From positions 32,001 through 96,000 of the IMG/VR virus record IMGVR_UViG_3300042309_002578: 64,000 bases of DNA; one strand, 5' to 3'. The notes under the pieces are model-generated. The model ran no database searches. It was not told the origin of the DNA and worked only from the letters and a program-made list of their open reading frames with translations. The translations under genes were made by a program, and so were the position numbers. The number at the start of each line of letters is the position of its first letter. Within the stretch, counting starts at the first letter, position 1. Shown here one piece after another: positions 1 to 64,000 of the stretch. Origin of the DNA: a virus.

Positions 1-1245
1 AACGTGGAGATATTCTGATATCTGCTGCCTGAGAACCTCTAAGTCGCCGTTAAAGTTTTTCATGCTTGAGTCATCCAAGCAGTATCCCTGGTACGACATA
101 GGGATAATATGCCCATGAACAGTAACATCGTACCACTCCATGCTTAGAAACCAAGCATTGTAATCATTGTGAACCGTCTTGTACGCTTCCGTTATTTTTG
201 CTTCGGTACTGTTGTGAACGCGCACAACGCGCTTGCCTTCTAGTTTATCCCACTCATTGATGGCTTTTTTAAATATGATGTAGATACCGTTTTCGTATTG
301 GGGTATTTCGACTATTGGTGCATTTACCCCAGCATAACTAAGATTGTGTTTTCTCAATCCTGATTCGTAGTGAACAAAATTATTTACAAACTTAACACCC
401 TTGTTTGTGAATGCCAAAGCTCTTGCACTTGGTGTCTCGTTGTTGGAAAATTCGTCAACAAGCATATTAAGCCATTTGTCTCTGTTGCATACAATCAAAT
501 TCTCCCCATCCGCAAATGGTATGGGATTTACAAATGTCTTGCTCTTCCGCAATGCTTCGACATACTCACCTATTACGCCTGTGTAACGCATTGCTTTAGT
601 TAAGAAGACTGCACGCTTAACTTCAAAGAATATTGGTGACTTCTCGCTTGATTCTACAGGTTTTAGTTGGCTGCGATCGCACGAAATTATCATTGGTGGG
701 CAGTCGGGGATGTTGTTCAGGTATGACCATTGCGTTGGGTTGATCATTGACCCCTCGTCCGCGAGGACAATATCGTTTTCTTGAATCTTGCGTTTGCGGT
801 TGTCAAAGAAAAATTCGTCCTCGCCCATGTCATCAAGGGCTGTTTTAAGACCTAGCTGGGACTGTAGTGTTGAGATTTTCAAATCCCACATCGCATTTTC
901 AACCGCGAGGTCTATCAGGACACGCTTCGCTTTGTGCGTTGGTGCTGTGGCAGCAATTACACACTTTTTTATATTCGTAAGTTCTCTTACGAAGGTCATT
1001 ATGATCGTTGATTTTCCAGCCCCAGGAACGCCTTCAAGCCTAATTGATCTGTCTCGGACAGGGACTTCTCTGGGGATAACCATTGCCTGGATAGCCCAGT
1101 TCACAAGAACCTCTACCGCAGATGTTTGCTCTTTTGTTAGGAGCATACCATTAGGGCTAACAAGTCTTTCTACTGGAGAAGTGTATTTTGGTAGGCTAAA
1201 ATCTGATTCGCTTAACTCAGCAATTGAGTTTGGTAATATAGTCAT
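1..1245 (-). CDS. RecD/Dda-like SF1B DNA helicase (runs off window start)
   Basis: Not in ORF track. Hand translation from ATG at 1245 gives Walker A GVPGAGKST, motif Ia APTHKAKRVL, motif II IVLADEGSMI and motif III-like CDRSQLKPV. Confidence 0.85.
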   Translation of the reverse strand, partial: MTILPNSIAELSESDFSLPKYTSPVERLVSPNGMLLTKEQTSAVEVLVNWAIQAMVIPREVPVRDRSIRLEGVPGAGKSTIIMTFVRELTNIKKCVIAATAPTHKAKRVLIDLAVENAMWDLKISTLQSQLGLKTALDDMGEDEFFFDNRKRKIQENDIVLADEGSMINPTQWSYLNNIPDCPPMIISCDRSQLKPVESSEKSPIFFEVKRAVFLTKAMRYTGVIGEYVEALRKSKTFVNPIPFADGENLIVCNRDKWLNMLVDEFSNNETPSARALAFTNKGVKFVNNFVHYESGLRKHNLSYAGVNAPIVEIPQYENGIYIIFKKAINEWDKLEGKRVVRVHNSTEAKITEAYKTVHNDYNAWFLSMEWYDVTVHGHIIPMSYQGYCLDDSSMKNFNGDLEVLRQQISEYLHV

Positions 1246-1457
1246 TGTTTTTGTTTGTGTTTTGGTTTTTGTGTTTATCGTGCAAACGCACAATTTTATA
1301 TCTAAAAATCCTGCTGTGGTTATAGCTTTCTTGGTGGATTATTGATATAGTTAATTAAAGCCAGATGTCAGTAAGTTTGTTTTGCTGTATTTGTGTTTTT
1401 TGTGTTTTTTTAGTGCCAGGGTTATACAACATAACCTTGGCACTTTTGGTTTAGCCT

Positions 1458-2528
1458 TTAGTATGGAGGCATATCAGCATCGCTTACTTCAATTTTTGCT
1501 GTTACTTGTGTGCCAGCCATGTATGCAGATGCTGGGACTTTCGGTCGCCCAGATGTTGCAGTACCAAACTCTTCGACATCATCTAAGATGTCTAGATTTG
1601 TTGATCCTATTTTCGGAGTGTATTGCTCGTACTTATTGTGGATCGCAATTATAAGCTTTGATAGCTCGGTTTTGCCTTTGATTAGATTCTGCCCCAATTT
1701 TTCTGGGGTAGGGACTTCATATCTTGAAAAGTCGCACACATCCTTGACGTTTGGTGGCGTACCCGCTGGTTTGCTAGTAATTGTCGGCGCAAAGATGCCG
1801 TGTGCGTACCAGATTGAGTTCATTTTCTTGGGTTTCTTTTCGCCACGAAGTTGGGCGTAGGCAAGTTCTAGTTCGGCTATAAAGCCTTTCTCAAGCTTCA
1901 GTTCTCTGTCGTATGATCTGTAAGAGACCCCAAACCTCGTTCCCCCTGCGCCACCTAATTTTATTTTTAAGGGCATTGGTAAGGCTTCTTCGGATTCTGG
2001 ATCAAATTCGTCACCCTCTGGGATTGAATGAAGCAATTCGTTGTTCTTGCCGAGTATTAGAATGAATGCTTCAGTGAAAGTCTTGTGAAGCAGGTTGTTG
2101 TACACCTTTTCATCAAATTTTCCAACAGTCCGCTTGGTACTTTTGTCAAGCACAAAGACTGGTGTTTTCTTTACTATAACAAAGCGCGGTTTCCGAGTCA
2201 TCCAGAGTTTTTCTGATCCACTAGTGAACTTATAGTCCACTTCTTCCCAGCCATTCTCTGTTAGGCTCGTGCTCGTCAATCCAACCTTTTCTGCGTTGTC
2301 TAGCCGTATTGCAAGTCCGTATGGTTGAAGTCTTGAATTGCCTTCTTCGTCTGAGATAGGCATAGATGGGTTTATTAGTTGAGCAAAGGGATGACCTTCA
2401 TTTCTCTTACTCTCGAATGATTCGTCAAATCCAAATTCATTTTCTGCTGCTGCTGTGTTTATTGCTGTATTTGAGGCAACCATATTTTTTGTGCGTTTTT
2501 TGAGTTTTGTTTTTGTGTGTGTCTCCAC
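1458..2528 (-). CDS. Hypothetical protein, DUF5895-like; possible ssDNA-binding/annealing protein
   Basis: 356 aa, directly upstream of the helicase, acidic C-terminal tail ending in an aromatic residue (DADMPPY). Family call is from recalled resemblance only. Confidence 0.4.
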   Translation of the reverse strand: METHTKTKLKKRTKNMVASNTAINTAAAENEFGFDESFESKRNEGHPFAQLINPSMPISDEEGNSRLQPYGLAIRLDNAEKVGLTSTSLTENGWEEVDYKFTSGSEKLWMTRKPRFVIVKKTPVFVLDKSTKRTVGKFDEKVYNNLLHKTFTEAFILILGKNNELLHSIPEGDEFDPESEEALPMPLKIKLGGAGGTRFGVSYRSYDRELKLEKGFIAELELAYAQLRGEKKPKKMNSIWYAHGIFAPTITSKPAGTPPNVKDVCDFSRYEVPTPEKLGQNLIKGKTELSKLIIAIHNKYEQYTPKIGSTNLDILDDVEEFGTATSGRPKVPASAYMAGTQVTAKIEVSDADMPPY

Positions 2529-2625
2529 ATTTCTATAATAGCAGCAATATTTGGATTTGGCAAGATAAATAAACTAATAACATATATTTTATACGGCAAA
2601 ATATATGTTATTATATAAATAATGT

Positions 2626-3471
2626 TTATATATTAATGTTTGGCATAAAAGACCTCCTAACAATTTCGATCATTTTTTCTCCTGGTATTTCCATCTCTCG
2701 TGAGAGGATGACAACGGTCGCAATATGTGGATCAGACCCAGACAACAAATTAAAAGCGAGAGCTTTAGCTTTTGACTCCTCTTCGTATCCTGAAATTTTC
2801 ATAATTTCAGAAAGTAGGTGATCATGTCCATGTCTTTTTATGTATCTGTTAACTACATCGCGCAGCTTTAATCCAGATTCTTTTATTGGATATTCTATTG
2901 GATCAGTTTCATGCGGATTGTTTATTCTTTCGGCTTCATTTTTTTTGGATTCAGCGATCGCCTCTTTAGCCATATTCAGAATTTGATCGAAAGTGTAATC
3001 TTTTGTAAAATTACTTAATATTTTAATGGCTTTCTCATTTGCCGTTCTGTGTCTTGTTTTAACACTGCTGTCACCACTATGTAAAACGCGATTAATAACA
3101 TCCCTGTTTAGTCCTTTCTTCCCAAGAAAGTCGCCAGTTAATGCCGCAAAATCATCAAGGGTTAAACCTTTTGCCTCACTTGGCGGGACAGTTGTTCTCC
3201 CATATTTTTTTTCTTGCCTAATTCCCGACCATTTTTTCGCAAAAGTTTGATATTTAATTTCTACCTCACTATCTTTAAGATCGGGATAAGCTCCTTCTAT
3301 CCTTTTTTCTGGAAAATGTGGATCATTAATAATTTGTGAAATTGTCGTAGCTATTTTTGTTTTGTGGTTTTTTTTCCGCAATAATTCACTCCACTCTTCT
3401 GTAAGTAATTCGTCTTTTGCCTCTTCGCTTTGTACCTCTTCGCTTTGTTCTGTTTCAGCATCTGTTAGCAT
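2626..3471 (-). CDS. Hypothetical protein, possible DNA-binding regulator
   Basis: 281-aa ORF divergent from the RNR operon; helical and charged. Confidence 0.45.
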   Translation of the reverse strand: MLTDAETEQSEEVQSEEAKDELLTEEWSELLRKKNHKTKIATTISQIINDPHFPEKRIEGAYPDLKDSEVEIKYQTFAKKWSGIRQEKKYGRTTVPPSEAKGLTLDDFAALTGDFLGKKGLNRDVINRVLHSGDSSVKTRHRTANEKAIKILSNFTKDYTFDQILNMAKEAIAESKKNEAERINNPHETDPIEYPIKESGLKLRDVVNRYIKRHGHDHLLSEIMKISGYEEESKAKALAFNLLSGSDPHIATVVILSREMEIPGEKMIEIVRRSFMPNINI

Positions 3472-3622
3472 TATTTTCTCCTTTGGTCGTATAATTGAGC
3501 TACAAAATAATATTATTACATTTTTATAGAAGATTCACTATATATTTTTCAAAAAATATATAGTGAATCTTCGCTTTGGTTTTTGAAGTCCTTAAAAATA
3601 AATTTTCAATTTTACAATATAA

Positions 3623-5410
3623 TTGTTTGATAACCATTTTTCAATTCCAATGACAGACACAAAAAATGCTACAAGAGTTTCGCCAGAAATTCAATCCCTG
3701 CTTGACTCTCAGTACGTTGCCCCAACAGGCAGAATTAAAGATTTTATTTTAAATCCAGAGTATAAAACTAACGCCCCTAGTTGTATGCTTCGTGTTTGGG
3801 ACAAAAAAATAGGTCTAGGCGCGATGGTAAGTGCAATATCATATTACATCCGCAAAGGTGCAGGAGTTAAAATTCAGTTTGGTGCTGAAAAGGTTGTGTT
3901 TTGGGAAGCTGTCCCTATAGTTTGGAATTTTTACTGTGATCCAAGCCATCCAGACATTGATAAAATGTCTCAAGAGAACAAGGAGGTATATGTAGATAAG
4001 CAAAAATGGGGAGAAATTTTAGAGAAGCAAAATATGTCTTCCGACAAAAATGTTGCAATTATTTTTGTCGGTGACGATATGGATTCAATTGAGGGTAGTT
4101 GGAGATCTTTTATTGATGCAGCCTTGCTAGGCAAACAAATATTTTTGGATTTGTCTGCAATTAGACAGGCTGGGGAGCAGACCTCTACCAAAACTGTCAG
4201 CACGGGTATTTTTGGGCTTGGCAGCACAGACACAGGGTTTATAGAAATATATCGGTGGCTGGCTAAATGTATTGAGAGTGGCGACGTTGGTAGCGTTTTA
4301 CAGCTTTTAAATGGTATCTGTAAAGTTCTAGCTCGTGGTGGGACGACAAAAAAACGGGGCGGGATTGTAACAACCGCGATGGATTACACAAATCCAGATA
4401 TTGAAGAGTATTTAAATTATCCATTAAGCAAAATTTTGGGCGGAAGTAAAAAAGGTCTCCGATACTCTTCGGAGATATTTTCAAACACCAAATTGGTGAA
4501 CTTGGTGATAGAAAAAGTTAACAACGAGTCCTTGATGCTAGAAAAAATAAAAGCACCTGGTCTGTATGCCAATGTCTGTATGGGTATTTATTTAGAAGAT
4601 AAGGCTTCTTGTTTGGTGTCCCCAGTAAATGCTGGGCAAATTGAAAAGCCCGAAGATTTGCCAGAGGCATTATGTGCCGTTGTCAAGTTGCTTGCTTTAA
4701 TTCACTATTCTTGGCGAGATGCTGTTAATGCAAACCCAGAATTATATCTGCCGGCAAACGAGGACAGGCAGATTGCTGTTGGTTGGTTAGGTTGGGCTAA
4801 TTTCCTAAGAAGGCAGGGCGTAACCTATCTAGAGTGCGCCAACAGCATGAGAGCGTTAAGATTGAATGATACTATCAAATATCTTGATAATGGTGGCAGC
4901 TATAAGGGAGTAGAAATTGCGTCATGGCTTAAAACTGCTTATGAAAAGGGGGCTGAGATAGGCGGAGAATTTAATTTAGAAAGAATTTATAGTATTGAAC
5001 CAAACCAGCGTGTCTATTTGGATTACAAGGATATTGATGGGTTTACAACTTGCAGAAATATAAATCCACCATACTCTCGCACACAAGTTCGTGCATCAGA
5101 AGTATACGGAGATGCAATTACAGAGCATGGAGATGTTGAGGTTATGTCCGAGGTTGGGCATGATACTATTCAGCTTTTGTGGGAGGAATTTCAACTTCTC
5201 GCTGAATACACTGGACTGGCTCATGCGGGTAGTTTTGATATTCACCGTAGAATAGACAAAGACTGGTTTGAGGATTTTACATTGCGATCGCCATTGCCAA
5301 CAACATACTATCAAATGGCAGATAGTGTAAATCAGGAGTATTTAAATAAGGGTATTGCAATGACAGCCCAATGCGAAGAGGAAATTTGTATGGTTTGCGG
5401 CGAAGGCTAA
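3623..5410 (+). CDS. nrdA: Ribonucleotide reductase alpha subunit, cyanophage-type class I (likely start 3650)
   Basis: ARGG, finger loop NVC, IAVGWLG, IEPN, TTYY tyrosine pair, C-terminal CMVC; followed by a ferritin-like beta gene. Confidence 0.85.
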   Translation: MFDNHFSIPMTDTKNATRVSPEIQSLLDSQYVAPTGRIKDFILNPEYKTNAPSCMLRVWDKKIGLGAMVSAISYYIRKGAGVKIQFGAEKVVFWEAVPIVWNFYCDPSHPDIDKMSQENKEVYVDKQKWGEILEKQNMSSDKNVAIIFVGDDMDSIEGSWRSFIDAALLGKQIFLDLSAIRQAGEQTSTKTVSTGIFGLGSTDTGFIEIYRWLAKCIESGDVGSVLQLLNGICKVLARGGTTKKRGGIVTTAMDYTNPDIEEYLNYPLSKILGGSKKGLRYSSEIFSNTKLVNLVIEKVNNESLMLEKIKAPGLYANVCMGIYLEDKASCLVSPVNAGQIEKPEDLPEALCAVVKLLALIHYSWRDAVNANPELYLPANEDRQIAVGWLGWANFLRRQGVTYLECANSMRALRLNDTIKYLDNGGSYKGVEIASWLKTAYEKGAEIGGEFNLERIYSIEPNQRVYLDYKDIDGFTTCRNINPPYSRTQVRASEVYGDAITEHGDVEVMSEVGHDTIQLLWEEFQLLAEYTGLAHAGSFDIHRRIDKDWFEDFTLRSPLPTTYYQMADSVNQEYLNKGIAMTAQCEEEICMVCGEG

Positions 5411-5443
5411 TTATTTTTTAAACACGAAACTCACGGATACAAA

Positions 5444-6238
5444 ATGATGAATTTAACTCAGCAAAAGAATAGTGTAAGTTTACAAAATCTGTATGATTTT
5501 AAATGCAAGGAAAATGGGTCACCGCACTTCTGGACACCGCAAGAACTCGACGCGCACGAATATACCTTTGGTGGTGATTTTGGAATCTCTGAAACAATTT
5601 CTAGGGTGCTATCTTTGGCAGACGTACTAGAAGTTGAGGTTGGTGCATATATTGGTGAATTTATCAGGAAGCTTGATGAAAAAACCACGGACGGAATTGT
5701 TGGGAAACTTCTCAAGGCATTTATAAAAGATGAGGCGGTTCACGCACATCAAATTAAATACGCTTTACAAACATATCCGGTGTCCGATTGGCATCGGAAT
5801 GAGGCTGCACTAATTAATGAAGAGTGGAAAAGCGCGGGAGGGCATCCTTTGCAAAAGTCATCAACTTTAGAGGTTGGCGTGTTCCTTGGCTGTTCGCTGC
5901 CAATACTTCTGCGGCTGGGCGGACATTCCTTGTTGTGGGTTAGCGAAATGATTGCAAAGGATGAATTTTTGCACGTTGCTGGTGGCAGGGGAATTTTAAA
6001 TAAGCTTAATTATGGTGCAGTTGATAATTTGATCAGGTTACAGCGCAAAACTGTCGCCTATATCACGGAAAAACTGAATATTCCCTCTCAGCATTTTGGC
6101 TTTGAGGTAAACACTGATTGGTTTCTTCAGCAGTCCAATGAGTTGATTGTTAGTGGTAGCTCTGCGCCACTAACAAGATGGACTGATATCTCGATTTATC
6201 GGGCAAAATTTGAAAACAGCAACAAGTTTATGTATTAA
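5444..6238 (+). CDS. nrdB: Ribonucleotide reductase beta subunit (short, ferritin-like)
   Basis: Dimetal ligands LEVEV, DEAVH, LEVGVF, DEFLH; C-terminal Tyr; adjacent to alpha. Confidence 0.8.
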   Translation: MMNLTQQKNSVSLQNLYDFKCKENGSPHFWTPQELDAHEYTFGGDFGISETISRVLSLADVLEVEVGAYIGEFIRKLDEKTTDGIVGKLLKAFIKDEAVHAHQIKYALQTYPVSDWHRNEAALINEEWKSAGGHPLQKSSTLEVGVFLGCSLPILLRLGGHSLLWVSEMIAKDEFLHVAGGRGILNKLNYGAVDNLIRLQRKTVAYITEKLNIPSQHFGFEVNTDWFLQQSNELIVSGSSAPLTRWTDISIYRAKFENSNKFMY

Positions 6239-6305
6239 ATTAATTATTTGATGATTTGGCATTATTTTCAAATCATCAAATAATTAATTTGTTAAGGCTT
6301 TGGAT

Positions 6306-6626
6306 TTAGTTGTCACGCGTTGCCAATTCTTCAAAACTCAAAACTTCTGGACAGTTAGCAACATCCGTTAATGTTCGCAATCTTTTTCCAATAATAGAAA
6401 GCATTGTTAGTTTTTGAGCAATAGATTTGTTTCGCAGATCGCGTCTAGCAATGTGAAAGTCAATATTTAGTATTTCATTAATTGAAGCCTCTGTGCTTGA
6501 ACTAATTGTTTTTAGGTCAGCGATTCTGTTTAGTGCGTCTTGCTGACTTGTGGCGTTTAGTTTCATGTAAAGCTGCGCCAATTTATCTGATTCAGTTTCA
6601 CATTCAAAAGGTTCTTGTGAATTCAT
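6306..6626 (-). CDS. Hypothetical protein
   Basis: 106-aa ORF downstream of the conserved minus-strand promoter at 6761-6789. Confidence 0.55.
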   Translation of the reverse strand: MNSQEPFECETESDKLAQLYMKLNATSQQDALNRIADLKTISSSTEASINEILNIDFHIARRDLRNKSIAQKLTMLSIIGKRLRTLTDVANCPEVLSFEELATRDN

Positions 6627-6955
6627 TTTTTTGTCCTTTTATCGTTATTTAGTAAAGCTCACTTCCATTTTTAATTTGTTGTGAGGCTTCATAATCTGGA
6701 ACTCCTTGCGTCCAGAAAACCATAAAATCTCGCACGTTTTGTTTTTGATTTCCTTGCTCTATAATACTGTGGTCAACAAATAAAGTCAAGCGACTGGGAA
6801 AATAAAATAATAAAATTGTTCGCAGATTTAAATATATAATATAAATAATTCCCCGTGAATTTACAAATCTCAATATTGGATTAATGTCAGGAGTTTTGGT
6901 ATGTTGGAATCTACATCAAGACTTTTGGCATTTTTTAAATCAAAAATAAAATTAT

Positions 6956-7807
6956 ATGCAAAGACCAACCGCAAATTACTGGAGCGCGATCGCAGATTTA
7001 ATAAAACTTTTACCATATATTCGTGAGCTTGTAACGCGGTCACACGCTATACAGGTGGCAACAGTTACAGACAATCAAGATCCTGCAAATGATCGCCGGA
7101 TAAGGGTTTCAACGGAAGCTATGGGTGGACAAGGACAAAGCTATTGGATTCAAGCTGGGCGCAGTACAAGTTACAGCGACGAGCCAATACCACCGATAGG
7201 AACAACGGTTCTAGTTTGTTTTGTGGAGGGCAATTCGAGTGACGGTTTTTTGCTGAGGACTTTGGCGAACAATAAAAACCCAGCAGACTTATCGCAAACA
7301 AGCCCAGTAAATGATAATACCCAAGAAATACCCGGAGACGAGCGACGGTTGATTGCTGGTGATTGTAAAATTGGGGTTGGCGGAGACAAAGACATAATAG
7401 TGGAGGGGGATTTTACAATTAAATGTAATGGCGAAAAAATAGTTATTAATGCTCCGCAAGGAGATATAGAAGTTGTCTCTTCAGGCGGAGGCAATATCAA
7501 AATTGATGGCAGCTTTAATGTTGATATCAAAACAAAAAAAACAATCAACATAACAGGGAATGAAAAGATTACATTGTCGCAAGGTGGCGCGACTTTTATC
7601 GCAGCGAATGGATATTGGGAAATTAAAAACGCTTCAGGACAGCGATTTAGATTTGGGGGTTCAAATGGTGGTGTCATGGAGCTTGATTTAAATGGATCAA
7701 ACATGAATTTGATAAACGCAACAGATATACAAATTAATGGGAAAAGTATTGCTACTATTGGAGCTACAGATAGTCATGGAGACACAATAGTTAGCCGAGG
7801 ATGGTAA
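6956..7807 (+). CDS. Baseplate spike protein (gpV/gp5-like)
   Basis: N-terminal OB-fold signature (ATVTDNQDP..RIRV..SYW..PPIGTTVLVCF.EG), beta-helix-like repeats, His-containing tip DSHGD. Confidence 0.8.
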   Translation: MQRPTANYWSAIADLIKLLPYIRELVTRSHAIQVATVTDNQDPANDRRIRVSTEAMGGQGQSYWIQAGRSTSYSDEPIPPIGTTVLVCFVEGNSSDGFLLRTLANNKNPADLSQTSPVNDNTQEIPGDERRLIAGDCKIGVGGDKDIIVEGDFTIKCNGEKIVINAPQGDIEVVSSGGGNIKIDGSFNVDIKTKKTINITGNEKITLSQGGATFIAANGYWEIKNASGQRFRFGGSNGGVMELDLNGSNMNLINATDIQINGKSIATIGATDSHGDTIVSRGW

Positions 7808-8004
7808 GATGTGGTATAATATTTGCAGCACCAATTTACTACCTAAAAACGCTAGATGCAAATATCAAGCGTTTTTTTTGTTTTCGCCACCAAATATAAA
7901 TATAATATTGATGCGATATTGATGTTTTTGTTGACAATATTGCTTCAATATGTTACAGTTGTTGTAGAAAACAAGAATAAAAACAAACACAAAAAACACA
8001 AAAA

Positions 8005-9882
8005 ATGATACCAGTAGTGCAAAAAAGTATCCGAGAACTTTCTGAAGAAGAGATAATATCAGACTTGAGATATTATCAAAAAGACTTGTATTTAGGCGTT
8101 AGAGACCAATTTAAGTCTGGAAAAAAATCTGTGATTGTTCAGCTTGCCACAGGTGGCGGTAAAGGCAAAATAATCGCCAAAATAATTACAAAAGCGTGGT
8201 TAAGTGGGTCAAAGATATTATTCCTGTCACATAGAGGCGAGATAATCAAACAGATCCGCCAACATTTAATTACGGCTGGTATAGATAAAAGTGATATCGG
8301 GGTTATTCAAGGACCAAATAGCGGGACTTGGCCATTCACACCATTCAGACCGATTCAAGTTTCTATGATTCAGTCCGTCGCCCAAAATTGGGAACAATGG
8401 AAAGCGGACAGGCTACCATTTAACTTTCAGCTAATTATTATTGATGAATGCCACTTGGCAACCTCAAACAGTTTTGTAGACTTGTTTGCAAACTTGCCAA
8501 AAGCTTACAAGATAGGTTTCACGGCCACACCTGAACCCCCTTATGGAAAAACCTTCAAGGGAATATTTGACACTATTTTATGTGGGGTTTCCCATGCAGA
8601 ATTAATAACTAAAGGGTTTCTGCCAGAAATCGTTTATTATGCGACAACACCTCCCGATCTTGAGGATGTGCCAGTCTATAACGGTGATTATGTTGCAGAA
8701 AAGCTGCAAAACAAGATCAACACCAAGGAACTGCGAGGCGAACTCGTGGCTACATGGGTTAAGCGGGTTAGGAACCCGTACGGGAATCTGCCGACGATTG
8801 TGTTTGCCGGTGGCGTTATCCACTCCAAGGAGATAGCTGCCGAATACAACCAGGCTGGTATCCCTGCGGTTCATATTGATGGCAAAATGCGCCAACCAGA
8901 GCGTAAAGAGGCTCTGCGTAAATTTATCTCTGGTGAGGCACACATATTGTGCAACTGTGACGTTCTCACCGAGGGGTTCGATCTCGAAACATACTGCGAG
9001 ATTTTAGAACTACCTTCAATATCGGTGGGTTGTGTGCAATTAGCATCACCAACAAAACGGATCACAAAAGCCAACCAAAGACGGGGACGAGCAAGGGGTG
9101 TCAAGATAAGTGGCACTAAAAAAGCCATATATTTGGATCACGCAGGAATTATAGATGAACATGGTATGCCTGACGATCCACACCTCTGGACATTGGACGG
9201 GATTAAGAAAGCAAAACCCACCAGCAAGCGATGCCCAGAGGGTGAGAAAGACATTAACGGTGCTTGGGGCTGTGGACGGGCTGATATTCCCAAACTAGAA
9301 GAATACTGCCCACACTGTGGCTTTGAGTTTGATTTATCGAAGCCTGAACCAGAGCCAAAGAAGGGTGGGAGCGATCGCAAAAAAGTTAGACAGAACAAGA
9401 AAATTGAGCTTCAGTTAATTGAGACAAGTTTGAGTGAGAGATTTATAAATCTCATTCAGGAAAGCAGAAATTATCAATGGGCGTTTGAGCAGCTTGGTAA
9501 TTTTTCCCCAGACTACGAAGAGTTGTATTGGGCGTGTAAAAAATGCACCACTAAAGAAGGTAAGCCGTTTAAAGTGACTGCGGCATTTATTCAATGGGTG
9601 CGGGGACAGAAGATTGAGAAGGGTTACCGCTGGACACCAAGTGAAGATCACTTGTTTTATATTATGGGTTTTTTGTTGGAACACAACGAACGCCCTGGCA
9701 ATACTTTCAAAGCGTGGGTTGGGCAAAACCGGAAAATAAACACAGAATGTTTTAGAAATATATCAGAGGCATACGAGTTATGCGCCAAGGTTGCCGAATT
9801 TTGTGGGTATAGTCAACGCTGGGTAACAGACGAAGTTGATAGGTTGACAGCGGTAAATAACGACGAGTATTTCATAGGGTAA
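8005..9882 (+). CDS. SF2 DEAD/DEAH-box helicase with Zn ribbon (UvsW/YejH-like)
   Basis: LATGGGKG, IIIDECH, GFTATP, LTEGFD, QRRGR, CPHCG. Confidence 0.9.
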   Translation: MIPVVQKSIRELSEEEIISDLRYYQKDLYLGVRDQFKSGKKSVIVQLATGGGKGKIIAKIITKAWLSGSKILFLSHRGEIIKQIRQHLITAGIDKSDIGVIQGPNSGTWPFTPFRPIQVSMIQSVAQNWEQWKADRLPFNFQLIIIDECHLATSNSFVDLFANLPKAYKIGFTATPEPPYGKTFKGIFDTILCGVSHAELITKGFLPEIVYYATTPPDLEDVPVYNGDYVAEKLQNKINTKELRGELVATWVKRVRNPYGNLPTIVFAGGVIHSKEIAAEYNQAGIPAVHIDGKMRQPERKEALRKFISGEAHILCNCDVLTEGFDLETYCEILELPSISVGCVQLASPTKRITKANQRRGRARGVKISGTKKAIYLDHAGIIDEHGMPDDPHLWTLDGIKKAKPTSKRCPEGEKDINGAWGCGRADIPKLEEYCPHCGFEFDLSKPEPEPKKGGSDRKKVRQNKKIELQLIETSLSERFINLIQESRNYQWAFEQLGNFSPDYEELYWACKKCTTKEGKPFKVTAAFIQWVRGQKIEKGYRWTPSEDHLFYIMGFLLEHNERPGNTFKAWVGQNRKINTECFRNISEAYELCAKVAEFCGYSQRWVTDEVDRLTAVNNDEYFIG

Positions 9883-9965
9883 ACCAATCAATCAAGTAAT
9901 GCAGTAAAAGCTTAATTACTGCATTAAAAAATAAAACAAGGGTTGACTTTTGTTGTTAGCCGTAG

Positions 9966-10860
9966 ATTTGTACTCACACCACGTCAACGCCCAGCACCAT
10001 CGGTAAAAAAGCCCGACGGATGCCACCCTTGGCGACAAAAACATATTGTAATCCCCGCACAGCAAGGGTTTCGTGTTTTTGGCAATATTCCCCCGCAGCC
10101 GTCCCCCAAGCCGCAAACCAACCATTTGCACCAACGCCCTAACAACGCCCGTGCCACCAGCTAAAAACCTAAAATCTGCCCAGTCTTGGCGATAAAAACA
10201 TATTGCAATATCCGCACAGCAAGGGTTTTGTGTTTTTAGCGATCGCTCCCCCGCAGCCGTCCCCCAAGCCGCAAACCAACCATTTGCACCAATGCCCTAA
10301 CAACGCCCGTGCCACCAGCTAAAAACCTAAAATCTGTCCAGCCTTGGCGACAAAAAACATATTGCAATATCCGCACAGCAAGGGTTTTGTGTTTTTAGCG
10401 ATCGCTCCCCCGCAGCCGTCCTCAAAGTCATAAACCAACCATTTGCACCAACACCCTGACAACGCCCGTGCCACCAGCTAAAAACCTAAAATCTGTCCAG
10501 CCTTGGCGACAAAAAACATATTGCAATATCCGCACAGCAAGGGTTTTGTGTTTTGGCAATATTCCCCCGCAGCCGTCTCCAAACCGGCAAAACAGACATT
10601 CGTTCTCAGCCTGGACTAACGTCGATAAAATCAAAATCTTGTAACACGCCTCAAACCCGCATTCTCTCGTTAAAAAATCTGTGGCGGATTATAACATAAG
10701 GTGTGTCAAAAGTAAAGGGAAGATACAAAGAAAAAAGGGCAGTTTCCTATAAGAAAGTGATCATCTTCCCAATTTTATTTTTGATTAAAATCAAAAAATT
10801 ATGCAAGTACGCACCTATATCCAAAATTTCTGTAATACGTTTGTAATATAAAAATAAATC
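9966..10860. repeat. Repeat-array element copy A: ~4 units of 157-159 bp plus conserved leader
   Basis: CATATTG anchors at 10042, 10199, 10358, 10517; leader ~10575-10860 nearly identical to copies C and F. Confidence 0.95.
10688..10716 (-). promoter_or_regulatory. Sigma70-type promoter in leader pointing into the repeat array
   Basis: Minus strand TTTACT-17-TATAAT with TG extension; equivalents at 12488-12517, 22159-22187, 40446-40474(+), 49630-49658, 61600-61629. Confidence 0.7.
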
Positions 10861-10870
10861 AAAAATGCGC

Positions 10871-10899
10871 TTGACTTTATTTGTTAACCATAGTAATAT
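10871..10899 (+). promoter_or_regulatory. Conserved phage promoter family TTGACTTTnTTTGTTRRCCRYAGTAWTAT
   Basis: TTGACT-17-TAATAT with GTTAACC in spacer; at least 13 related copies precede small-gene clusters. Confidence 0.8.
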
Positions 10900-11520
10900 A
10901 TATTCAGTAAAGAAAAACAAAATACAAAACAAGCGAGAAAAAGATGACTAAGCCATTTGCAAATCTGGAAACCACCGAAAAGAACCACACTGCCGAGTAT
11001 GGAATCCGAATTAAATCTATAGTAATGTGGGAAATAAGGACGGAAATTTTGTTTGTGTATGTAGCTGGAGTTGCAGAACCAGTAGCTTTTTATGTTAACG
11101 AGTCTGTCGAGCTAATAGCCGAACTTAGGAAACAAAGCGAAGACTTTAGACCTCAAAAGTAGGCAGCAATTAAGCAATACAATAACTAATGAGTTACTGT
11201 ATTGCTTACTAAACAAAGAGATAAATACTCAAACCAAAAAACAAACAAAAATGGAACTAATTTCAATCAAAAGAAAAAGCCCAACTAATGATTTTGTTTC
11301 CGATTTATTAGACTGCTTGAATGGCTACACGCCATTTACATTTTATGCTGCTAATGATCAATGCGTTAAGCAAGGAATGAATCAGCTTGGTTTCCAGAAT
11401 TTATTAAAGAGAGCAATTCCGTTTTTGTTCCATACGAAGCTGGGACTGGCAAGTATGACGATTTCTTCTGGTCTGATTGGAAATAAAAACAGCGGTTAAA
11501 TTTATTTTTTAGCCGTAGCA

Positions 11521-12000
11521 TTGCACAAACATAATAAAAACCCCAAACCAAAAATGAAACTAACAAAGCTAACAGCCTACGAATTGAGAGAATTAATAAG
11601 TCTTTTTGATTCCCTAGAAAGACATCCCGAAAACAAGAATACTGTAACCACAGGAGAGCATTTGCTTGAAAAAATAATTAAAAACACGCCATCTTTCGAC
11701 ATTCATGTTACTGACAACAATAAAGTGATACAAAATTATGACACCCTGCTTTGGGTGTACGAGGTTTTATTAACTAAAAACCCCTATTGTTACAGTCCAA
11801 TTTTTAATAGCATTTGTGATTCTGATCAATCAGTTCCTTTGTCGGTAATATACGATGATAGTAAGTTATTTAACTATCTGCGCTACTATCCAGAATATTT
11901 GAGCGAACTAAGAAAAGTTCAAAAAAATATTCACAAGCACGGCATACCCATTCATTTCATAGGAGATGAATCTATAGAATTTTATCTGAAAAACAGATAA
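11521..12000 (+). CDS. Hypothetical protein (likely start 11554)
   Basis: ORF with A/C-rich leader typical of this genome. Confidence 0.55.
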   Translation: MHKHNKNPKPKMKLTKLTAYELRELISLFDSLERHPENKNTVTTGEHLLEKIIKNTPSFDIHVTDNNKVIQNYDTLLWVYEVLLTKNPYCYSPIFNSICDSDQSVPLSVIYDDSKLFNYLRYYPEYLSELRKVQKNIHKHGIPIHFIGDESIEFYLKNR

Positions 12001-12144
12001 AATAAAGTTTGGTTTAAAACATAAAATAATCAACTATCACACGCTACTTTTGTGTTTATAGTTGACAAACTTTAAACACAAAAAACAAGCAAAATGAAAT
12101 TATCAAAACAACAAACAAAGCTGCATTCACAGGCAGAAGTTGGG

Positions 12145-12670
12145 GTTTTTTGTCGGTAGAACATATTGCAATCTAGCCACAGCAAGGCTTTTGTGTTTTA
12201 GCGATATTTCCCCCGCAGCCGCACCAAAATTATAAAACGAGCATTTGTACTCACACCACGTCAACGCCCAGCACCATCGGCAAAAAAGCCCGACGGATGC
12301 CCAGTCTTGTTACAAAAACATATTGTAATCCCCACATAACAAGGCTTCTGTCTTTGGGTCGGCTGCGGGGAGACATTCCCAAAATCATAAAGCGGATATT
12401 CGTTCCCAGTTTTGGATAATGCCCCATAAAACTAAAATCTTGTAACACGCCTCAAACCCCTATTTTACTGTTAAAAATTTGGGGCGGATTATATCATAGT
12501 GAGCGTACCAAAGTCAAGGGAAGATGTGAAATAAAAATGGCATTTCCTTAAAGAAACAATGCACATCTTCCCAAATATTTTTTCCTTTTTTATAAAAATA
12601 TTATGCAAGTACGCACCTAGATAAAAAACCTGTAATACGCCTGTAATATACAAAATGATTTTCAAATACC
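12145..12670. repeat. Repeat-array element copy B: ~2 diverged units plus leader
   Basis: Anchors at 12162 and 12319; leader with GGGAAGAT...ATCTTCCC; followed by promoter at 12673. Confidence 0.9.
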
Positions 12671-12743
12671 GCTTGACTTTATTTGTTAACCACAGTATTA
12701 TAAGTGAAGTAGAAAAAACAAAACACAAAACAAGCGAGAAAAA

Positions 12744-13133
12744 ATGACAATCAATAAATACTATTTTAATAGACAGCGAGTTGAATCCGCGTTGGCGGAT
12801 CTTGAACGGAATAAAAACCTCAAACTAGAGCAAGCCCGATTAAATGGGTGGGAAGTGGAGGTTTTGTCCAAGTGTGGACTGACGACTTGGAGGAAGAAGT
12901 TTGGGTTCTTCGTCCTGTCACAAGACATGGTTGGGCAAAAAGGATTGTCCACGTTCGACATTCCAGATCGAACGTGGGTGATCAACACGAATTTCAGGGA
13001 TCTATCTGATCTAGAAAGAGATGGATGGATTTCATCGGAAAAAGAAGCTGCGCTTCAATCTGCACTTCTTAGACCAGCAAGACGAACCACCTATCAATCT
13101 GCACTTCTTAGACCAGCAAGACGAACCACCTAG
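12744..13133 (+). CDS. Hypothetical protein with 39-bp C-terminal duplication
   Basis: Follows promoter at 12673; QSALLRPARRTT occurs twice. Confidence 0.6.
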   Translation: MTINKYYFNRQRVESALADLERNKNLKLEQARLNGWEVEVLSKCGLTTWRKKFGFFVLSQDMVGQKGLSTFDIPDRTWVINTNFRDLSDLERDGWISSEKEAALQSALLRPARRTTYQSALLRPARRTT

Positions 13134-13557
13134 TTCAGAAAGACTCGTTGTTACGACGGGTCTTTTTTTGTGCTTATAGGCGATCGCCTATAAGCACCCC
13201 ACGTGACGAATTAAAAATGTACTTTAGAGATGCATTTAGAGGGTATTGCTTCCAAGAGAGCCTTTTTTCAAATTTAGAGGAACGCCCTATTTTTTATGAA
13301 ACGCTACCAAAAAAGAAACATTTTTTGAAACCTTGGTAAGCATCGCACTTTTAGCCGCATAATAAAAAACAATCTATTGAAGCTAGAAGCACACAAAGTT
13401 TAACCCCAAGCTAAAATAATTTTTATCCGCAAAACAGCCTTGTAGAATTTAGTAATTTCTTTTTAAAATTGGTAAAATATTTTAAAAAATGACTTGCTTT
13501 TATTTCTAAAAAATAGTATATTATATATAGACAATAAAACATTAAAAACGCAAAACA

Positions 13558-14286
13558 ATGGCAACTAAAACCGCAAAAACAAATCCGCTCTGGGAGCAAA
13601 TCTACACCAGACAAGAAGGTATTGATTTAGGACTGGACCCGGATAATCTAGAATTTTTAGTTAAAAGAATTGCTGAAGAAATCCAGCAAAATGTAGATCC
13701 TGAATTTGTTGTTACAGGTAATGTGGTTCTCACTCAGTGCGGGAAATCTGAAATTGCTTTTACCACGACACAACAAGGGTTTCGTGTTTTTAAAAAGTAT
13801 GTTTTTGAGCTTTCAATCCCATCGTTTACAACAGATGGCGATGTTACAGTTACTATTTCCCCAGAAGAAAAACTTCCCTGCGGAAGACTGTTGACAGATT
13901 ACATCGACAAGGGCGCAGACAAAAAGCGGAAAGTTAAAACGATCAAGATTGCATTAGGCAGGGGCGAGAAAGTGATCGCATCCGCAATCTATAAATATTT
14001 CCCCGAATACGCTGACCTCTATGACGAGTCAAAAACCGAAAGAGATAGAGTTTGGGCAAAAATTGAGAAAGTAAAATCGGTGATTGAGTCCTTGGCAATT
14101 GCAGCCAACGCGGATGTTTCTGGCGACGGGATGTCATTTGAAATTGACACTGAAAACGCCATGAGAAAAGGGTCTGTCAACGTTGTCTCAACTGAAACTG
14201 GACAGTTCAAGTTGGAGTTCTTCACGGACAAACCCGACGATCTATCAAGAGCGATCGCGTTTTTAACTGGTAATACCTTAGAGTAA
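13558..14286 (+). CDS. Hypothetical protein
   Basis: 242-aa ORF with upstream promoter-like sequence and downstream hairpin. Confidence 0.7.
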   Translation: MATKTAKTNPLWEQIYTRQEGIDLGLDPDNLEFLVKRIAEEIQQNVDPEFVVTGNVVLTQCGKSEIAFTTTQQGFRVFKKYVFELSIPSFTTDGDVTVTISPEEKLPCGRLLTDYIDKGADKKRKVKTIKIALGRGEKVIASAIYKYFPEYADLYDESKTERDRVWAKIEKVKSVIESLAIAANADVSGDGMSFEIDTENAMRKGSVNVVSTETGQFKLEFFTDKPDDLSRAIAFLTGNTLE

Positions 14287-14375
14287 AAACGCCTCAATAA
14301 TAGTAAAACGTATCATCGTGCTATTATTGAGGCACTACTTTGCAATTGGTAAATAATGACACTTATTAAAAACGG

Positions 14376-14813
14376 ATGTCATTATTTTTTTACTATAAAA
14401 TAAAATTTGTTGGTGAGAATATGGACAACACAAAATACAGTCAGTTACTGGCAGAGAGTGCGCCCCAAGTAATCGAAACCGAGGAAGAATACGAAAGGCT
14501 ACTAAAAATAGCCGAGAGACTTGTATTCAAAAATGATTTAACACCCGAAGAAAGGGCGTTAAGCAAGTTAGTAGTTTTTCTTGTTGAGGATTATGAGACA
14601 AAAAACTATCCAATGGACGACGAATCAACTCCCCAAGCAATCCTAAAGCACATCATGGATTCTAGTGGGAATAGTCAAGCAGATTTGGCGAGAATCACTG
14701 GTTCTAGCAGTGGAGTAATTTCAGAAATATTAAGCGGTAAGCGCGACATCTCCAAAAAACAAGCAAAGGCTCTGTCCGCACACTTTAAGGTTGATCCTAG
14801 TCTGTTTATCTAG
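14376..14813 (+). CDS. higA: HigA-like XRE/HTH antitoxin (likely start 14421)
   Basis: PQVIETEEEYE...LVEDYE...SQADLARITG.SSGVISEILSGKRDISKKQAKALSAHFKV matches cyanobacterial HigA-type proteins. Confidence 0.8.
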   Translation: MSLFFYYKIKFVGENMDNTKYSQLLAESAPQVIETEEEYERLLKIAERLVFKNDLTPEERALSKLVVFLVEDYETKNYPMDDESTPQAILKHIMDSSGNSQADLARITGSSSGVISEILSGKRDISKKQAKALSAHFKVDPSLFI

Positions 14814-14905
14814 CATACCAGACTCTGCTTTTATATAAGAATCATTAAAATTTCACAATATACATGATATATTAAATTATCAAACATTAATGTAGGGTAA
14901 ATATT

Positions 14906-15340
14906 GTGAAACGAGAAACAACAAATGCGCGAGGGAGCAAAAAGCAGGAACACTTTAAATATAGCGAGAATTGGCACTCGAAGGTAAAGCACACAACTAA
15001 AATGCAGCCGCTTTGCACTAATAACCCTTTTCATGGGGATGCACAGATAGTTCACCATCTCCATTACAGGCGATCGCTATTAAGGAGAACGCTGGGGTTG
15101 TTGCTGCTGAACTTGCCAGTGAAATCAATTTCTGGTTTTGAGATTCCAGGGTTTGATATTGTTCCCATTTGCAAAGAGTGTCATCAAAATAGTTATGGAA
15201 CTAGCAAAAGCCGCAGGTCATTGCATTATCATAAAATCTGGATACAGCGCGGGGGAATTGATAATCATCAACATTGGTTTACTGCTTGGCGATTAAGAAT
15301 AAATTATCTTATTCTGTTTTTGTGGGGGATTGTATTTTGA
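14906..15340 (+). CDS. HNH-endonuclease-like protein
   Basis: VHHLHY...DIVPICKECH beta-beta-alpha-Me/Zn motif. Confidence 0.6.
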   Translation: MKRETTNARGSKKQEHFKYSENWHSKVKHTTKMQPLCTNNPFHGDAQIVHHLHYRRSLLRRTLGLLLLNLPVKSISGFEIPGFDIVPICKECHQNSYGTSKSRRSLHYHKIWIQRGGIDNHQHWFTAWRLRINYLILFLWGIVF

Positions 15341-15406
15341 TGCAAATATAGAATTAGATGCATACTATTAAAATTAAGGCGAGATAGTTAATTTAATTGT
15401 TCATGT

Positions 15407-15916
15407 ATGTCAACTCCAAATTTTCAAATCAAAGGCGAAGACGGCAAAAATTACTGGATATCCCGCAGCGTAGCGGTGGTGGTTATCCCATTGTTTAAGT
15501 GCGAAGGGTTGACCTATGTGCCACTCGGTAAACGCTCAAAAGAATTAAATTTATATCCAGAACACTGGGGTATTCCTTGCGGTTTTCTAGATTGGGGCGA
15601 GTCTGCTTATGAAGCTGCTGAAAGAGAGGTTCTTGAGGAATTAGGCATAAAATTGTCTGATTTTTGTTTCAATAGAAATCCTCAGCCAGATGCGGTTATG
15701 TCTGACCCCAATCCGAGCGAAAACGAGACGGTATCGCTGCGATTTATTGTTAATTGCAAGGTAGAAGAACTCCCAGAACTAAAAACTAGCTCTGAGGTCA
15801 CAGAAGTTAAGTGGATGGAAGTAACTAGGAATGGATGGAAGCAGGAAAAACTCGCGTTTAATCACACCGATATTATTGACTGGGCTTTGTGCCGCAGCCA
15901 TATTGATGGCTTCTAA
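15407..15916 (+). CDS. Nudix hydrolase
   Basis: Nudix box GFLDWGESAYEAAEREVLEELG. Confidence 0.9.
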   Translation: MSTPNFQIKGEDGKNYWISRSVAVVVIPLFKCEGLTYVPLGKRSKELNLYPEHWGIPCGFLDWGESAYEAAEREVLEELGIKLSDFCFNRNPQPDAVMSDPNPSENETVSLRFIVNCKVEELPELKTSSEVTEVKWMEVTRNGWKQEKLAFNHTDIIDWALCRSHIDGF

Positions 15917-16046
15917 AAATTTGATTTAGCCGTGAATCTGTGGATTTAGCTTAAAGATCCACAGAAAAAATTAAAAAAATGTAGTTGACTTTCTTTGTTA
16001 ACCATAGTATTATACAAGAATAAAGAAAAAACAAAAATCAACTAAC

Positions 16047-16298
16047 ATGGCAGACATTAAAAAACTAAAACCAGGACAGCTTGTTTACAGCGTCGAAACT
16101 CAAAAACTTGGAAACACTGAATTAAGTATTCGCGCATTATACAGAGTCAGGATATTAGAAGTCAACCTTGAAATAGGTTTCGTGATAGCATCCTGGAACA
16201 GTAATCCTCGACAAAAATTCTACGAAACCAGCATCAAAAAATGGAAAACAGAAAGACCAGAACCAAAAAAGAAGGTTATGGGACTGGATAGTTATTAG
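16047..16298 (+). CDS. Hypothetical protein
   Basis: Directly after conserved promoter at 15985. Confidence 0.6.
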   Translation: MADIKKLKPGQLVYSVETQKLGNTELSIRALYRVRILEVNLEIGFVIASWNSNPRQKFYETSIKKWKTERPEPKKKVMGLDSY

Positions 16299-16645
16299 TC
16301 TGCAAAGCCAATGGTTCACTATAAAAAATCAACAAGAAGGAGAAAACAAAAGGGCTAAAATTGTAAGAACGGAATTTGTGTCTGTTTGGGGTAGAGATGA
16401 GGAAGTCCTAGTTTCTGAATTGCCACCCCAAACCCAAGAGGCTATAAAGCGGTCTGACGACTTTTGGACACAGATGAATACCTTAGAAGAAGCCGGAGAC
16501 ACTGAGGGGATTCACAACCTTTGTGAATCACATTCTGCTAATCAGTAAACTTTTTTTTTGATGGTTTTTAGTCTTCAAGACTTGGGGATTTCTCAGATGT
16601 CCCAAACATAAGTCAGACATACAGAACTTTAGTGATTAAATTTAT

Positions 16646-17248
16646 GTGCAAATAACAAAAAATATGAACACAAAAACAGAAATCAAAAATCAAAGATGGA
16701 TTGATTTTTCTTTGAGAATGGCTAAAACCTGTTATCGCCACTCACAAAGACCGTCCTTAGAGTGGATAATTAGCAGCATCAACGCTGTTTTTGAAACCAT
16801 CCACGATGACTTGAGCCTCTACGAATCCTGGGATAATGTTTTGCCATATTCCCCGAACGATAAAATATACACATGGAAGAGGTATAACAAAGATAAGCCA
16901 GAATACCCCGTTTATCTCTCCACAGTATTGAGTGAATGTATTGAGCAGGACATATATTGGAGTCCATACGAACACGCCAACAGAAGCCAGAAAAAGGTTA
17001 TAGATAAATACGGAGACTCTATGAGCGAGGAGGAGTATGACAGCCTCAAAGAAAGGATAGTGTCGGATTGGTCAAGTCCAGTTCATTGTTGCATAAGAGC
17101 GGGGATAGATGCAGCAAAAGGTGGTAGCTTTGGTGTTATTGGGTTTACATTTAGAAACATTCTAGATATGTATCCAGAGGGCTTGCCTGATTGGATAAAA
17201 GAAAATTTAGTAGAGGGGTTAAAACCCAAGGATTTTATTCTTTTGTAA
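16646..17248 (+). CDS. Hypothetical protein
   Basis: 200-aa ORF followed by a hairpin. Confidence 0.6.
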   Translation: MQITKNMNTKTEIKNQRWIDFSLRMAKTCYRHSQRPSLEWIISSINAVFETIHDDLSLYESWDNVLPYSPNDKIYTWKRYNKDKPEYPVYLSTVLSECIEQDIYWSPYEHANRSQKKVIDKYGDSMSEEEYDSLKERIVSDWSSPVHCCIRAGIDAAKGGSFGVIGFTFRNILDMYPEGLPDWIKENLVEGLKPKDFILL

Positions 17249-17620
17249 TTTACATCAATCAACGCAGTTTATATTTGCTATATTTTTATGTAAATACCCG
17301 CTATATTTAATTAAATGTAGCGCGTATTTACATTGACTAAATATACCATTCAATAGGCTCGTATCCTATTTTGCTAACGATATCAAATGAGTTTTTGTTG
17401 ATTACTACCCAAGGCAGATTCAGTATTTCACAATCCTCGGTATATCGCTATTCTCCTTGTGCGCGATCGCTTTCTGGAATAATCTTCTTGGCTAATGAAG
17501 TGCCGTAAATGCACTCTAGCTTCTCTCGAAGATAGCTTTCGTTGTAGCCAAAAAATACTAGGTTTTGCCCACAATGAATATTGGCTTTCGTGAAGTCAAT
17601 ACCTTGGTCTAGGGTTATCT

Positions 17621-17932
17621 TATGATCTTGAGGTTGATGAGTGGGATAACTTTGCTTTAGCTGCTGGTATCATTGTTCATAATTCTAAAGACATCTGTGA
17701 TGCAGTAGCGGTGGTAGCCTGGCACTTAATGAGCGACTTAAGCGCAGCTATACCTGGCACAGCTATAAGAACTGAGAGTAGAGAGGCTAGAATGAGTCCA
17801 GGTGATGCTAACTCTGATATAGCTTTTGGAGGAGCTGGGCGTGAACTAGCTGCACAGATAAAGACAGCTTATAAAGGCTGGGGTACTAGTAGAAATGATG
17901 GTGGAAGCTGGAGTGGAGATGATTACTTCTAG
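17621..17932 (+). pseudogene. Fragment: intein C-terminus plus C-extein resembling terminase large subunit C-terminus
   Basis: Frame reads YDLEVDEWDNFALAAGIIVHN/SKDICDAVAVVAWHL. Intein blocks F/G with HN and +1 Ser, then an SKDxxDA nuclease-like motif. No start codon; in-frame stop at 17591. Confidence 0.75.
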
Positions 17933-18108
17933 TCTAGTTTTAGGGTGTTTAAGTCCCCTCTAACTGATCCACGTCGTATGAACTTTCTCACAACAATATT
18001 GTCTTTGTTAGTTTCCAAGAACTCTGCCAGGTAGTCAATATCAATTCTGGCAACGCTACCATCTTTGAGATGTACAGTTCCTTTAATGGTTTCTTCTTGT
18101 TCTTGCAT
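17929..18108 (-). CDS. Small hypothetical protein (59 aa)
   Basis: MQEQEETIKGTVHLKDGSVARIDIDYLAEFLE...; below the ORF-track cutoff. Confidence 0.45.
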   Translation of the reverse strand: MQEQEETIKGTVHLKDGSVARIDIDYLAEFLETNKDNIVVRKFIRRGSVRGDLNTLKLD

Positions 18109-18130
18109 TAATACCAGCCTAGGTTTAAAA

Positions 18131-18204
18131 CTCCCCCGGCACGACTCGAACGTGCGGCATCGAAATTAACAGTTTCGCGCTCTAACCAACTGAGCTACAG
18201 GGGA
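18131..18204 (-). tRNA. tRNA-Asn(GTT)
   Basis: Full cloverleaf TCCCCTG/CGGGGGA, anticodon arm CGAAA-CTGTTAA-TTTCG, T loop TTCGAGT; no encoded CCA. Confidence 0.92.
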
Positions 18205-18225
18205 ATGACTTCTAGCTAACTAGAA

Positions 18226-18296
18226 CGAGGCTAGGGAGGATCGAACTCCCAACTTAAGATCGACAATCTTAGGGTTTACCATTAACCTATAGCCCC
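18226..18296 (-). tRNA. tRNA-Asp(GTC)
   Basis: GGGGCTA/TAGCCTC acceptor, TAAGA-TTGTCGA-TCTTA anticodon arm, TTCGATC T loop. Confidence 0.85.
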
Positions 18297-18480
18297 TGTG
18301 CTTTCCCTTACACCACAAAGGATGCTAACGTTAAACTCCTAGTTGTTCAGGCATTGCTGCTAGGGTGAGAAAACTACCGGGCTTTATTCTGTTCACAGCT
18401 TTGCCATTCTGTGTCTACATTGGCTGCTGGCATGGAGCCACACAACTTCAGTGTAGTGCTGTTTTTCGTTATACGAGAAG

Positions 18481-18552
18481 TATCCCTGGAGAGGATCGAA
18501 CTCTCTTTGCTAGGATGAAAACCTAGTGAACTACCCAATGTTCGACAGGGAC
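18481..18552 (-). tRNA. tRNA-Glu(TTC)
   Basis: GTCCCTG/CAGGGAT acceptor, CTAGG-TTTTCAT-CCTAG anticodon arm, TTCGATC T loop. Confidence 0.85.
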
Positions 18553-18717
18553 TTGTTGGCAGTAGAGAGAAGGTCAAGTGTATACCCTCTCGCTCCCTCC
18601 ACTAAAACTAGTGTAGCACAACTTTAACGAACTGTCAACTTGATTGAGAAAGTTTTAGACTAGCTTTGCCCCAACTAGCCTAAAACGTATAACCTTCAAG
18701 GAGCATTTATGGGCAAT

Positions 18718-18814
18718 TAGTAGGGTTAGGAGTCGAACCTAACTTTCCTTGTGCCACCGCACTGTTCACGTCTAAACAGCACTAGACAAGAGCGTCTCCG
18801 ATCTGCCACCTACC
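18718..18814 (-). ncRNA. tRNA-like RNA with elongated anticodon arm
   Basis: GGTAGG/CCTACT acceptor-like stem, T arm TTAGG-TTCGACT-CCTAA, CTTGT/ACAAG stem enclosing 33 nt. Confidence 0.6.
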
Positions 18815-18927
18815 AACCAGCTTACCTTTATACTGGGCGCATATACTCTCAGCGCGGACTATCCGTTCTGCTTAAAGCAAGGCGTTTTGCGGTCCCTTAG
18901 TCTTATTATAACTTAGTTGTTAAAAAC

Positions 18928-19290
18928 CTACCAACCTTGCATTTCTACTAGTTCCATACACAGGTCATTAATCTTGTTTTGGTTAGGGTGGTGGGGCAGT
19001 GTTGATTGCTCGTACACTACAATCATCTGGGCAAGCAGGTCTTCTGACAGTTGTTTTAGTTCCTCATAGGAGTAGTCGCCTTTTAAGATAGCCTTTAACT
19101 CAGCAGCATCACCAGCCAGGTTTCTGTCAACCAAGACTCCCTTACCCTGCAGAATCTCTACACCACCTTTTAACAATCTAATGCAGTGCATTCCGTGTTT
19201 AAGATCATAGCCAGCCAGCCGCTCCATACCAGCCCTAGCAGGGTTTCTATTCTTCTGCCAGGATAGATAAGCATTCCATTCTCTTAAAGG
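18928..19290 (-). pseudogene. C-terminal fragment of RlaP/YcgL-like nucleotidyltransferase
   Basis: RNPARAGMERLAGYDLKHGMHCIRLL...LKAILKG...STLP resembles this family's C-terminal domain; N-terminal catalytic domain absent. Confidence 0.65.
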
Positions 19291-19644
19291 GTTCTTGCCC
19301 TGACTTCGTTTGCCCAAAGGGCGAAATCATATCTGACAAGCGTATACTTTCCGAGAGTCCCCCGGTAGGTTTTTGTGTCTTGTACTGACAACTTAATTGT
19401 AACACAATATTGAAGGCGAATCAATTCGCCCGTGTGCGTTTTCCCCTTCGGTCTGAAGACGCGAAGCTCCCAACGCTACCGCTTTCCTCTTGGCGGACAA
19501 TCGCCACTAATTAAAACCAATATATTGTTTTTGTGTATCTAATATTTATTTAATATTGAATCAATATCACAAACAGGGCAAAAATAATGGTGAAATTTTT
19601 CACCATTATCAAAGTGTCTCTAGATTCTTAACTACCACCGACTA

Positions 19645-20142
19645 TTATAACAGCAAACTTTTAATTCTTGCCATCATTGCGCGATCGCATGAGTTTAGTT
19701 TACAGTCTGCAACTTTGCTTAGAAAAATATCATCTTCACCCCAGTTGTCGTAAATAATTTTATCGACAATCAGGACTAAATTAATGTCGTTTGAAATAAT
19801 CATATTGATTAGTTTCAGGTTGATTGAGTTGTTGCCAAGAACTAAAAAACCTTGTTTTAAATAACATTGTTCTCGAAGTGAAGCACTTGCCGAAGATATT
19901 CTTCTCCATGAGATTCCCGTTAAATATTCTAATTCATCTAAGGCGGTTTGGTATTTTTTATTGTTACCGCTTGGCGTTACATTATATACTCTTTTTAAAA
20001 TATATCTTGTTGGCGGTTTTTTCCCTTTTGAGTTTTTGTACTCAAGAATATTTTGCTCAATCAGAGCCTTTGCTGTTGTCTCGTTGTATTGTCCATTGAT
20101 AAACAATGTCTGAATTTTCCCAGCCTGTGTGGATCTTTTCAT
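19645..20142 (-). CDS. Hypothetical DNA-binding protein, weak KfrA-N-like
   Basis: GKKPPTRYILKRV...SGNNKKYQTALDEL. Confidence 0.4.
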   Translation of the reverse strand: MKRSTQAGKIQTLFINGQYNETTAKALIEQNILEYKNSKGKKPPTRYILKRVYNVTPSGNNKKYQTALDELEYLTGISWRRISSASASLREQCYLKQGFLVLGNNSINLKLINMIISNDINLVLIVDKIIYDNWGEDDIFLSKVADCKLNSCDRAMMARIKSLLL

Positions 20143-20604
20143 AAAAATTCTAAATAGATTAAACTGTGTTCAAAATATATTGTATATCATTCTGTTGCTA
20201 TTTATTTTAAAAAAATATTTTTTTTCTGGATAATTCTATAAATTAAAAATCAGTTGCGACACATCAAAAAGCATAAATTATATTTTATGGCTCGCGTCTA
20301 CATTTATTGTTGTGAGTTGCTGCAAATATTCGCAAAAGCGCACAACTCGCAAGCAACATATTTTATTTTGCGAAACGGCACAAATTTTGTGTCCATGTTT
20401 TTATTTTTTTGCACTTGGACTTTCAATTAAGATGCGCGATTCCAATTTTAGCAATATTTAATCAATATAAATACCATATTGATTTTACAAAATCAATATG
20501 GTAAAATCATGGAACAAAGTAGACTTTTGTACTTAGACGACGGACAAGAAGTTTATGTATAAAAAGCAAAACAAGACACAGTAAAAACACAATACAAAAA
20601 TACA

Positions 20605-21441
20605 ATGATAAAGCCATACAAATTGCCACAGGATTATATAAAATGGGCGAACTTTTTAGACCACTCAGACAAAATATCATTGTTGTCCGCACAAAAACCT
20701 TGCGATTTAACAAATGACATAAATGTTGGTAAAAACCTTGCTTACTTGTATGAAAAATGGTTTATCGGTTATCCAGTTTATTGTGTGCGCCGATCGCTAA
20801 TTGAAGAGATGTTAGAAACTGATGTTGGTGATAATATTTCGCTGTTTAAAAACATTGACTTGGGCGTACCAACGTATTTGCTATGTTTCCCAGAATCCAC
20901 AATAAAATCACCAGTGGGGAACGGATTTATTGACTATTTAATAGTTGATATAGTCGAAAATGATGTCAAGAACAGCGAAAACAACGAATACAAGTATTTA
21001 ATTTTTTGGGGGTGCTTCGACTCAAATAACACATTACTTTTTTCTGGTAAGGGCATCAGGTGGGATGGAACTATAAAGCGATCGCCATTTATTCTGTCAG
21101 GACTTGAAAAGGATGCAGCGTTTTTAGTTAGAAATATTGTTTTGCAGTCAATATTATTGTTGCAATATTATCCAGAGATCCAGCAAGAAATGAAAAGCCC
21201 GACACAATCAAGGGGATTTGGTATGGCAAAACCATCAGAATATAGATTTCCAAGATGGTTAGGCAACGAAAAAACCAACAACAGGATAACCGAGAGGGGA
21301 GAAGGACAAAAGGAAACGGCAAAAAAATCAAAGCACTATCGTTCGCATCATTGGAGATTGCAGCCCTGTGGGGAAGGAAGAAAAGATATTAAGCCAGTTC
21401 GAGTTAGAGGAGCGTGGGTCAATCCAGACTTTGAAGGTTAG
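20605..21441 (+). CDS. Conserved phage hypothetical protein
   Basis: C-terminal HYRSHHWRLQPCG...WVN motif seen in many phage proteins. Confidence 0.7.
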   Translation: MIKPYKLPQDYIKWANFLDHSDKISLLSAQKPCDLTNDINVGKNLAYLYEKWFIGYPVYCVRRSLIEEMLETDVGDNISLFKNIDLGVPTYLLCFPESTIKSPVGNGFIDYLIVDIVENDVKNSENNEYKYLIFWGCFDSNNTLLFSGKGIRWDGTIKRSPFILSGLEKDAAFLVRNIVLQSILLLQYYPEIQQEMKSPTQSRGFGMAKPSEYRFPRWLGNEKTNNRITERGEGQKETAKKSKHYRSHHWRLQPCGEGRKDIKPVRVRGAWVNPDFEG

Positions 21442-21511
21442 TAATAAGCAAGAATTACAAGCAGCACCATAAATTAATTTTATGGTGCTGCTTGTTTATG
21501 TCTTTTGGGAG

Positions 21512-22335
21512 AAAAACATATTGTAATCCCCGCACAGCAAGGGTTTTGTGTTTTGGTAATATTTCCCCCGCAGCCGACCCAAAACTATAAACCAAACATT
21601 TGCACCAACACCCTAACAACGCCCCGTGTCATCGGCTAGAAAACCTAAAATCTGCTCAACTTTGGTGGTAAAAACATATTGCAATCCCCGCACAGTAATG
21701 GTTTCAGCTTTTGGTAATATTTCCCGCAGCCGTCCCCCACAACCCAAACATTTGTACCAACGCCCTAACAACGCCCGTGCCACCGGCTTAAAAACCTAAA
21801 ATCTGTCCAGCCTTGGCGACAAAAAACATATTGCAATATCCGCACAGCAAGGGTTTTGTGTTTTTAGCGATCGCTCCCCGCAGCCGTCCCCCCCAAGCCG
21901 CAAACCAACCATTTGCACCAACGCCCTACTAACGCCCGTGCCACCGGACATAAAACCTAAAATCTGTCCAGCCTTGGCGATAAAAACATATTGCAATCTC
22001 CGCACAGCAAGGGTTTTGTGTTTTTAGCGATCGCTCCCCGCAGCCGTCTCCAAACCGGCAAAACAGACATTCGTTCCCAGCCTGGGCTAACGCCGATAAA
22101 ATCCCAATCTTGTAACACGCCTCAAACCCGCATTCTCTCGTTAAAAAATCTGTGGCGGATTATAACATAAGGTGTGTCAAAAGTAAAGGGAAGATGCAAA
22201 GAAAAAAGGGCATTTTCCTATAAGAAAGTGATCATCTTCCCAATTTTATTTTTGATTAAAATCAAAAAATTATGCAAGTACGCACCTATGTCTAAAATTC
22301 TTGTAATACGTCTGTAATACAAAAATAAATTAAAA
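21512..22335. repeat. Repeat-array element copy C: ~4 units plus leader
   Basis: Anchors at 21517, 21675, 21827, 21987; preceded by a long hairpin at ~21456-21496. Confidence 0.95.
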
Positions 22336-22781
22336 ATGCGCTTTACTTTATTGGTTGTCCGCAGTAATATATATTTAAGTAGAGAAAAGAAGAGGTTAGT
22401 AATGAAATCAGAAATAGAAAGGTGGTTTATTGGAACTTACGGAAAAGATAATCACAAGTATTACATGGTCAATAATTATGAAAACATTGATATATCCACT
22501 GAAGACGGTGATATTGAGCTAACATTGCCTAAAGACTTTCCAGTTAAGCATATACCAACGATTGTGAATGCTCATCTTAATGCTATTGAGTGCGGAATAG
22601 CTATAGGCAAAAAAATCCAAATAGATCACATCTCAAAGGTTTTGTTCGGATAAATACCAAAACTATAGTTAATAATTTTCGCTTGTTTTTGAAATATTAC
22701 AACAAACCCTATTGTGCTTTGTCTGTAAACAATGTATAATATATGAATCTGCAAAAACTATAAAAACACGCGAAAATACAA

Positions 22782-24602
22782 ATGTCAAACTCTAAAAGCA
22801 TTCAGACAACATTACCATTATTTGATTTAGCTTCAGAAACACAAAATGAGATTCCTGTTGTTGTTTCTGCTAAAGCCCCTGACCATAGGTTATTACATCT
22901 TTATCGGCTAAACTCTGGAACAGAAAATGTATCAACATATAGCGACAAATTTTGGCAGTTGCTAAACAATAGGGGTATTACTAATAAAGAACAATTTTAT
23001 TTGTTCGCTGATCCAGAAAAAACTCAGGTTGATAACCCCGAATTGCATTTTAAGGACTTAGCTACAGCAAAGGAATTAATCATAAACGCGATAAATAACA
23101 AAGAGAAGATTGCTATTGTCGGTGACTATGATGCGGATGGAATGACATCAACAGCACTTTTAATTAGGACATTTAGGAACTTAAATGCAGATATTAGTTA
23201 TCAAATCCCAGATCGCATAACTGAAGGTTACGCCATCAATCCGGCTATTGTTGAGAAATTGGCATTGGATGGAGTAAAACTGATTATCACGGTAGACAAC
23301 GGCATAACCTCTGTAACATCTGCCGACAAGTGCAAAGAACTGGGTGTAAAACTAATAATCACCGACCACCACGAAATTCCAGAAATTTTACCAAATGCCG
23401 ATGCGATCTTAAATCCTAGATTGCTGCCAGAGGATTCAATATATGAAAATTTAGCGGGTGTTGGTGTGGCATATATTCTGGCAGCAGCAGTTGCATTGGA
23501 TTTAGGAAAAAAGGATTTTATCGTTCAAGCAATCACCCTGGCCGCACTTGGCACTATTGCCGATATGGCCACATTGACTGGGATAAATCGTCGGTGGGTG
23601 CGGCGAGGGATGAAAAACATAGGTAATTGTGGTATCCCAGGCGTTGCGGCTCTAATTGCCCAGTCTCAAATCAGAAACAGTAATTCAGTCTCGACCGCTG
23701 ATATTGGTTTTAAAATCGCCCCAATGATCAATGCCATTGGTAGGATTGGCGATCCTAAAATTATTGTGGAATTACTAACCACGGACGATCCGCAAATTGC
23801 TAAGGAGTTGGCAATTAAGTGCGCGGCTTGCAACTATGAACGACAGATGTTGTCAAAAAGTACAACAGAACAGGCGATCGCCCAAGTTGAATTTAAATTC
23901 AAGCAAGCCTTAAAACAGGATAAAGTGCTTTTTCTGATTGCTGAAAATTGGCATCCTGGTGTTGTGGGACTGGTTGCTTCTAAGTTGGTCGAGAATTACG
24001 GTGTGCCAGCATTTGTGGGTGTGATAGTGGAAAAAGACGGGCAGAAACAGATAAAATTTTCTGCCAGAGGGATACCAGAATTTCCCGTTGGGGATGCAAT
24101 GAGAGCCAACAGCGATTTATTTATAAAATTTGGCGGACACCCACTCGCCGGTGGTGGTTCATTAAATTTTGACAACTATGATGCTTTGCGACAAGGATTA
24201 ATAAATTTTGCCAATGGGTGCATCAGAGAGGAAGACGTGAAACCTCTTTACAGGGTAGATACAGAGATAAACTTTGCAGAAATACCCCAGATTTTTGTCG
24301 AAAGCAAAATACTCGCACCTGTTGGCATTGGCAACCCTGAGCCTGTATTTTTAGCTAAAAATGTCAAGGTTGTCAAGCAAGAGTTAATGGGGAGAGATAA
24401 AACGCACGCCAGTATTACACTGTCCCAGGTTGTTGATGGTATATACCACGAAATCAGGTGCGTTGCGTGGAGCTATGCACGATATTTTCCGCTTCCAGAA
24501 ATGTTGGATGTTGTTTTTAAACTTGACGACAATTCTTACATGGGAAAAACCACAATCCAGCCACAAATTATTAGCCATTCAATATCAAAAAGTAGCTTAT
24601 AA
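22782..24602 (+). CDS. recJ: Single-stranded DNA exonuclease RecJ
   Basis: GDYDADG, TVDNG, TDHH, GTIADM, NAIGRI, HPGVVG, GGHPLAGG, PVGIGNPEP. Confidence 0.95.
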   Translation: MSNSKSIQTTLPLFDLASETQNEIPVVVSAKAPDHRLLHLYRLNSGTENVSTYSDKFWQLLNNRGITNKEQFYLFADPEKTQVDNPELHFKDLATAKELIINAINNKEKIAIVGDYDADGMTSTALLIRTFRNLNADISYQIPDRITEGYAINPAIVEKLALDGVKLIITVDNGITSVTSADKCKELGVKLIITDHHEIPEILPNADAILNPRLLPEDSIYENLAGVGVAYILAAAVALDLGKKDFIVQAITLAALGTIADMATLTGINRRWVRRGMKNIGNCGIPGVAALIAQSQIRNSNSVSTADIGFKIAPMINAIGRIGDPKIIVELLTTDDPQIAKELAIKCAACNYERQMLSKSTTEQAIAQVEFKFKQALKQDKVLFLIAENWHPGVVGLVASKLVENYGVPAFVGVIVEKDGQKQIKFSARGIPEFPVGDAMRANSDLFIKFGGHPLAGGGSLNFDNYDALRQGLINFANGCIREEDVKPLYRVDTEINFAEIPQIFVESKILAPVGIGNPEPVFLAKNVKVVKQELMGRDKTHASITLSQVVDGIYHEIRCVAWSYARYFPLPEMLDVVFKLDDNSYMGKTTIQPQIISHSISKSSL

Positions 24603-25372
24603 TTTTAAGTATTGAGATAAATTTGATAGGTATGAGAAAAAATTAGTTCTCATACCTATTTTTTAATTTGACATTGACGGCATTTTTTAGGGATTATCTC
24701 GTCGGATTTAAGATTTTGCTTCCCAGTGGACACAGCCAAATAATTCCCCCATCCAAGGTGGTGCAGCGAACCCATCACTATCTTCATAAAATAATTCTTC
24801 ACCAGAACAATTATTTGGCAAATTTCTGTCGGTGTTGTTATATTTTATTTTTGGATTACCACACGTAGCAAATCTGACATTATTAGACTCTATTGCGCTT
24901 TCACTTTCCCAATAATTACATTTAGAGCAAGTTTGATTCATGTCAAAATAAGTCTCATGAAATTAATATGTATATTATAAGATTTATGATTATAAAATAA
25001 CCAAAAATAATGCTTGACTTTATTTGTTAATCATAGTAATATTAATGTATAGAAAACAAACACAAAAACACCAAACAATGACAACTACAAAAACCCAGAA
25101 AACGCTAAATGTTTGCGAGTTGATTGATCTAGCAAAAAATAAGAACATAAAGGGTGTTATTCACAAAGAGGTTGATAGCTGTCATACCATTTTAGATATT
25201 AAACCTTAGATTGTGACATTTCAATACGAAGATGAGGTGTATAGCATTACCTTTATAGACCAGAAATTAAGATGGTTGGCGAAGATTCAGATGGAAAAAA
25301 GGAATTTTTTAGTGTTGACGGTGAATTTGCAGAACTATTAATAACAATTTTATTAAAAAATCCTCTAAAATT

Positions 25373-26353
25373 ATGCCTCTTAAACTCACTGATTGGGATC
25401 AAGATTTACCAATAAAGAAAGATGAAGAATACCAAGCCTTTATTCGTACACTTCAGTTTACAGACGGCTTTAGTATATTATTTGTGCGTTGTTCTCCTGC
25501 TGAAGGTGAACAATTAATTAGTCAAGTGAAAGCAGATATTCATGATCAAAATATAGAAGTTATCAAATTAGATAAAGATGTGACGAATTTATATGCAATA
25601 GTTGATAAATTGCCTAACAAAAACAATATCAATATATTATTTATTACAGGCTTAGAGTCTTCATTCTATAAATACGAAGAAGCCAAAACTTTAGCAGGTT
25701 GGAATAGTCGACAAACTCATCATTATAGTTGGGAAAGTGTACCACCGTTTTTAATTAATATCAACCAACAACGAGAACGGTTTAGAGATAGTTTTAATAT
25801 TTGTTTTGTATTTTTATTACCGCAGTTTGCAATTAAATATTTTATTCACCGCGCCCCCGATTTCTTTGATTGGCGTTCTGGTTTATTTGATTTTCTTTTA
25901 GATTCAAAAACTCTAGAACAAGAAGCTACAAGGATTATTCAAGAAGGAGCTTATGAGAAATATGCAAATTTAACCAATGAAGAAACAAATCAGAAAATCT
26001 TAGAAATTATAGATATTATTGAACATGAAATAGATAATGAACAAAAAGCTGAATTATTTTTTGAATTAGGTTATTTGCAAAGAGTTAGAAAAAATTATGA
26101 AGAAGCCATATCTTCCTACGACAAAGCTGTGGAATTTAAACCTGATTATCACCAAGCTTGGTACAGCCGGGGCATTTCCCTAGATGATTTAGGCAGGTAT
26201 GAAGAAGCCATATCTTCCTACGACAAAGCTGTGGAATTTAAACCTGATTTACACGAAGCTTGGTACAACCGGGGCATTTCCCTAGATGATTTAGGCAGGT
26301 ATGAAGAAGCCATATCTTCCTACGACAAAGCTGTGGAATTTAAACCTGATTAA
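25373..26353 (+). CDS. Cyanobacterial-type TPR protein, truncated
   Basis: N-terminal RAPDFFDWRSG domain; 102-bp TPR repeats at 26096, 26198, 26300; stop TAA where the previous repeat has TTA. Confidence 0.8.
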   Translation: MPLKLTDWDQDLPIKKDEEYQAFIRTLQFTDGFSILFVRCSPAEGEQLISQVKADIHDQNIEVIKLDKDVTNLYAIVDKLPNKNNINILFITGLESSFYKYEEAKTLAGWNSRQTHHYSWESVPPFLININQQRERFRDSFNICFVFLLPQFAIKYFIHRAPDFFDWRSGLFDFLLDSKTLEQEATRIIQEGAYEKYANLTNEETNQKILEIIDIIEHEIDNEQKAELFFELGYLQRVRKNYEEAISSYDKAVEFKPDYHQAWYSRGISLDDLGRYEEAISSYDKAVEFKPDLHEAWYNRGISLDDLGRYEEAISSYDKAVEFKPD

Positions 26354-27169
26354 CACGAAGCTTGGCAAAGACAATTAAATAGCCAAGGCGAATATGCAGC
26401 ACAACAGGTGATAAACAAGCTGCAACAAAAACAATAATCGCGCTTTTTAATAATATTTAGCCAAGATAGTGCTATTATTATATCACACAATCATTCATTT
26501 ACATAGAGAATAAAATGGAAACCGAAGAGAAGCAGTATTACATAGAGAATAAAATGGAAACCGAAGAGAGGCAGTATGGTCGCGTAACAGTTGATGATGT
26601 TAGTGACACTATTTTACTTTTAAAGAGATTGAGTAATCAACATGGGATATCACTTGATCAAACAATTGCGATCGCAGCCCTCCTGGAACAAGCTAGATCC
26701 AATGATATAGCGATCGCCACAACTATTGATCAATAAGCTTTCACCAAACAACAACACTAAATAATGGAAGGTAAAAACATGAGTTTAACCACAGAAGAAA
26801 ATACGGTATACCAATCTTTGAAAGACTCCTTGTGTGTGTAAGGTGGGTTTTTAGTTTTACATAACACAGCGGGAGAAAGCTACGAACTGAATATGTTGTG
26901 CAGCAGAAACTTTATGGAGTCAGCTAAGGTTTAGATGTCAAAGAAGATAACCATATTGTCTTGTCTTTGCAAAAAGTAAAATCATATTTTAGCAAAAAAG
27001 GATTGAAAATATAGCGTCGGCTAAAGTTGTCGCTGATGCTGCTAAAAACCGATTGATAAAGGTGTCGTAAAAATATTTAGCCAAAGTAGTAACTTTTATC
27101 TAAATATTTTTACGATGTAGATTGCGCCCCAGATAATATTGTGATAATATTTGTATATCTAAATAAATA

Positions 27170-27757
27170 TTGTGTGAGGGAAAAGTGCAAAAAAACAAAA
27201 AATCGAAATGGTGTCCAAAACCAGTATATGTTACTAAATATTATTCTCTGGAGACGCTAATACAAGAGAATAAGTGCTTAGATAATGACATCGCCGACTT
27301 GGTAACAGAAGATGTAGTCAAAGACGTTAATGAAATTATTGCTGCCCAAGTAGAAAATACGTTTGGGACTAATAAATTAAGGGTTGGCGACTTAATAATG
27401 GATAAATCTTTGTCGCCATCTGAAAGGGAAGATGGGTGCGTTTTATTATTAAAATGCCATCTTGGCGATGAATTTGTTTTCCTGGAGTCTTTAACGTTTC
27501 CAGAAATATATCTGAAAGACGGGGAAATAAACGTAACTTTAGTTGACTCGACTAAAAAATATATTATTGGTAAAAGACTGAATGACGGTAATGTAGGCTT
27601 TTCTAGGCTTGAATTTCAGAAGCCGCATGACAGGATATTTTGTTTGCGATTAACAAGCAACAGAGGGATTCTAATTAAAGTCCCAGTAAAATTTTGGTTC
27701 ATAACAGCACAAGGAGACACAAATGCTTGCAACAATAGATCAACAAACATCTACTGA
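27170..27757 (+). CDS. Hypothetical protein
   Basis: 195-aa ORF. Confidence 0.55.
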   Translation: MCEGKVQKNKKSKWCPKPVYVTKYYSLETLIQENKCLDNDIADLVTEDVVKDVNEIIAAQVENTFGTNKLRVGDLIMDKSLSPSEREDGCVLLLKCHLGDEFVFLESLTFPEIYLKDGEINVTLVDSTKKYIIGKRLNDGNVGFSRLEFQKPHDRIFCLRLTSNRGILIKVPVKFWFITAQGDTNACNNRSTNIY

Positions 27758-27925
27758 TTCTATAAATTTCTCAGTTCCTAGTTTGGGCAAATTTCAAAAC
27801 TCAGGAATACGATCACTACACCAAAATTCGGTATTGGCGACGATGTTGCTATTAAGCAGGAAACAAATATTTTCTCACAGTCACCAATTATAGACAAAAC
27901 ATCGAGTAGTGATATCGAGTAGTGA

Positions 27926-28624
27926 TTATGTTGCGGATTCTCCAATTATCTGATCAATTTTATTACAATAATCTAAATAATCAAAGCTTTTTCCGCCTAT
28001 GAAATATTTAATATTATTGAATAATCTAAATCCATTTCCCGTTTTCTCAATAAGCAAAAAACCGTACTCGTTTGTACAATAAAATGAGTATCCTGTAGTT
28101 CCGCGCTTCTCTAGAAAGACCAAACATACTTTCCCGTCTTGAATTTTGTTGTATGAAGCAATCTTCTCCCTCCTTTGAGCAAGACGATTAATTTCTTCTG
28201 AGACAAAGGCAAAACTTAATTCATTGTTGGATTCGTTAACGCTTCCAATATTTTTTTCAGCTGCAATCCACAATGTGAAGGAATCCGCTTTAATGAGTTC
28301 ATTGTGAAAATGCGGATTATCTAGGAAAAACAAACTAACCCTATCAATATCGGATTCAGCAAGCATAGCCCGCATATATTCCTTGATTTTAGCCTCTTGA
28401 TCTGGGTTAAATGTTGGGCGATTCTTTCTATCCGATTGTATTTTTTCAGCTATCTGCTTTAAGTAAGGTATAATGCCATTCTTTACGACATGATTAATAT
28501 AAGCAAACAAGATTGTAGCTACAACTGGAAACAGCAAGTCTACGACAACCTCTAACCCTTGTTCGTAAATATGTCGCTGTAAACTTTGGAGTGGTGAAGG
28601 TTGATCCGTTCTTTGGTTGTCCAT
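27926..28624 (-). CDS. Hypothetical membrane-anchored protein
   Basis: One N-terminal hydrophobic helix. Confidence 0.6.
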   Translation of the reverse strand: MDNQRTDQPSPLQSLQRHIYEQGLEVVVDLLFPVVATILFAYINHVVKNGIIPYLKQIAEKIQSDRKNRPTFNPDQEAKIKEYMRAMLAESDIDRVSLFFLDNPHFHNELIKADSFTLWIAAEKNIGSVNESNNELSFAFVSEEINRLAQRREKIASYNKIQDGKVCLVFLEKRGTTGYSFYCTNEYGFLLIEKTGNGFRLFNNIKYFIGGKSFDYLDYCNKIDQIIGESAT

Positions 28625-29281
28625 AGAAATTGAAACGGATAAGTAGGATTTAAGGTTAGGTAAAAGTGATCGCCAGCGATGTTGCGATCACTAAAGTTAA
28701 GAGTGTATCTGTGATAATTCTATTATAGCAATTTTATCGGCTTATGTGTTTGTTGCCGCGAAAATCCCTGTTGATTTGCGGTTTAGCTCCACATAACAAA
28801 ATAACCATTGGATTGATCCAATGGTTATTAGGCAAAAGTTAATATCTGTTTCACCGGGTAATGGGCATGGGCATTTTAGAGAATAGAGGTTGTGCGGGCT
28901 TTTCCCCTCAACACTTTTCTCCACATCCTGGCTGTCAATCTCGATTAAATTCAGCTTGAATACGAGATTGATAACAGGTATCAGGAGAATTTGATCAAAT
29001 TAAAGGAGGAACGCGAGGATCTTCTTAACGCCAGAAATAAGAAACTAAAGATTTTGGCAGAGGCTAAAAAGCGTGGTGAAACTGTTACGCCGGATGATGC
29101 TGGCGTGGATTACTATATTAGTTGCCATGAAGAAGAATTGCTAAGTAAAAAAGAGTGGGAAGAGAGCAAAAATATAAGATAATCATTTTGTATTTTTTGC
29201 CACTAAAAACACAATATCTGTGCTAAGATATAGATGTTATGGATACCAAGAGTAATACCACTTGGCGTTACTCTATTTTAA

Positions 29282-29354
29282 GCAGGATTGGCCGAGAGGT
29301 TAAGGCAACAAACTCATAATTTGTGGTAGACAGGTTCGATTCCTGTATCCTGTA
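29282..29354 (+). tRNA. tRNA with CAT anticodon, probably tRNA-Ile2 (lysidine)
   Basis: GCAGGAT/ATCCTGT acceptor, GGCCGAG..GGC D arm, ACAAA-CTCATAA-TTTGT; resembles cyanobacterial/plastid trnI-CAU and lacks the initiator GGG/CCC stem. Confidence 0.85.
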
Positions 29355-29496
29355 TTTCTAAAAATATTGACGATAAAAATCAGATTTTTATCGTCAATAT
29401 TTTTTGTATTTATTTTTGGAAATATCATGTTTTTTGCACAATATCACCAAAAATCGTATATAATAACATTAATATTGAGAGTATATTGTAAGTATT

Positions 29497-31530
29497 TTGG
29501 AGAGAAGTGCAATGGTCAAGGTATCCATAGAGGACAGAATTTCTGGCAGCGAAAGCAACGCGCTCAAAGCGATGTCTTTGATGCCCTATGATTTAAAATT
29601 TTCCATCATAGTTGGATTATCAACATTAAGTCTTGTTGGGGCAATTATGTCTCATAAAGGAACTGCTGTTTCTACCACAAACTATATATTTTGTGGTAAG
29701 CAGATTGTTAACAAAAAAAATAGAGAAATTAAAACTTTCTGCGACAAATGGAAAAAGCCTTATGTTTTTAACGCTGAATTAACATCGGCAAAACTTCCAA
29801 AGGGAGCGAAAATAATTGAAGATACCCCAGCCACGTCCCCGCTACAGGGCTGGATTACCCTTGGTTCGGGACTAATGTTCGCTGGCGTTGCTGTGCTATC
29901 GAATAGCATAGCTGAGGACAGAAGAATTACAGACCCTCACAGACGAATTGGTGAAATGCGAGACTATGAATTGTCTCGCGGTGTTGCTGCCATTCAAGTC
30001 AAAGAAAAATCACAAGCACTCACCCAGGAAGTATTTACCGGTAGCGCGAACTCGCAGAATGTTTTGCCACCAGTTTCAGAGCAAGTCAACTTAAGCAGCG
30101 AAGAGGTGATCAGAAGACTATTTAGTTTATTTTCAAACAGAAAACTTGATGCTCAATACTATGGTTCTGTAAATGCACCAAGCTTCAATCGCATTAAAAT
30201 TGGCATTGGAAATGGCACAAAATATAGCGTTCTTGACAAGCTATCTAAGGATATTAAAATTGCCTGTGCATTGCGGATTGATCCGTTAATTTCTGCCCAG
30301 ACTGGCTATGTGGCCATAGATATTGCTAAATCTTCAGCAGATAGACGAATAATTCACTACGAAGATTATTCTCTGAAAATGGACAGAGAAAGGCTAACAT
30401 TTGCGATTGGGGTAGATATTGAATGCAAGCTTGTCGAGGTTGATATGTCTTCGCCAGACAGTGTTTGTCCAAGTTTTTTGATTGGCGGAACACCAAGATG
30501 TGGAAAATCTCAGCTTGTTATGAGCTTTGTAATATCCGTGATGGATCGATTTACACCAGAGCAAGTTCAATTTATAATTATTGACCCCAAGCAAGTAGAT
30601 TTTAGAATCTTTGAAAATTTGGCGTGGGTAAAAGAATATAAGTGCTTTGCCGAAGATGCAATAGAAGTTTTGAATGACTTACTCGAAGAATCTCAAGACA
30701 GATATTCAAAATTTGCCAAAGTCGGCGCACGAAATTTGGCAGAATATCAAGATATGGGATATAAAATGCCTCGGCTGGTTGTGATTTATGACGAGTACGC
30801 CGACCATGTTGGCGACAAGGAAAACAAAGCGACACTTGAGAAGGTGTTGCCCAGGATTGCAGCGATCGCATCAGCAGCAGGGATTCATTTAGTATTCTCA
30901 ACTCAACGCCCAGATAAGGATGTTGTGACCCCATTGATTAGATCAAACCTGCCCGGAAGGATAGCCCTCAGAACAAAAACAGCCGCCGATGGTGCAATTA
31001 TTATGGGTCGGGAATGTGCTGCGAATTATTTGCTTGGGCGTGGCGACTTGATTTACGATTCCCCAGAGGATGGATATGTTCGGTTGCAGTCACTTTTTGT
31101 TGGTGATATCAACAAAGTTAAGGAAATTGTTGCTGGACTTTCTGAAAAATACCCCAATAAAAATATTTTTTCAAGAACAAAAATTGCCGAAAAAATAGAC
31201 AGAGAAAAAGTGTATAACTCAAATGATATTATTGCCAGAACTAAAGCGGCTATGACAAATAAATCTCGAATAGGTGAGGGACTTTTAACAGTTACACAAG
31301 CGCAAACGGAGGAAGAGGTTTTAGTTGTCATCAGGCTGGCTTTACTAGAGGAGCAAAACCATGTTCTTTTGGTAATTAAATTGTGGGGAAATTTAAGTGA
31401 TTATCCGCCAGGAAATGCTAAATGTTTGATGGAGAAATATAGCAATTTACTGAAAGACTGCATAGTTGAAATAGAAAAACAAGGGTTTTCAAAATCAAAT
31501 AATTGGGGTTTTTCTGTAGAAAACATATAA
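29497..31530 (+). CDS. FtsK/SpoIIIE-family DNA translocase with N-terminal TM helices
   Basis: GGTPRCGKS, IIIDPK, VVIYDEYAD, STQRPD, LLGRGD. Confidence 0.9.
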   Translation: MERSAMVKVSIEDRISGSESNALKAMSLMPYDLKFSIIVGLSTLSLVGAIMSHKGTAVSTTNYIFCGKQIVNKKNREIKTFCDKWKKPYVFNAELTSAKLPKGAKIIEDTPATSPLQGWITLGSGLMFAGVAVLSNSIAEDRRITDPHRRIGEMRDYELSRGVAAIQVKEKSQALTQEVFTGSANSQNVLPPVSEQVNLSSEEVIRRLFSLFSNRKLDAQYYGSVNAPSFNRIKIGIGNGTKYSVLDKLSKDIKIACALRIDPLISAQTGYVAIDIAKSSADRRIIHYEDYSLKMDRERLTFAIGVDIECKLVEVDMSSPDSVCPSFLIGGTPRCGKSQLVMSFVISVMDRFTPEQVQFIIIDPKQVDFRIFENLAWVKEYKCFAEDAIEVLNDLLEESQDRYSKFAKVGARNLAEYQDMGYKMPRLVVIYDEYADHVGDKENKATLEKVLPRIAAIASAAGIHLVFSTQRPDKDVVTPLIRSNLPGRIALRTKTAADGAIIMGRECAANYLLGRGDLIYDSPEDGYVRLQSLFVGDINKVKEIVAGLSEKYPNKNIFSRTKIAEKIDREKVYNSNDIIARTKAAMTNKSRIGEGLLTVTQAQTEEEVLVVIRLALLEEQNHVLLVIKLWGNLSDYPPGNAKCLMEKYSNLLKDCIVEIEKQGFSKSNNWGFSVENI

Positions 31531-32959
31531 AAAGTTTCACCAAAAATATTGACTTTTTATATGTTTTTGGGTATTATATATACAGAAAAATAAAACACCA
31601 AATTCAATCAAAAAAGAAGCAAAATGGATACAAGTCAAAAAAGAAGCAAAATGGATACAAGATCGCAGCTAAAAAAAGACGTTTCTGGCTTCATAAAAGA
31701 AGTTGTAGGAGTTGATGACCAAGACTTTAGAGATAAAGTCTTGGATGTAATCTGGAATTGTCCATTCGATGGTTATGACATAACTGGCGAGGAAAACAAA
31801 AACATCAAAGACTTAAACGAGGAGTACATAAAACAGATTCCTAAAGAAGAACACAAGAGTTTTATTCCTCGACTAAAAATTCTTCACCCTAGGTACTACC
31901 TAACTCTAAGAATTTTTGTGAGAAGGTTTGAGGCAATAGTCAAAAATGAATTAAAACATTAATTGTGTCACACAGCAATGATAGTATAGCTAACGACTAT
32001 ACTATCATTTTAAAAGTGCAGTCGAAAATATGAGCAAGTTAGACATTTTTAGCTTCACAAAAGATGTTGTTTGTAATAAATCAAGGAAAAACAATGAGTA
32101 AGAATATTTTGACCCACAGGGAAGCAGCGCACGTTCTTTCAGATATGTTAATTGCATCTGGATTCAAAAAAGCCAACGTATGGGACAAAGAAAAAGATGA
32201 AACACAAATAAACATTAAAAATGGGTTTATAATAGTTTCTCCAAGAACGCGATCAAAGGGTCAGGTTCGTGTTTTTGGCGATGATATAGAAAATTTTAAA
32301 AAAGTCATTGAAGACTTTAATTTTCGTTTTACCGTAGTAGGGGTAGCGAAGAGAGAAATGGTTTTACAGCGAGGGCTAATCTATTAAATTGGATTAAAAA
32401 ACGGAGCGATCTCATTTTATTTTTTTGTGTGATCACTCTGTTTTTAGGCAGAATTAATATCAATAGATATGTTTATAAAATTGGGAGACTAGAAATGGAT
32501 AACACAGGTTTAAGTTGCAGAGGTGGGGACACTGCGGTAGTAATTACACCAGATTCAAAGGCTATAGAGAACAAGCGTTGTGGCGCGAAAATCTACACTC
32601 ACTGCGTAATTACAAAACACATTAATTTACCGGGTTGGGGCTGGTTCAAATGGTGTACTTCTCTTCTCTGGAAGAAGCTAAATATTGCGTAACAGAAGAA
32701 ATCCCCAAGAGCGAGGCTGCATAGGGATTTACAGATATTAAAATTGCAGAATGTAAAATGGTATCTCCATTTTAACTATAGTACCAAAATCAAAAGTGCT
32801 TAGTTGCACGTTTTTTAGTTTCCTCTTCTATCGTGGAGTAGTAAAACTGCTTGGGATAGAAGCAAATATTGTTTTTATCTGCGAATAATGATGCCCTTTT
32901 GGGCAGTTAAATATATGAAAGTAGCAGTTGTGATCTCCATTGACCGAAAAGACGGGACA

Positions 32960-33122
32960 CAAGCCCCGTCCTTCTAGGACGGCTTTATGTTAAAATTTGG
33001 TCATAGTCGCCTTATGGCATTGGGAGACTTTAAACGGACATGGAGGGACGATAAGACCACTTGTGGCGTGTTTCATTGAAGTGTCAAGAATCACCGCACC
33101 TTCAGATCGGTGAGTATGTCAA
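32960..33122 (+). mobile_element. Non-autonomous IS200/IS605-family miniature element
   Basis: Left hairpin AAGCCCCGTCC-TTCTA-GGACGGCTT; right end AAGAATCACCG...CGGTGAGTATGTCAA; no ORF. Confidence 0.75.
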
Positions 33123-33264
33123 GAGTCCCATATCGGAACTTCCTCAATATTTATAAGTGCTGCTTTGATTGTGTTTTGTGTTTTGTTCATTTTTTAAATC
33201 CTTGTAAATTCCGATAACAAAATAATCTTCGGTGATAGGTCGAGAATAGACCTATCACCAAAGA

Positions 33265-33654
33265 TTATTTTTGGTTGTGATAATCTTTTCCTGTCCAGTA
33301 GTGGTCTTTGTAAGTATCGAAGTATCTCCCTTCCATTTGAGAGAGGATGCTGTCCACTCTATCCTTAATTTCAGGAATACAATCTATTAGGGTATTGTAT
33401 GATTCTCCTCGTAATCCCGCAAAAGAGCCAGGAGCGCAGTTTCCATGTTGACAGTCAAGCATTTTTCCTTCGTCGTCCAGTGTGTGAATGTAAGCCCCAA
33501 CTCCTGGCGGATGCTTCCACTCTTGGACTTCCATACATACATAAATACTCTGAGGAAAATAGTGAAGTTTTCTCTCAACTTCAATAACCGATCTCTCTGG
33601 GGCAGCCGGAACAAATCCGTTCCAAAATCCAATGTTTAATTTTACTTGTGGCAT
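33265..33654 (-). CDS. Hypothetical protein
   Basis: Follows conserved minus-strand promoter at 33686-33714. Confidence 0.65.
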   Translation of the reverse strand: MPQVKLNIGFWNGFVPAAPERSVIEVERKLHYFPQSIYVCMEVQEWKHPPGVGAYIHTLDDEGKMLDCQHGNCAPGSFAGLRGESYNTLIDCIPEIKDRVDSILSQMEGRYFDTYKDHYWTGKDYHNQK

Positions 33655-33929
33655 ATCTGTTTTTTGCGTTTTTGTCTATGTGTCTATAATACTGCGGTTA
33701 ACGAACAAAGTCAACTCTGTTTTCAAATTATTTTGTTGCCACCCTGAATATCAGGGTGATGCACTTTCGCTAATGCTTTATACTCCTTTTTTAGATCTTC
33801 TCTCTATTGGCGCATTCACACCAAGAACCCTAAATGCCGTTTTGTAATCCATGTCTTTGTGTTATTTTTGCTTATTATATAGTACATCGGATAACACAAA
33901 AAATCAACTAAATTTCAAAAATTTATGTA

Positions 33930-34547
33930 CTACCAGTTTAAATCACTTGTGTTTATTCTGTCTGGCTTTCTTCTGCGAGTAAAATTTCTCGACAAAGAGC
34001 TTAATTCTGCGATTCTTATTAATTCCTCTATCTCTTCATCCAAGTATTCAATAAACTCAACTATTTTTATTAGCTTGATGCAAATGGTGTAGGTTTTATT
34101 CAACTCTTGAACCCTAACATCTATTAAAGATGTTAATCCGTCAACATCTTTAATTTTTTCTCGTAGCTCCTTTATTTCTTTGTCTTGGGAATTATTAATC
34201 CCATTCATGTCACGTCTTGCAGTATTTATAGCTTGATTTAGCTGCGTTTCTATCTCTTCCGCCCCCTTTATTCTTGTGTTTTTAATTGTCTGTATCCAAC
34301 TCCAAAAAATTATCGCAACTGAAGACATCGAAAAAAATGCTGTTGTAATAAATGACCCCGTGCGATCGTTAAAAATTGACGACAACAAAAACGGAACAGA
34401 TAAAGATGCTTCAACCAACCCAACAATTAATAACAAAGAAAGCAAAAGATCACCATTGTTTTTTTGCTTTCTGCTTTTACTTATTTTTTTAAGAGTGCTG
34501 CGATTATTCTTAAATATGCCGGCTCGTGTCATTTTCTTTTGCCTCAA
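33930..34547 (-). CDS. Membrane protein with coiled coil
   Basis: Two TM segments then a heptad-rich region; overlaps the FHA gene. Confidence 0.6.
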   Translation of the reverse strand: MRQKKMTRAGIFKNNRSTLKKISKSRKQKNNGDLLLSLLLIVGLVEASLSVPFLLSSIFNDRTGSFITTAFFSMSSVAIIFWSWIQTIKNTRIKGAEEIETQLNQAINTARRDMNGINNSQDKEIKELREKIKDVDGLTSLIDVRVQELNKTYTICIKLIKIVEFIEYLDEEIEELIRIAELSSLSRNFTRRRKPDRINTSDLNW

Positions 34548-34902
34548 AGCTATTGTTAAAAATTATGTTTGGATACTCCTGATGAGAAAATATAATGCAG
34601 TCTCCATTGGATAGCTTTGCATCACGAAAATCTAAATAAGTTTGTCCATTGATCATTGTCGGGTATTTTGGCAATATTATTTTCCCGTCTGTGCCAAAAT
34701 ACCCATCTAAAATGATCCAATCGAATATTACACTTTTGTGCGATCTATACCTGCGAATATCGCATTGTTTTCTGCTTATGGTTGGAATAGGCAAAACAAC
34801 GTCCCTGTCTTTTCTGCTGCCTATTGTAATTATTGATTTGTCCGTTATATCAAGTACGCTTTTCTGTGCGTTCGATATGTTTATTTCTAACCATACTTGC
34901 AT
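34510..34902 (-). CDS. FHA-domain protein (degenerate)
   Basis: ITIGSR..DVVLP..TISRKQC...TMING...LSNGDCI. Confidence 0.7.
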   Translation of the reverse strand: MQVWLEINISNAQKSVLDITDKSIITIGSRKDRDVVLPIPTISRKQCDIRRYRSHKSVIFDWIILDGYFGTDGKIILPKYPTMINGQTYLDFRDAKLSNGDCIIFSHQEYPNIIFNNSFEAKENDTSRHI

Positions 34903-35021
34903 ATTTCAATAACAAAATTTTTGTCCATATAAACTTTATCACACTTCTGTTGCTATTGTATAGTACAATTATCTAGTTGTTGGCACTAGGTGTCACAACC
35001 ATTTAAATATTGTGAGGTCTT

Positions 35022-35174
35022 ATGAAAATTAACCAAGATTTAGCAACAACTGTTGTTGGAACTGTCTCTTTGATTTTTGCAACATTGGGAGCTTTAGATT
35101 TTATCCCACTCCCAAACGCCTTATTTGCTTGTGGTGTATGCACACAAATAATTTCTTATTTCGTGAAAAAATAG
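35022..35174 (+). CDS. Small two-TM protein, holin-like candidate (50 aa)
   Basis: MKINQDLATTVVGTVSLIFATLGALDFIPLPNALFACGVCTQIISYFVKK; GAGG upstream; not in ORF track. Confidence 0.5.
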   Translation: MKINQDLATTVVGTVSLIFATLGALDFIPLPNALFACGVCTQIISYFVKK

Positions 35175-35177
35175 TCA

Positions 35178-36095
35178 TCAATTCCCTAGTGGAGTTTGAC
35201 TATAGTTTAAATAATCTTGCCCAGGCTTCAATTTTAAAGATGTTATCCCAGTTCCACCAACGATTTTTTTGCCATTGCTCTGAACAATTGACCCTAGGTT
35301 TGCTCCATTTGAATAAAAACTTGCGACACCAGTATTTTTGTCTACTTTAATTTCATAATTTCCGTTTTTAAATGGGGAAACAATCGAAGATTGATCAAGC
35401 CTTGGGAGCATTTTTACAATATATTCCTTCGCTGCTTTCATAATATCGTTTTGTTCTCTAACGGATAATGGTAGCGGGGGACTTCCTTTTTTGATATTGC
35501 TACTCACAACATCATTTCTTCTCTTTTGGTCAGATTGTTCTTGTTGAAATTTGGTAACTGGTTTCGGCACTTTTAATAAAGTCATCGACATCGTGATCTT
35601 TGCTGCCTCGCCACCCAAGGATGTGTCGCGGTTATATTTTACTTGCTGCATAACACAAGGTTCAAATCTTTCTGAACCCATTCTGAATGATAGAATTTTT
35701 GGCGCATAGATATTGTTCTCTGTCTCTGCTTTTGTTAGCGCGATCGCCCCTTCGATAATCGGTCGCAGCGATTTACCAAAATAATACGAAGAGAGAGTCA
35801 TATCACTAATTACCAGAGTCCCATCGTTACTGTGATTGAAGACTTGATTCGGTGTCTTGTTTGATAATGTAGGAATTTCTGTGTAATCTGCTGCGTATGG
35901 ACCAAAATCAACTTGGCAAGGATTCATTAAAAAAGTATAGACAACGCTCTCTTCTGCCCCTACGGTATTGTAATCAAGCAATACTGCCTCTATCTCCTCT
36001 TCTGCCTCATTCTTGGGTACGTCGGGCAAACTATCCCAAGCAGTTTTATTGTAGCCGTATGGCAAATAACTCAAAGAAACAACATTTTCTGGCAT
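35178..36095 (-). CDS. Tail tube-like/baseplate protein
   Basis: YTFLMNP...PKILSFRMG...PCVMQQVKY...AKITMSMTL resembles contractile-system tube-like domains. Confidence 0.55.
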   Translation of the reverse strand: MPENVVSLSYLPYGYNKTAWDSLPDVPKNEAEEEIEAVLLDYNTVGAEESVVYTFLMNPCQVDFGPYAADYTEIPTLSNKTPNQVFNHSNDGTLVISDMTLSSYYFGKSLRPIIEGAIALTKAETENNIYAPKILSFRMGSERFEPCVMQQVKYNRDTSLGGEAAKITMSMTLLKVPKPVTKFQQEQSDQKRRNDVVSSNIKKGSPPLPLSVREQNDIMKAAKEYIVKMLPRLDQSSIVSPFKNGNYEIKVDKNTGVASFYSNGANLGSIVQSNGKKIVGGTGITSLKLKPGQDYLNYSQTPLGN

Positions 36096-36195
36096 ATTTT
36101 CACAATATTAATTATGTCGTTGACAATATTGTATTTATATCGTATACTAAATACAGAGCAAAACATATACATAGTAACACAAAAAACGCACAAAA

Positions 36196-36696
36196 ATGAC
36201 CTCTTTATTTAGTAGAACAGCAGAGATTAACGTCAGCCTAGCAAAGAAGTTTGAGAAATGCGGATGGGCATCGGGAGTTTTTAACTTCCTGTGTTTAATT
36301 ATGTACTTCTGGAATGTTTATTCCAAGGCGAACATTATTTACCGATTCGCCGGTAGTTTTGTGGCGAGTGCCGTAATAATTGCCATTGAATTTGCTGCAA
36401 TGTCAATCATCTTTGACCCCTCGGTTTTGGATGATTTTATGGCGCAAACAAAGTCAGAAAACGAATTTAGCAAATTAGTGGGTGTGTTGTCTGTAATATT
36501 TTTAAGCTGTCTTGCCGCTGCGACCTTTTATTATGATTACACAATCAATATCGCTCAAATGCGGATGGGAAAAACCATTGACTCTCAGATATTGGCAGTA
36601 GTAATGGTTTTAATATCGGAAGTATTCTTTTGGACATCTGCCGTATTGTCTTCCGCTGCAAAAAATAACGCCGGCAACACCGGAAGCAGACGATAA
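36196..36696 (+). CDS. Multi-pass membrane protein
   Basis: Four hydrophobic segments. Confidence 0.65.
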   Translation: MTSLFSRTAEINVSLAKKFEKCGWASGVFNFLCLIMYFWNVYSKANIIYRFAGSFVASAVIIAIEFAAMSIIFDPSVLDDFMAQTKSENEFSKLVGVLSVIFLSCLAAATFYYDYTINIAQMRMGKTIDSQILAVVMVLISEVFFWTSAVLSSAAKNNAGNTGSRR

Positions 36697-37130
36697 TAAG
36701 TATAGTATCTTTATTTAAATAAAAATACTTGTCACACAAAAACAACAACATAGGAGCATTACAATGTCTTTGCCGCAGAAATTAAAACTAAATGGAATCG
36801 TTGTCTTTATGTCATTTATGTCAGCACTTATTGTCTTGGCGATAATAATACTTATGCTTGTACAACAAGGAATAGGTCTTGATGGTTTCATAATTATAAT
36901 TTTTTGTGCGATAGTTATTTTTATGTTGGTGACTCGCCCTAGAACAAAATGATAGAAGAAATAAACCAAAAAACAATAAACGCACTGTTTTTCTTTGTCT
37001 TGTTTGTTTTGACTCTCTTTTTCTTGGTAGGGGCGACAGCAAAAATATCTGGAATCATTGCACTATATAGCAATTAAATTAAAAAAATATCAAGACAATA
37101 TCACATAAATTGTCTTGATATTTTTTTAAT

Positions 37131-38027
37131 TTGTGTATTATAATTTTTAATAAGGCAAGTATATTGATGGAGCTTATTATGTCAGTCTTGGGCAACAAAG
37201 ATTTAGGTCAGAACAATTTTTTTCAAGCCGTTGGTGTTATATCTGGGGACGTTCAATTTGAGTCCACTAGTGCCTCTATAAAAATAGGGAATAATAAATA
37301 TAAATTATGTTTCAGTAAAGTTGGAATGTTCCAGCAACTTAAAAAAGCAGCAAAATCCAATAACATCAAGAGATTGGTTGTCTACCCAATATTGACACAT
37401 TTCCCAGGACAGACAGCGCACAAAATAAGCTTTGATGTTATTGGATTTAGAGGCTCTAAGGAAAACAGCAACACAACTGATTTAGACAAGAGACTAGACG
37501 ATCTGGAGTTTAAAATCTGTGGGATTTGGCAATATATACCTGTGTGCAAAACCCCATGTATTTCTGTTTTTAGAAATTTCACAGATAACCTTGTCGCCAC
37601 TCTTGGTAAATGCACAGCAATAGAGAAGGCTTTGTTAACAAAAACAAATCATGTACCAGTAAATGTATATGGCAGCAATTTGAGTTTTTTACCTAAAGCC
37701 TATCGTTTTATAAAGCCAAGAGAAGGAGAAAAACAAAATGTCTATAGCCCATTTTTCGTATCAACAAAAGTAAGGTTTGATCCACAAAATGATGGATTTA
37801 CGTTTGTTGAGCTTTTGTGTCCACCAAGCACTAAAAGTCCCAAATATATAAAACTCCAGAAAGAGGAAAAGGCTGCGGCAGCAAAAGCAAGGCTTGAGAA
37901 AAAACGCGAAACTAGCACAGATACCGCAAAAACAGATGTTGTTTTTGCGCCTCCAATAAAGCCACGAAAAAAAGCGTATACATCACCACAAAAACCAATA
38001 CTCAAAAAACATCTTAATGTATGTTAG
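37131..38027 (+). CDS. Hypothetical protein
   Basis: 298-aa ORF with basic C-terminal tail. Confidence 0.65.
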   Translation: MCIIIFNKASILMELIMSVLGNKDLGQNNFFQAVGVISGDVQFESTSASIKIGNNKYKLCFSKVGMFQQLKKAAKSNNIKRLVVYPILTHFPGQTAHKISFDVIGFRGSKENSNTTDLDKRLDDLEFKICGIWQYIPVCKTPCISVFRNFTDNLVATLGKCTAIEKALLTKTNHVPVNVYGSNLSFLPKAYRFIKPREGEKQNVYSPFFVSTKVRFDPQNDGFTFVELLCPPSTKSPKYIKLQKEEKAAAAKARLEKKRETSTDTAKTDVVFAPPIKPRKKAYTSPQKPILKKHLNVC

Positions 38028-38066
38028 AGTATTTTTGAGATTCCGTTGTGTGCGCCTATTTTTTGG

Positions 38067-38310
38067 GCATTTAAAGGGCGTTCTAGTTTCTACCTCAGAA
38101 AAGAATTTCCCCAATTAAAAAAACTACCGTCTCTTTGGACAAGTAGTTATTTTGTAAGCACCGCAGGGAATGTTAGTGGTGAATCGGTGAGGAAATATAT
38201 TGAAGATCCGCATCACGGATAATACAGAAAATACCACAGCGGTTAAAACCGCTCGCGCCGCTTCCCTCTCAGGTCTAAAGACGCTGAGTTTCCCACTTAC
38301 CGTGAGGTGT
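38067..38310 (+). mobile_element. tnpA: IS200 TnpA 3' fragment with element end
   Basis: AFKGRSSFYLRKEFPQLKKLPSLWTSSYFVSTAGNVSGESVRKYIEDPHHG* (38067-38221) with the catalytic Tyr helix, followed by hairpin CTCAGGTCTAAAGACGCTGAG. Confidence 0.85.
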
Positions 38311-38408
38311 ATGAGTGACAAACCAATGGGGTGAATCGTACCTACCAAAATCATGGTGCTTCGTGGTTGGTTTTGATTCTGGTACGGGGAAATCTAAAGT
38401 CACTCGGT

Positions 38409-39056
38409 TCATCTGCTCCTAATTCTTGCTGGCGAATATGTGGTTTTGTCTTTTGCATATTCTCTGATTGCTTCGCAATATCTCACAGCCGATTTAGGGC
38501 TGTGAGAATAAATAAGTTTCATCTGGTGAATTTGTCCGGCGGACAGTCCTTGAAATTGTGACAAAATTTCATTAATCCCAATCTTGGCTTTTTTCCCCTT
38601 CAAAACGTCGTTTCCAGGGGTCCATGTTGGTTCTACGGGTTGTTTATCACTAACAAAATTTATCAGCGATTTAGTTGGTGTAGATGCCGGTGATGGCAGT
38701 AATGGCACTGAAGTCCGTGCGTTAAAATACTTATAATCAATTTTCAGTAGCTCTCTCCTGCGTCGTCTAGCAGTTGAAACGGAAACTCCCAGCTTTTCCG
38801 CTGCTTGGCGAGGACACCCTTGTAAACAAACCTCTTTTTCCCCTTCTGCGAGGGTTTTACGCTGCTTCAGTTTCTTCGGAGAAACGCCAAGAATTTTGCA
38901 CCTATGGTCTATTTGGGTCCTAGACGCTTTAAGCACTTCCTGCAACTCTGGATAAGTTGAGTCATTCCCGAAAGAAAGTAAATAATTGTCCTCTTCTTGA
39001 GTCCATTTCTTGTAGCCTGTTTTGTCTTTTAGTTGTTTCACACTCTTCCCCTCCAT
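38409..39056 (-). CDS. HTH/Myb-like DNA-binding protein
   Basis: KKWTQEEDNYL and RQAAEKLGVSVSTARRRR. Confidence 0.65.
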   Translation of the reverse strand: MEGKSVKQLKDKTGYKKWTQEEDNYLLSFGNDSTYPELQEVLKASRTQIDHRCKILGVSPKKLKQRKTLAEGEKEVCLQGCPRQAAEKLGVSVSTARRRRRELLKIDYKYFNARTSVPLLPSPASTPTKSLINFVSDKQPVEPTWTPGNDVLKGKKAKIGINEILSQFQGLSAGQIHQMKLIYSHSPKSAVRYCEAIREYAKDKTTYSPARIRSR

Positions 39057-40157
39057 TCTTTGTTTGTGATAATGAATTCAAGAATGTTATGTTTTTGAAT
39101 TATTTCTTTGGCGAAGAACGGCTGGGGATGTGTGGATTCATCTAAATCTATGTAATAAAGCCACTCGTTTAATGATTTGCACTTTTTGAGTCCGGTGCAA
39201 ATTCCCCATCCTCTGGTCGTTAATAATCTGTCACCAAACCAGTATTTGGGTTCTGTTGTGGAGCGGGGGATTTGTAGCTCTTGTGGGATTAGTCTTAGGG
39301 GTGGAATGCTAGTTTGCATGGTATTTTACGTTTAATTTGTTTCCTTTACTCTAATTGCCTGATGCAAATAGATATTGCACTTAGCGAAGCTGAATTTCGT
39401 TGTTTAACATTGTTTTGGCAATAGCGATCGCCTCGTCTTCCGACTTAAATCCAGGATGGCTATCCTGATCAATGTCGACACTGTGATAACAGTTATAGAA
39501 AGGCATAATTTATCTCTTATTAAGGTAAAATCGATTGTCTATTGAGAATAGAGTCATTAATTGACCAAATTTGGTATCACCAATACCAATGCACAACTTG
39601 GACCAATCCTCAAAATCTTAACATTCAACACTCCTGCATTCTTAGATATATCTTTCATTAGTTACTCATTATCTCGAATGCCACAATACGGTGGGTATTC
39701 CTGCATTTGTTCGGCAGCGCCCGAATACCATCCGTCCATATATTGGGTAATCCACTCACTTGCCCAATGAGGTGGAAGCCACGCTTTCGCGTCGTTAAAT
39801 CCTTGCTCAAATAAACTCCCTGGCAGTTGTTTAACTGCCTCTTGAGAGAGAATAAAGGCAGCCTCCAACCTTTGAGTAACTCCAATAGGATATTGCCCCT
39901 CAGCATTAAGTTTTTCCAAAGCTTCTATTACTTAAACCTCTGTGTATCGCCCTTCAAAGTAATGAATTAATTCTGGTAAGGTAAACATACATTATCCTCA
40001 ATTAACATTTTTGTAAATCGTTCTTGTTCCTTTTGCGTCATGATCTTGGCAATAAAAACTTTTATTAGCCCGTCTTTTAGCAGCATCAATATCAAATTTA
40101 TATTTTACTGCAAAACTTTGGAGTTTCATTGGCAACCAGGTGGTGATCTCTCTCTCG

Positions 40158-40299
40158 TGCTGGTTGGCAGCACAGTATTTTCAGCTGGTCCGCATTTGCA
40201 CTGGGAAACATATAGAGGGAGTTGGGGCAAACCCTAATAAAACCCAGCGACATTGGGTACAGTTTGCCCAGACCAACTGGACCAGCTTACGGCGCGTGA
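40158..40299 (+). pseudogene. Inverted, diverged duplicate of the 3' end of the 1249-aa tail hydrolase gene
   Basis: Aligns to the reverse complement of 42700-42842 (LVGST..GPHLHWETYRG..TLIKPSDIGY) with a 1-nt deletion. Confidence 0.9.
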
Positions 40300-40877
40300 A
40301 CAAATTATTTTTATATTACAACCGTGTTACAAGAATTTTAGATATAGGTGCGTACTTGCACAACATATTGATTAAACCCAAAAATAAAGTTGGGAAGACG
40401 ATCACTCTTTATAAGGAAACTGCCATTTTTTCTTTGCATCTTCCCTTTACTTTTGACACACCTTGTGTTATACTCCGCTTTCGGTTTCATCACGAGAGAA
40501 TGAGGGTTTGCGGCGTGTTACAAGATTGGGTTTTGGCGGTATTAGACCAAGCCGAAAACAAATGTCCGTTTGGCAGTTTTGGGGGACGGCTGCGGGGGAA
40601 TATTGCCAAAAACTGAAACCCTTGCTACGTGGGGATTGCAATATGTTTTTGCCACCAAAGTTAGAGCAGACTTTGGGCTTTTAGCCGGTGGCACGGGCGT
40701 TAACGAGGTGTTGGTACAAATGTCCGTTTTATGATTTTGGGGATGGCTGCGGGGGAATATTGCTAAAAACACAAAACCATTGCTGTGTGGGGATTGCAAT
40801 ATGTTTTTGCCACCAAAGTTAGAGCAGACTTTGGGCTTTTAGCCGGTGGCACGGGCGTTAACGAGGTGTTGGTACAA
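40300..40877. repeat. Repeat-array element copy D (inverted orientation)
   Basis: Reverse-complement leader 40300-40570; CAATATG anchors at 40639 and 40797. Confidence 0.92.
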
Positions 40878-40989
40878 TTGGGGCGATAGATACTGGGGAA
40901 GAGATACAGATGGCAATGGGGAAAACCATCTTGGTAAGCTTTTGATGAAACTGCGCGAAGAGTATAGGAACGATAATCCTGTAGCTTAA
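40876..40989 (+). pseudogene. NADAR (YbiA-like) C-terminal fragment
   Basis: NWGDRYWGRDTDGNGENHLGKLLMKLREE*; fused directly to the array end. Confidence 0.8.
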
Positions 40990-41876
40990 GAATATTGATC
41001 AAATAAATTGCAAAAGATAACTATATTGCAATTTATTTGATCAATATTAATTCTATTAAAACCAATATTTGCACTATTTTTAGCGCGAAATAACAAACGG
41101 GAGATCAAAAATATATTTTGATTTTTGCTTGACTTTTTTAGTTATCCAGAGTAATATAAATATAGAGAAAAACAGTATAACAACAAAACAATGGCTAACG
41201 GAATATTCGACAAAAAGAGTATAAATTTTGAACTGATTGATGGACTTCCTGACGATCACGGCACTTATTTGTTCTTATTTGAAGATGGAACAATAAGAGA
41301 GGGATATTATAGCTCTTTCCCCCATCCAGATTGTGAGAAAGGAACGGTTAAATGGTGCGACAAAGAAAACGAGTGGTTTTATTACGAAATCGCTGTGGGT
41401 TGGTTCAAGCGTATTGAATAAAGTGGTTTGTTTAAGCGTATTGAATAAATCCAAGTTAGTTGATGCTGCTAAAAACGGTCGGCTAATAAACGTTTTTCAC
41501 TGCCAAGAAGTTAAAGAAGTTGGAGGTATTTATGTCACAAAAAAAACCTGTATTTGTAGGTGTTTTTAATCCAAACATTGGTGAAAGGTACATTAACTTA
41601 AGTCAAGTAATTGCATGGACTTTGGATGATTCAAAGTTACTGGTTACGTTACCAGGTACTTATTCTCAAAATGAGGAAGGTCAGGGAGACTGTGAATTTC
41701 TCTATTTCAGAGATACAGATATGGGGTTTGATGCTTTAGTTGAAAGGCTCAAATCTATGTCAGAAAAACTTTGGGAGGAGTAGTTGTAGTATGTGACGGG
41801 TTTGGGAATACTGGGGTAATTGTCAAAATAGACAAAACTCCAGTAGTAAGAGAAATGGCTGTTACTGACAATCAAA

Positions 41877-42467
41877 GTGATGTATTTTCGTGGAGTGCTG
41901 GGTATGAACAATAAATTGCTGGTTTCGCTCTTAGTTTTAAGCTCTTGTTTTGGTGAAGTTACACAAGAAAGTTTTGCAGTACCATCAGGATTAGATCCAA
42001 TATTAAATTTAAACGCAGTTAGAGACGGTAAAAAAATACTTTATTGTGAGCCTGACCGTGATTTTTCTAGCTGTTTTGTGTTTAACAAAACCAAAAACAA
42101 TGTAGTTGGTTTATTCTTTATGCCTGGGAATTTTAATTACAGTACCTGTTTTTACGGTCAAATCTCTAAAAAATATTCAAACATTTTAGTCGGGACTGGA
42201 TATGAAGAAGCTGAGTACGAAGAATTATTCTCTAGGAACACTTTTAAGCCAAGCATTCAGTCAGATCGATTAAAATTTAGCTATAAAAAATTTGTTATTG
42301 ACAAAACAAGAAAAAAGGTAAAATTTCTCGGTGCTACAATTAATTTCGATGCTTGGGATTCGGATCGGAGACTAAAAGAAACGCCAAGCGACTCGTATTT
42401 TTACAAAAAGAATAACTTGAAAGACTTGACTCCAGATCCAATTAATTGCTCAAAAATAAAATTTTAG
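41877..42467 (+). CDS. Secreted/lipoprotein-like hypothetical protein (likely start 41904)
   Basis: MNNKLLVSLLVLSSC signal/lipobox-like N-terminus. Confidence 0.55.
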   Translation: MMYFRGVLGMNNKLLVSLLVLSSCFGEVTQESFAVPSGLDPILNLNAVRDGKKILYCEPDRDFSSCFVFNKTKNNVVGLFFMPGNFNYSTCFYGQISKKYSNILVGTGYEEAEYEELFSRNTFKPSIQSDRLKFSYKKFVIDKTRKKVKFLGATINFDAWDSDRRLKETPSDSYFYKKNNLKDLTPDPINCSKIKF

Positions 42468-42469
42468 GA

Positions 42470-42698
42470 TTAAACAAATATTGTAATCCTCGCGCAGCAA
42501 GGCTTTTGTGTTTTAGCGATCGCTCCCCGCAGCCGTCTCCCCACCATAAACCAAATATTTGTACCAGCACCCTATCAACGCCTCGCACCATCGGTAAAAT
42601 CGACCTCCCTTTATTTTTTATTAAATAAAATATATTGTGCAAATACGCACCTGTATTAAAAAATCCCGTAATACAGGTGTAATACGAAAAATAATTTG
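42470..42698. repeat. Repeat-array element copy E (one unit joined to the last ~90 bp of leader)
   Basis: Unit motif CAGCAAGGCTTTTGTGTTTTAGCGATCGCTCCCCGCAGCCG, then leader end TACGCACCT...GTAATAC. Confidence 0.85.
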
Positions 42699-42699
42699 C

Positions 42700-45600
42700 T
42701 CACACACCGAAAGGTGCTTTAGGTGGTCTGGGCAGCCTGTACCCAATATCGCTGGGTTTTATTAGGGTTTGCCCCAACCCCCCTCTATATGTTTCCCAGT
42801 GCAAATGCGGTCCATTTGAAAGTCCTGTGCTGCCAACCAGCATTAAAGTTTGCCCTTTGGTTACTTGCTGTCCAGCCCTGACCTTGAAGCTTCCATTCCG
42901 CCCATGACTAAATGTCATAAATACAGTTTCACCTGTGTTTGGGAGTTTTAGAGCGATCGCCACCTGATTTCCATATCCGCCAATAAACTTGGTGTAAATC
43001 ACAGTCGCATTGCCTGGTGCAACTATCGGTGAACCATTTCTAGCACCAATGTCTACACCTTTGTGCATCCTTCTAACGCCTGTAACTGGATGTACCCTGT
43101 CGCCTATCCCGCTAGTTGTTGGTCCGTCTGCTGGCAAAATCAGTGAATTATTGCCAGCAGACGAAGCTTTAGGCGTGGCTTTAGGCGTGGCTTTAGGATT
43201 AATGGCATCACCTAGTGTTTGTCCTTGTATATCAGTAATTTTTGTATTCTGTACAAGATTGGGCGTTTCTGGTTCATTCATTAATGGGATATAGAATCGG
43301 ATCTTTGTCCGACCATCTTTAAAGCTGTGGCTTATCTCCTCGATTCTTAATTCAGTTGCAAACTCTTGATTAAATATTCTTGGTGATAGGGCAATTATCT
43401 CTCCAGGAACTAACAACAATGTGTCTTTCACTGTTCGCAAAGTTAAGCTTCCTTCATATCCCTTAATTCTAGAGTTTTCATTTAATAAAACATCTTGTTC
43501 TGCACCACCGTCAATTAAATCAATTGCTCCGGGGGCTACTTTGGGTAATCCGGTCGCATCATTTATATCTATTCCTGCATTTAAAGTTCCTATATTTATG
43601 CTTGAAGATAGATTTCTTGTTGTAAATATCTCATTGTTTGTTTTTTGGTTTTGGATTTTTTCTGAAAATGTAGCACCATTTTTATCTGTTTCTTCTGTTT
43701 CAATTATTGTTATTCCATCTGTGTAAGTTGTTGTAGTTTTCTTAATAGTTTTTTCTATTGCAGTCCCCATTGTGATTGTTGTCGTTTTTGTCTCAACATC
43801 TGTTATTTTCAGATACTCTTTTGTGCGTTGAGTTCTGTTTTCAACATTAACAGTTGTATTATTTGGTCTTGTAAATGTTTTTGATGTAACTTTTTCTGGC
43901 TCAACAATTTTTGACTCTCTTGGGGCTTTCTTCTGCTTGTCTAGTGCTTGACTTAATTGATTTAATTTAACAATACCAACTTTGGGTGCTGATTTGTTTG
44001 GTTTTATTATCCCACCAGAAGGTGGTGCAGACTTACCTGTAACACCGTTTGACATTGCTCCAGTCTTGTTTTCTACATTATGTTGATCAACAACACCTGT
44101 TTGTCTATTTATTGAAACCTTGTTACTTGCTCCATTCTGCTCTAATTGCGACTCCAAAACGCCTGGGATATATCTTGGTGACGCTGTTGCCTTATCTGAA
44201 AAATTGCAGCTTATAAAAAGCTCTTCATCTACAACAAATCCGGTAAACTTTGGTCTGGCATAAGGTTCAATAATTAGCTCATTTGACCTTGGGCTATCGC
44301 TGATTTTGAATCCAATTCTTCGCGCTTCTCTTTCTAAAACTTGATATACAGTCTGACCATCTTGCGGTAAATAATGGTATGACAAACCTTGCCCTTCCAT
44401 AACTAATTTAAGGTTATATTCTTCTGCAACTCTTTGTGCAAATTCTCTAAGGGTTATATTTTGAAAGCTTTGTGTTTGGGGTATTCTTGATAATTTCCAT
44501 CGCACTGACTTGCCAGAGAACGACGTTTTTTCAACACCATACTCCTTGGAGCAACTGGCTTCTGTGTGGATAAAATGAAAAGCAATTAACTGCGTAAAAC
44601 TATTAGAGCCGACCATCATTTCAATAATTAATTCAGTCCCTTTTCTGGTATCTTCCTCTGGCTGTGCCGAAGTTTTCAGTCTTTTTGTATCGTCAGAGTT
44701 TTTAGTCCCCTGCATAGTTTTCGCAAACTGCTTTAATCCCGATTTTGATTTATTTTCGGCATTTGGTGTTATTGGTGTTATTGAGCTTAATGCTTTGACA
44801 ATCCTTTGTGCATAGGGCAATAAAGCCTGTTTTAATGCTGTAAAATTATTATTCGCCACACCGCTTACAACTAAGTTTGTGAGATTGCTATTCAGTGCAT
44901 CAATTTCTAAAATTGTTAAACCTTTTGCAATAGAGCCAAGTTTCTCGTCTGGAAATCTGCGGATATCTTTCCCTGCCAGTCCCCAATAAAAACTAAAAAA
45001 ACCGAATTCTTTGGCTAGGGCTACATCCATCTCGCTCAAACTTTTACCACTTACATCGTATTTTGAGCCAGCAATAACGCCTGGTTTCCCACCACCTGGC
45101 TGGTCAAAATGCAACTCAAGAGAATATGCGCCTGTTGATTCTTTTAGTTGTTGCACACTTGTGGTGTATGCTTTCCTGGCATTATCGCCTCTTGCTGACG
45201 GTAATGGTGGTGGTGCGATTACTGTAAATCCGGCTTTTGTTAATTCGGAGCTTACCACCTGTGCTGCAATCTCAGTGGCAACAGACTCCTTTGTTCTGGT
45301 TTCGCCACCATAATTTACCGAGGTGTTGGTTGTTCCGCTTGTTCCGCTATTAATATCAAGCCGATGCCCAGATGTGACAATTATTTTCTTTGTTGCTGCA
45401 ACTTTTGGATATGGCCAATCACCAACCTTGGATTGATTTACTGTAGTTTTGGGTGAGGCATTTTTTGCCGCTGCTTTTACTCCCCCACCTTCACTTGATG
45501 CAGACTTGATCAGTTCATCAACATTGCTTAATTGCTGTCCGCGAATCTTCTCAAAACCTCCTCCGGCTCTATAAATCCTGACAGCTTCCATGTACTGTTT

Positions 45601-46449
45601 CATTTGATCTTCTCTGATGCCATTAACCATTCTTCTGGCATTGCGAAAATCCGGTTTATCCGTCAAAAGTCCAAATTGATTAATGTTTTTGTATCCAGTT
45701 GGTGGTCTACTCTTTAGAAGATAGACCGCAATTTTAGCCGCAGTGTCTGGGTTTTGCGCCAATTCTGGATTATTAACTAGGTCTAGTCCCACAGCTTTCC
45801 CTGTGGTTTCATAAACTCCGCGCCCAGTTATTTGTAGATATCCGCGTCCCTTGTATTTCACTGCCCAGTCTCTTCTGCCGTTGTTGCCGATACCCGAAAC
45901 ATTGGCGTATCGTGCAAGATAACTATCTGATCCTTGTTCCGCTAAAAAGCGGGTATCACCAACTGGATATTTTGTGGCCGCATCACCTGTTTCGTGTGAT
46001 GCGGTCGCCAATAAAAAGATTATTTGATTCTTGTTCCATCCTGCTTTTAGTGCTTCACGGACTAAAAGCATTTCATTGTCTTTCCAAGTTAATTTTGTTC
46101 CATTAGGTATTGACGATGCTGTTGGTGATACTGTTGGTGTTGTCCCATCTATTGATGTGTTTGGTACATTGTCCGGTTTCTGATCATTAATTACTTTTGA
46201 ATTAAGTAATTCACTATCTACTATAATTCCGCCAAACTTTATACTCAACGCTCTGTACTTTGCAGCAATTTTTAACCCAGGATCGTATAAAGTAAAGCTT
46301 CCGGTGCTTGATGCTTTGTTTTCGCTAAGATTTACGTTTATATCTGCTGTCAATATACCATCTCCAGATTGCCAAACATCGTCACCTATTCTTACGCGAG
46401 CTATTTTAGATGTAAATTCGTAAAAAGTCATATATTTTAATACCTTCAT
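42700..46449 (-). CDS. Baseplate hub (gpD/gp27-like) with GH19 lysozyme-like, Amidase_3 and M23 peptidase domains
   Basis: GH19: LATASHET, YKGRGYLQITGR, ARRMVNG. Amidase_3: VTSGH..E..LELHFD..ILEI. gpD-like: QDGQTVYQVLEREARRIG. M23: HKGVDIG, GPHLHWE. Confidence 0.8.
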   Translation of the reverse strand: MKVLKYMTFYEFTSKIARVRIGDDVWQSGDGILTADINVNLSENKASSTGSFTLYDPGLKIAAKYRALSIKFGGIIVDSELLNSKVINDQKPDNVPNTSIDGTTPTVSPTASSIPNGTKLTWKDNEMLLVREALKAGWNKNQIIFLLATASHETGDAATKYPVGDTRFLAEQGSDSYLARYANVSGIGNNGRRDWAVKYKGRGYLQITGRGVYETTGKAVGLDLVNNPELAQNPDTAAKIAVYLLKSRPPTGYKNINQFGLLTDKPDFRNARRMVNGIREDQMKQYMEAVRIYRAGGGFEKIRGQQLSNVDELIKSASSEGGGVKAAAKNASPKTTVNQSKVGDWPYPKVAATKKIIVTSGHRLDINSGTSGTTNTSVNYGGETRTKESVATEIAAQVVSSELTKAGFTVIAPPPLPSARGDNARKAYTTSVQQLKESTGAYSLELHFDQPGGGKPGVIAGSKYDVSGKSLSEMDVALAKEFGFFSFYWGLAGKDIRRFPDEKLGSIAKGLTILEIDALNSNLTNLVVSGVANNNFTALKQALLPYAQRIVKALSSITPITPNAENKSKSGLKQFAKTMQGTKNSDDTKRLKTSAQPEEDTRKGTELIIEMMVGSNSFTQLIAFHFIHTEASCSKEYGVEKTSFSGKSVRWKLSRIPQTQSFQNITLREFAQRVAEEYNLKLVMEGQGLSYHYLPQDGQTVYQVLEREARRIGFKISDSPRSNELIIEPYARPKFTGFVVDEELFISCNFSDKATASPRYIPGVLESQLEQNGASNKVSINRQTGVVDQHNVENKTGAMSNGVTGKSAPPSGGIIKPNKSAPKVGIVKLNQLSQALDKQKKAPRESKIVEPEKVTSKTFTRPNNTTVNVENRTQRTKEYLKITDVETKTTTITMGTAIEKTIKKTTTTYTDGITIIETEETDKNGATFSEKIQNQKTNNEIFTTRNLSSSINIGTLNAGIDINDATGLPKVAPGAIDLIDGGAEQDVLLNENSRIKGYEGSLTLRTVKDTLLLVPGEIIALSPRIFNQEFATELRIEEISHSFKDGRTKIRFYIPLMNEPETPNLVQNTKITDIQGQTLGDAINPKATPKATPKASSAGNNSLILPADGPTTSGIGDRVHPVTGVRRMHKGVDIGARNGSPIVAPGNATVIYTKFIGGYGNQVAIALKLPNTGETVFMTFSHGRNGSFKVRAGQQVTKGQTLMLVGSTGLSNGPHLHWETYRGGLGQTLIKPSDIGYRLPRPPKAPFGV

Positions 46450-47359
46450 TGAGATAATTTTATCATCAAAAATAGTGTTTGACTTTAAGTGTTATCGCCC
46501 GAACAAAAACTATTTCCATATTTCAGCATTAACACCGAAAGAAATAAACTATGAGAGCAAAATTTACTTCATTTAATCAAAACAGAACAAAATGGGAATA
46601 AATATAAACCCAGAGTCTTTTGTGGGGGACGAAATTATCTATTTATTGCAGTCAAGAGCCAATAATGCAGTCGTTGTTGTGAGCGAAAATGATGGAACTA
46701 CGCTTATTGACAATAGGCAACTTAAAATCATTCCACAAATTACTTAAAATATTTCAACATTAATATTGCATTAATATTGAAGGCGTGGTATGCTGGTTAC
46801 AGAAGAAAAACACAGGAATCAAAAACAATGACTTTAGATTTTTTGACAAAACAATTCTACCAAGAAGAGTATTTAGCAGAGTGGGAAAAATATTCACGGG
46901 CTGCAATTAATAACTGGGAGTTAGACATTAAATATTTATCAACTTTTGGGCTTAATATAGAAGACGTAAAAAAACTTTTAAAAGAGCCACTAAACTTTGA
47001 TGATTGGTGTAAGGCTGCCATCAGGATTGACAAATACACAAAACTAATAGAGCAGAGAGAAAAGATTCTTCATAGGCTAGATAATGTGTGCTCTAGAAAA
47101 TTAAATCCAGATGAAGAAATGCTAATGAATAAGCACAGCGCAAAAATATTAAAGCTTTACAAAAGAATGCTTAAGTATGAAATAATGACTCTTTGTTAAA
47201 ATATTTTGTAGTGACTTAATTTAAGTCACTACAAAATATTAATAATTTAGCACAATTAATTAATGATCACCAAAGAAAAAGGAATAGATCTAGCTAAAAT
47301 ACACTTAGGCGAATTAATAAGTTGACGGCGATTAAAACTATAATTTTATAGTTAGCACA

Positions 47360-47827
47360 ATGTGTTTAAATTCAATCAACAACAAGGAAGATACTGTGAC
47401 TACCGCATCAAAATTCTACATAGTTACACAAACAAAAGAAGTTTTTCCAGTGATCGCAGCACTGGAAAAATGTATAAGACATTTAATTCTTGCAGATCAA
47501 TCATTTTATAATCAGTTGCCTGGATTTCCAAGGTTCGAGATAACGCCATCTCTAAAAATGGTAAATGTCATTTTTAACTATTTGGGGCTTACAAAGAACC
47601 TTATGATTCAGTTTCATTCTGACGAGGACGAGATTAACGGTGATAATTACCCGAAGATATTTTTTACTTTACACCACAATTATTCTGAAGGCGGAGAACT
47701 AGAATGCCTTAAAAAAATTTGCACCCTTATCTGCAACAGCCACAACTTGTTTGATTGGGTGGAAAGCGTCTGGTTCTGCGAAAGTGACGTTGATGGCGAA
47801 GAATACACTAAAGTGTTCGACAATTGA
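47360..47827 (+). CDS. Hypothetical protein
   Basis: 155-aa ORF. Confidence 0.55.
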   Translation: MCLNSINNKEDTVTTASKFYIVTQTKEVFPVIAALEKCIRHLILADQSFYNQLPGFPRFEITPSLKMVNVIFNYLGLTKNLMIQFHSDEDEINGDNYPKIFFTLHHNYSEGGELECLKKICTLICNSHNLFDWVESVWFCESDVDGEEYTKVFDN

Positions 47828-48071
47828 GGCGTTTATTCTGCAAAAGTAACGCTTGACCTTGTTTGTTAGCCGTAGTAATATTAAAATACAGAAAACAAAA
47901 AACCACGACTAAGACTTTTACAATCCTCAGAGGCTTTACAGGCAATGGCAAATTAGTACATAGAACATATAAAAAAGCTATCTAAACATTTGTAAGGGTA
48001 GCTTTTTATATGCTTGACTTTTTTTGTTAGCTACAGTAATATGTTTAAAAAACCAATAAAAAAAGGCAACA

Positions 48072-48611
48072 ATGTCTACGCCCAAAATAACTGTAATTGA
48101 CGAACATGACTGCTTTGGTCAGATTAAAGAATTTGTATCCGCAAATCCACAAATCATAAAACCAAAATACTTTATTGCACCGAATAAAAATTTTTTACAG
48201 TCAATGACGGAAATTTGTCTTCAATCTAATCTCGTTATTATCCACCGTCACATTTGGTTGGACGACTGTCACAAAAACGATAAGCCTTGTCAACAAATAG
48301 TGGCAGAACTAAAAAAACAAATTGCACCAATTCCAATTATTGAAGTTGGCGGAGATGCAGTAGATGCAAAACGGTGTCCAAGTGATATGCTTGCTGCATT
48401 TACTCAAATTGCGATCGCAGTTAAAAACCTGGGAACACTGATAGGGGCGCAAGTGTCGCACCCAAGCCCAGCTTACAACGGCGGATTGATGACTGTCTCT
48501 AAAATAGAGATGTTAGGAAACGGAACAATTGGTGCTACCCTCAAAAACAACACTGGAGAAGAAAGAAAATATTACTCGCTGCAAAACCTGTCGGCTTACG
48601 CCACTAATTGA
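48072..48611 (+). CDS. Hypothetical protein
   Basis: After conserved promoter at 48014; followed by a long hairpin. Confidence 0.65.
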   Translation: MSTPKITVIDEHDCFGQIKEFVSANPQIIKPKYFIAPNKNFLQSMTEICLQSNLVIIHRHIWLDDCHKNDKPCQQIVAELKKQIAPIPIIEVGGDAVDAKRCPSDMLAAFTQIAIAVKNLGTLIGAQVSHPSPAYNGGLMTVSKIEMLGNGTIGATLKNNTGEERKYYSLQNLSAYATN

Positions 48612-48679
48612 TACTTTCGCTTATTTAATATAAAAACAGGGATGCCAATACACACTAGCATCCCTGTTTTTATATTAAA

Positions 48680-49805
48680 TAACATATTGCAATCCCCACA
48701 CAACAAGGGTTTCGTGTTTTTGGCAATATTCCCCGCAGCCGTTCCCCCCAAGCCGCAAACCAACCATTTGCACCAACGCCCTAACAACGCCCGTGCCACC
48801 GGCTAAAAACCTAAAATCTGCCCAGTCTTGTCGGTAAAAACATATTGCAATCCCCGCACAGCAAGGGTTTCGTGTTTTTGGCAATATTCCCCCGCAGCCG
48901 TTCCCCCAAGCCGCAAACCAACCATTTGCACCAACGCCCTAACAACGCCCGTGCCACCAGCTAAAAACCTAAAATCTGCCCAGTCTTGTCGGTAAAAACA
49001 TATTGCAATCCCCGCACAGCAAGGGTTTCGTGTTTTTGGCAATATTCCCCCGCAGCCGTTCCCCCCAAGCCGCAAACCAACCATTTGCACCAACGCCCTA
49101 ACAACGCCCGTGCCACCGGCTTAAAAACCTAAAATCTGTCCAGCCTTGGCGACAAAAAACATATTGCAATCCCCGCACAGCAAGGGTTTCGTGTTTTTGG
49201 CAATATTCCCCCGCAGCCGTCCCCAAAATCCACGAACCAAACATTTGTACCAACACCCCACTAACACCCGTGCCACCGGCTAAAAACCCAAAATCTGCCC
49301 TAGCTTTGTCGGTAAAAACATATTGCAATCCCTATGTAGCAAGGACTTTGTGTTTTTGGCAATATTCCCCCGCAGCCGTCCCATTTGTACCAACACCTCA
49401 CTAACACCCGTGCCACCGGCTAAAAAACCTAAAATCTGCACCAACTTTGGTGACAAAACATATTGCAATCCCCGCGCAGTAAGGCTTCCAGCTTTGTCGG
49501 TATTTCCCCCGCAGCCGTCTCCAAACCGGCAAAACAGACATTCATTCCCAGCCTGGACTAACGCCGATAAAATCAAAATCTTGTAACACGCCTCAAACCC
49601 GCATTCTCTCGTTAAAAAATCTGTGGCGGATTATAACATAAGGTGTGTCAAAAGTAAAGGGAAGATACAAAGAAAAAAGGGCAATTTCCTATAAGAAAGT
49701 GATCATCTTCCCAATTTTATTTTTGATTAAAATCAAAAAATTATGCAAGTACGCACCTATGTCTAAAATTCTTGTAATACGTTTGTAATATAAAAATGAT
49801 TTTGA
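48680..49805. repeat. Repeat-array element copy F: 6 units plus leader
   Basis: Anchors at 48683, 48841, 48999, 49160, 49319, 49459; promoter 49814 follows. Confidence 0.95.
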
Positions 49806-49879
49806 AAGCAGGGTTGACTTTATTTGTTAACCATAGCAATATATATTCAGTAAAGAAAAACAAAAAAGCGAAGAAAAAC

Positions 49880-50212
49880 ATGGATGCTACAAAAGTAGAA
49901 AAAATTGTAACCCTGATAAAAGAGTTTATTGACCATGCCAACATAACAATTTGGGAAGAAGAAAGTTATATAACTCTTATTACTTATTCAGGGAGAAATA
50001 TGTTTGGGCAGTTTTGCTACGCGATAGTAGCACCAGGAAGCGAACAATATCAAGATTTTGTAAGCGACCTTGAAGATTACGCTAACGAGAAAGAAATAGA
50101 AATTGACAAGAAGGATTTAAGAGAATTGAGAAAACCAGGAAGAGACACCCTTGGGTGTAGCAGTGTTTTTTATCTTCCCATACTTAAAAAAATTGACGGA
50201 CTTGAGCCTTAG
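49880..50212 (+). CDS. Hypothetical protein
   Basis: ATG after promoter 49814; YSGRNMFGQFC and DTLG motifs. Confidence 0.6.
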   Translation: MDATKVEKIVTLIKEFIDHANITIWEEESYITLITYSGRNMFGQFCYAIVAPGSEQYQDFVSDLEDYANEKEIEIDKKDLRELRKPGRDTLGCSSVFYLPILKKIDGLEP

Positions 50213-50288
50213 TAATAATTTTTAATTTTGGCAAATAATAAACCGACAAGATTAAATCTTGTCGGTTTATTATTCATTGTTAAAAATT

Positions 50289-51008
50289 TTATGTTTGTGC
50301 GCTTTTTTCCGTGGATTTCTTTTTTCTTCTTTCTCGCATATAATTCCTCATATATTCAGTCCTATCTCTTGCTCTATCTCTCTCGCGCTGCCTTTCCTGC
50401 ACTTCAGGTCTAGCTTTGTATTTTTTCATGTACCTTTTTTTCGCTTCTTTTCCTTTCTCAGTTGCAAAATATTTTTTAATTGCTTTGTTTGTAGCATCTC
50501 TACCTTTTTTGCTCATTCTATACTTCCTTAATGCTTCTTTACCTTTTTCAGTTGCAAGATATTTTCTAGAAGAATTAGATTGTTTGGCTCTTTTTATGTC
50601 TTCGTTTTCTTCTGCATCATTAAAAAATATTGCTTTCCCAAAATGATGGATAGATATAGCGATATATCGTGAATAATATATTGTTATATCCTCTTTCTCA
50701 CTTTTATCTTTTTTATTAAGTTGGCACACCCAAAATCCGTCTGGCAATTTTTCTGCAATTGACAAAATGTTACCAAATTCATCAAAAAATCCCATTCCAA
50801 TTTCTATTTCTTTGGCAATATTTTCTATAGATTTTTGACTAGTATCATCTGTGCTGTCTTTTACGCTTGAAGATATTTTTATAGATGAAAATATAACAAC
50901 CTCAAGTGGATCATTTGTATTTACACACTTCCATGATCTTTTATTTAGCTCTACTGTTTTCCATGTTTTGCCGTCAGCCTTGAAAACAAGATTTTTTTGT
51001 ATTTTCAC
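50289..51008 (-). CDS. Hypothetical protein with basic repeated C-terminus
   Basis: KY.ATEKGKEA repeats. Confidence 0.55.
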   Translation of the reverse strand: MKIQKNLVFKADGKTWKTVELNKRSWKCVNTNDPLEVVIFSSIKISSSVKDSTDDTSQKSIENIAKEIEIGMGFFDEFGNILSIAEKLPDGFWVCQLNKKDKSEKEDITIYYSRYIAISIHHFGKAIFFNDAEENEDIKRAKQSNSSRKYLATEKGKEALRKYRMSKKGRDATNKAIKKYFATEKGKEAKKRYMKKYKARPEVQERQRERDRARDRTEYMRNYMRERRKKKSTEKSAQT

Positions 51009-51742
51009 TTTTCACTCCTCGTCGTTAATATTTTAATTCCAATAGCTATAACCCATATTATTAGTAATGGAGCAAATCCATCAAGATTAAATGTCGGTTT
51101 ATACCCCTCTGAATACTGTTGATATTGATCCCTTTCAAGTTTATATTTTCCCAGATCTCTTTCTGTTCTTCCTTGTGATTGCCACAGAGGAATAATGGTG
51201 CTTGCAGTAGACGTAATTATAATACCGCCAACCAGTGAGCATCCCATTGAATCATTGTATTCTTTGTTTAAAAAGTGCGATACTGATTTTACTCCACAGT
51301 ACACAATTCCAATCCCAGGTAGCACAAACCCTGCACCTAATGATGCAGTAGTCAAAACTGAAACTTTTATAATTCCAGAAGTCAAGTACCAAGTTCCAAA
51401 TGCCGAAGAAATTACAGAAAAATTCCTCCAGTTTCTTTGTGTTGAGGTTTCCGCCTCTTTCTCAATTATTCCGTAGTCAAAAATTTGCCTAACTTCTGGT
51501 GATTTGTACTCTTTCCTTGGCAAATACAAATCATTGGTAACCAAATTTTTAGTTGCCGATTTTAACCCTTGCACCAAGGCTGAATTAACTTGTTGTGCCG
51601 ACACAACAATATCTTGTTGTTGTTCAAATTCATCTTTCATTTTTGTTATTACTAGCAAAATAATATTATATATTACTTGGTAAACATCTGTCAAGTGTTT
51701 GTTGTCTGTAGATAGTCGCACCAAGCTTAAACTAAATATCAA
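51005..51742 (-). CDS. Membrane protein
   Basis: Several TM segments; likely start 51640. Confidence 0.55.
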   Translation of the reverse strand: MIFSLSLVRLSTDNKHLTDVYQVIYNIILLVITKMKDEFEQQQDIVVSAQQVNSALVQGLKSATKNLVTNDLYLPRKEYKSPEVRQIFDYGIIEKEAETSTQRNWRNFSVISSAFGTWYLTSGIIKVSVLTTASLGAGFVLPGIGIVYCGVKSVSHFLNKEYNDSMGCSLVGGIIITSTASTIIPLWQSQGRTERDLGKYKLERDQYQQYSEGYKPTFNLDGFAPLLIIWVIAIGIKILTTRSEK

Positions 51743-52190
51743 TATTGCACAATAATATTGAGTTTATATTGTGTTATAATTAATTTGTGACCAAACACAA
51801 AGAACATTACAGCTATGTCATCACACTTCGTTATTGAAAAACAAGGTATAGAATACACAGTTTCTTGTAATAATACGCACACAAACATAACCGTTGTAAT
51901 TATAAACGGCAATATTGTTGGTGAATTTACAAAACTGGACGATGGTAGCTACGCTGCAAAAGTAATTAACGGATCTGACTCTGTGCCAAAAGATACGTAT
52001 AGGATGGCAGAGCAGTATATTATAGATCAGTATTTTTCTGTATTCAGAAATGCCAGGGGCTTATTTAAAAAGCAAAAACAGACAAAAAGAAGATACGGCA
52101 CACCAGCTTAAAATTCAAAATATTATAGCAATATTGTTTTTTTATTTAAAAATATTGCTATAATATTGTAACAAAATATGAGAGGATAAA

Positions 52191-53186
52191 ATGCTTACGA
52201 TTGCGGAAACTTCGAGTAATTCTTGTGGTGACAATTCAGAGAATGAAACGATAAGAGAAAATATTTTTAATGTTGTAGATGACATATTTAGAGTAATTTC
52301 CTACAAGGAGGCTGCCGTTCTGGTTTCGGCATCTGTATACGAAAAGTCTGGGATAAAATATGGTTATCTCCCTGGCGATGGAATTAATGAGGTTGTTTTG
52401 AGATCAAGCGATCGCGCTCTTGAAATGTATAACGAGATGTGCGAAAGATACAAAATCAAAAAAGTAGAGAATCCCCTCTCCACACAGATAATTCGTAAGT
52501 TACACCTATTGGCTTTTGGTGAAGAGTTCTCAAAAAAAGCCAAGCAACGGAATGGCGAGTATTTATCCCATACCGTTAAGCTGTGTTCACCAATTAGGGC
52601 ATACAAAGCCTTGTACAAAACTGTGACTCATGATGTCCCTGTAAATTTTGATGAAATTGAATCAGATACAGAAATTGATGAAAAACACGAACAAGAAAAA
52701 TTATGCGAATTTAGCCTTGTAGGTGAACAATTTTTGTATCAAAAATATAAAATCACTTTAGAGAACAAACCTATCGGCACTGTATTTAAGCGCATTTACT
52801 ATGTATGTGATAAAAATATGCGAACAAGAAAGAAATCATCATTACAGGCAGAAATATCTATGAATATTGATGGGCGAGTAATTAATTTAAGCTCCCCCAA
52901 TAAAAAGGTGCTGACCAATATTAGGGAGTGGCTAACAAATAAACTCTCCAATACTCTCAAGGGTATGTCAAAGTCAGTAATTGAGTATAAATCCGATAAC
53001 AGAGGTATTGTTTTTGCAGCAATGCCAATGATTACAAAACTAGCACAGATGAATGGACTTTTAGCAAGATCGCCAGCAGGACGAGACTCTGATTTAATCA
53101 ACTGGATAGATAGACAAGAGTTTGACGATCAAGGTATTCCATCGTTCCCAAATAGAGAGCTTTTATCAAATTTGATAATTACCTAG
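52191..53186 (+). CDS. Hypothetical protein
   Basis: 331-aa ORF with AGAGG upstream. Confidence 0.7.
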   Translation: MLTIAETSSNSCGDNSENETIRENIFNVVDDIFRVISYKEAAVLVSASVYEKSGIKYGYLPGDGINEVVLRSSDRALEMYNEMCERYKIKKVENPLSTQIIRKLHLLAFGEEFSKKAKQRNGEYLSHTVKLCSPIRAYKALYKTVTHDVPVNFDEIESDTEIDEKHEQEKLCEFSLVGEQFLYQKYKITLENKPIGTVFKRIYYVCDKNMRTRKKSSLQAEISMNIDGRVINLSSPNKKVLTNIREWLTNKLSNTLKGMSKSVIEYKSDNRGIVFAAMPMITKLAQMNGLLARSPAGRDSDLINWIDRQEFDDQGIPSFPNRELLSNLIIT

Positions 53187-53339
53187 TTTTACGTATGGAG
53201 CATTCGGATTTTGTTACACCTGTTTGGCTTTCTCTATCCAAAGAAAGCCAAAATTATTAAAAATATTATGCCAATATTGTTGAAAATATTAAAATATCGT
53301 GTTAATATCGTATCTATATTAAACAACAACAAGGCAATT

Positions 53340-54026
53340 ATGACAAAAGTAAAAGCTATAGCCGACAAATTCTTCGGCGGAAATGTTGAAAATTTTTTGA
53401 CTGAAATGGCTGGGACAGGCTTCAAAGTTGATGGATGGTCAGATACGACTGAATTACCTCTAGATGCAGAAGGTTTCAGATCCAAGGTTTTTGTAGTCTT
53501 GACAAAATCGGGCGTAACAGAGAAAGCTTTTAGGGCAGCACTGTCATCATGGAGCGTTCAGTCTGCGACCGAGAACATAAATGATGAACCCATAAATAGT
53601 GTCCAGCCCGGTGCAATTGAAAAGATAGAAGATACTGTTATTGATGCGATCGCTGTTCAAAACGCAGGAATCCAACAACTTAGTGAAATTCAGCTTGATC
53701 AACAAATTTCGGAAGCAAGAACGTCTGGGGTAACAGAGGGGATAGTTTTAGAACTTGCCAAACTTGACGGCAAGTTTGAAACTCAAGTGCAAATTCGAGA
53801 CATTTTGACGAATGTAAATAAAACAATGCACGAAGACCAAAAAACAAAAGCATTATCATTGGCTGGCGGTTTGTTAACTAAAATACAAGGAAGCTATTCA
53901 AGAAGCAGTGAAGCAAGTAGAGCATCAAAAGTAAACCAAGAAGCTACAGAAGGTCTGGTTGCCACCATATTTGAAAGATTGGCGGGACTAAACAATCCTC
54001 CGTCCCAGTCGTCCGAGGGAAAATAG
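53340..54026 (+). CDS. Hypothetical coiled-coil protein
   Basis: ATG at 53340 within ORF 53211-54026. Confidence 0.6.
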   Translation: MTKVKAIADKFFGGNVENFLTEMAGTGFKVDGWSDTTELPLDAEGFRSKVFVVLTKSGVTEKAFRAALSSWSVQSATENINDEPINSVQPGAIEKIEDTVIDAIAVQNAGIQQLSEIQLDQQISEARTSGVTEGIVLELAKLDGKFETQVQIRDILTNVNKTMHEDQKTKALSLAGGLLTKIQGSYSRSSEASRASKVNQEATEGLVATIFERLAGLNNPPSQSSEGK

Positions 54027-55469
54027 AGAAGGTACTGGTTGACGCGATAGAAATTCTTGCACAAGAAGAAAAAAGCCGAGTGCAAGAATTATACCTCAGT
54101 GCCTTGGTTTATGTAACTGTCGCGTTTTTACAGGCAGAAGAACAAAGAAAAAAGGAGATGATACAGATGATACCTATGATTGCAGCTTTACTAGAAAACT
54201 TTGAAAATGATCCGATAGAAACAGGCAAGAACCTCTATGCCGCTGGTTTTTTTGCTGGTGCGATACTGTTTGGTGCTGCCGTTGGTAGTCCAATGGTTTT
54301 GCCAGTAGTATCCTGTGTTTCGCTTGCTTTGGGTATTGCGACTTTTATGGATAATCACAGACGTTAAAAGCAATTCTCGGTTTTATAGAGAACAAAATTT
54401 ATGTCACACGCAACAGAGAACGACTCGCCACAAATTTTAATTGTCCCGAAAGAAGTGGGCGGACTATCAATGCCAATCTTATGTTTCCTAGTTGGGACGC
54501 TTAGTTTTGCGCTGCTTGCTAATGCGGTAACAAGTTTTAAAATGGCACAGCAGCAACAAAAAGATGCAAGCCCAACGGATGGTGTGCAGCAAGAATTAAC
54601 AGCAAAAAGATTGCCAATACGCGGGCATATTCGTGCAAAACGATACAGAAAACAAATTAAATAAAAACCTCGCATTATTTTAAATAAAAATCAACACTTA
54701 GTGCCAAAATTTGACGGGAATAGACTGATTGAATCAAAATTAATAACTTTTATTGATTTTGTTGATTTAGCGTTAATTAATAGTCGCATTAAATCAGATT
54801 TGCTAGAAATAATCAGTTTGCAAAACTATAAACAGCAGAATTAGTTGACTTTGTCTGTTAGCCATAGTATTATATATTTAATTCAGTAATTTAAAAAGAC
54901 TATGGCTATTGATTTTAATGCTTTGACAAGAGAGTTGGAGGACAAGAAAGGCAGATGTTTGATTCCCACAACATTCTATGATTGGGTTAGTGGATACAGA
55001 GTTGATTGCATAACCGACGAAAGAACTCCGGTGAAAGTCTACTATTTAATAGAAGAAGGGGCGCATGGTTACTCTATCAAGTTTTTAAATGGTGTAACTG
55101 GATTTGAATCCTATTATGTCCATGATTTGTTAGCGAACAAGCAAGATCATCCTACGGGTTATTGGGCTGCTTGTTCGCTAACAATAGGAAGATGGGACGG
55201 TCTATACGTTGACGCAAAACAGGTAGATGAAAAACTCAGAAAATTACCATTTGATGTCAATACACAACAATAACTAAGTGCGACAGATTTTATTGTAAAA
55301 TCTGTCGCACTTAGGTAAAATTACATAGAATAATCTCAGGTAACAAACCCATTCCTTATGTCAACATTTCATAATACCATATTTCGCAGAAACTTGTTAC
55401 AAAAGATTCTTGACATCTATGTGTTAGCTGTAGTATTATATATTAATATGTGTAGCACAATTAAAAACA

Positions 55470-56594
55470 ATGGATATTAAATTTAGTTCACATTTTAGTG
55501 GGTGTGGTGGATTTGCATCTGGGGCAAAAAAAGCTGGATTTGATGTTATCAGTGGCATTGAGTGGGATGAAAAACGCCCAGAAATAGCAGAACTATATAG
55601 AACAAACGTCAACAGAGATCATCTGATCTATAAAAATATTACAGAGGTTGATTTTAATGAGCTAAACATTCCACTCCCCACAGAAAGGAAACAGAATGGA
55701 TTAGTTTTAGTTCACCAAACATCCCCACCATGTCAAGATCACACCACACTAAACAAAAAAAGAGATGCAAAATCATCACGAGCTAACATATTGGGCAATA
55801 CTCACGATTTTTACAAAATATTTATGCCGGAGTACGTTGTGCTTGAGAACGTCAAGCTTTACAGAAAAAGTGGAGTTTATAAAAACTTTAAGCTCTTTCT
55901 CTCAACCCTTGGCTACAAAATCGAAGAGCATATTTTAAACGCCGCAGATTTTGGCGTACCTCAAACAAGAACCCGGTTGTTCATGATTGCTGCTGCGCCA
56001 AACTATAATCTGCCAACAATAGAAACAACGCACACTGAATGTCTAGGCGATCAACTCCATTTATTTAAAAACCGGTGGGTTGGCTGGTATGAGGCGATCG
56101 CCGATATTATTGACAAGCTAGAGCCATCAAAATTGACTAATAAACAAATAGAGTTTGTCCAGTTGCAACAAAAAAGTTATGCAACAAGGGACTCTGAAAC
56201 CCCATCTTTCGCTATTACAGCCTCAATAGGAGAACATAATGTAATCCCGAAGGTGCTATTACCTAAGAATGCGTTTTTGGTGCAGAGAATTGGGTATTTT
56301 AAAATTCCAAAAATAAAAGATTCGCTACAGCCGTGTTGGACTTTGGTTTCTTCGCTGTGTGACGATGGCAAAGGTGGCACAAGAAATAAAGTCATTGACG
56401 TACTAATTGATGATTGCGATACTAAAAATTTAAATACAGACGCTTTGGCAAGGTTACAGGGATTTGACAAAGATTATAAATGGAGTGGCAACAAGAAAAT
56501 AGATGTGCATGGTCTGGGTAACAGTGTCTGTCCACCTGTATCGGAGGCAATCTGCAATTCCATTAAAAAAGCTATTTTGGCTAGGGACAATTAA
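55470..56594 (+). CDS. DNA (cytosine-5) methyltransferase, orphan
   Basis: FSGCGG, SPPCQ, LENV, PQTRTR, ARLQGF, GNSV. Confidence 0.93.
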   Translation: MDIKFSSHFSGCGGFASGAKKAGFDVISGIEWDEKRPEIAELYRTNVNRDHLIYKNITEVDFNELNIPLPTERKQNGLVLVHQTSPPCQDHTTLNKKRDAKSSRANILGNTHDFYKIFMPEYVVLENVKLYRKSGVYKNFKLFLSTLGYKIEEHILNAADFGVPQTRTRLFMIAAAPNYNLPTIETTHTECLGDQLHLFKNRWVGWYEAIADIIDKLEPSKLTNKQIEFVQLQQKSYATRDSETPSFAITASIGEHNVIPKVLLPKNAFLVQRIGYFKIPKIKDSLQPCWTLVSSLCDDGKGGTRNKVIDVLIDDCDTKNLNTDALARLQGFDKDYKWSGNKKIDVHGLGNSVCPPVSEAICNSIKKAILARDN

Positions 56595-56994
56595 AATATT
56601 GTGCTAATATTAATATTATTAGTTTTAATATCTAATCAATATTGACAACCGAAAAGGAGTTTTAATGCAATATCGAGTCGTGTACCAGGGCTATGGGCAG
56701 TGGATTGGTGAAAATGCCACCAATTAACGGCAGAAAGCTTCCTCGTAAATTTACATAAGGAGTTGATTTGATGTTTAACTTTGAGACTATTAAGCCACAA
56801 TACGATGTATTAGCCTGGATGTCAGAAAATAGTGTATCTTTTTATTTAGAATTTTCTGATCCAACTCTTCAAAAAAGTGTTCAGGAGGAGTTGGAGTCAA
56901 AAGGCTTTTCAACAATATATGAGTTTACTGTGAGGCGGTTAATTCAATTGCAACCACCGTCAGGAATGGACACACTACAAATTTTGGAAAGAAT

Positions 56995-57615
56995 TTGTAC
57001 GACGTTGGAATTGGAGCATTACAAAGTTCAAAGAAAAATAGCTCCAAGATGGAAGCTATTAAAAGATGTCTTACCAATACAAAGTTTCATTTTAGGGAGT
57101 TAGTTATGTATTGCGACATCCAAGGAAAATCTGTAGAGCGAATAATTGAAAATTGGAGCGTCTTGATTGACATTTCTCCTGGCAAATTTATGCAGTTTTA
57201 CGTGCTAACTGACAGTTTGGAGAAATTTAATCTCTATTACTCCCTTTTGTCTGCTAAGTTAAATTTGATTGACGGTGGCGAACTTGTACTGCGCCCACAG
57301 TCATTAAGTTTATACCAAGAAATAATGTTAAAATTGCCTTTAACCGCACAGAATTACAGCTTTGCAGTTAAAACTTTTAACGAATCATGGAATGCAAAGC
57401 CTGAGCAAGACAAAGACTATTTTAATAATAGATGGAGATTTGGACACGACTACGATCAAGAATTAATGGAAGATAAAGTTTTAAAAGAGGCTTTGAAGGA
57501 CTTTGAGGGAAAAATAGTTATCTTCACGTGGGTAGATGACACTAATCCCAAAATCACTAGAGTCGCAATGGCTTCGCAGTTCAAAAGTGGTGCAATAAAA
57601 CCAGTGGAAAAGTAA
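56995..57615 (+). CDS. Hypothetical protein (likely start 57106)
   Basis: GGAG upstream of ATG; terminator hairpin after stop. Confidence 0.55.
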   Translation: MYDVGIGALQSSKKNSSKMEAIKRCLTNTKFHFRELVMYCDIQGKSVERIIENWSVLIDISPGKFMQFYVLTDSLEKFNLYYSLLSAKLNLIDGGELVLRPQSLSLYQEIMLKLPLTAQNYSFAVKTFNESWNAKPEQDKDYFNNRWRFGHDYDQELMEDKVLKEALKDFEGKIVIFTWVDDTNPKITRVAMASQFKSGAIKPVEK

Positions 57616-58465
57616 ATTTAGCCCCGTAACAGGGGCTTTTTTTATTGGCAAAACCAATTTCTTTCGCTAGGGCATTTTTTAACCTTTTTGCAGGGTAGTA
57701 AATACCCTGAAATATGTCCAGTCCAATTACCATATTCATCTACTAAAGTTCCACTAAAATCAGCACCAAGTAGTTGGTACGGTCTTATGTCTATTCCACA
57801 ACCAGGGCAACGAGTACCACCCCAGGAAGCCATAAAAAGATTGTAGTTTCTATGGATTTGGTTTTCAGCAATACTGTCTAGTTCTCTTAGCCGCTGTTTT
57901 AATTGATATCGCTTACGTCGCTTTTGTCTTTTTATGTTTCCGGTTAAATGATAAAGTATCCATAATTCAAATTGTTAGAGTTGTAGCGCGATCGCCCATC
58001 AAAAGAGCGATCTTTATGTGACTGTTATGTGATTAAATGCGATCGCCCAACAAAAAGAGACGACCGCTTGTTAATTCAAACTGAAATCTGTGATCCATTC
58101 TTTAGCTCTCTAATCAGGGATGGATAACTTGCTAGATAATCACTTTCGTCAGAGAGAAAATTACCGTCTACTCCAGATTGTCTAATTTTTAAAGAGCGAT
58201 ATGTTTTCCCTTCCCTGACAAGCACTTTTATTTTCTCATTGTTAATCAAAAGGTATCCAGTATATTGCATGATCTTCCTTGGTGATTGTGAGTGCGATCG
58301 CCCTAAAAGAGGCGACCGCGTAAATTAGCTACTTGAAAACTTCAATCAAAACTGATTCAGGGTACAGCCCGACGCAACCAAAGCGCGGATCATAAATCTG
58401 TTCAATGTCTATTTCCCGTTTACGGCACAAAACAGATGCTTGTCCACCATTTTGACTTGCAAACA

Positions 58466-59014
58466 TTAAATTTTTGTATTTCTTGCAGACAGATATTTTC
58501 TTAGTTTCCACTCAGCAATCAAGGCAGCATCTGCACGCCCATCACAAATTTTTACACCATTTTTGTATTTTGAATTTTTTTCATATACCAAGTCTTTTAT
58601 TTGTGGTATTAATTCCACAGCGACTTTATCGCCATTGTATTGACCGCTTGTTTTGCCGTTAACACCCAAAAGTGACATCCATTGAACGGATTGAACCTCT
58701 GTGCATGATATCTGCTTCATAAAAATGCACATCTGCAAAGCCCCAAGACCACGCCCATATTTAAGCATTGATGCAACACTCTGACTTCTTTTTTCTCCGC
58801 CTTTTTTCTCGTCTTTTTGGCTCATGGCTTTCGCAACTTCTATGGCCGCAAAACTATTGTTAGGGTCAAAATCACTAAATATTTTAGCAACACCCCTCAT
58901 TGAGATTTGCCCATCCATAAACGGCATATCGGCGCACATAATTAACTCTCTGTTTTCGTTTATAGCGACAATAGCACCCTTAGATCCTGGATCAACCCCG
59001 ATAAATACTTTCAT
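58466..59014 (-). CDS. RuvC-like Holliday junction resolvase
   Basis: FIGVDPGSKGA, AAIE, W, DGRADAALIA. Confidence 0.85.
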   Translation of the reverse strand: MKVFIGVDPGSKGAIVAINENRELIMCADMPFMDGQISMRGVAKIFSDFDPNNSFAAIEVAKAMSQKDEKKGGEKRSQSVASMLKYGRGLGALQMCIFMKQISCTEVQSVQWMSLLGVNGKTSGQYNGDKVAVELIPQIKDLVYEKNSKYKNGVKICDGRADAALIAEWKLRKYLSARNTKI

Positions 59015-59472
59015 GATTTAGCCTAAAATGTTATTGCAATATTGATGCTATATTAACATTGTTTGTGGTAAAATGTGTTAACAAGTATCAAGAAATTTAA
59101 AGCCATGCAGTTAAGTACAGAAAAAATAAATACCCAAGAAACAAAGCCAGAAGTTGAGGCAATTTTACATTCAAGCGAATGGGTAAAACCAGAGGACAAG
59201 CTCCCGCAACCTTATGAGTTTGTTTTAGTAATGATAGCAGAATGCAATATTCCAATATATTGCCTCTATCAATGCGACGATTTTTATGTTGTCAGTGTGT
59301 CGCTGGTTCGCAATAATGTGAATACAAGAATTAAACTTCTAAAAAAAGAAGTCTTGGTGTGGCGAGGAAATCTTGGAATAAAACTTCCACAATAAAATCA
59401 AAAACTGGTTGACTTTTGTGGTTAACCAATGTAATATAGATATATAGACAAAAACCACAAACACAAAAAACA

Positions 59473-60069
59473 ATGACAATTTTCATAAACAACAACAAGA
59501 CAATGAAAGAACTCGCTGCAAAAGTATTTAATTACAGCGGTAGAAAATATAAAGTAGTGCCACAACTTAACTATTGTCTCAACAATTATTGGGACGGTGG
59601 CAGCAAAGAAAGATGCGTTCTCGTAAATAGAGAAAATGGCGAATTTCACGCACCTAGCGATGATACAAAAAACCCATTTAAGGTAGTCGCTCATAAAAGC
59701 TTCGAGATTCCAAAAGGGTATTTTATAATTACCCACACAATAAGCATGGGAAAAGACGCTGGGATAACTTTTTATGTAAGACCCGAAGAAATGCCCAAGG
59801 ATTTAGCTAGTGGCGACTACGATTTAACCTTTGAGCAAAAAGTTGTTCTATCCTGCTTTTTTAGTTTTAAATCGAGCTACGCCGGCATTAAAGATTATCG
59901 CAAAAGCAATGGTTTAGCTTTAATATCATCTCAAGAATGGGATAACGCCAAAGCTTCATTAATCGAAGCGGAGTATATAAACGCACGAAATGCTATTACC
60001 ACAAAGGGTAAAAATGCGGCTCTAAAGTTTAGCTTCAGCAGCCTTCACAGCGAAGTAAAAAAGCAGTAA
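59473..60069 (+). CDS. Hypothetical protein
   Basis: Follows conserved promoter at 59409. Confidence 0.7.
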   Translation: MTIFINNNKTMKELAAKVFNYSGRKYKVVPQLNYCLNNYWDGGSKERCVLVNRENGEFHAPSDDTKNPFKVVAHKSFEIPKGYFIITHTISMGKDAGITFYVRPEEMPKDLASGDYDLTFEQKVVLSCFFSFKSSYAGIKDYRKSNGLALISSQEWDNAKASLIEAEYINARNAITTKGKNAALKFSFSSLHSEVKKQ

Positions 60070-60706
60070 ACTGATTTAATAAACCATTTTGCATTTTGAT
60101 TCCGATAAAATGCAAAATGGTTAAAAATCGGTGTAATAAAATAATACAAAGCGCGATACCGACACCTATCAATAGACAACAAAATTGCGATCGCAACAAC
60201 AAAAAATATGCTAGTTAAAGACTTTTTAGAATTTGCCGAACAGGTTAGACAATCTAGTGAGAAAGACCAATCTGTGCTAGACCTAGAGCTAAATTTTTAT
60301 GATGGAAGCGAGTCATGGGACATAGACAAATTAGAAATAACTATGCCTGACGCAGAAACAGAAGAACCAGGTTATGTTGTCTTTGAGTTAAAAACAAGTA
60401 TTGACATAGAAGATGACCGGTTTGACAGAAGTCACCCAGAAATACGCCATGAAGTAGTAGCCCCATAAGTGCAGCGAAACCTTTTAAGGACTAACAGCTA
60501 CTGGAAGTTAGCCCTTAAAGAAAAAAGCATAATATTTAAGATTATGCAATTTTTTCTGTCAAATGGATTTTGTGAGCGAATCCCACGAAGCGGGTATTTT
60601 GCTTCTTGCTAAATTTCAAGAATTTAGACAGCTAACCCTAGCTCTATATTTATATTTCTTTCTTAGTTGTATTGCATATTTTTTCTTCTCGTGCTATAAT
60701 TATATT

Positions 60707-61120
60707 AACGAGAGTAAATCCTTAGATCAAGCGTACTGCGTTTTGGTTTTAAACTGTTCTCGTTCGGGTCTTGTTCGCAAGGAGACAAGATATCCAGGGA
60801 AATTCCCCCGTTACTATACGTATGCGGTTTTAAAAAGCCTATACCTGGAAGGCAACTCGTACCTCGGATGCGAGACAACCTCAAAAAGCTGACAGGACGC
60901 GAGGCAGATGGTTACTGCCAAGATTGAAGAAACATAAGAACCTTCGCCTCATCGATCCTAACGGATTAAACATCAGATCCTTGAAGAAACTGGTGAGCCT
61001 ATAGAGGTGCTATAGGCACGTTGGTGAAAACTAACAAGATTTTGAAGGGAGCTTGAGCCAGTAACTGTCCTGGATTAAAGTGCATTACAAAAGCACACCA
61101 AGCTTCGGTCATGCTTTTTG
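60707..61120 (+). ncRNA. Candidate large structured ncRNA
   Basis: TTGCAT-17-TGnTATAAT promoter (60672-60700), many helices, hairpin plus T-run at ~61090-61120, no credible ORF. Confidence 0.55.
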
Positions 61121-61594
61121 GTTTTCAAGCAACAAAATTATGATCTAACCTTGGGTTTCCAACCGTGTGGACTAAATCACCGCACAAAAGCACACTAAGT
61201 ATTAGACATAATTATTCTCATTGTTTTTTATTCCGCAAAAACCTAACGCCAAGTGTGTATGCGCTTATTTTAAGCGTTTATATTATTTTGGTATTTAAAA
61301 CTGCGATTTTGTCGTTGCTAGAATCTTTTTATCTTTTTCTGGACAAATAAAAATCGTTAGCTTTAGTTTATCGTCCTAAATTCTGTGAATTTAGGACAAA
61401 TTGTCATGCTTATTTTTATTAAAGCCAGATATGCACAGGCGTAAATATAGGCGCATAGAATACATTTGTTCTGTGCTTCGCTGAAAACGGTGATTTTTGG
61501 CGGCAAAAAACTACAAGCGTGTTACATGATTTTTGGCAATGACAACGACTGAAATGCCTATTCTATCGTAAGGTTGGACACCAAATTTTCAAAT

Positions 61595-61720
61595 TACATA
61601 TAATACCATAAAGTGGGTACAAAAGTCAAGGGAAGATACAAAGAAAAAAGGGTAGTTTCCTGTAAGAAAGTGATCATCTTCCCAGCTTTATTTTTCAGTG
61701 AAATTATAAATGTATTACAA
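61595..61720. repeat. Repeat-element copy G (leader only, degenerate)
   Basis: AAAAGTCAAGGGAAGATACAAAGAAAAAAGGGTAGTTTCCTGTAAGAAAGTGATCATCTTCCC. Confidence 0.85.
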
Positions 61721-62438
61721 GCACCCTCTTATTATGGCTATTGCAACGGAGGCGCATTTGTTGAAAGAAAGGAAAGATGGTGGGAAGGTGATAGTTTAGC
61801 GATCTAACAAAGAAATTGTGGAGATTTTATTCCGATAGCTTGGTAAGCGTAAAACTCAGTGGATAAAGCCACTGAGAGTGTCAATTCCTCGTTCGCACCC
61901 TGATGCAAACAATAATGATCCGAACAACTTCAAAAGGTGCTAATTAGAGCTTTTGTGTAACCAAAGTGGCGATCGCCACATTAGCTAAAACCTAAAAGGA
62001 TCAATACCGGGGTTGGAGTAGAGCAAGAAAGCTGCTTGAGCAGCACGGAAAAGACGCAGACAATTTTGCTTATGAATTCCAAATAAGTGAAATAAAGCTA
62101 ATGCAGCTTGACGGTGGCTTTGCAGTTCCTATGTTCGCTCTAAATGGAGTGTCAGGCTACAGACTGGTAATTAAGAATGATCTGCCAACCGTAATGTCTA
62201 ATTATTTTCAATTCGCCATAGAAGAGGACGAGTTGAAGGTCAGAGAATGGGCAGAATCTAACTACAAGAAACTATTCGACTGTGCCAGCATGGGTGACAT
62301 TTCCCGACTAGTAGAATCAACTCCCAAGCTGAAGAAAAAAGTTAGGAGTGGTTTAATATGCAATAATTTTAGTTGACTTTTTTGTTGACCATAGTATTAT
62401 AGATATATAGACAAAAACCAAAAACAAAAAAGAAAACA

Positions 62439-63044
62439 ATGCAAAACTTCATTAACCTAAAAACACACCATAGAGAGGGAATTAAGGCACATTTAGCGAT
62501 TGTAGGTATGCCAAACTTCGGAATTTTGCAATATTACGGCACATCGTTTGATGATTCAGAAAGAGGGAAAGACATTGCATATCACGGCGGATGTCACATA
62601 AGCAAGATAATGGTAGACAATTTAGAAGATGGATTCTACCGATTTACTGAAGCAGTGAAGCAGCATAGTATAGAAACAAATGTTGGTTTCTTGAAAATAA
62701 TTGGTGGAAAAATTATTAATAAATCTGCGGATTTAGAATCACTGATTTTGTCAGACCAAGACAAATCAATGTTTGAAGCGCAAAAACTTCGCGGACAAGA
62801 AATATTAAAAGATTGGGAAGAAAAAGAGAGGGTGGCGAAAATAGCGAAAGAACAGGAAGATGTAAAAAAAGCGGTAAAAAATAACAATAAAAAATTAGAA
62901 AAAATAAAAAACCAGATTGGAGAATCTACCGCATTAGATATTGAAGCCTTCAGAAAGCTAACAGTAGAGCAACTGATGGATATTATTATTGATCAGCAGA
63001 CAATAATAGCGTCGCTAAATTCTAGAGAAAAAACAGAAAACTAA
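62439..63044 (+). CDS. Hypothetical protein with coiled-coil tail
   Basis: After conserved promoter at 62373. Confidence 0.65.
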   Translation: MQNFINLKTHHREGIKAHLAIVGMPNFGILQYYGTSFDDSERGKDIAYHGGCHISKIMVDNLEDGFYRFTEAVKQHSIETNVGFLKIIGGKIINKSADLESLILSDQDKSMFEAQKLRGQEILKDWEEKERVAKIAKEQEDVKKAVKNNNKKLEKIKNQIGESTALDIEAFRKLTVEQLMDIIIDQQTIIASLNSREKTEN

Positions 63045-63057
63045 AAGGGATAGGAAC

Positions 63058-63447
63058 ATGAGTCAAACGATGAAGACATACTTAATGCTTGGCGTTAGAA
63101 TTCCTTGCTCGGAAATGCCAGAAGATATTTTTTTAAATTATTGTGAAACTGAAGAGACGTTTTTTGATAAAAACGCAAAAATCAAAATCATACAAACAGG
63201 TGTGGGTACGTTTTTTGATAAAAACACAAAAATCAAAATCATACAAACAGGTGTGGGTAACGATGATGATGACTATGTGGTTGGCTATGTTATCGGCAAT
63301 TATGAAGAAATGTCCGATGATTCAATCATCGAAAAAGAAATCAGTTTTATTGAAGATTTTGCTTCAATAGTTGGAAATGCAATTAAGAAAAAATTGGACA
63401 TCAAAATGCAAAAAGTAAGGTTGATAATGTTCACTAGCCTTATCTAA
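63058..63447 (+). CDS. Hypothetical protein with 51-bp internal duplication
   Basis: TFFDKN.KIKIIQTGVG occurs twice. Confidence 0.6.
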   Translation: MSQTMKTYLMLGVRIPCSEMPEDIFLNYCETEETFFDKNAKIKIIQTGVGTFFDKNTKIKIIQTGVGNDDDDYVVGYVIGNYEEMSDDSIIEKEISFIEDFASIVGNAIKKKLDIKMQKVRLIMFTSLI

Positions 63448-63465
63448 TTTTCAATTCAGGATATT

Positions 63466-63999
63466 TTACTGGAAGTAGAAAATTTCGTAACATTTCCTGT
63501 ATTTTTTTTGAATTATATTTTTATCTGCGTTTCCGTCTATTCGCACAATTCTGTATGGGTTGAGTTTGTGCAATTCCATATAGCCATGCTGCACACGCCG
63601 ATGAAATTCTATAGTTTCCTGCTCAATTCTGTCTGGTGCAGATTGCCCACGTTTACGCGAAAGTCCAACTTCTACATCTACATCTAGCCAAATAGTTAAA
63701 TCGCTTTCCAATCCGCCTGTAGCAATTTGATTTAGTTGATTTATTAAATTAAAGCTTAAACCTCTGCCGTAGCCTTGGTACGCAATTGTCGAGTCGGTGT
63801 AGCGATCGCATAAAATAAACTTATTTGCTGCTAAATTTGGTTTTAGTTTTTCTGCGATGTGTTGCGCTCTGTCTGCCGCATACAGCAAGAGTTCTGTAAT
63901 TTCGCCAATTGGATTGTTGTGAGACTTTTCTAGTAACAACTTCCGCAAATCTGTCCCCAATTCTGTTCCTCCTGGCTCACGAGTGAGTATTGGGGACAT
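63466..63999 (-). CDS. tmk: Thymidylate kinase (5' end beyond window)
   Basis: TREPGGT, LLYAADRAQH, LCDRYTDSTIAYQGYGRG. Confidence 0.95.
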   Translation of the reverse strand: MSPILTREPGGTELGTDLRKLLLEKSHNNPIGEITELLLYAADRAQHIAEKLKPNLAANKFILCDRYTDSTIAYQGYGRGLSFNLINQLNQIATGGLESDLTIWLDVDVEVGLSRKRGQSAPDRIEQETIEFHRRVQHGYMELHKLNPYRIVRIDGNADKNIIQKKYRKCYEIFYFQ

Positions 64000-64000
64000 A

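What the first reader, a model, noticed from the sequence alone, without database searches (positions are those of the whole stretch)
9966..10899. Dispersed promoter-driven ~158-bp repeat arrays with a conserved leader (7 loci): candidate undescribed system
Seen: the same element occurs at 9966-10860, 12145-12670, 21512-22335, 40300-40877 (inverted), 42470-42698, 48680-49805 and 61595-61720, with 0-6 tandem units of mostly 152-161 bp. Each unit has nested inverted repeats (AAAAACA..TGTTTTT, ATATTGC..GCAATAT, ATCCC..GGGTT) and a strong C/G strand skew. The ~290-bp leader carries a TTKACT-17/18-TATAAT-type promoter aimed into the array in six copies; its -35/-10 boxes are kept while the spacer diverges. 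It also carries a GGGAAGAT..ATCTTCCC inverted repeat and a TGTAATA direct repeat at 11-bp phase. In copies A, B, C and F the leader is back-to-back with a promoter for small genes. The far ends of arrays A, C and F lie near long hairpins (~9896-9926, ~21456-21496, ~48626-48678). There are no unique spacers and unit indels break any reading frame. Inference: a leader-to-array transcription unit making a repetitive GU-rich RNA. It could act as a processed small-RNA or protein-sponge array, as R-loop-primed replication origins (as with T4 origins, promoter plus unwinding element), or as centromere-like partition sites. Copy A follows a UvsW-like helicase gene and copy C lies ~450 bp upstream of recJ.
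Basis: partly seen in the sequence, partly recalled or inferred. Interest (0 to 1): 0.92.

Follow-up and report, generated by a model that had tools for sequence, protein, structure and literature searches.

The report
Promoter-fed 158-bp repeat arrays in cyanophage
An uncultured large phage of bloom-forming cyanobacteria carries about a dozen copies of a non-coding module, a conserved double-promoter block aimed into tandem 158-bp repeats, which matches no described element and whose function is still unknown.

Summary
The 138-kb contig holds ten loci in all, with 21 full or partial units, and metagenome pieces add more.

- **Anatomy.** Each copy has 0-6 tandem units of about 158 bp, strongly C-rich on the + strand. 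Next to them lies a ~290-bp leader with an inward TG-extended -10 promoter. In most copies there is also an outward early-type promoter that occurs at least 15 times in the genome.
- **What the units are not.** They keep no reading frame, show no conserved or unusually stable RNA fold on either strand, and match no Rfam family.
- **Where it occurs.** I found it only in this phage species complex, in freshwater assemblies, some binned with Aphanizomenon MAGs. The scan noted it before only in other windows of this same genome. The nearest other phages (DnaE 40-44% identical) lack it.
- **Leader.** It resolves into two promoter/stem-loop cassettes of the PeSL type known from T4-like phages. The arrays are not explained by that.
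- **Best guess (about 0.3).** It is a cis-acting, transcription-coupled element: G-rich transcript, R-loop-prone, acting as an origin or recombination site and as an insulator, loosely like baculovirus hrs or T4 origins.
- **Rivals.** A PeSL-like cassette carrying neutral repeats, an unstructured sponge RNA, or a protein-binding array.
- **Other claims.** "UvsW-like" helicase is not supported. Contigs from RNA libraries contain the array, but neither strand nor start is shown.

The parts
9897..9926 (+). Far-end hairpin of array A (11-bp stem) just after the helicase gene stop (9882)
   Evidence: -13 kcal/mol, z -3.9; sequence
9966..10634 (-). Array A: a partial unit (9966-10003) plus units A1-A4 (10004-10160, 10161-10318, 10319-10477, 10478-10634). 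Strand given is the direction of the inward promoter.
10590..10870 (.). Leader A core. It holds the conserved initial transcribed region (10636-10680), the inward promoter, an inverted repeat with ~20-bp arms (10705-10724 / 10762-10785) around an imperfect palindrome TTTCCTATAAGAAA, an AT-rich stretch, TGCAAGTACGCACC, and TGTAATA x2 (10831, 10842).
10688..10716 (-). Inward promoter Pin of copy A: TTTACT-17-TATAAT with TG (extended -10). Predicted start near 10680-10682.
   Evidence: conservation
10871..10899 (+). Outward promoter Pout of copy A (TTGACT-17-TAATAT), a member of a dispersed family with at least 15 further copies, driving small genes from 10944
   Evidence: RNA-library contigs start at 10931/10933 in two runs
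12123..12742 (-). Copy B: two degenerate units (12123-12279, 12282-12434, the second with an internal ~50-bp inversion) and the leader (12392-12742). Pin at 12517-12488 (TTGACT-18-TATAAT, TG); Pout at 12673-12701.
21457..21495 (+). Far-end hairpin of array C (17-bp stem), terminator-like for the upstream gene 20605-21441
   Evidence: z -7.4
21478..22389 (-). Copy C: units C1-C4 (21478-22105) and the leader (22062-22389). Pin at 22187-22159. recJ starts at 22782.
40291..40881 (+). Copy D, inverted: leader 40291-40570, then two units and a partial third (40528-40881). It has no outward promoter. Pin fires rightwards here.
42462..42721 (-). Copy E, degenerate: one unit (42462-42593) plus the distal half of the leader (42600-42721). 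Pin and the inverted repeat are deleted. It forms an inverted pair with copy D.
48621..48681 (+). Far-end hairpin of array F (25-bp stem). Its right arm overlaps the start of unit F1.
   Evidence: -32.2 kcal/mol, z -10.7
48644..49867 (-). Copy F: units F1-F6 (48644-49576) and the leader (49533-49867). Pin at 49658-49630; the outward promoter follows.
61596..61732 (-). Unit-less copy of the Pin cassette: inverted repeat plus TTGACT-18-TATTAT with TG, firing leftwards

Best explanation
**What it is.** A lineage-specific, non-coding intergenic module of an uncultured myovirus of Aphanizomenon-type cyanobacteria. The genome is about 169 kb.

**How each copy is built.**
- A ~290-bp leader made of two promoter/stem-loop cassettes back to back.
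- The inward cassette is a TG-extended -10 sigma-70-type promoter whose -35 lies inside an inverted repeat with ~20-bp arms.
- Seven of the eleven aligned copies that reach that end also carry an outward early-type promoter.
- 0.6 to 6 tandem 158-bp units follow the inward promoter.
- At arrays A, C and F, the three far ends I folded, the array is closed by the terminator hairpin of the upstream gene.

**Proposed mechanism.** It acts in cis and through transcription.
1. The inward promoter sends RNA polymerase into an array whose non-template strand is G-rich.
2. This gives an unstructured G/U-rich RNA that tends to stay hybridised to the C-rich template (an R-loop).
3. The hybrids mark these sites as starting points for phage DNA replication or recombination.
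4. Convergent transcription and the inverted repeat also shield the downstream early-gene cassette from read-through.

**Shown.** The anatomy, copy family, promoter conservation, strand skew, absence of coding and of RNA structure, and presence in RNA libraries.

**Inferred.** The transcription start, R-loop formation, and any origin, recombination or insulator role.
For: - **Promoter conservation.** The -10 region is kept in 12 of 13 aligned copies, including two copies without units. The scan calls it at A, B, C and F with TG before the -10.
- **Downstream constraint.** The first ~45 transcribed bases are nearly invariant. Something beyond the promoter boxes is constrained.
- **Fixed orientation with skew.** Every unit-bearing copy keeps one orientation towards Pin. 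GC skew is 0.28-0.37 towards G on the non-template strand, and G5-N8-G5 clusters occur in some units.
- **Hybrid energetics.** RNA:DNA hybrid minus duplex energy is more favourable in the Pin direction than in the opposite one in all 5 arrays tested. Arrays A, C, D and F lie in the best 1-5% of genome windows, B at 13% (nearest-neighbour parameters recalled).
- **Not a product-type element.** No reading frame is shared, there is no consensus fold or covariation, fold z-scores are -0.02 and +1.35, and there is no Rfam match. This points to the act of transcription, or the DNA itself, rather than a folded RNA.
- **Own replication genes.** The phage encodes DnaE, a DnaX-type clamp loader, RecJ, SF2 helicases and a 1393-aa protein matching Herpes_ori_bp and a PHROG named 'replication'. 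It must therefore have origins of its own.
- **RNA libraries.** Contigs from four RNA libraries cover array units. One ends at 10640, about 40 nt inside the predicted start.
- **Cost.** Arrays plus leaders take roughly 3% of a compact genome.
Against: - No direct evidence exists for the strand or start of transcription, for R-loops, or for replication.
- RNA-library contigs cannot exclude DNA carry-over. One contig, from a variant copy, runs about 60 nt upstream of the predicted start, to position 10741.
- G content of the non-template strand is only 31-34%. The second G-run is not conserved between units.
- The hybrid energy is favourable but not an outlier. Many coding stretches score as well.
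- Arrays are GC-richer than the genome, not an easily melted region.
- Cumulative GC skew follows gene orientation and shows nothing at the arrays.
- The best-conserved blocks (AACATATTGYAAT, CAGCAAGG, CCCGCAGCCG, CATTYG) look like sequence-specific sites, not mere composition.
- The nearest phages have no such arrays, homologous or analogous. The element is therefore young, and conservation cannot be separated from recent copying.
- Copy number and integrity vary (B and E are degenerate), as for dispensable DNA.
Confidence: 0.3

Rival explanations
1. A PeSL-like regulatory and recombination cassette with passenger repeats. The leader is what is selected: two promoter/stem-loop cassettes that start early transcription, stop read-through, and serve as homology for module shuffling. 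The 158-bp units would be a neutral or mildly selfish tandem expansion of DNA next to one cassette, kept alike by unequal crossing-over and gene conversion.
For: - Both promoter cassettes also occur alone. Pin with its inverted repeat lies at genome 26407-26541 and window 61596-61732; Pout has at least 15 further copies.
- The -35 of Pin lies inside the stem-loop. That is one of the PeSL layouts described in PMC2839356 section 13.
- Copies sit in front of small genes with no known family.
- Unit number runs from 0 to 6, and copies B and E are degenerate.
- Leaders A, C, F and Y are 96-99.5% alike while B, D and Z are 70-89% alike to them. This fits gene conversion.
- A near-identical strain contig (97.8% in the flanking genes) has copy D rearranged and only 86% alike. 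D and E form an inverted pair.
Against: - It does not explain the strong strand skew or the fixed orientation of units to Pin.
- It does not explain the conserved sequence blocks within diverged units.
- It does not explain why a compact phage genome keeps some 3.5 kb of passenger DNA at many loci and in many assemblies.
- PeSLs as described are short promoter/stem-loop motifs without tandem arrays.
Confidence: 0.28
2. An unstructured repeat RNA acting in trans. Pin makes a G/U-rich RNA of n x 158 nt, bounded by the far-end hairpin. Its repeated short motifs would soak up a host or phage RNA-binding protein or a small RNA (a sponge or decoy).
For: - The conserved promoter and conserved 5' transcribed region.
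- Hairpins at the far ends of A, C and F that could fix and protect a 3' end.
- Repeated conserved blocks in each unit.
- Presence in RNA libraries.
- At genome 26407-26541 the same promoter precedes about 170 nt that end in a terminator-like hairpin with a T-run, which looks like a small RNA unit.
Against: - No known RNA family matches and no fold is conserved.
- No partner is known.
- Word depth of the array contigs is low (2.6-2.9) beside the neighbouring early genes (5-9), although about 20 units could contribute (contig depths are a poor measure).
- The far-end hairpins carry their T-runs on the + strand. They are therefore terminators of the upstream genes rather than of the Pin transcript.
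Confidence: 0.2
3. A DNA array of protein-binding sites that works without transcription, as an enhancer for the outward promoters, a partition or condensation site, or a packaging signal. This would be the closest functional analogue of baculovirus homologous regions.
For: - The layout is dispersed loci with variable numbers of tandem units in a large dsDNA virus.
- Conserved short blocks include an ATTGCAAT / ATATTGCAATAT palindrome and a second GCAAT motif about 38 bp on.
- TTGTAAY motifs recur in both leader and units.
- The period of 158-159 bp is close to 15 helical turns.
- An imperfect palindrome sits in the loop of the leader's inverted repeat.
Against: - The full 12-bp palindrome is present only in some units. 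The second site can be replaced by a HIP1 palindrome.
- Four of the eleven aligned copies that reach that end lack the outward promoter.
- No candidate binding protein was identified. The small neighbouring genes have no family.
- A purely DNA-level role does not explain the conserved inward promoter.
Confidence: 0.12
4. A non-autonomous mobile element (MITE-like), a protein-coding repeat, or an assembly artefact.
For: It is multi-copy and intergenic, contigs often break at the arrays, and gene callers have predicted 'proteins' inside the arrays.
Against: - Reading the copy ends in the alignments, I saw no terminal inverted repeats or target duplications.
- No match in 185,579 species genomes beyond 8 single chance hits (shown to be chance).
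- Frames differ from unit to unit.
- The element recurs in independent assemblies from several sources and in RNA-library contigs.
Confidence: 0.05

Closest known systems
PeSLs (promoter-early stem-loops) of T4-type phages (Arbiol et al. 2010, PMC2839356; Comeau et al. 2014, PMC4122927)
   Same: - Dispersed sigma-70-type promoter plus stem-loop cassettes lie in front of small genes of unknown function.
- The stem-loop can overlap the -35.
- The cassettes are associated with rearrangements between close strains.
- Both leader promoters here fit this description.
   Different: - PeSLs as described are short motifs without a tandem-repeat array and without a long conserved block between two divergent promoters.
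- The sequences are unrelated.
- This phage is not a T4-type phage by the few genes tested.
- Promoter and terminator activity is untested here.
Baculovirus homologous regions (hrs) and similar dispersed repeat regions of large dsDNA viruses (recalled; no paper read for this)
   Same: - Several dispersed intergenic loci, each with a variable number of tandem units that carry short palindromes.
- Lineage-specific sequence.
- Sites of rearrangement.
   Different: - A different host domain and no sequence relation.
- hr units are shorter and centred on a ~30-bp imperfect palindrome bound by IE-1. Here the palindrome is 8-12 bp and not in all units.
- hrs have no dedicated promoter-bearing leader aimed into the array.
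- Enhancer or origin activity is untested here.
Transcription-primed origins: T4 oriF/oriG (middle promoter plus unwinding element), ColE1 RNA II, herpesvirus oriLyt with G-rich repeat transcripts (recalled; search listing only)
   Same: - A promoter fires into DNA whose non-template strand is G-rich.
- There are multiple sites per genome.
- The phage has its own replisome genes and a protein matching the Herpes_ori_bp family.
   Different: - There is no easily melted AT-rich element downstream of the promoter.
- Tandem 158-bp units are not a feature of the T4 or ColE1 origins.
- No R-loop or replication data exist.
- The neighbouring helicase is not shown to be UvsW.
CRISPR leader-array loci
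   Same: A conserved AT-rich, promoter-bearing leader sits at one end of a direct-repeat array, and the unit next to the leader differs from the inner units.
   Different: - There are no spacers.
- Units are 158 bp rather than about 30-40 bp.
- The unit RNA has no stable hairpin.
- No cas genes were seen among the proteins scanned.

Membership tests
PeSL-type regulatory cassette | Strong sigma-70-like promoter, repeated many times in the genome | tested here: met
   Pout-like motif found at 15 or more places. Pin cassette at 9 genome loci plus 3 metagenome copies. Consensus matches are 9-11 of 12. Activity was not tested.
PeSL-type regulatory cassette | Stem-loop joined to the promoter (upstream of it, overlapping -35 or -10, or between them) | tested here: met
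   An inverted repeat with ~20-bp arms contains the -35 of Pin (z -3.7). Layouts as described in PMC2839356 section 13. Terminator activity was not tested.
PeSL-type regulatory cassette | Short cassette directly before a small gene, with nothing else attached | tested here: not met
   Pin is followed by 0.6-6 non-coding 158-bp units, not by a gene. The two cassettes are joined by a conserved block of about 150 bp.
Baculovirus-type homologous regions | Several dispersed loci, each with a variable number of tandem repeats | tested here: met
   Ten loci in the 138-kb contig, with 0-6 units.
Baculovirus-type homologous regions | Each unit centred on a long imperfect palindrome bound by a viral transactivator | tested here: inconclusive
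   Only an 8-12-bp palindrome (ATTGCAAT / ATATTGCAATAT), and only in part of the units. No binding protein is known.
Baculovirus-type homologous regions | Enhancer and origin activity | not testable with these tools
   This needs reporter and replication assays.
Transcription-primed (R-loop) origin | Promoter directed into the origin region | tested here: met
   Conserved extended -10 promoter aimed into the array. By sequence only.
Transcription-primed (R-loop) origin | Downstream DNA that favours a persistent RNA:DNA hybrid or is easily unwound | tested here: inconclusive
   G-skew 0.28-0.37 and hybrid energy in the best 1-5% of windows (B 13%), but G is only 31-34% and there is no AT-rich unwinding element.
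Transcription-primed (R-loop) origin | Replication starts there | not testable with these tools
   Cumulative GC skew is uninformative.
Structured non-coding RNA (any Rfam family or a new one) | Match to a covariance model, or a conserved fold with covariation | tested here: not met
   No Rfam match at gathering score or up to E 10 beyond three chance-level hits in the leader. RNAalifold gives -2.95 and -10.1 kcal/mol with no covariation gain and -12.2 for the 5' region. Fold z-scores are -0.02 and +1.35.
CRISPR array | Short repeats separated by unique spacers | tested here: not met
   Units abut head to tail without unique sequence.
MITE / host repeat family | Terminal inverted repeats, target duplication, and copies in host genomes | tested here: not met
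   Reading the copy ends in the alignments, I saw no terminal inverted repeats or target duplications. The scan of 185,579 species genomes gave only 8 single matches in unrelated taxa, and none fits the unit profile (best E 0.74).

The most novel reading that the evidence does not exclude
A bacteriophage counterpart of the repeat-based origin/enhancer regions of large eukaryotic dsDNA viruses (baculovirus hrs, herpesvirus oriLyt). A dozen dispersed loci would each use a dedicated promoter to transcribe a G-skewed tandem array. The resulting RNA:DNA hybrids would prime or license phage replication and recombination, served by the phage's own DnaE replisome and its origin-binding-protein-like helicase.
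Probability: 0.22. Interest if true: 0.8.

Novelty: new variant of a known kind. Interest (0 to 1): 0.55.

Why it matters
Large phages are usually read gene by gene, and their non-coding architecture is little known. Here roughly 3% of a compact genome of a phage linked to bloom-forming Aphanizomenon is spent on one organised non-coding family with its own promoter.

- If the arrays are origins or recombination sites, this would be the first repeat-array, multi-origin layout of this kind described for a phage. It would also be a convergent parallel to insect and herpes viruses.
- If they make a sponge RNA, it would be a new type of host-takeover RNA.
- Even on the modest reading, it extends the PeSL idea of mobile promoter/terminator cassettes beyond T4-type phages. 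It also explains why assemblies of this phage break and rearrange at these sites.

Tried and rejected
**Hypotheses rejected.**
- Protein coding: minus- and plus-strand ORFs of the arrays use different frames in different units.
- Structured RNA: rejected as far as these tests reach.
- Unit-internal promoters: the scans found none inside inner units.
- Host repeat or MITE: rejected.

**A reading I first held and then withdrew.** I took contigs L010/L018/L017/L013 for a second, diverged phage sharing the element, because their flanks do not match the 138-kb contig. Exact proteins of L017 lie on a 168,672-bp contig that also holds the array pseudo-ORF and a helicase of the same 90% cluster. They are therefore most simply the roughly 30 kb that this contig lacks. 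No cross-lineage conservation is shown.

**Searches that found nothing.**
- blastn against phages and plasmids.
- Viral contigs by pattern ([mistyped pattern], 17 [one chance hit], 25, 73).
- Helicase relatives in viral contigs.
- The element in five records of DnaE relatives and in 938,347 bases of fetched loci.
- Tandem repeats of a similar kind in three of those relatives. Only two unrelated 126-bp repeats turned up, in G003.
- Paralogy among the first genes behind Pout.
- Pfam and PHROG families for ten neighbouring small proteins.
- Literature: searches listed nothing on such arrays in phages. The CL131 cyanophage paper, read in passages only, has nothing on them.

**RNA-library cover.** No contig of the four runs covers 10753-10917, the stretch between the two promoters.

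**Other tests.**
- GC-skew curve: uninformative.
- Hybrid energy: only moderately favourable.

**Closed or unused.**
- Paper supplements were not asked for.
The longer and more diverged contigs (168,672; 162,052; 137,031; 132,727 bp; the 17,946-bp WA102 contig) could not be fetched for covariation or synteny.
Full report
**Where the window lies.** It is bases 32001-96000 of a 138,383-bp linear viral contig, estimated 83% complete. The genome is a phage.
- It encodes a large terminase, a head protease and a tail sheath.
- It also encodes a baseplate spike domain, an M23/GH19 tail lysin, RecJ, an SF2 helicase and an FtsK-like protein.
- Outside the window lie DnaE, a DnaX-type clamp loader and a 1393-aa protein matching Pfam Herpes_ori_bp and a PHROG called 'replication'.
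- The cyanobacterial HIP1 octamer occurs 69 times against about 0.6 expected.
- Pseudo-proteins and real proteins of this phage carry source names of Aphanizomenon flos-aquae WA102 and MDT14a, Anabaena sp. MDT14b and Aphanizomenon sp. MAGs.

The host is therefore probably an Aphanizomenon/Dolichospermum-type cyanobacterium. No cultured phage is close: the best helicase hit in the phage collection is 31% identical.

- TRF finds arrays of period 158-161 at 10023-10591, 21505-22048, 40558-40877 and 48676-49379.
- One unit used as an nhmmer query finds 21 full or partial units in the genome, 19 of them in the window. A profile of eleven units gives the same loci plus two fragments.
- A two-block pattern hits the window 18 times against none in 100 shuffles.
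- The leader has seven near-full and three partial copies in the genome.
- The seven loci of the finding are all real. The contig has three more, at genome 11.7 kb, 26.4 kb and 116 kb.

**Anatomy of the units**.
- Inner units are 158-159 bp. Well-kept blocks are AACATATTGYAAT, CAGCAAGG, TTTTGTGTTTT, CCCGCAGCCG, CATTYG and AACGCCCGTGCCACC.
- The ~35-bp junction between units is more variable.
- The unit next to the leader has its own 3' half.
- The farthest unit starts about 10 bp before AAAAACATATTG.
- Some units carry a HIP1 palindrome where others have GGCAATATTCC.
- Each unit contains a loose internal duplication (TTGCAAT-CCCCGCACAGC / TGGCAATATT-CCCCCGCAGC, about 38 bp apart).
- GC skew on the + strand is -0.28 to -0.37. 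AT skew is +0.09 to +0.19.

**Anatomy of the leader**.
- Reading leftwards, the inward promoter Pin is TTTACT-17-TATAAT (B: TTGACT-18-TATAAT), always with TG before the -10.
- The -10 region aligns in 12 of 13 copies. Only copy E has lost it.
- The -35 lies in the left arm of an inverted repeat with ~20-bp arms. Its conserved loop holds an imperfect palindrome, TTTCCTATAAGAAA.
- The first ~45 transcribed bases are almost invariant.
- To the right follow an AT-rich stretch, TGCAAGTACGCACC, and two TGTAATA 11 bp apart.
- Seven of the eleven aligned copies that reach that end then carry the outward promoter Pout (TTGACT-17-TAATAT). Its motif recurs at 15 or more other sites.
- Pin with its inverted repeat also occurs without any unit, at window 61596-61732 and genome 26407-26541. 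At the latter it precedes about 170 nt that end in a terminator-like hairpin.

The leader is therefore a composite of two promoter/stem-loop cassettes. That matches the description of PeSLs in T4-type phages (abstracts of PMC4122927 and PMC2839356, and section 13 of the latter).

**Far ends.** Arrays A, C and F end at strong hairpins (z -3.9, -7.4, -10.7). For C the T-run lies on the + strand. These hairpins are first of all the terminators of the upstream genes.

**What the units are not.**
- They do not code: the ORFs in different units use different frames.
- They do not fold in a conserved way. RNAalifold gives -2.95 kcal/mol (plus strand) and -10.1 (minus strand) over 19 distinct units, without any covariation gain. 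It gives -12.2 over ten copies of the Pin 5' region.
- The 679-nt array A folds no better than shuffles. The z-score is -0.02 in the Pin direction and +1.35 in the other.
- Rfam has nothing.

**Distribution.**
- There is nothing in the phage or plasmid collections or in IMG/VR by three working patterns.
- The 185,579 species genomes gave only chance singletons.
- Nine metagenome stretches carry the element. Three are the same phage at 97.8-99.7%.
- The others have flanks absent from this contig. I first took them for a diverged phage.
- Exact proteins of L017 lie on a 168,672-bp contig that also bears the array pseudo-ORF and a helicase of the same 90% cluster. They are most simply the missing ~30 kb of the same phage.
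- The family therefore has roughly a dozen or more loci per genome and is known from one species complex only.
- The nearest other phages by DnaE (40-44% identity) lack it. They also show no comparable arrays.

**Dynamics.**
- Leader cores A, C, F and Y are 96-99.5% alike. Z, D and B are 88%, 84% and 75% alike to A. This fits gene conversion among some loci.
- In a strain 97.8% identical in the flanking genes, the D locus is rearranged and its units are only 86% alike.
- D and E are an inverted pair whose homology extends into the 3' end of the tail-lysin gene.

**Expression.**
- Seven RNA-library runs of three studies hold words of 10480-11500.
- Contigs of four runs of one study were laid. 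They cover array units: one perfect contig runs from inside the array to 10640, and another matches the far end of array A.
- A variant-copy contig spans 10564-10741.
- The downstream genes are covered from 10931/10933 on.
- These are contigs. Strand, ends and RNA origin are not shown, and no control stretch could be laid.

**Mechanism.** The evidence points to the act of transcription, or to the DNA itself, rather than to a folded product.
- The points in favour are the conserved dedicated promoter, the constrained initial transcribed region, the fixed orientation of a G-skewed array to that promoter, and the lack of coding and folding.
- Hybrid-minus-duplex nearest-neighbour energy is better in the Pin direction in all five arrays. 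It lies in the best 1-5% of genome windows for A, C, D and F, and 13% for B (parameters recalled). That is suggestive, not outstanding.
- I therefore rank first, at about 0.3, a cis-acting transcription-coupled element: R-loop-prone sites serving replication or recombination, doubling as insulators before early-gene cassettes.
- Close behind, at about 0.28, is the sober reading that only the PeSL-like leader is functional and the units are passenger repeats.
- An unstructured sponge RNA (0.2) and a protein-binding array of the baculovirus hr type (0.12) remain open.

**Comparison with known systems.**
- The leader meets two of the three PeSL features tested. The whole module does not: arrays and a long conserved spacer are not part of PeSLs.
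- In layout it resembles baculovirus hrs and, in logic, T4, ColE1 and herpes transcription-primed origins. Those comparisons are recalled, not tested.
- It is not a CRISPR array, a MITE or a known RNA.
- I class it as a new variant of known kinds (dispersed regulatory cassettes, viral repeat regions), not yet as something categorically new, because no function is shown.

**Verdict.** This is a real, organised and undescribed non-coding family in an ecologically relevant, uncultured phage. Its functional ideas remain untested, except that a structured small RNA is unlikely and the UvsW link is unsupported (closest solved relative RadD). Interest 0.55.

Noticed in passing
window 40291-40881 and 42462-42881 (genome 72040-72881 / 74462-74881); L011: Copies D and E form an inverted pair around a 1.6-kb segment with small + strand genes. 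The homology runs on into a pseudo-copy of the 3' end of the 1249-aa tail-lysin gene. A strain contig 97.8% identical in the flanks has this region inverted and partly deleted.
   Followed up: partly
L020 6407-6700 (genome 26407-26700): A unit-less copy of the inward promoter cassette is followed by about 170 nt with a second extended -10 box. The stretch ends in a strong terminator-like hairpin with a T-run. It may be a small RNA gene, just downstream of the 1393-aa replication helicase gene.
   Followed up: no
window 6737-6792(-), 10868-10930, 12673-12701, 15966-16036, 24994-25078, 41127-41191, 47850-47901, 48012-48042, 54845-54878, 59395-59468, 62373-62429 and more outside: A dispersed family of one promoter motif (TTGACT-17-TAATAT with a conserved spacer) lies in front of small genes of unknown function. 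It is PeSL-like.
   Followed up: partly
whole genome G000: The cyanobacterial HIP1 octamer GCGATCGC occurs 69 times against about 0.6 expected. Some repeat units have acquired one in place of another palindrome-like site.
   Followed up: partly
L020 6732-10913(-); L021 2139-5864 and 6668-8104: The phage encodes its own DnaE and DnaX-type clamp loader (the latter fused to DUF4326). It also encodes a 1393-aa SF2 protein matching Pfam Herpes_ori_bp (34.4 bits, cut-off 20).
   Followed up: no
window 18130-18552 and 29282-29354: A tRNA cluster (Asn, Asp, Glu) lies on the minus strand and a tRNA-Met on the plus strand.
   Followed up: no
window 26096-26365: A 102-bp tandem repeat (2.6 copies, 97% matches) lies inside the TPR-repeat gene 25373-26353. 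The consensus unit as printed contains a TAA.
   Followed up: no
genome 138215-138383 (contig end): The contig ends in a perfect 42-bp x 4 tandem repeat, a likely reason for the assembly break. Longer contigs of the same phage (up to 168,672 bp) exist in the protein collection's records.
   Followed up: no

Follow-up and report, generated by a model that had tools for sequence, protein, structure and literature searches.

A candidate non-coding RNA of a cyanophage carries a three-way junction homologous to RNA of host ORF-less ISC transposons

Large phage-associated non-coding RNAs such as GOLLD and ROOL measure hundreds of nucleotides and are built of multiple helices, and the RNA anti-CRISPRs, or solitary repeat units, of phages mimic the part of the host RNA that is bound by Cas proteins. 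The closest relatives of the locus described here are the ORF-less (PATE-like) IscB/ISC transposons of Nostocaceae, which carry the HEARO RNA (RF02033). Protein-free PATE elements with omega-RNAs are a known class, and RF02033 is known to miss downstream structure (Meers et al., bioRxiv 10.1101/2023.03.14.532601). Cyanobacterial ISC elements that start with 5′-GTCA and stop just short of an ATGA are described by Kapitonov et al. 2016 (PMC4810608).

The phage locus lies in a window of 64,000 bases, namely bases 32001-96000 of the 138,383-base IMG/VR virus record IMGVR_UViG_3300042309_002578, the completeness of which is estimated at 83%; coordinates below count from the first base of this window. 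The phage probably infects a bloom-forming cyanobacterium of the Nostocales. Its thymidylate kinase (63466-64029, − strand) is 64-78% identical to versions from Dolichospermum, Anabaena, Aphanizomenon, Cuspidothrix and Nostoc, and the phage record contains 69 copies of GCGATCGC, the HIP1 word of cyanobacteria. No close cultured or IMG/VR relative of the phage was found. The region 60500-61400 has no blastn match among 50,697 phage records, and an exact 25-mer search of IMG/VR was equally without a match. Flanking proteins (198 aa; RuvC-like) have no relatives in IMG/VR, and a flanking RecJ-like protein has a single one at 31% identity, its matches in phage records being below 38%. One metagenome scan for relatives yielded a single near-identical contig, L002. 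The candidate RNA sits inside a 1.6-kb gap without credible genes (60469-62100). GC content is 0.41-0.44 over 60600-61199, with flanks at 0.33-0.37; a reading of the window made from the sequence alone had drawn attention to a GC-richer stretch here, and the values of 0.427 for 60672-61130 and 0.377 for the whole window agree with it. The gap and its immediate surroundings contain the following features.

60527..60560, + strand: hairpin with a 7-bp AT-rich stem, an A-run before and a T-run after it (read from the sequence)
60692..60700, + strand: extended −10 promoter element TGCTATAAT (exact sequence match)
60707..61127, + strand: body of the candidate non-coding RNA (strand-asymmetric fold, no Rfam family, no conserved ORF)
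60707..60764, + strand: 5′ hairpin, an outer 8-pair stem around an inner hairpin (thermodynamic prediction only, z −1.42)
60997..61017, + strand: perfect 8-bp hairpin with a 5-nt loop (predicted fold)
61020..61035, + strand: 6-bp hairpin with a GAAA loop (predicted fold)
61048..61106, + strand: three-way junction, homologue of the tip of a host ISC-element RNA domain (BLAST, HMM, covariance model, covariation)
61048-55 with 61099-106, + strand: junction helix P1
61058-61 with 61070-73, + strand: junction helix P2, loop UAACUGUC
61080-83 with 61093-96, + strand: junction helix P3, loop AUUACAAAA
61115..61125, + strand: U-rich run, proposed terminator tail (predicted pairing with 61025-61036; no terminator call)
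61600..61710, − strand: copy of a repeated 111-nt promoter module, pointing left toward the 3′ end of the candidate
61834..61890, + strand: solo transposon-end hairpin, an ISC/IS605-type subterminal palindrome (host matches)

We propose that the locus forms a transcription unit of its own in a cyanophage probably infecting bloom-forming Nostocales; the extended −10 promoter at 60692-60700 would give rise to a + strand non-coding RNA of about 420 nt or more. The last ~100 nt of this RNA (61025-61127) would form a long arm tipped by the three-way junction 61048-61106, which would have been captured from host ORF-less IscB-type (ISC/HEARO) transposons. On the host side, the same junction caps an RNA domain found at the position that the iscB nuclease gene has in other copies, and in the phage RNA as in the transposon RNAs the junction, with its near-invariant loops, might act as a handle for a host partner and/or as a stabiliser of the 3′ end. 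Taken as a whole, the reading that we tentatively prefer, with confidence a little short of even, is that of a real and separately promoted non-coding RNA of the phage that has captured an RNA module from a transposon.

The extended −10 element TGCTATAAT, noted in the sequence-only reading, is indeed present at 60692-60700. The word TGNTATAAT occurs 12 times in the window, against an expectation of 4.63 ± 2.12, and none of 100 shuffles reaches this number. Eleven of the 12 sites lie outside ORFs of at least 80 aa, although such ORFs cover 68% of the window, and the sole site within an ORF is that of the candidate itself, inside the doubtful ORF 60563-60892. Seven sites are located no more than 400 nt upstream of a same-strand ORF, and four head the repeated promoter module. 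Given that TGNTATAAT is enriched, mostly intergenic and often precedes genes, the element at 60692 very likely functions as a promoter that fires rightward; it is a sigma-70-type extended −10 of the kind that marks promoters in this phage genome, and it is positioned to drive the unit. Counting 6-8 nt past the −10, transcription would start near 60707. In L002 the element at the promoter position differs yet remains −10-like. Further upstream, the hairpin at 60527-60560 is likely the transcript end of the preceding gene, which it would separate from the candidate; a consensus terminator scan made no call at this hairpin.

The region had further been described as highly structured. All nine helix pairs that were named are in place, each Watson-Crick or with one G-U, and the + strand folds at −121.7 kcal/mol (z −2.72, with none of 100 shuffles equally stable), compared with z −0.53 and 27 of 100 shuffles as good for the − strand. 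However, for 22 windows of 420 nt spaced 2700 bases apart along the same phage, z averages −1.48 (sd 1.50) and reaches a minimum of −4.43, with 5 of the 22 at or below −2.4; re-scored in the same way, the candidate has z −2.09 (+) and −0.10 (−). Since its z of −2.1 to −2.7 falls inside the spread of these windows, the candidate is structured beyond chance only when compared with shuffles, not when compared with the phage genome, and the description as highly structured is not borne out. A distinct fold is confined to the final ~140 nt (60990-61128; z −3.10, 0 of 200 shuffles, MFE structure representing 10% of the ensemble). In a local MFE alternative, the strands of the hairpin 61020-61035 pair with the U-run, forming the base of the 3′ arm. 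The 5′ ~340 nt of the candidate have no relatives in the phage records, IMG/VR, the metagenome scan or the 389 host-family genomes, and presumably carry a phage-specific role. Two host matches to the 5′ hairpin (E about 1e-3) were dismissed as chance: the hairpin is not kept in them and the sequence context is another.

The most informative part of the candidate is the junction. When 60680-61130 was compared by BLAST with host genomes, a match recurred at query positions 371-424, which correspond to window 61050-61103. It is multicopy and was obtained in 61 of 389 Nostocaceae-family genomes at E ≤ 0.05; identity ranges from 80 to 93%, the best match having E 5.9e-10 with 88% identity over 51 nt, and nothing credible was recovered beyond the junction across the 389 genomes. 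When the 138-kb phage record was searched with an HMM of the host motif, one match was significant (E 4.8e-12) and six others were noise (E 4-7.2); of an HMM that covers the full host element, only positions 319-372 match the phage (E 2.5e-13). Furthermore, a covariance model built from 25 host copies only (R1) finds a single match in the 64-kb window (48.4 bits, E 1.2e-10), located on the + strand at 61050-61104. Of the full model (positions 1-128) the phage aligns to positions 36-89, the junction alone; it thus possesses P1, P2 and P3 with the two conserved loops and lacks the basal helices P0 and Pa.

In the hosts, the junction helices are supported by covariation. RNAalifold, applied to the 25 host copies, found the junction independently, atop the helices P0 and Pa, with compensatory changes in 14 of 25 pairs. 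In an alignment of 31 host copies and the phage, examined at the 14 pairs of P1, P2 and P3, 92.4% of cells are paired, nine pairs change on both sides (in 41 cells), and the observed pairing or covariation score is reached by none of 500 shuffles; with partners slid by 1-3 columns as a control, pairing is 26-40%. The 35 G-U cells of the alignment fit the HEARO-sense strand only. Inspection of the host alignment by eye revealed no consistent pattern of loop-loop covariation between L2 and L3. The phage copy has all three helices intact with pairs of its own and folds identically when taken alone: P1 is lengthened to 8 pairs, P2 is CCAG/CUGG with an outermost C-G pair that is rare among hosts (G-C there in 1 of 31), and both loops equal the host consensus. 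Homology to the hosts ends exactly at the two P1 strands. In the MFE structure of 60990-61128 the non-homologous flanks pair too, through 3 pairs followed by a 10-pair A/U-rich base that uses the U-run, and the layout of this 3′ arm (MFE, z −3.10) resembles that of the host P0-Pa-P1 arm. A remnant of a transposon end after the junction, suspected by eye, was not supported by the element HMM.

The host copies belong to ISC transposons, which start with 5′-GTCA and end just before ATGA. HEARO RNA (108-158 bits, Rfam) is present in 19 of the 20 host junction loci tested, on the same strand and ending ~60 nt upstream. The host domain as a whole comprises ~115 nt, a P0-Pa-P1 arm tipped by the three-way junction (for example, L091:1457-1583, L093:1457-1583 and L090:1460-1586, − strand); it has no Rfam 15 family, and a limited literature search found no published description of it. 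R1 detects the domain in 16 of 151 sampled cyanobacterial genomes, with up to at least 22 copies each, and all host matches span positions 1-128 except two that are cut by contig ends. IscB-encoding copies (RRXRR + HNH) have the HEARO part and the 3′ end in common with the ORF-less copies and are without the domain: the motif HMM matches 0 of 6 IscB loci, as against 2 of 4 other HEARO loci, and the element HMM matches the IscB loci only at about 26-286 and 402-498. Because the domain is missing from IscB copies that otherwise share the element, it evidently stands in place of the nuclease gene, that is, the ~115-nt RNA domain occupies the position of iscB in ORF-less HEARO/ISC elements of Nostocaceae. 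Host elements (L083, L119, L093, L099 and others) end exactly before an ATGA of which the ATG is the start codon of an unrelated host gene; we take these genes to be iscA-like in L083 and gatC-like in L119, judging by eye from the translations. In L083, an IS110-family transposase gene (Transposase_20, E 4e-5; 1915-3009, − strand) is found ~80 nt upstream of the HEARO element on the same strand. The host 3′ ends agree with the N|ATGA target given for ISC elements in PMC4810608.

Homology to a transposon raises the main alternative, namely that the junction is what remains of an ORF-less transposon of the host ISC type that had inserted or recombined into a phage gap tolerant of junk DNA, the nearby hairpins being there by chance and any transcript being functionless; we consider this possible, albeit unlikely. 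The same gap contains a second piece of transposon. With a 1-kb query, matches at E ≤ 0.01 were obtained in 81 of the 389 genomes of the host family, mostly at 61834-61890, where the hairpin is 89-97% identical to multicopy short host elements and, at 3 of 6 host loci checked, corresponds to element HMM positions 403-494 or 438-492, read in reverse. Being oriented opposite to the junction, from which it is 730 nt away, this hairpin appears to be a separate host-transposon fragment. Elsewhere in the window, a 58-aa ORF (38046-38222, + strand) matches the C-terminal part of the profile for IS200-like Y1 transposases (positions 71-120 of 121) and reads as a broken transposase gene of the phage. 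In view of this second fragment and the truncated IS200-type transposase, the junction could be debris as well, and the occurrence of complete ORF-less HEARO elements with the domain on five IMG/VR contigs (all five pattern matches), together with a fold z inside the genome background, is in line with such an origin. Random decay fits less well with what has survived, which is solely the structurally complete junction (80-93% identity). Nothing is left of the HEARO core, although it is conserved to the same degree, or of the basal helices; homology stops at helix boundaries while the flanks still pair and the three helices remain intact; and 340 nt upstream of the junction there is a promoter of the type that is enriched in this phage. 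HEARO (RF02033) gives nothing in the window at its gathering score of 83 bits, nothing in 60300-61700 or 60690-61135 even at E ≤ 10, and 0 matches in the whole phage record, compared with 9-17 in three host genomes. Should the junction be debris, the finding would amount to a transposon scrap in a phage gap.

The extent of the unit to the right is less clear, and the 3′ end of the candidate is uncertain (61127, ~61285 or ~61500). The terminator proposed in the sequence-only reading at 61100-61125 was not recovered in the consensus scan, in which the nearest + strand calls are at 61261-61277 and 61478-61493; no GC-rich hairpin directly precedes the U-run, the one before it being weak (4+3 pairs, −4.7 kcal/mol, z −0.72). 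Within the region, local folding is strongest at 61300-61499 (z −6.31 on the + and −4.49 on the − strand), a segment that contains a perfect 9-bp inverted repeat (61372-61398) and lies between the candidate and the leftward promoter.

That promoter belongs to the module copy at 61600-61710, which is 84-86% identical to modules at 10688, 22159 and 49630, and 75% identical to one at 12488; it reads TTGACT-18-TATTAT with TG before, and may give an antisense transcript. The 111-nt module consists of a TTGACA-type −35 and TGTTATAAT. Modules and arrays are found at 9966-10816 (−), 21505-22287 (−), 48677-49758 (−), 40346-40881 (+), 12160-12618 (−), 42471-42652 (−) and 61600-61710 (−), and the module family also occurs outside the window, in G000. 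In several places the module is followed by tandem arrays with units of about 158-160 nt in 2-4.4 copies; the units have no Rfam match, and one unit folds no better than shuffles (z +1.22). Homology of the candidate to the leader of this promoter/array family, suggested by shared 10-12-mers, was rejected, the best local alignment being a 12-mer scored as high by 17 of 200 shuffles. In the leader after one repeated promoter, 30 nt (10650-10679, −) are 93% identical to a small inverted-repeat host element, of which one Dolichospermum-type host genome contains three copies (L159, L160 and L161, about 1380-1600).

Without a terminator at 61100-61125, with terminator-like sites only at 61261-61277 and 61478-61493, with the next same-strand ORF of at least 80 aa beginning 1401 nt downstream and with a module copy pointing left at 61600-61710, the promoter at 60692 might instead drive a long 5′ leader for the genes from 62101, or engage in convergent transcription with the leftward promoter 61600-61629, the structures acting in cis through attenuation or termination. 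We regard this second alternative, which ranks next after transposon debris, as improbable: the distance is 1.4 kb with several hairpin + T-run sites in between, and a separate + strand promoter match (11-of-12) at 61575-61604 is nearer to the genes from 62101.

Returning to the preferred reading, a separately promoted RNA, a hint of transcription comes from public sequencing runs, which were compared by the words shared between their assembled contigs and the candidate region alone. At least half of 42 sampled words of 60680-61130 were shared by 20 of the 24 listed runs, from 14 studies; six of the 20 are RNA runs, from five studies, with word shares of 0.71-0.91, and the source sample may account for three of the DNA runs. 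We infer that the RNA is made and stable. The fold energy that is ordinary for the phage genome and the absence of a terminator call at the proposed 3′ end count against such an RNA, as does a G>A change at 61051 in L002, which breaks one P1 pair. The candidate is evidently not a guide RNA: it lacks the HEARO scaffold to which IscB binds, and neither an RRXRR-domain (IscB) nor a TnpB-type protein is encoded in the phage record. On account of its position near the RNA 3′ end and its near-invariant loops, we favour the junction as a partner-binding or 3′-stabilising handle. A more specific version, in which the phage RNA is a mimic that displays the host junction to capture, or be serviced by, a host factor recognising it, is distinctly improbable in our estimate. 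The internal segment 60893-60917 is complementary to P2/L2 of the junction and, in this mimic version, could also pair in trans with host junction copies.

The contig L002 bears on the coding potential of the region. It is 99% identical to the window across 60622-62101, and L002:45-1607, 1563 bases of unrelated DNA with three − strand ORFs (76, 142 and 115 aa), replaces window 60412-60621, 210 bases that comprise a gene end and the hairpin. These 1563-base and 210-base variants look like a cassette polymorphism within one phage lineage, the right edge of which is the inferred RNA start. Of the 15 differences between L002 and the window, 12 fall in 60641-60705 and only 3 in 60706-62101, so that identity is 86% over the 84 nt preceding 60706 (12 changes) and 99.8% from 60706 on; the near-identical block therefore starts at the inferred RNA start. 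Two changes, at 60876 and 61051, are inside the RNA body. The view that no conserved protein is encoded by ORF 60563-60892 (109 aa) is upheld, as L002 lacks the first 59 bases of the ORF and has two stops in frame; the ORF has no Pfam or PHROGs family, and neither its frame nor its start is kept in the relative. The region thus appears to be non-coding, as supported by these comparisons. A genuine gene at this ORF, or at ORF 60705-60884 on the − strand, is very improbable: both frames are open in the window, but the + ORF belongs to no Pfam or PHROGs family, two upstream stops interrupt its frame in L002, for which no + strand ORF of at least 50 aa is listed, the extended −10 falls within it, and neither start shows a Shine-Dalgarno match as read from the sequence.

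Known RNA classes are equally hard to invoke. At gathering scores, Rfam 15 reports only four tRNA genes across the window, at 18131-18552 (−) and 29282-29354 (+). At E ≤ 10 it gives only noise, namely four matches at 60364-60671 (E 2.8-9.5) when 60300-61700 is searched and one snoRNA match at 12.3 bits in 60690-61135 (446 nt). The Rfam covariance models agree with the earlier finding that RNase P, tmRNA and group I/II introns are absent, and GOLLD and ROOL are absent likewise. A divergent member of a known ribozyme or RNA class, such as an IStron-like group I intron or an omega-RNA scaffold of a new kind that serves a nuclease not yet recognised, is brought to mind by the size and the GNRA hairpin and by IStrons, which combine a group I intron with IS200/605 parts (PMC13565253), but is scarcely credible given that Rfam offers no credible match even at E ≤ 10 on 446 nt, no split gene surrounds the candidate, and the phage record has no RRXRR or TnpB-type protein. 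Of the original notion of a novel large phage RNA, the non-coding nature, the promoter of its own and the lack of an Rfam family stand, whereas the novelty does not extend to the 3′ 55-60 nt, which are homologous to host transposon RNA.

If the RNA is real, part of a phage transcript would derive from an RNA module of guide-RNA (OMEGA/IscB) transposons, which would suggest that functional pieces of RNA pass between transposons and phages of bloom-forming cyanobacteria; if the mimic reading were true, a phage transcript would be tied to the biology of guide-RNA transposons. Independently of the phage, Nostocaceae harbor a covariation-supported ~115-nt RNA domain that evidently replaces a nuclease gene and has near-invariant loops that call for a binding partner.

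Compared with the ORF-less IscB/ISC transposons with HEARO (RF02033), the phage junction is alike in sequence (80-93%), in its three helices, in both loops and in strand, and in both settings it is situated in the 3′ part of the predicted RNA. Unlike these elements, the phage lacks the HEARO scaffold, P0/Pa, transposon ends and an HMM-recognisable ATGA-type boundary, and its locus lies neither upstream of iscB/isrB nor within an ISC element with ends; in the transposons, 19 of 20 tested junction loci have HEARO just upstream and uncut model matches are full length. The candidate is like GOLLD and ROOL, with which it was compared through Rfam only, in being phage-borne, hundreds of nucleotides long and multi-helix, and unlike them in having no Rfam match, covariation for the junction only and an ordinary fold stability. 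With the RNA anti-CRISPRs it shares the concept only, that of a phage carrying a fragment of the RNA of a host RNA-guided system: as the junction is absent from IscB-encoding elements, it would not be the nuclease-binding part, unlike the part mimicked by RNA anti-CRISPRs.
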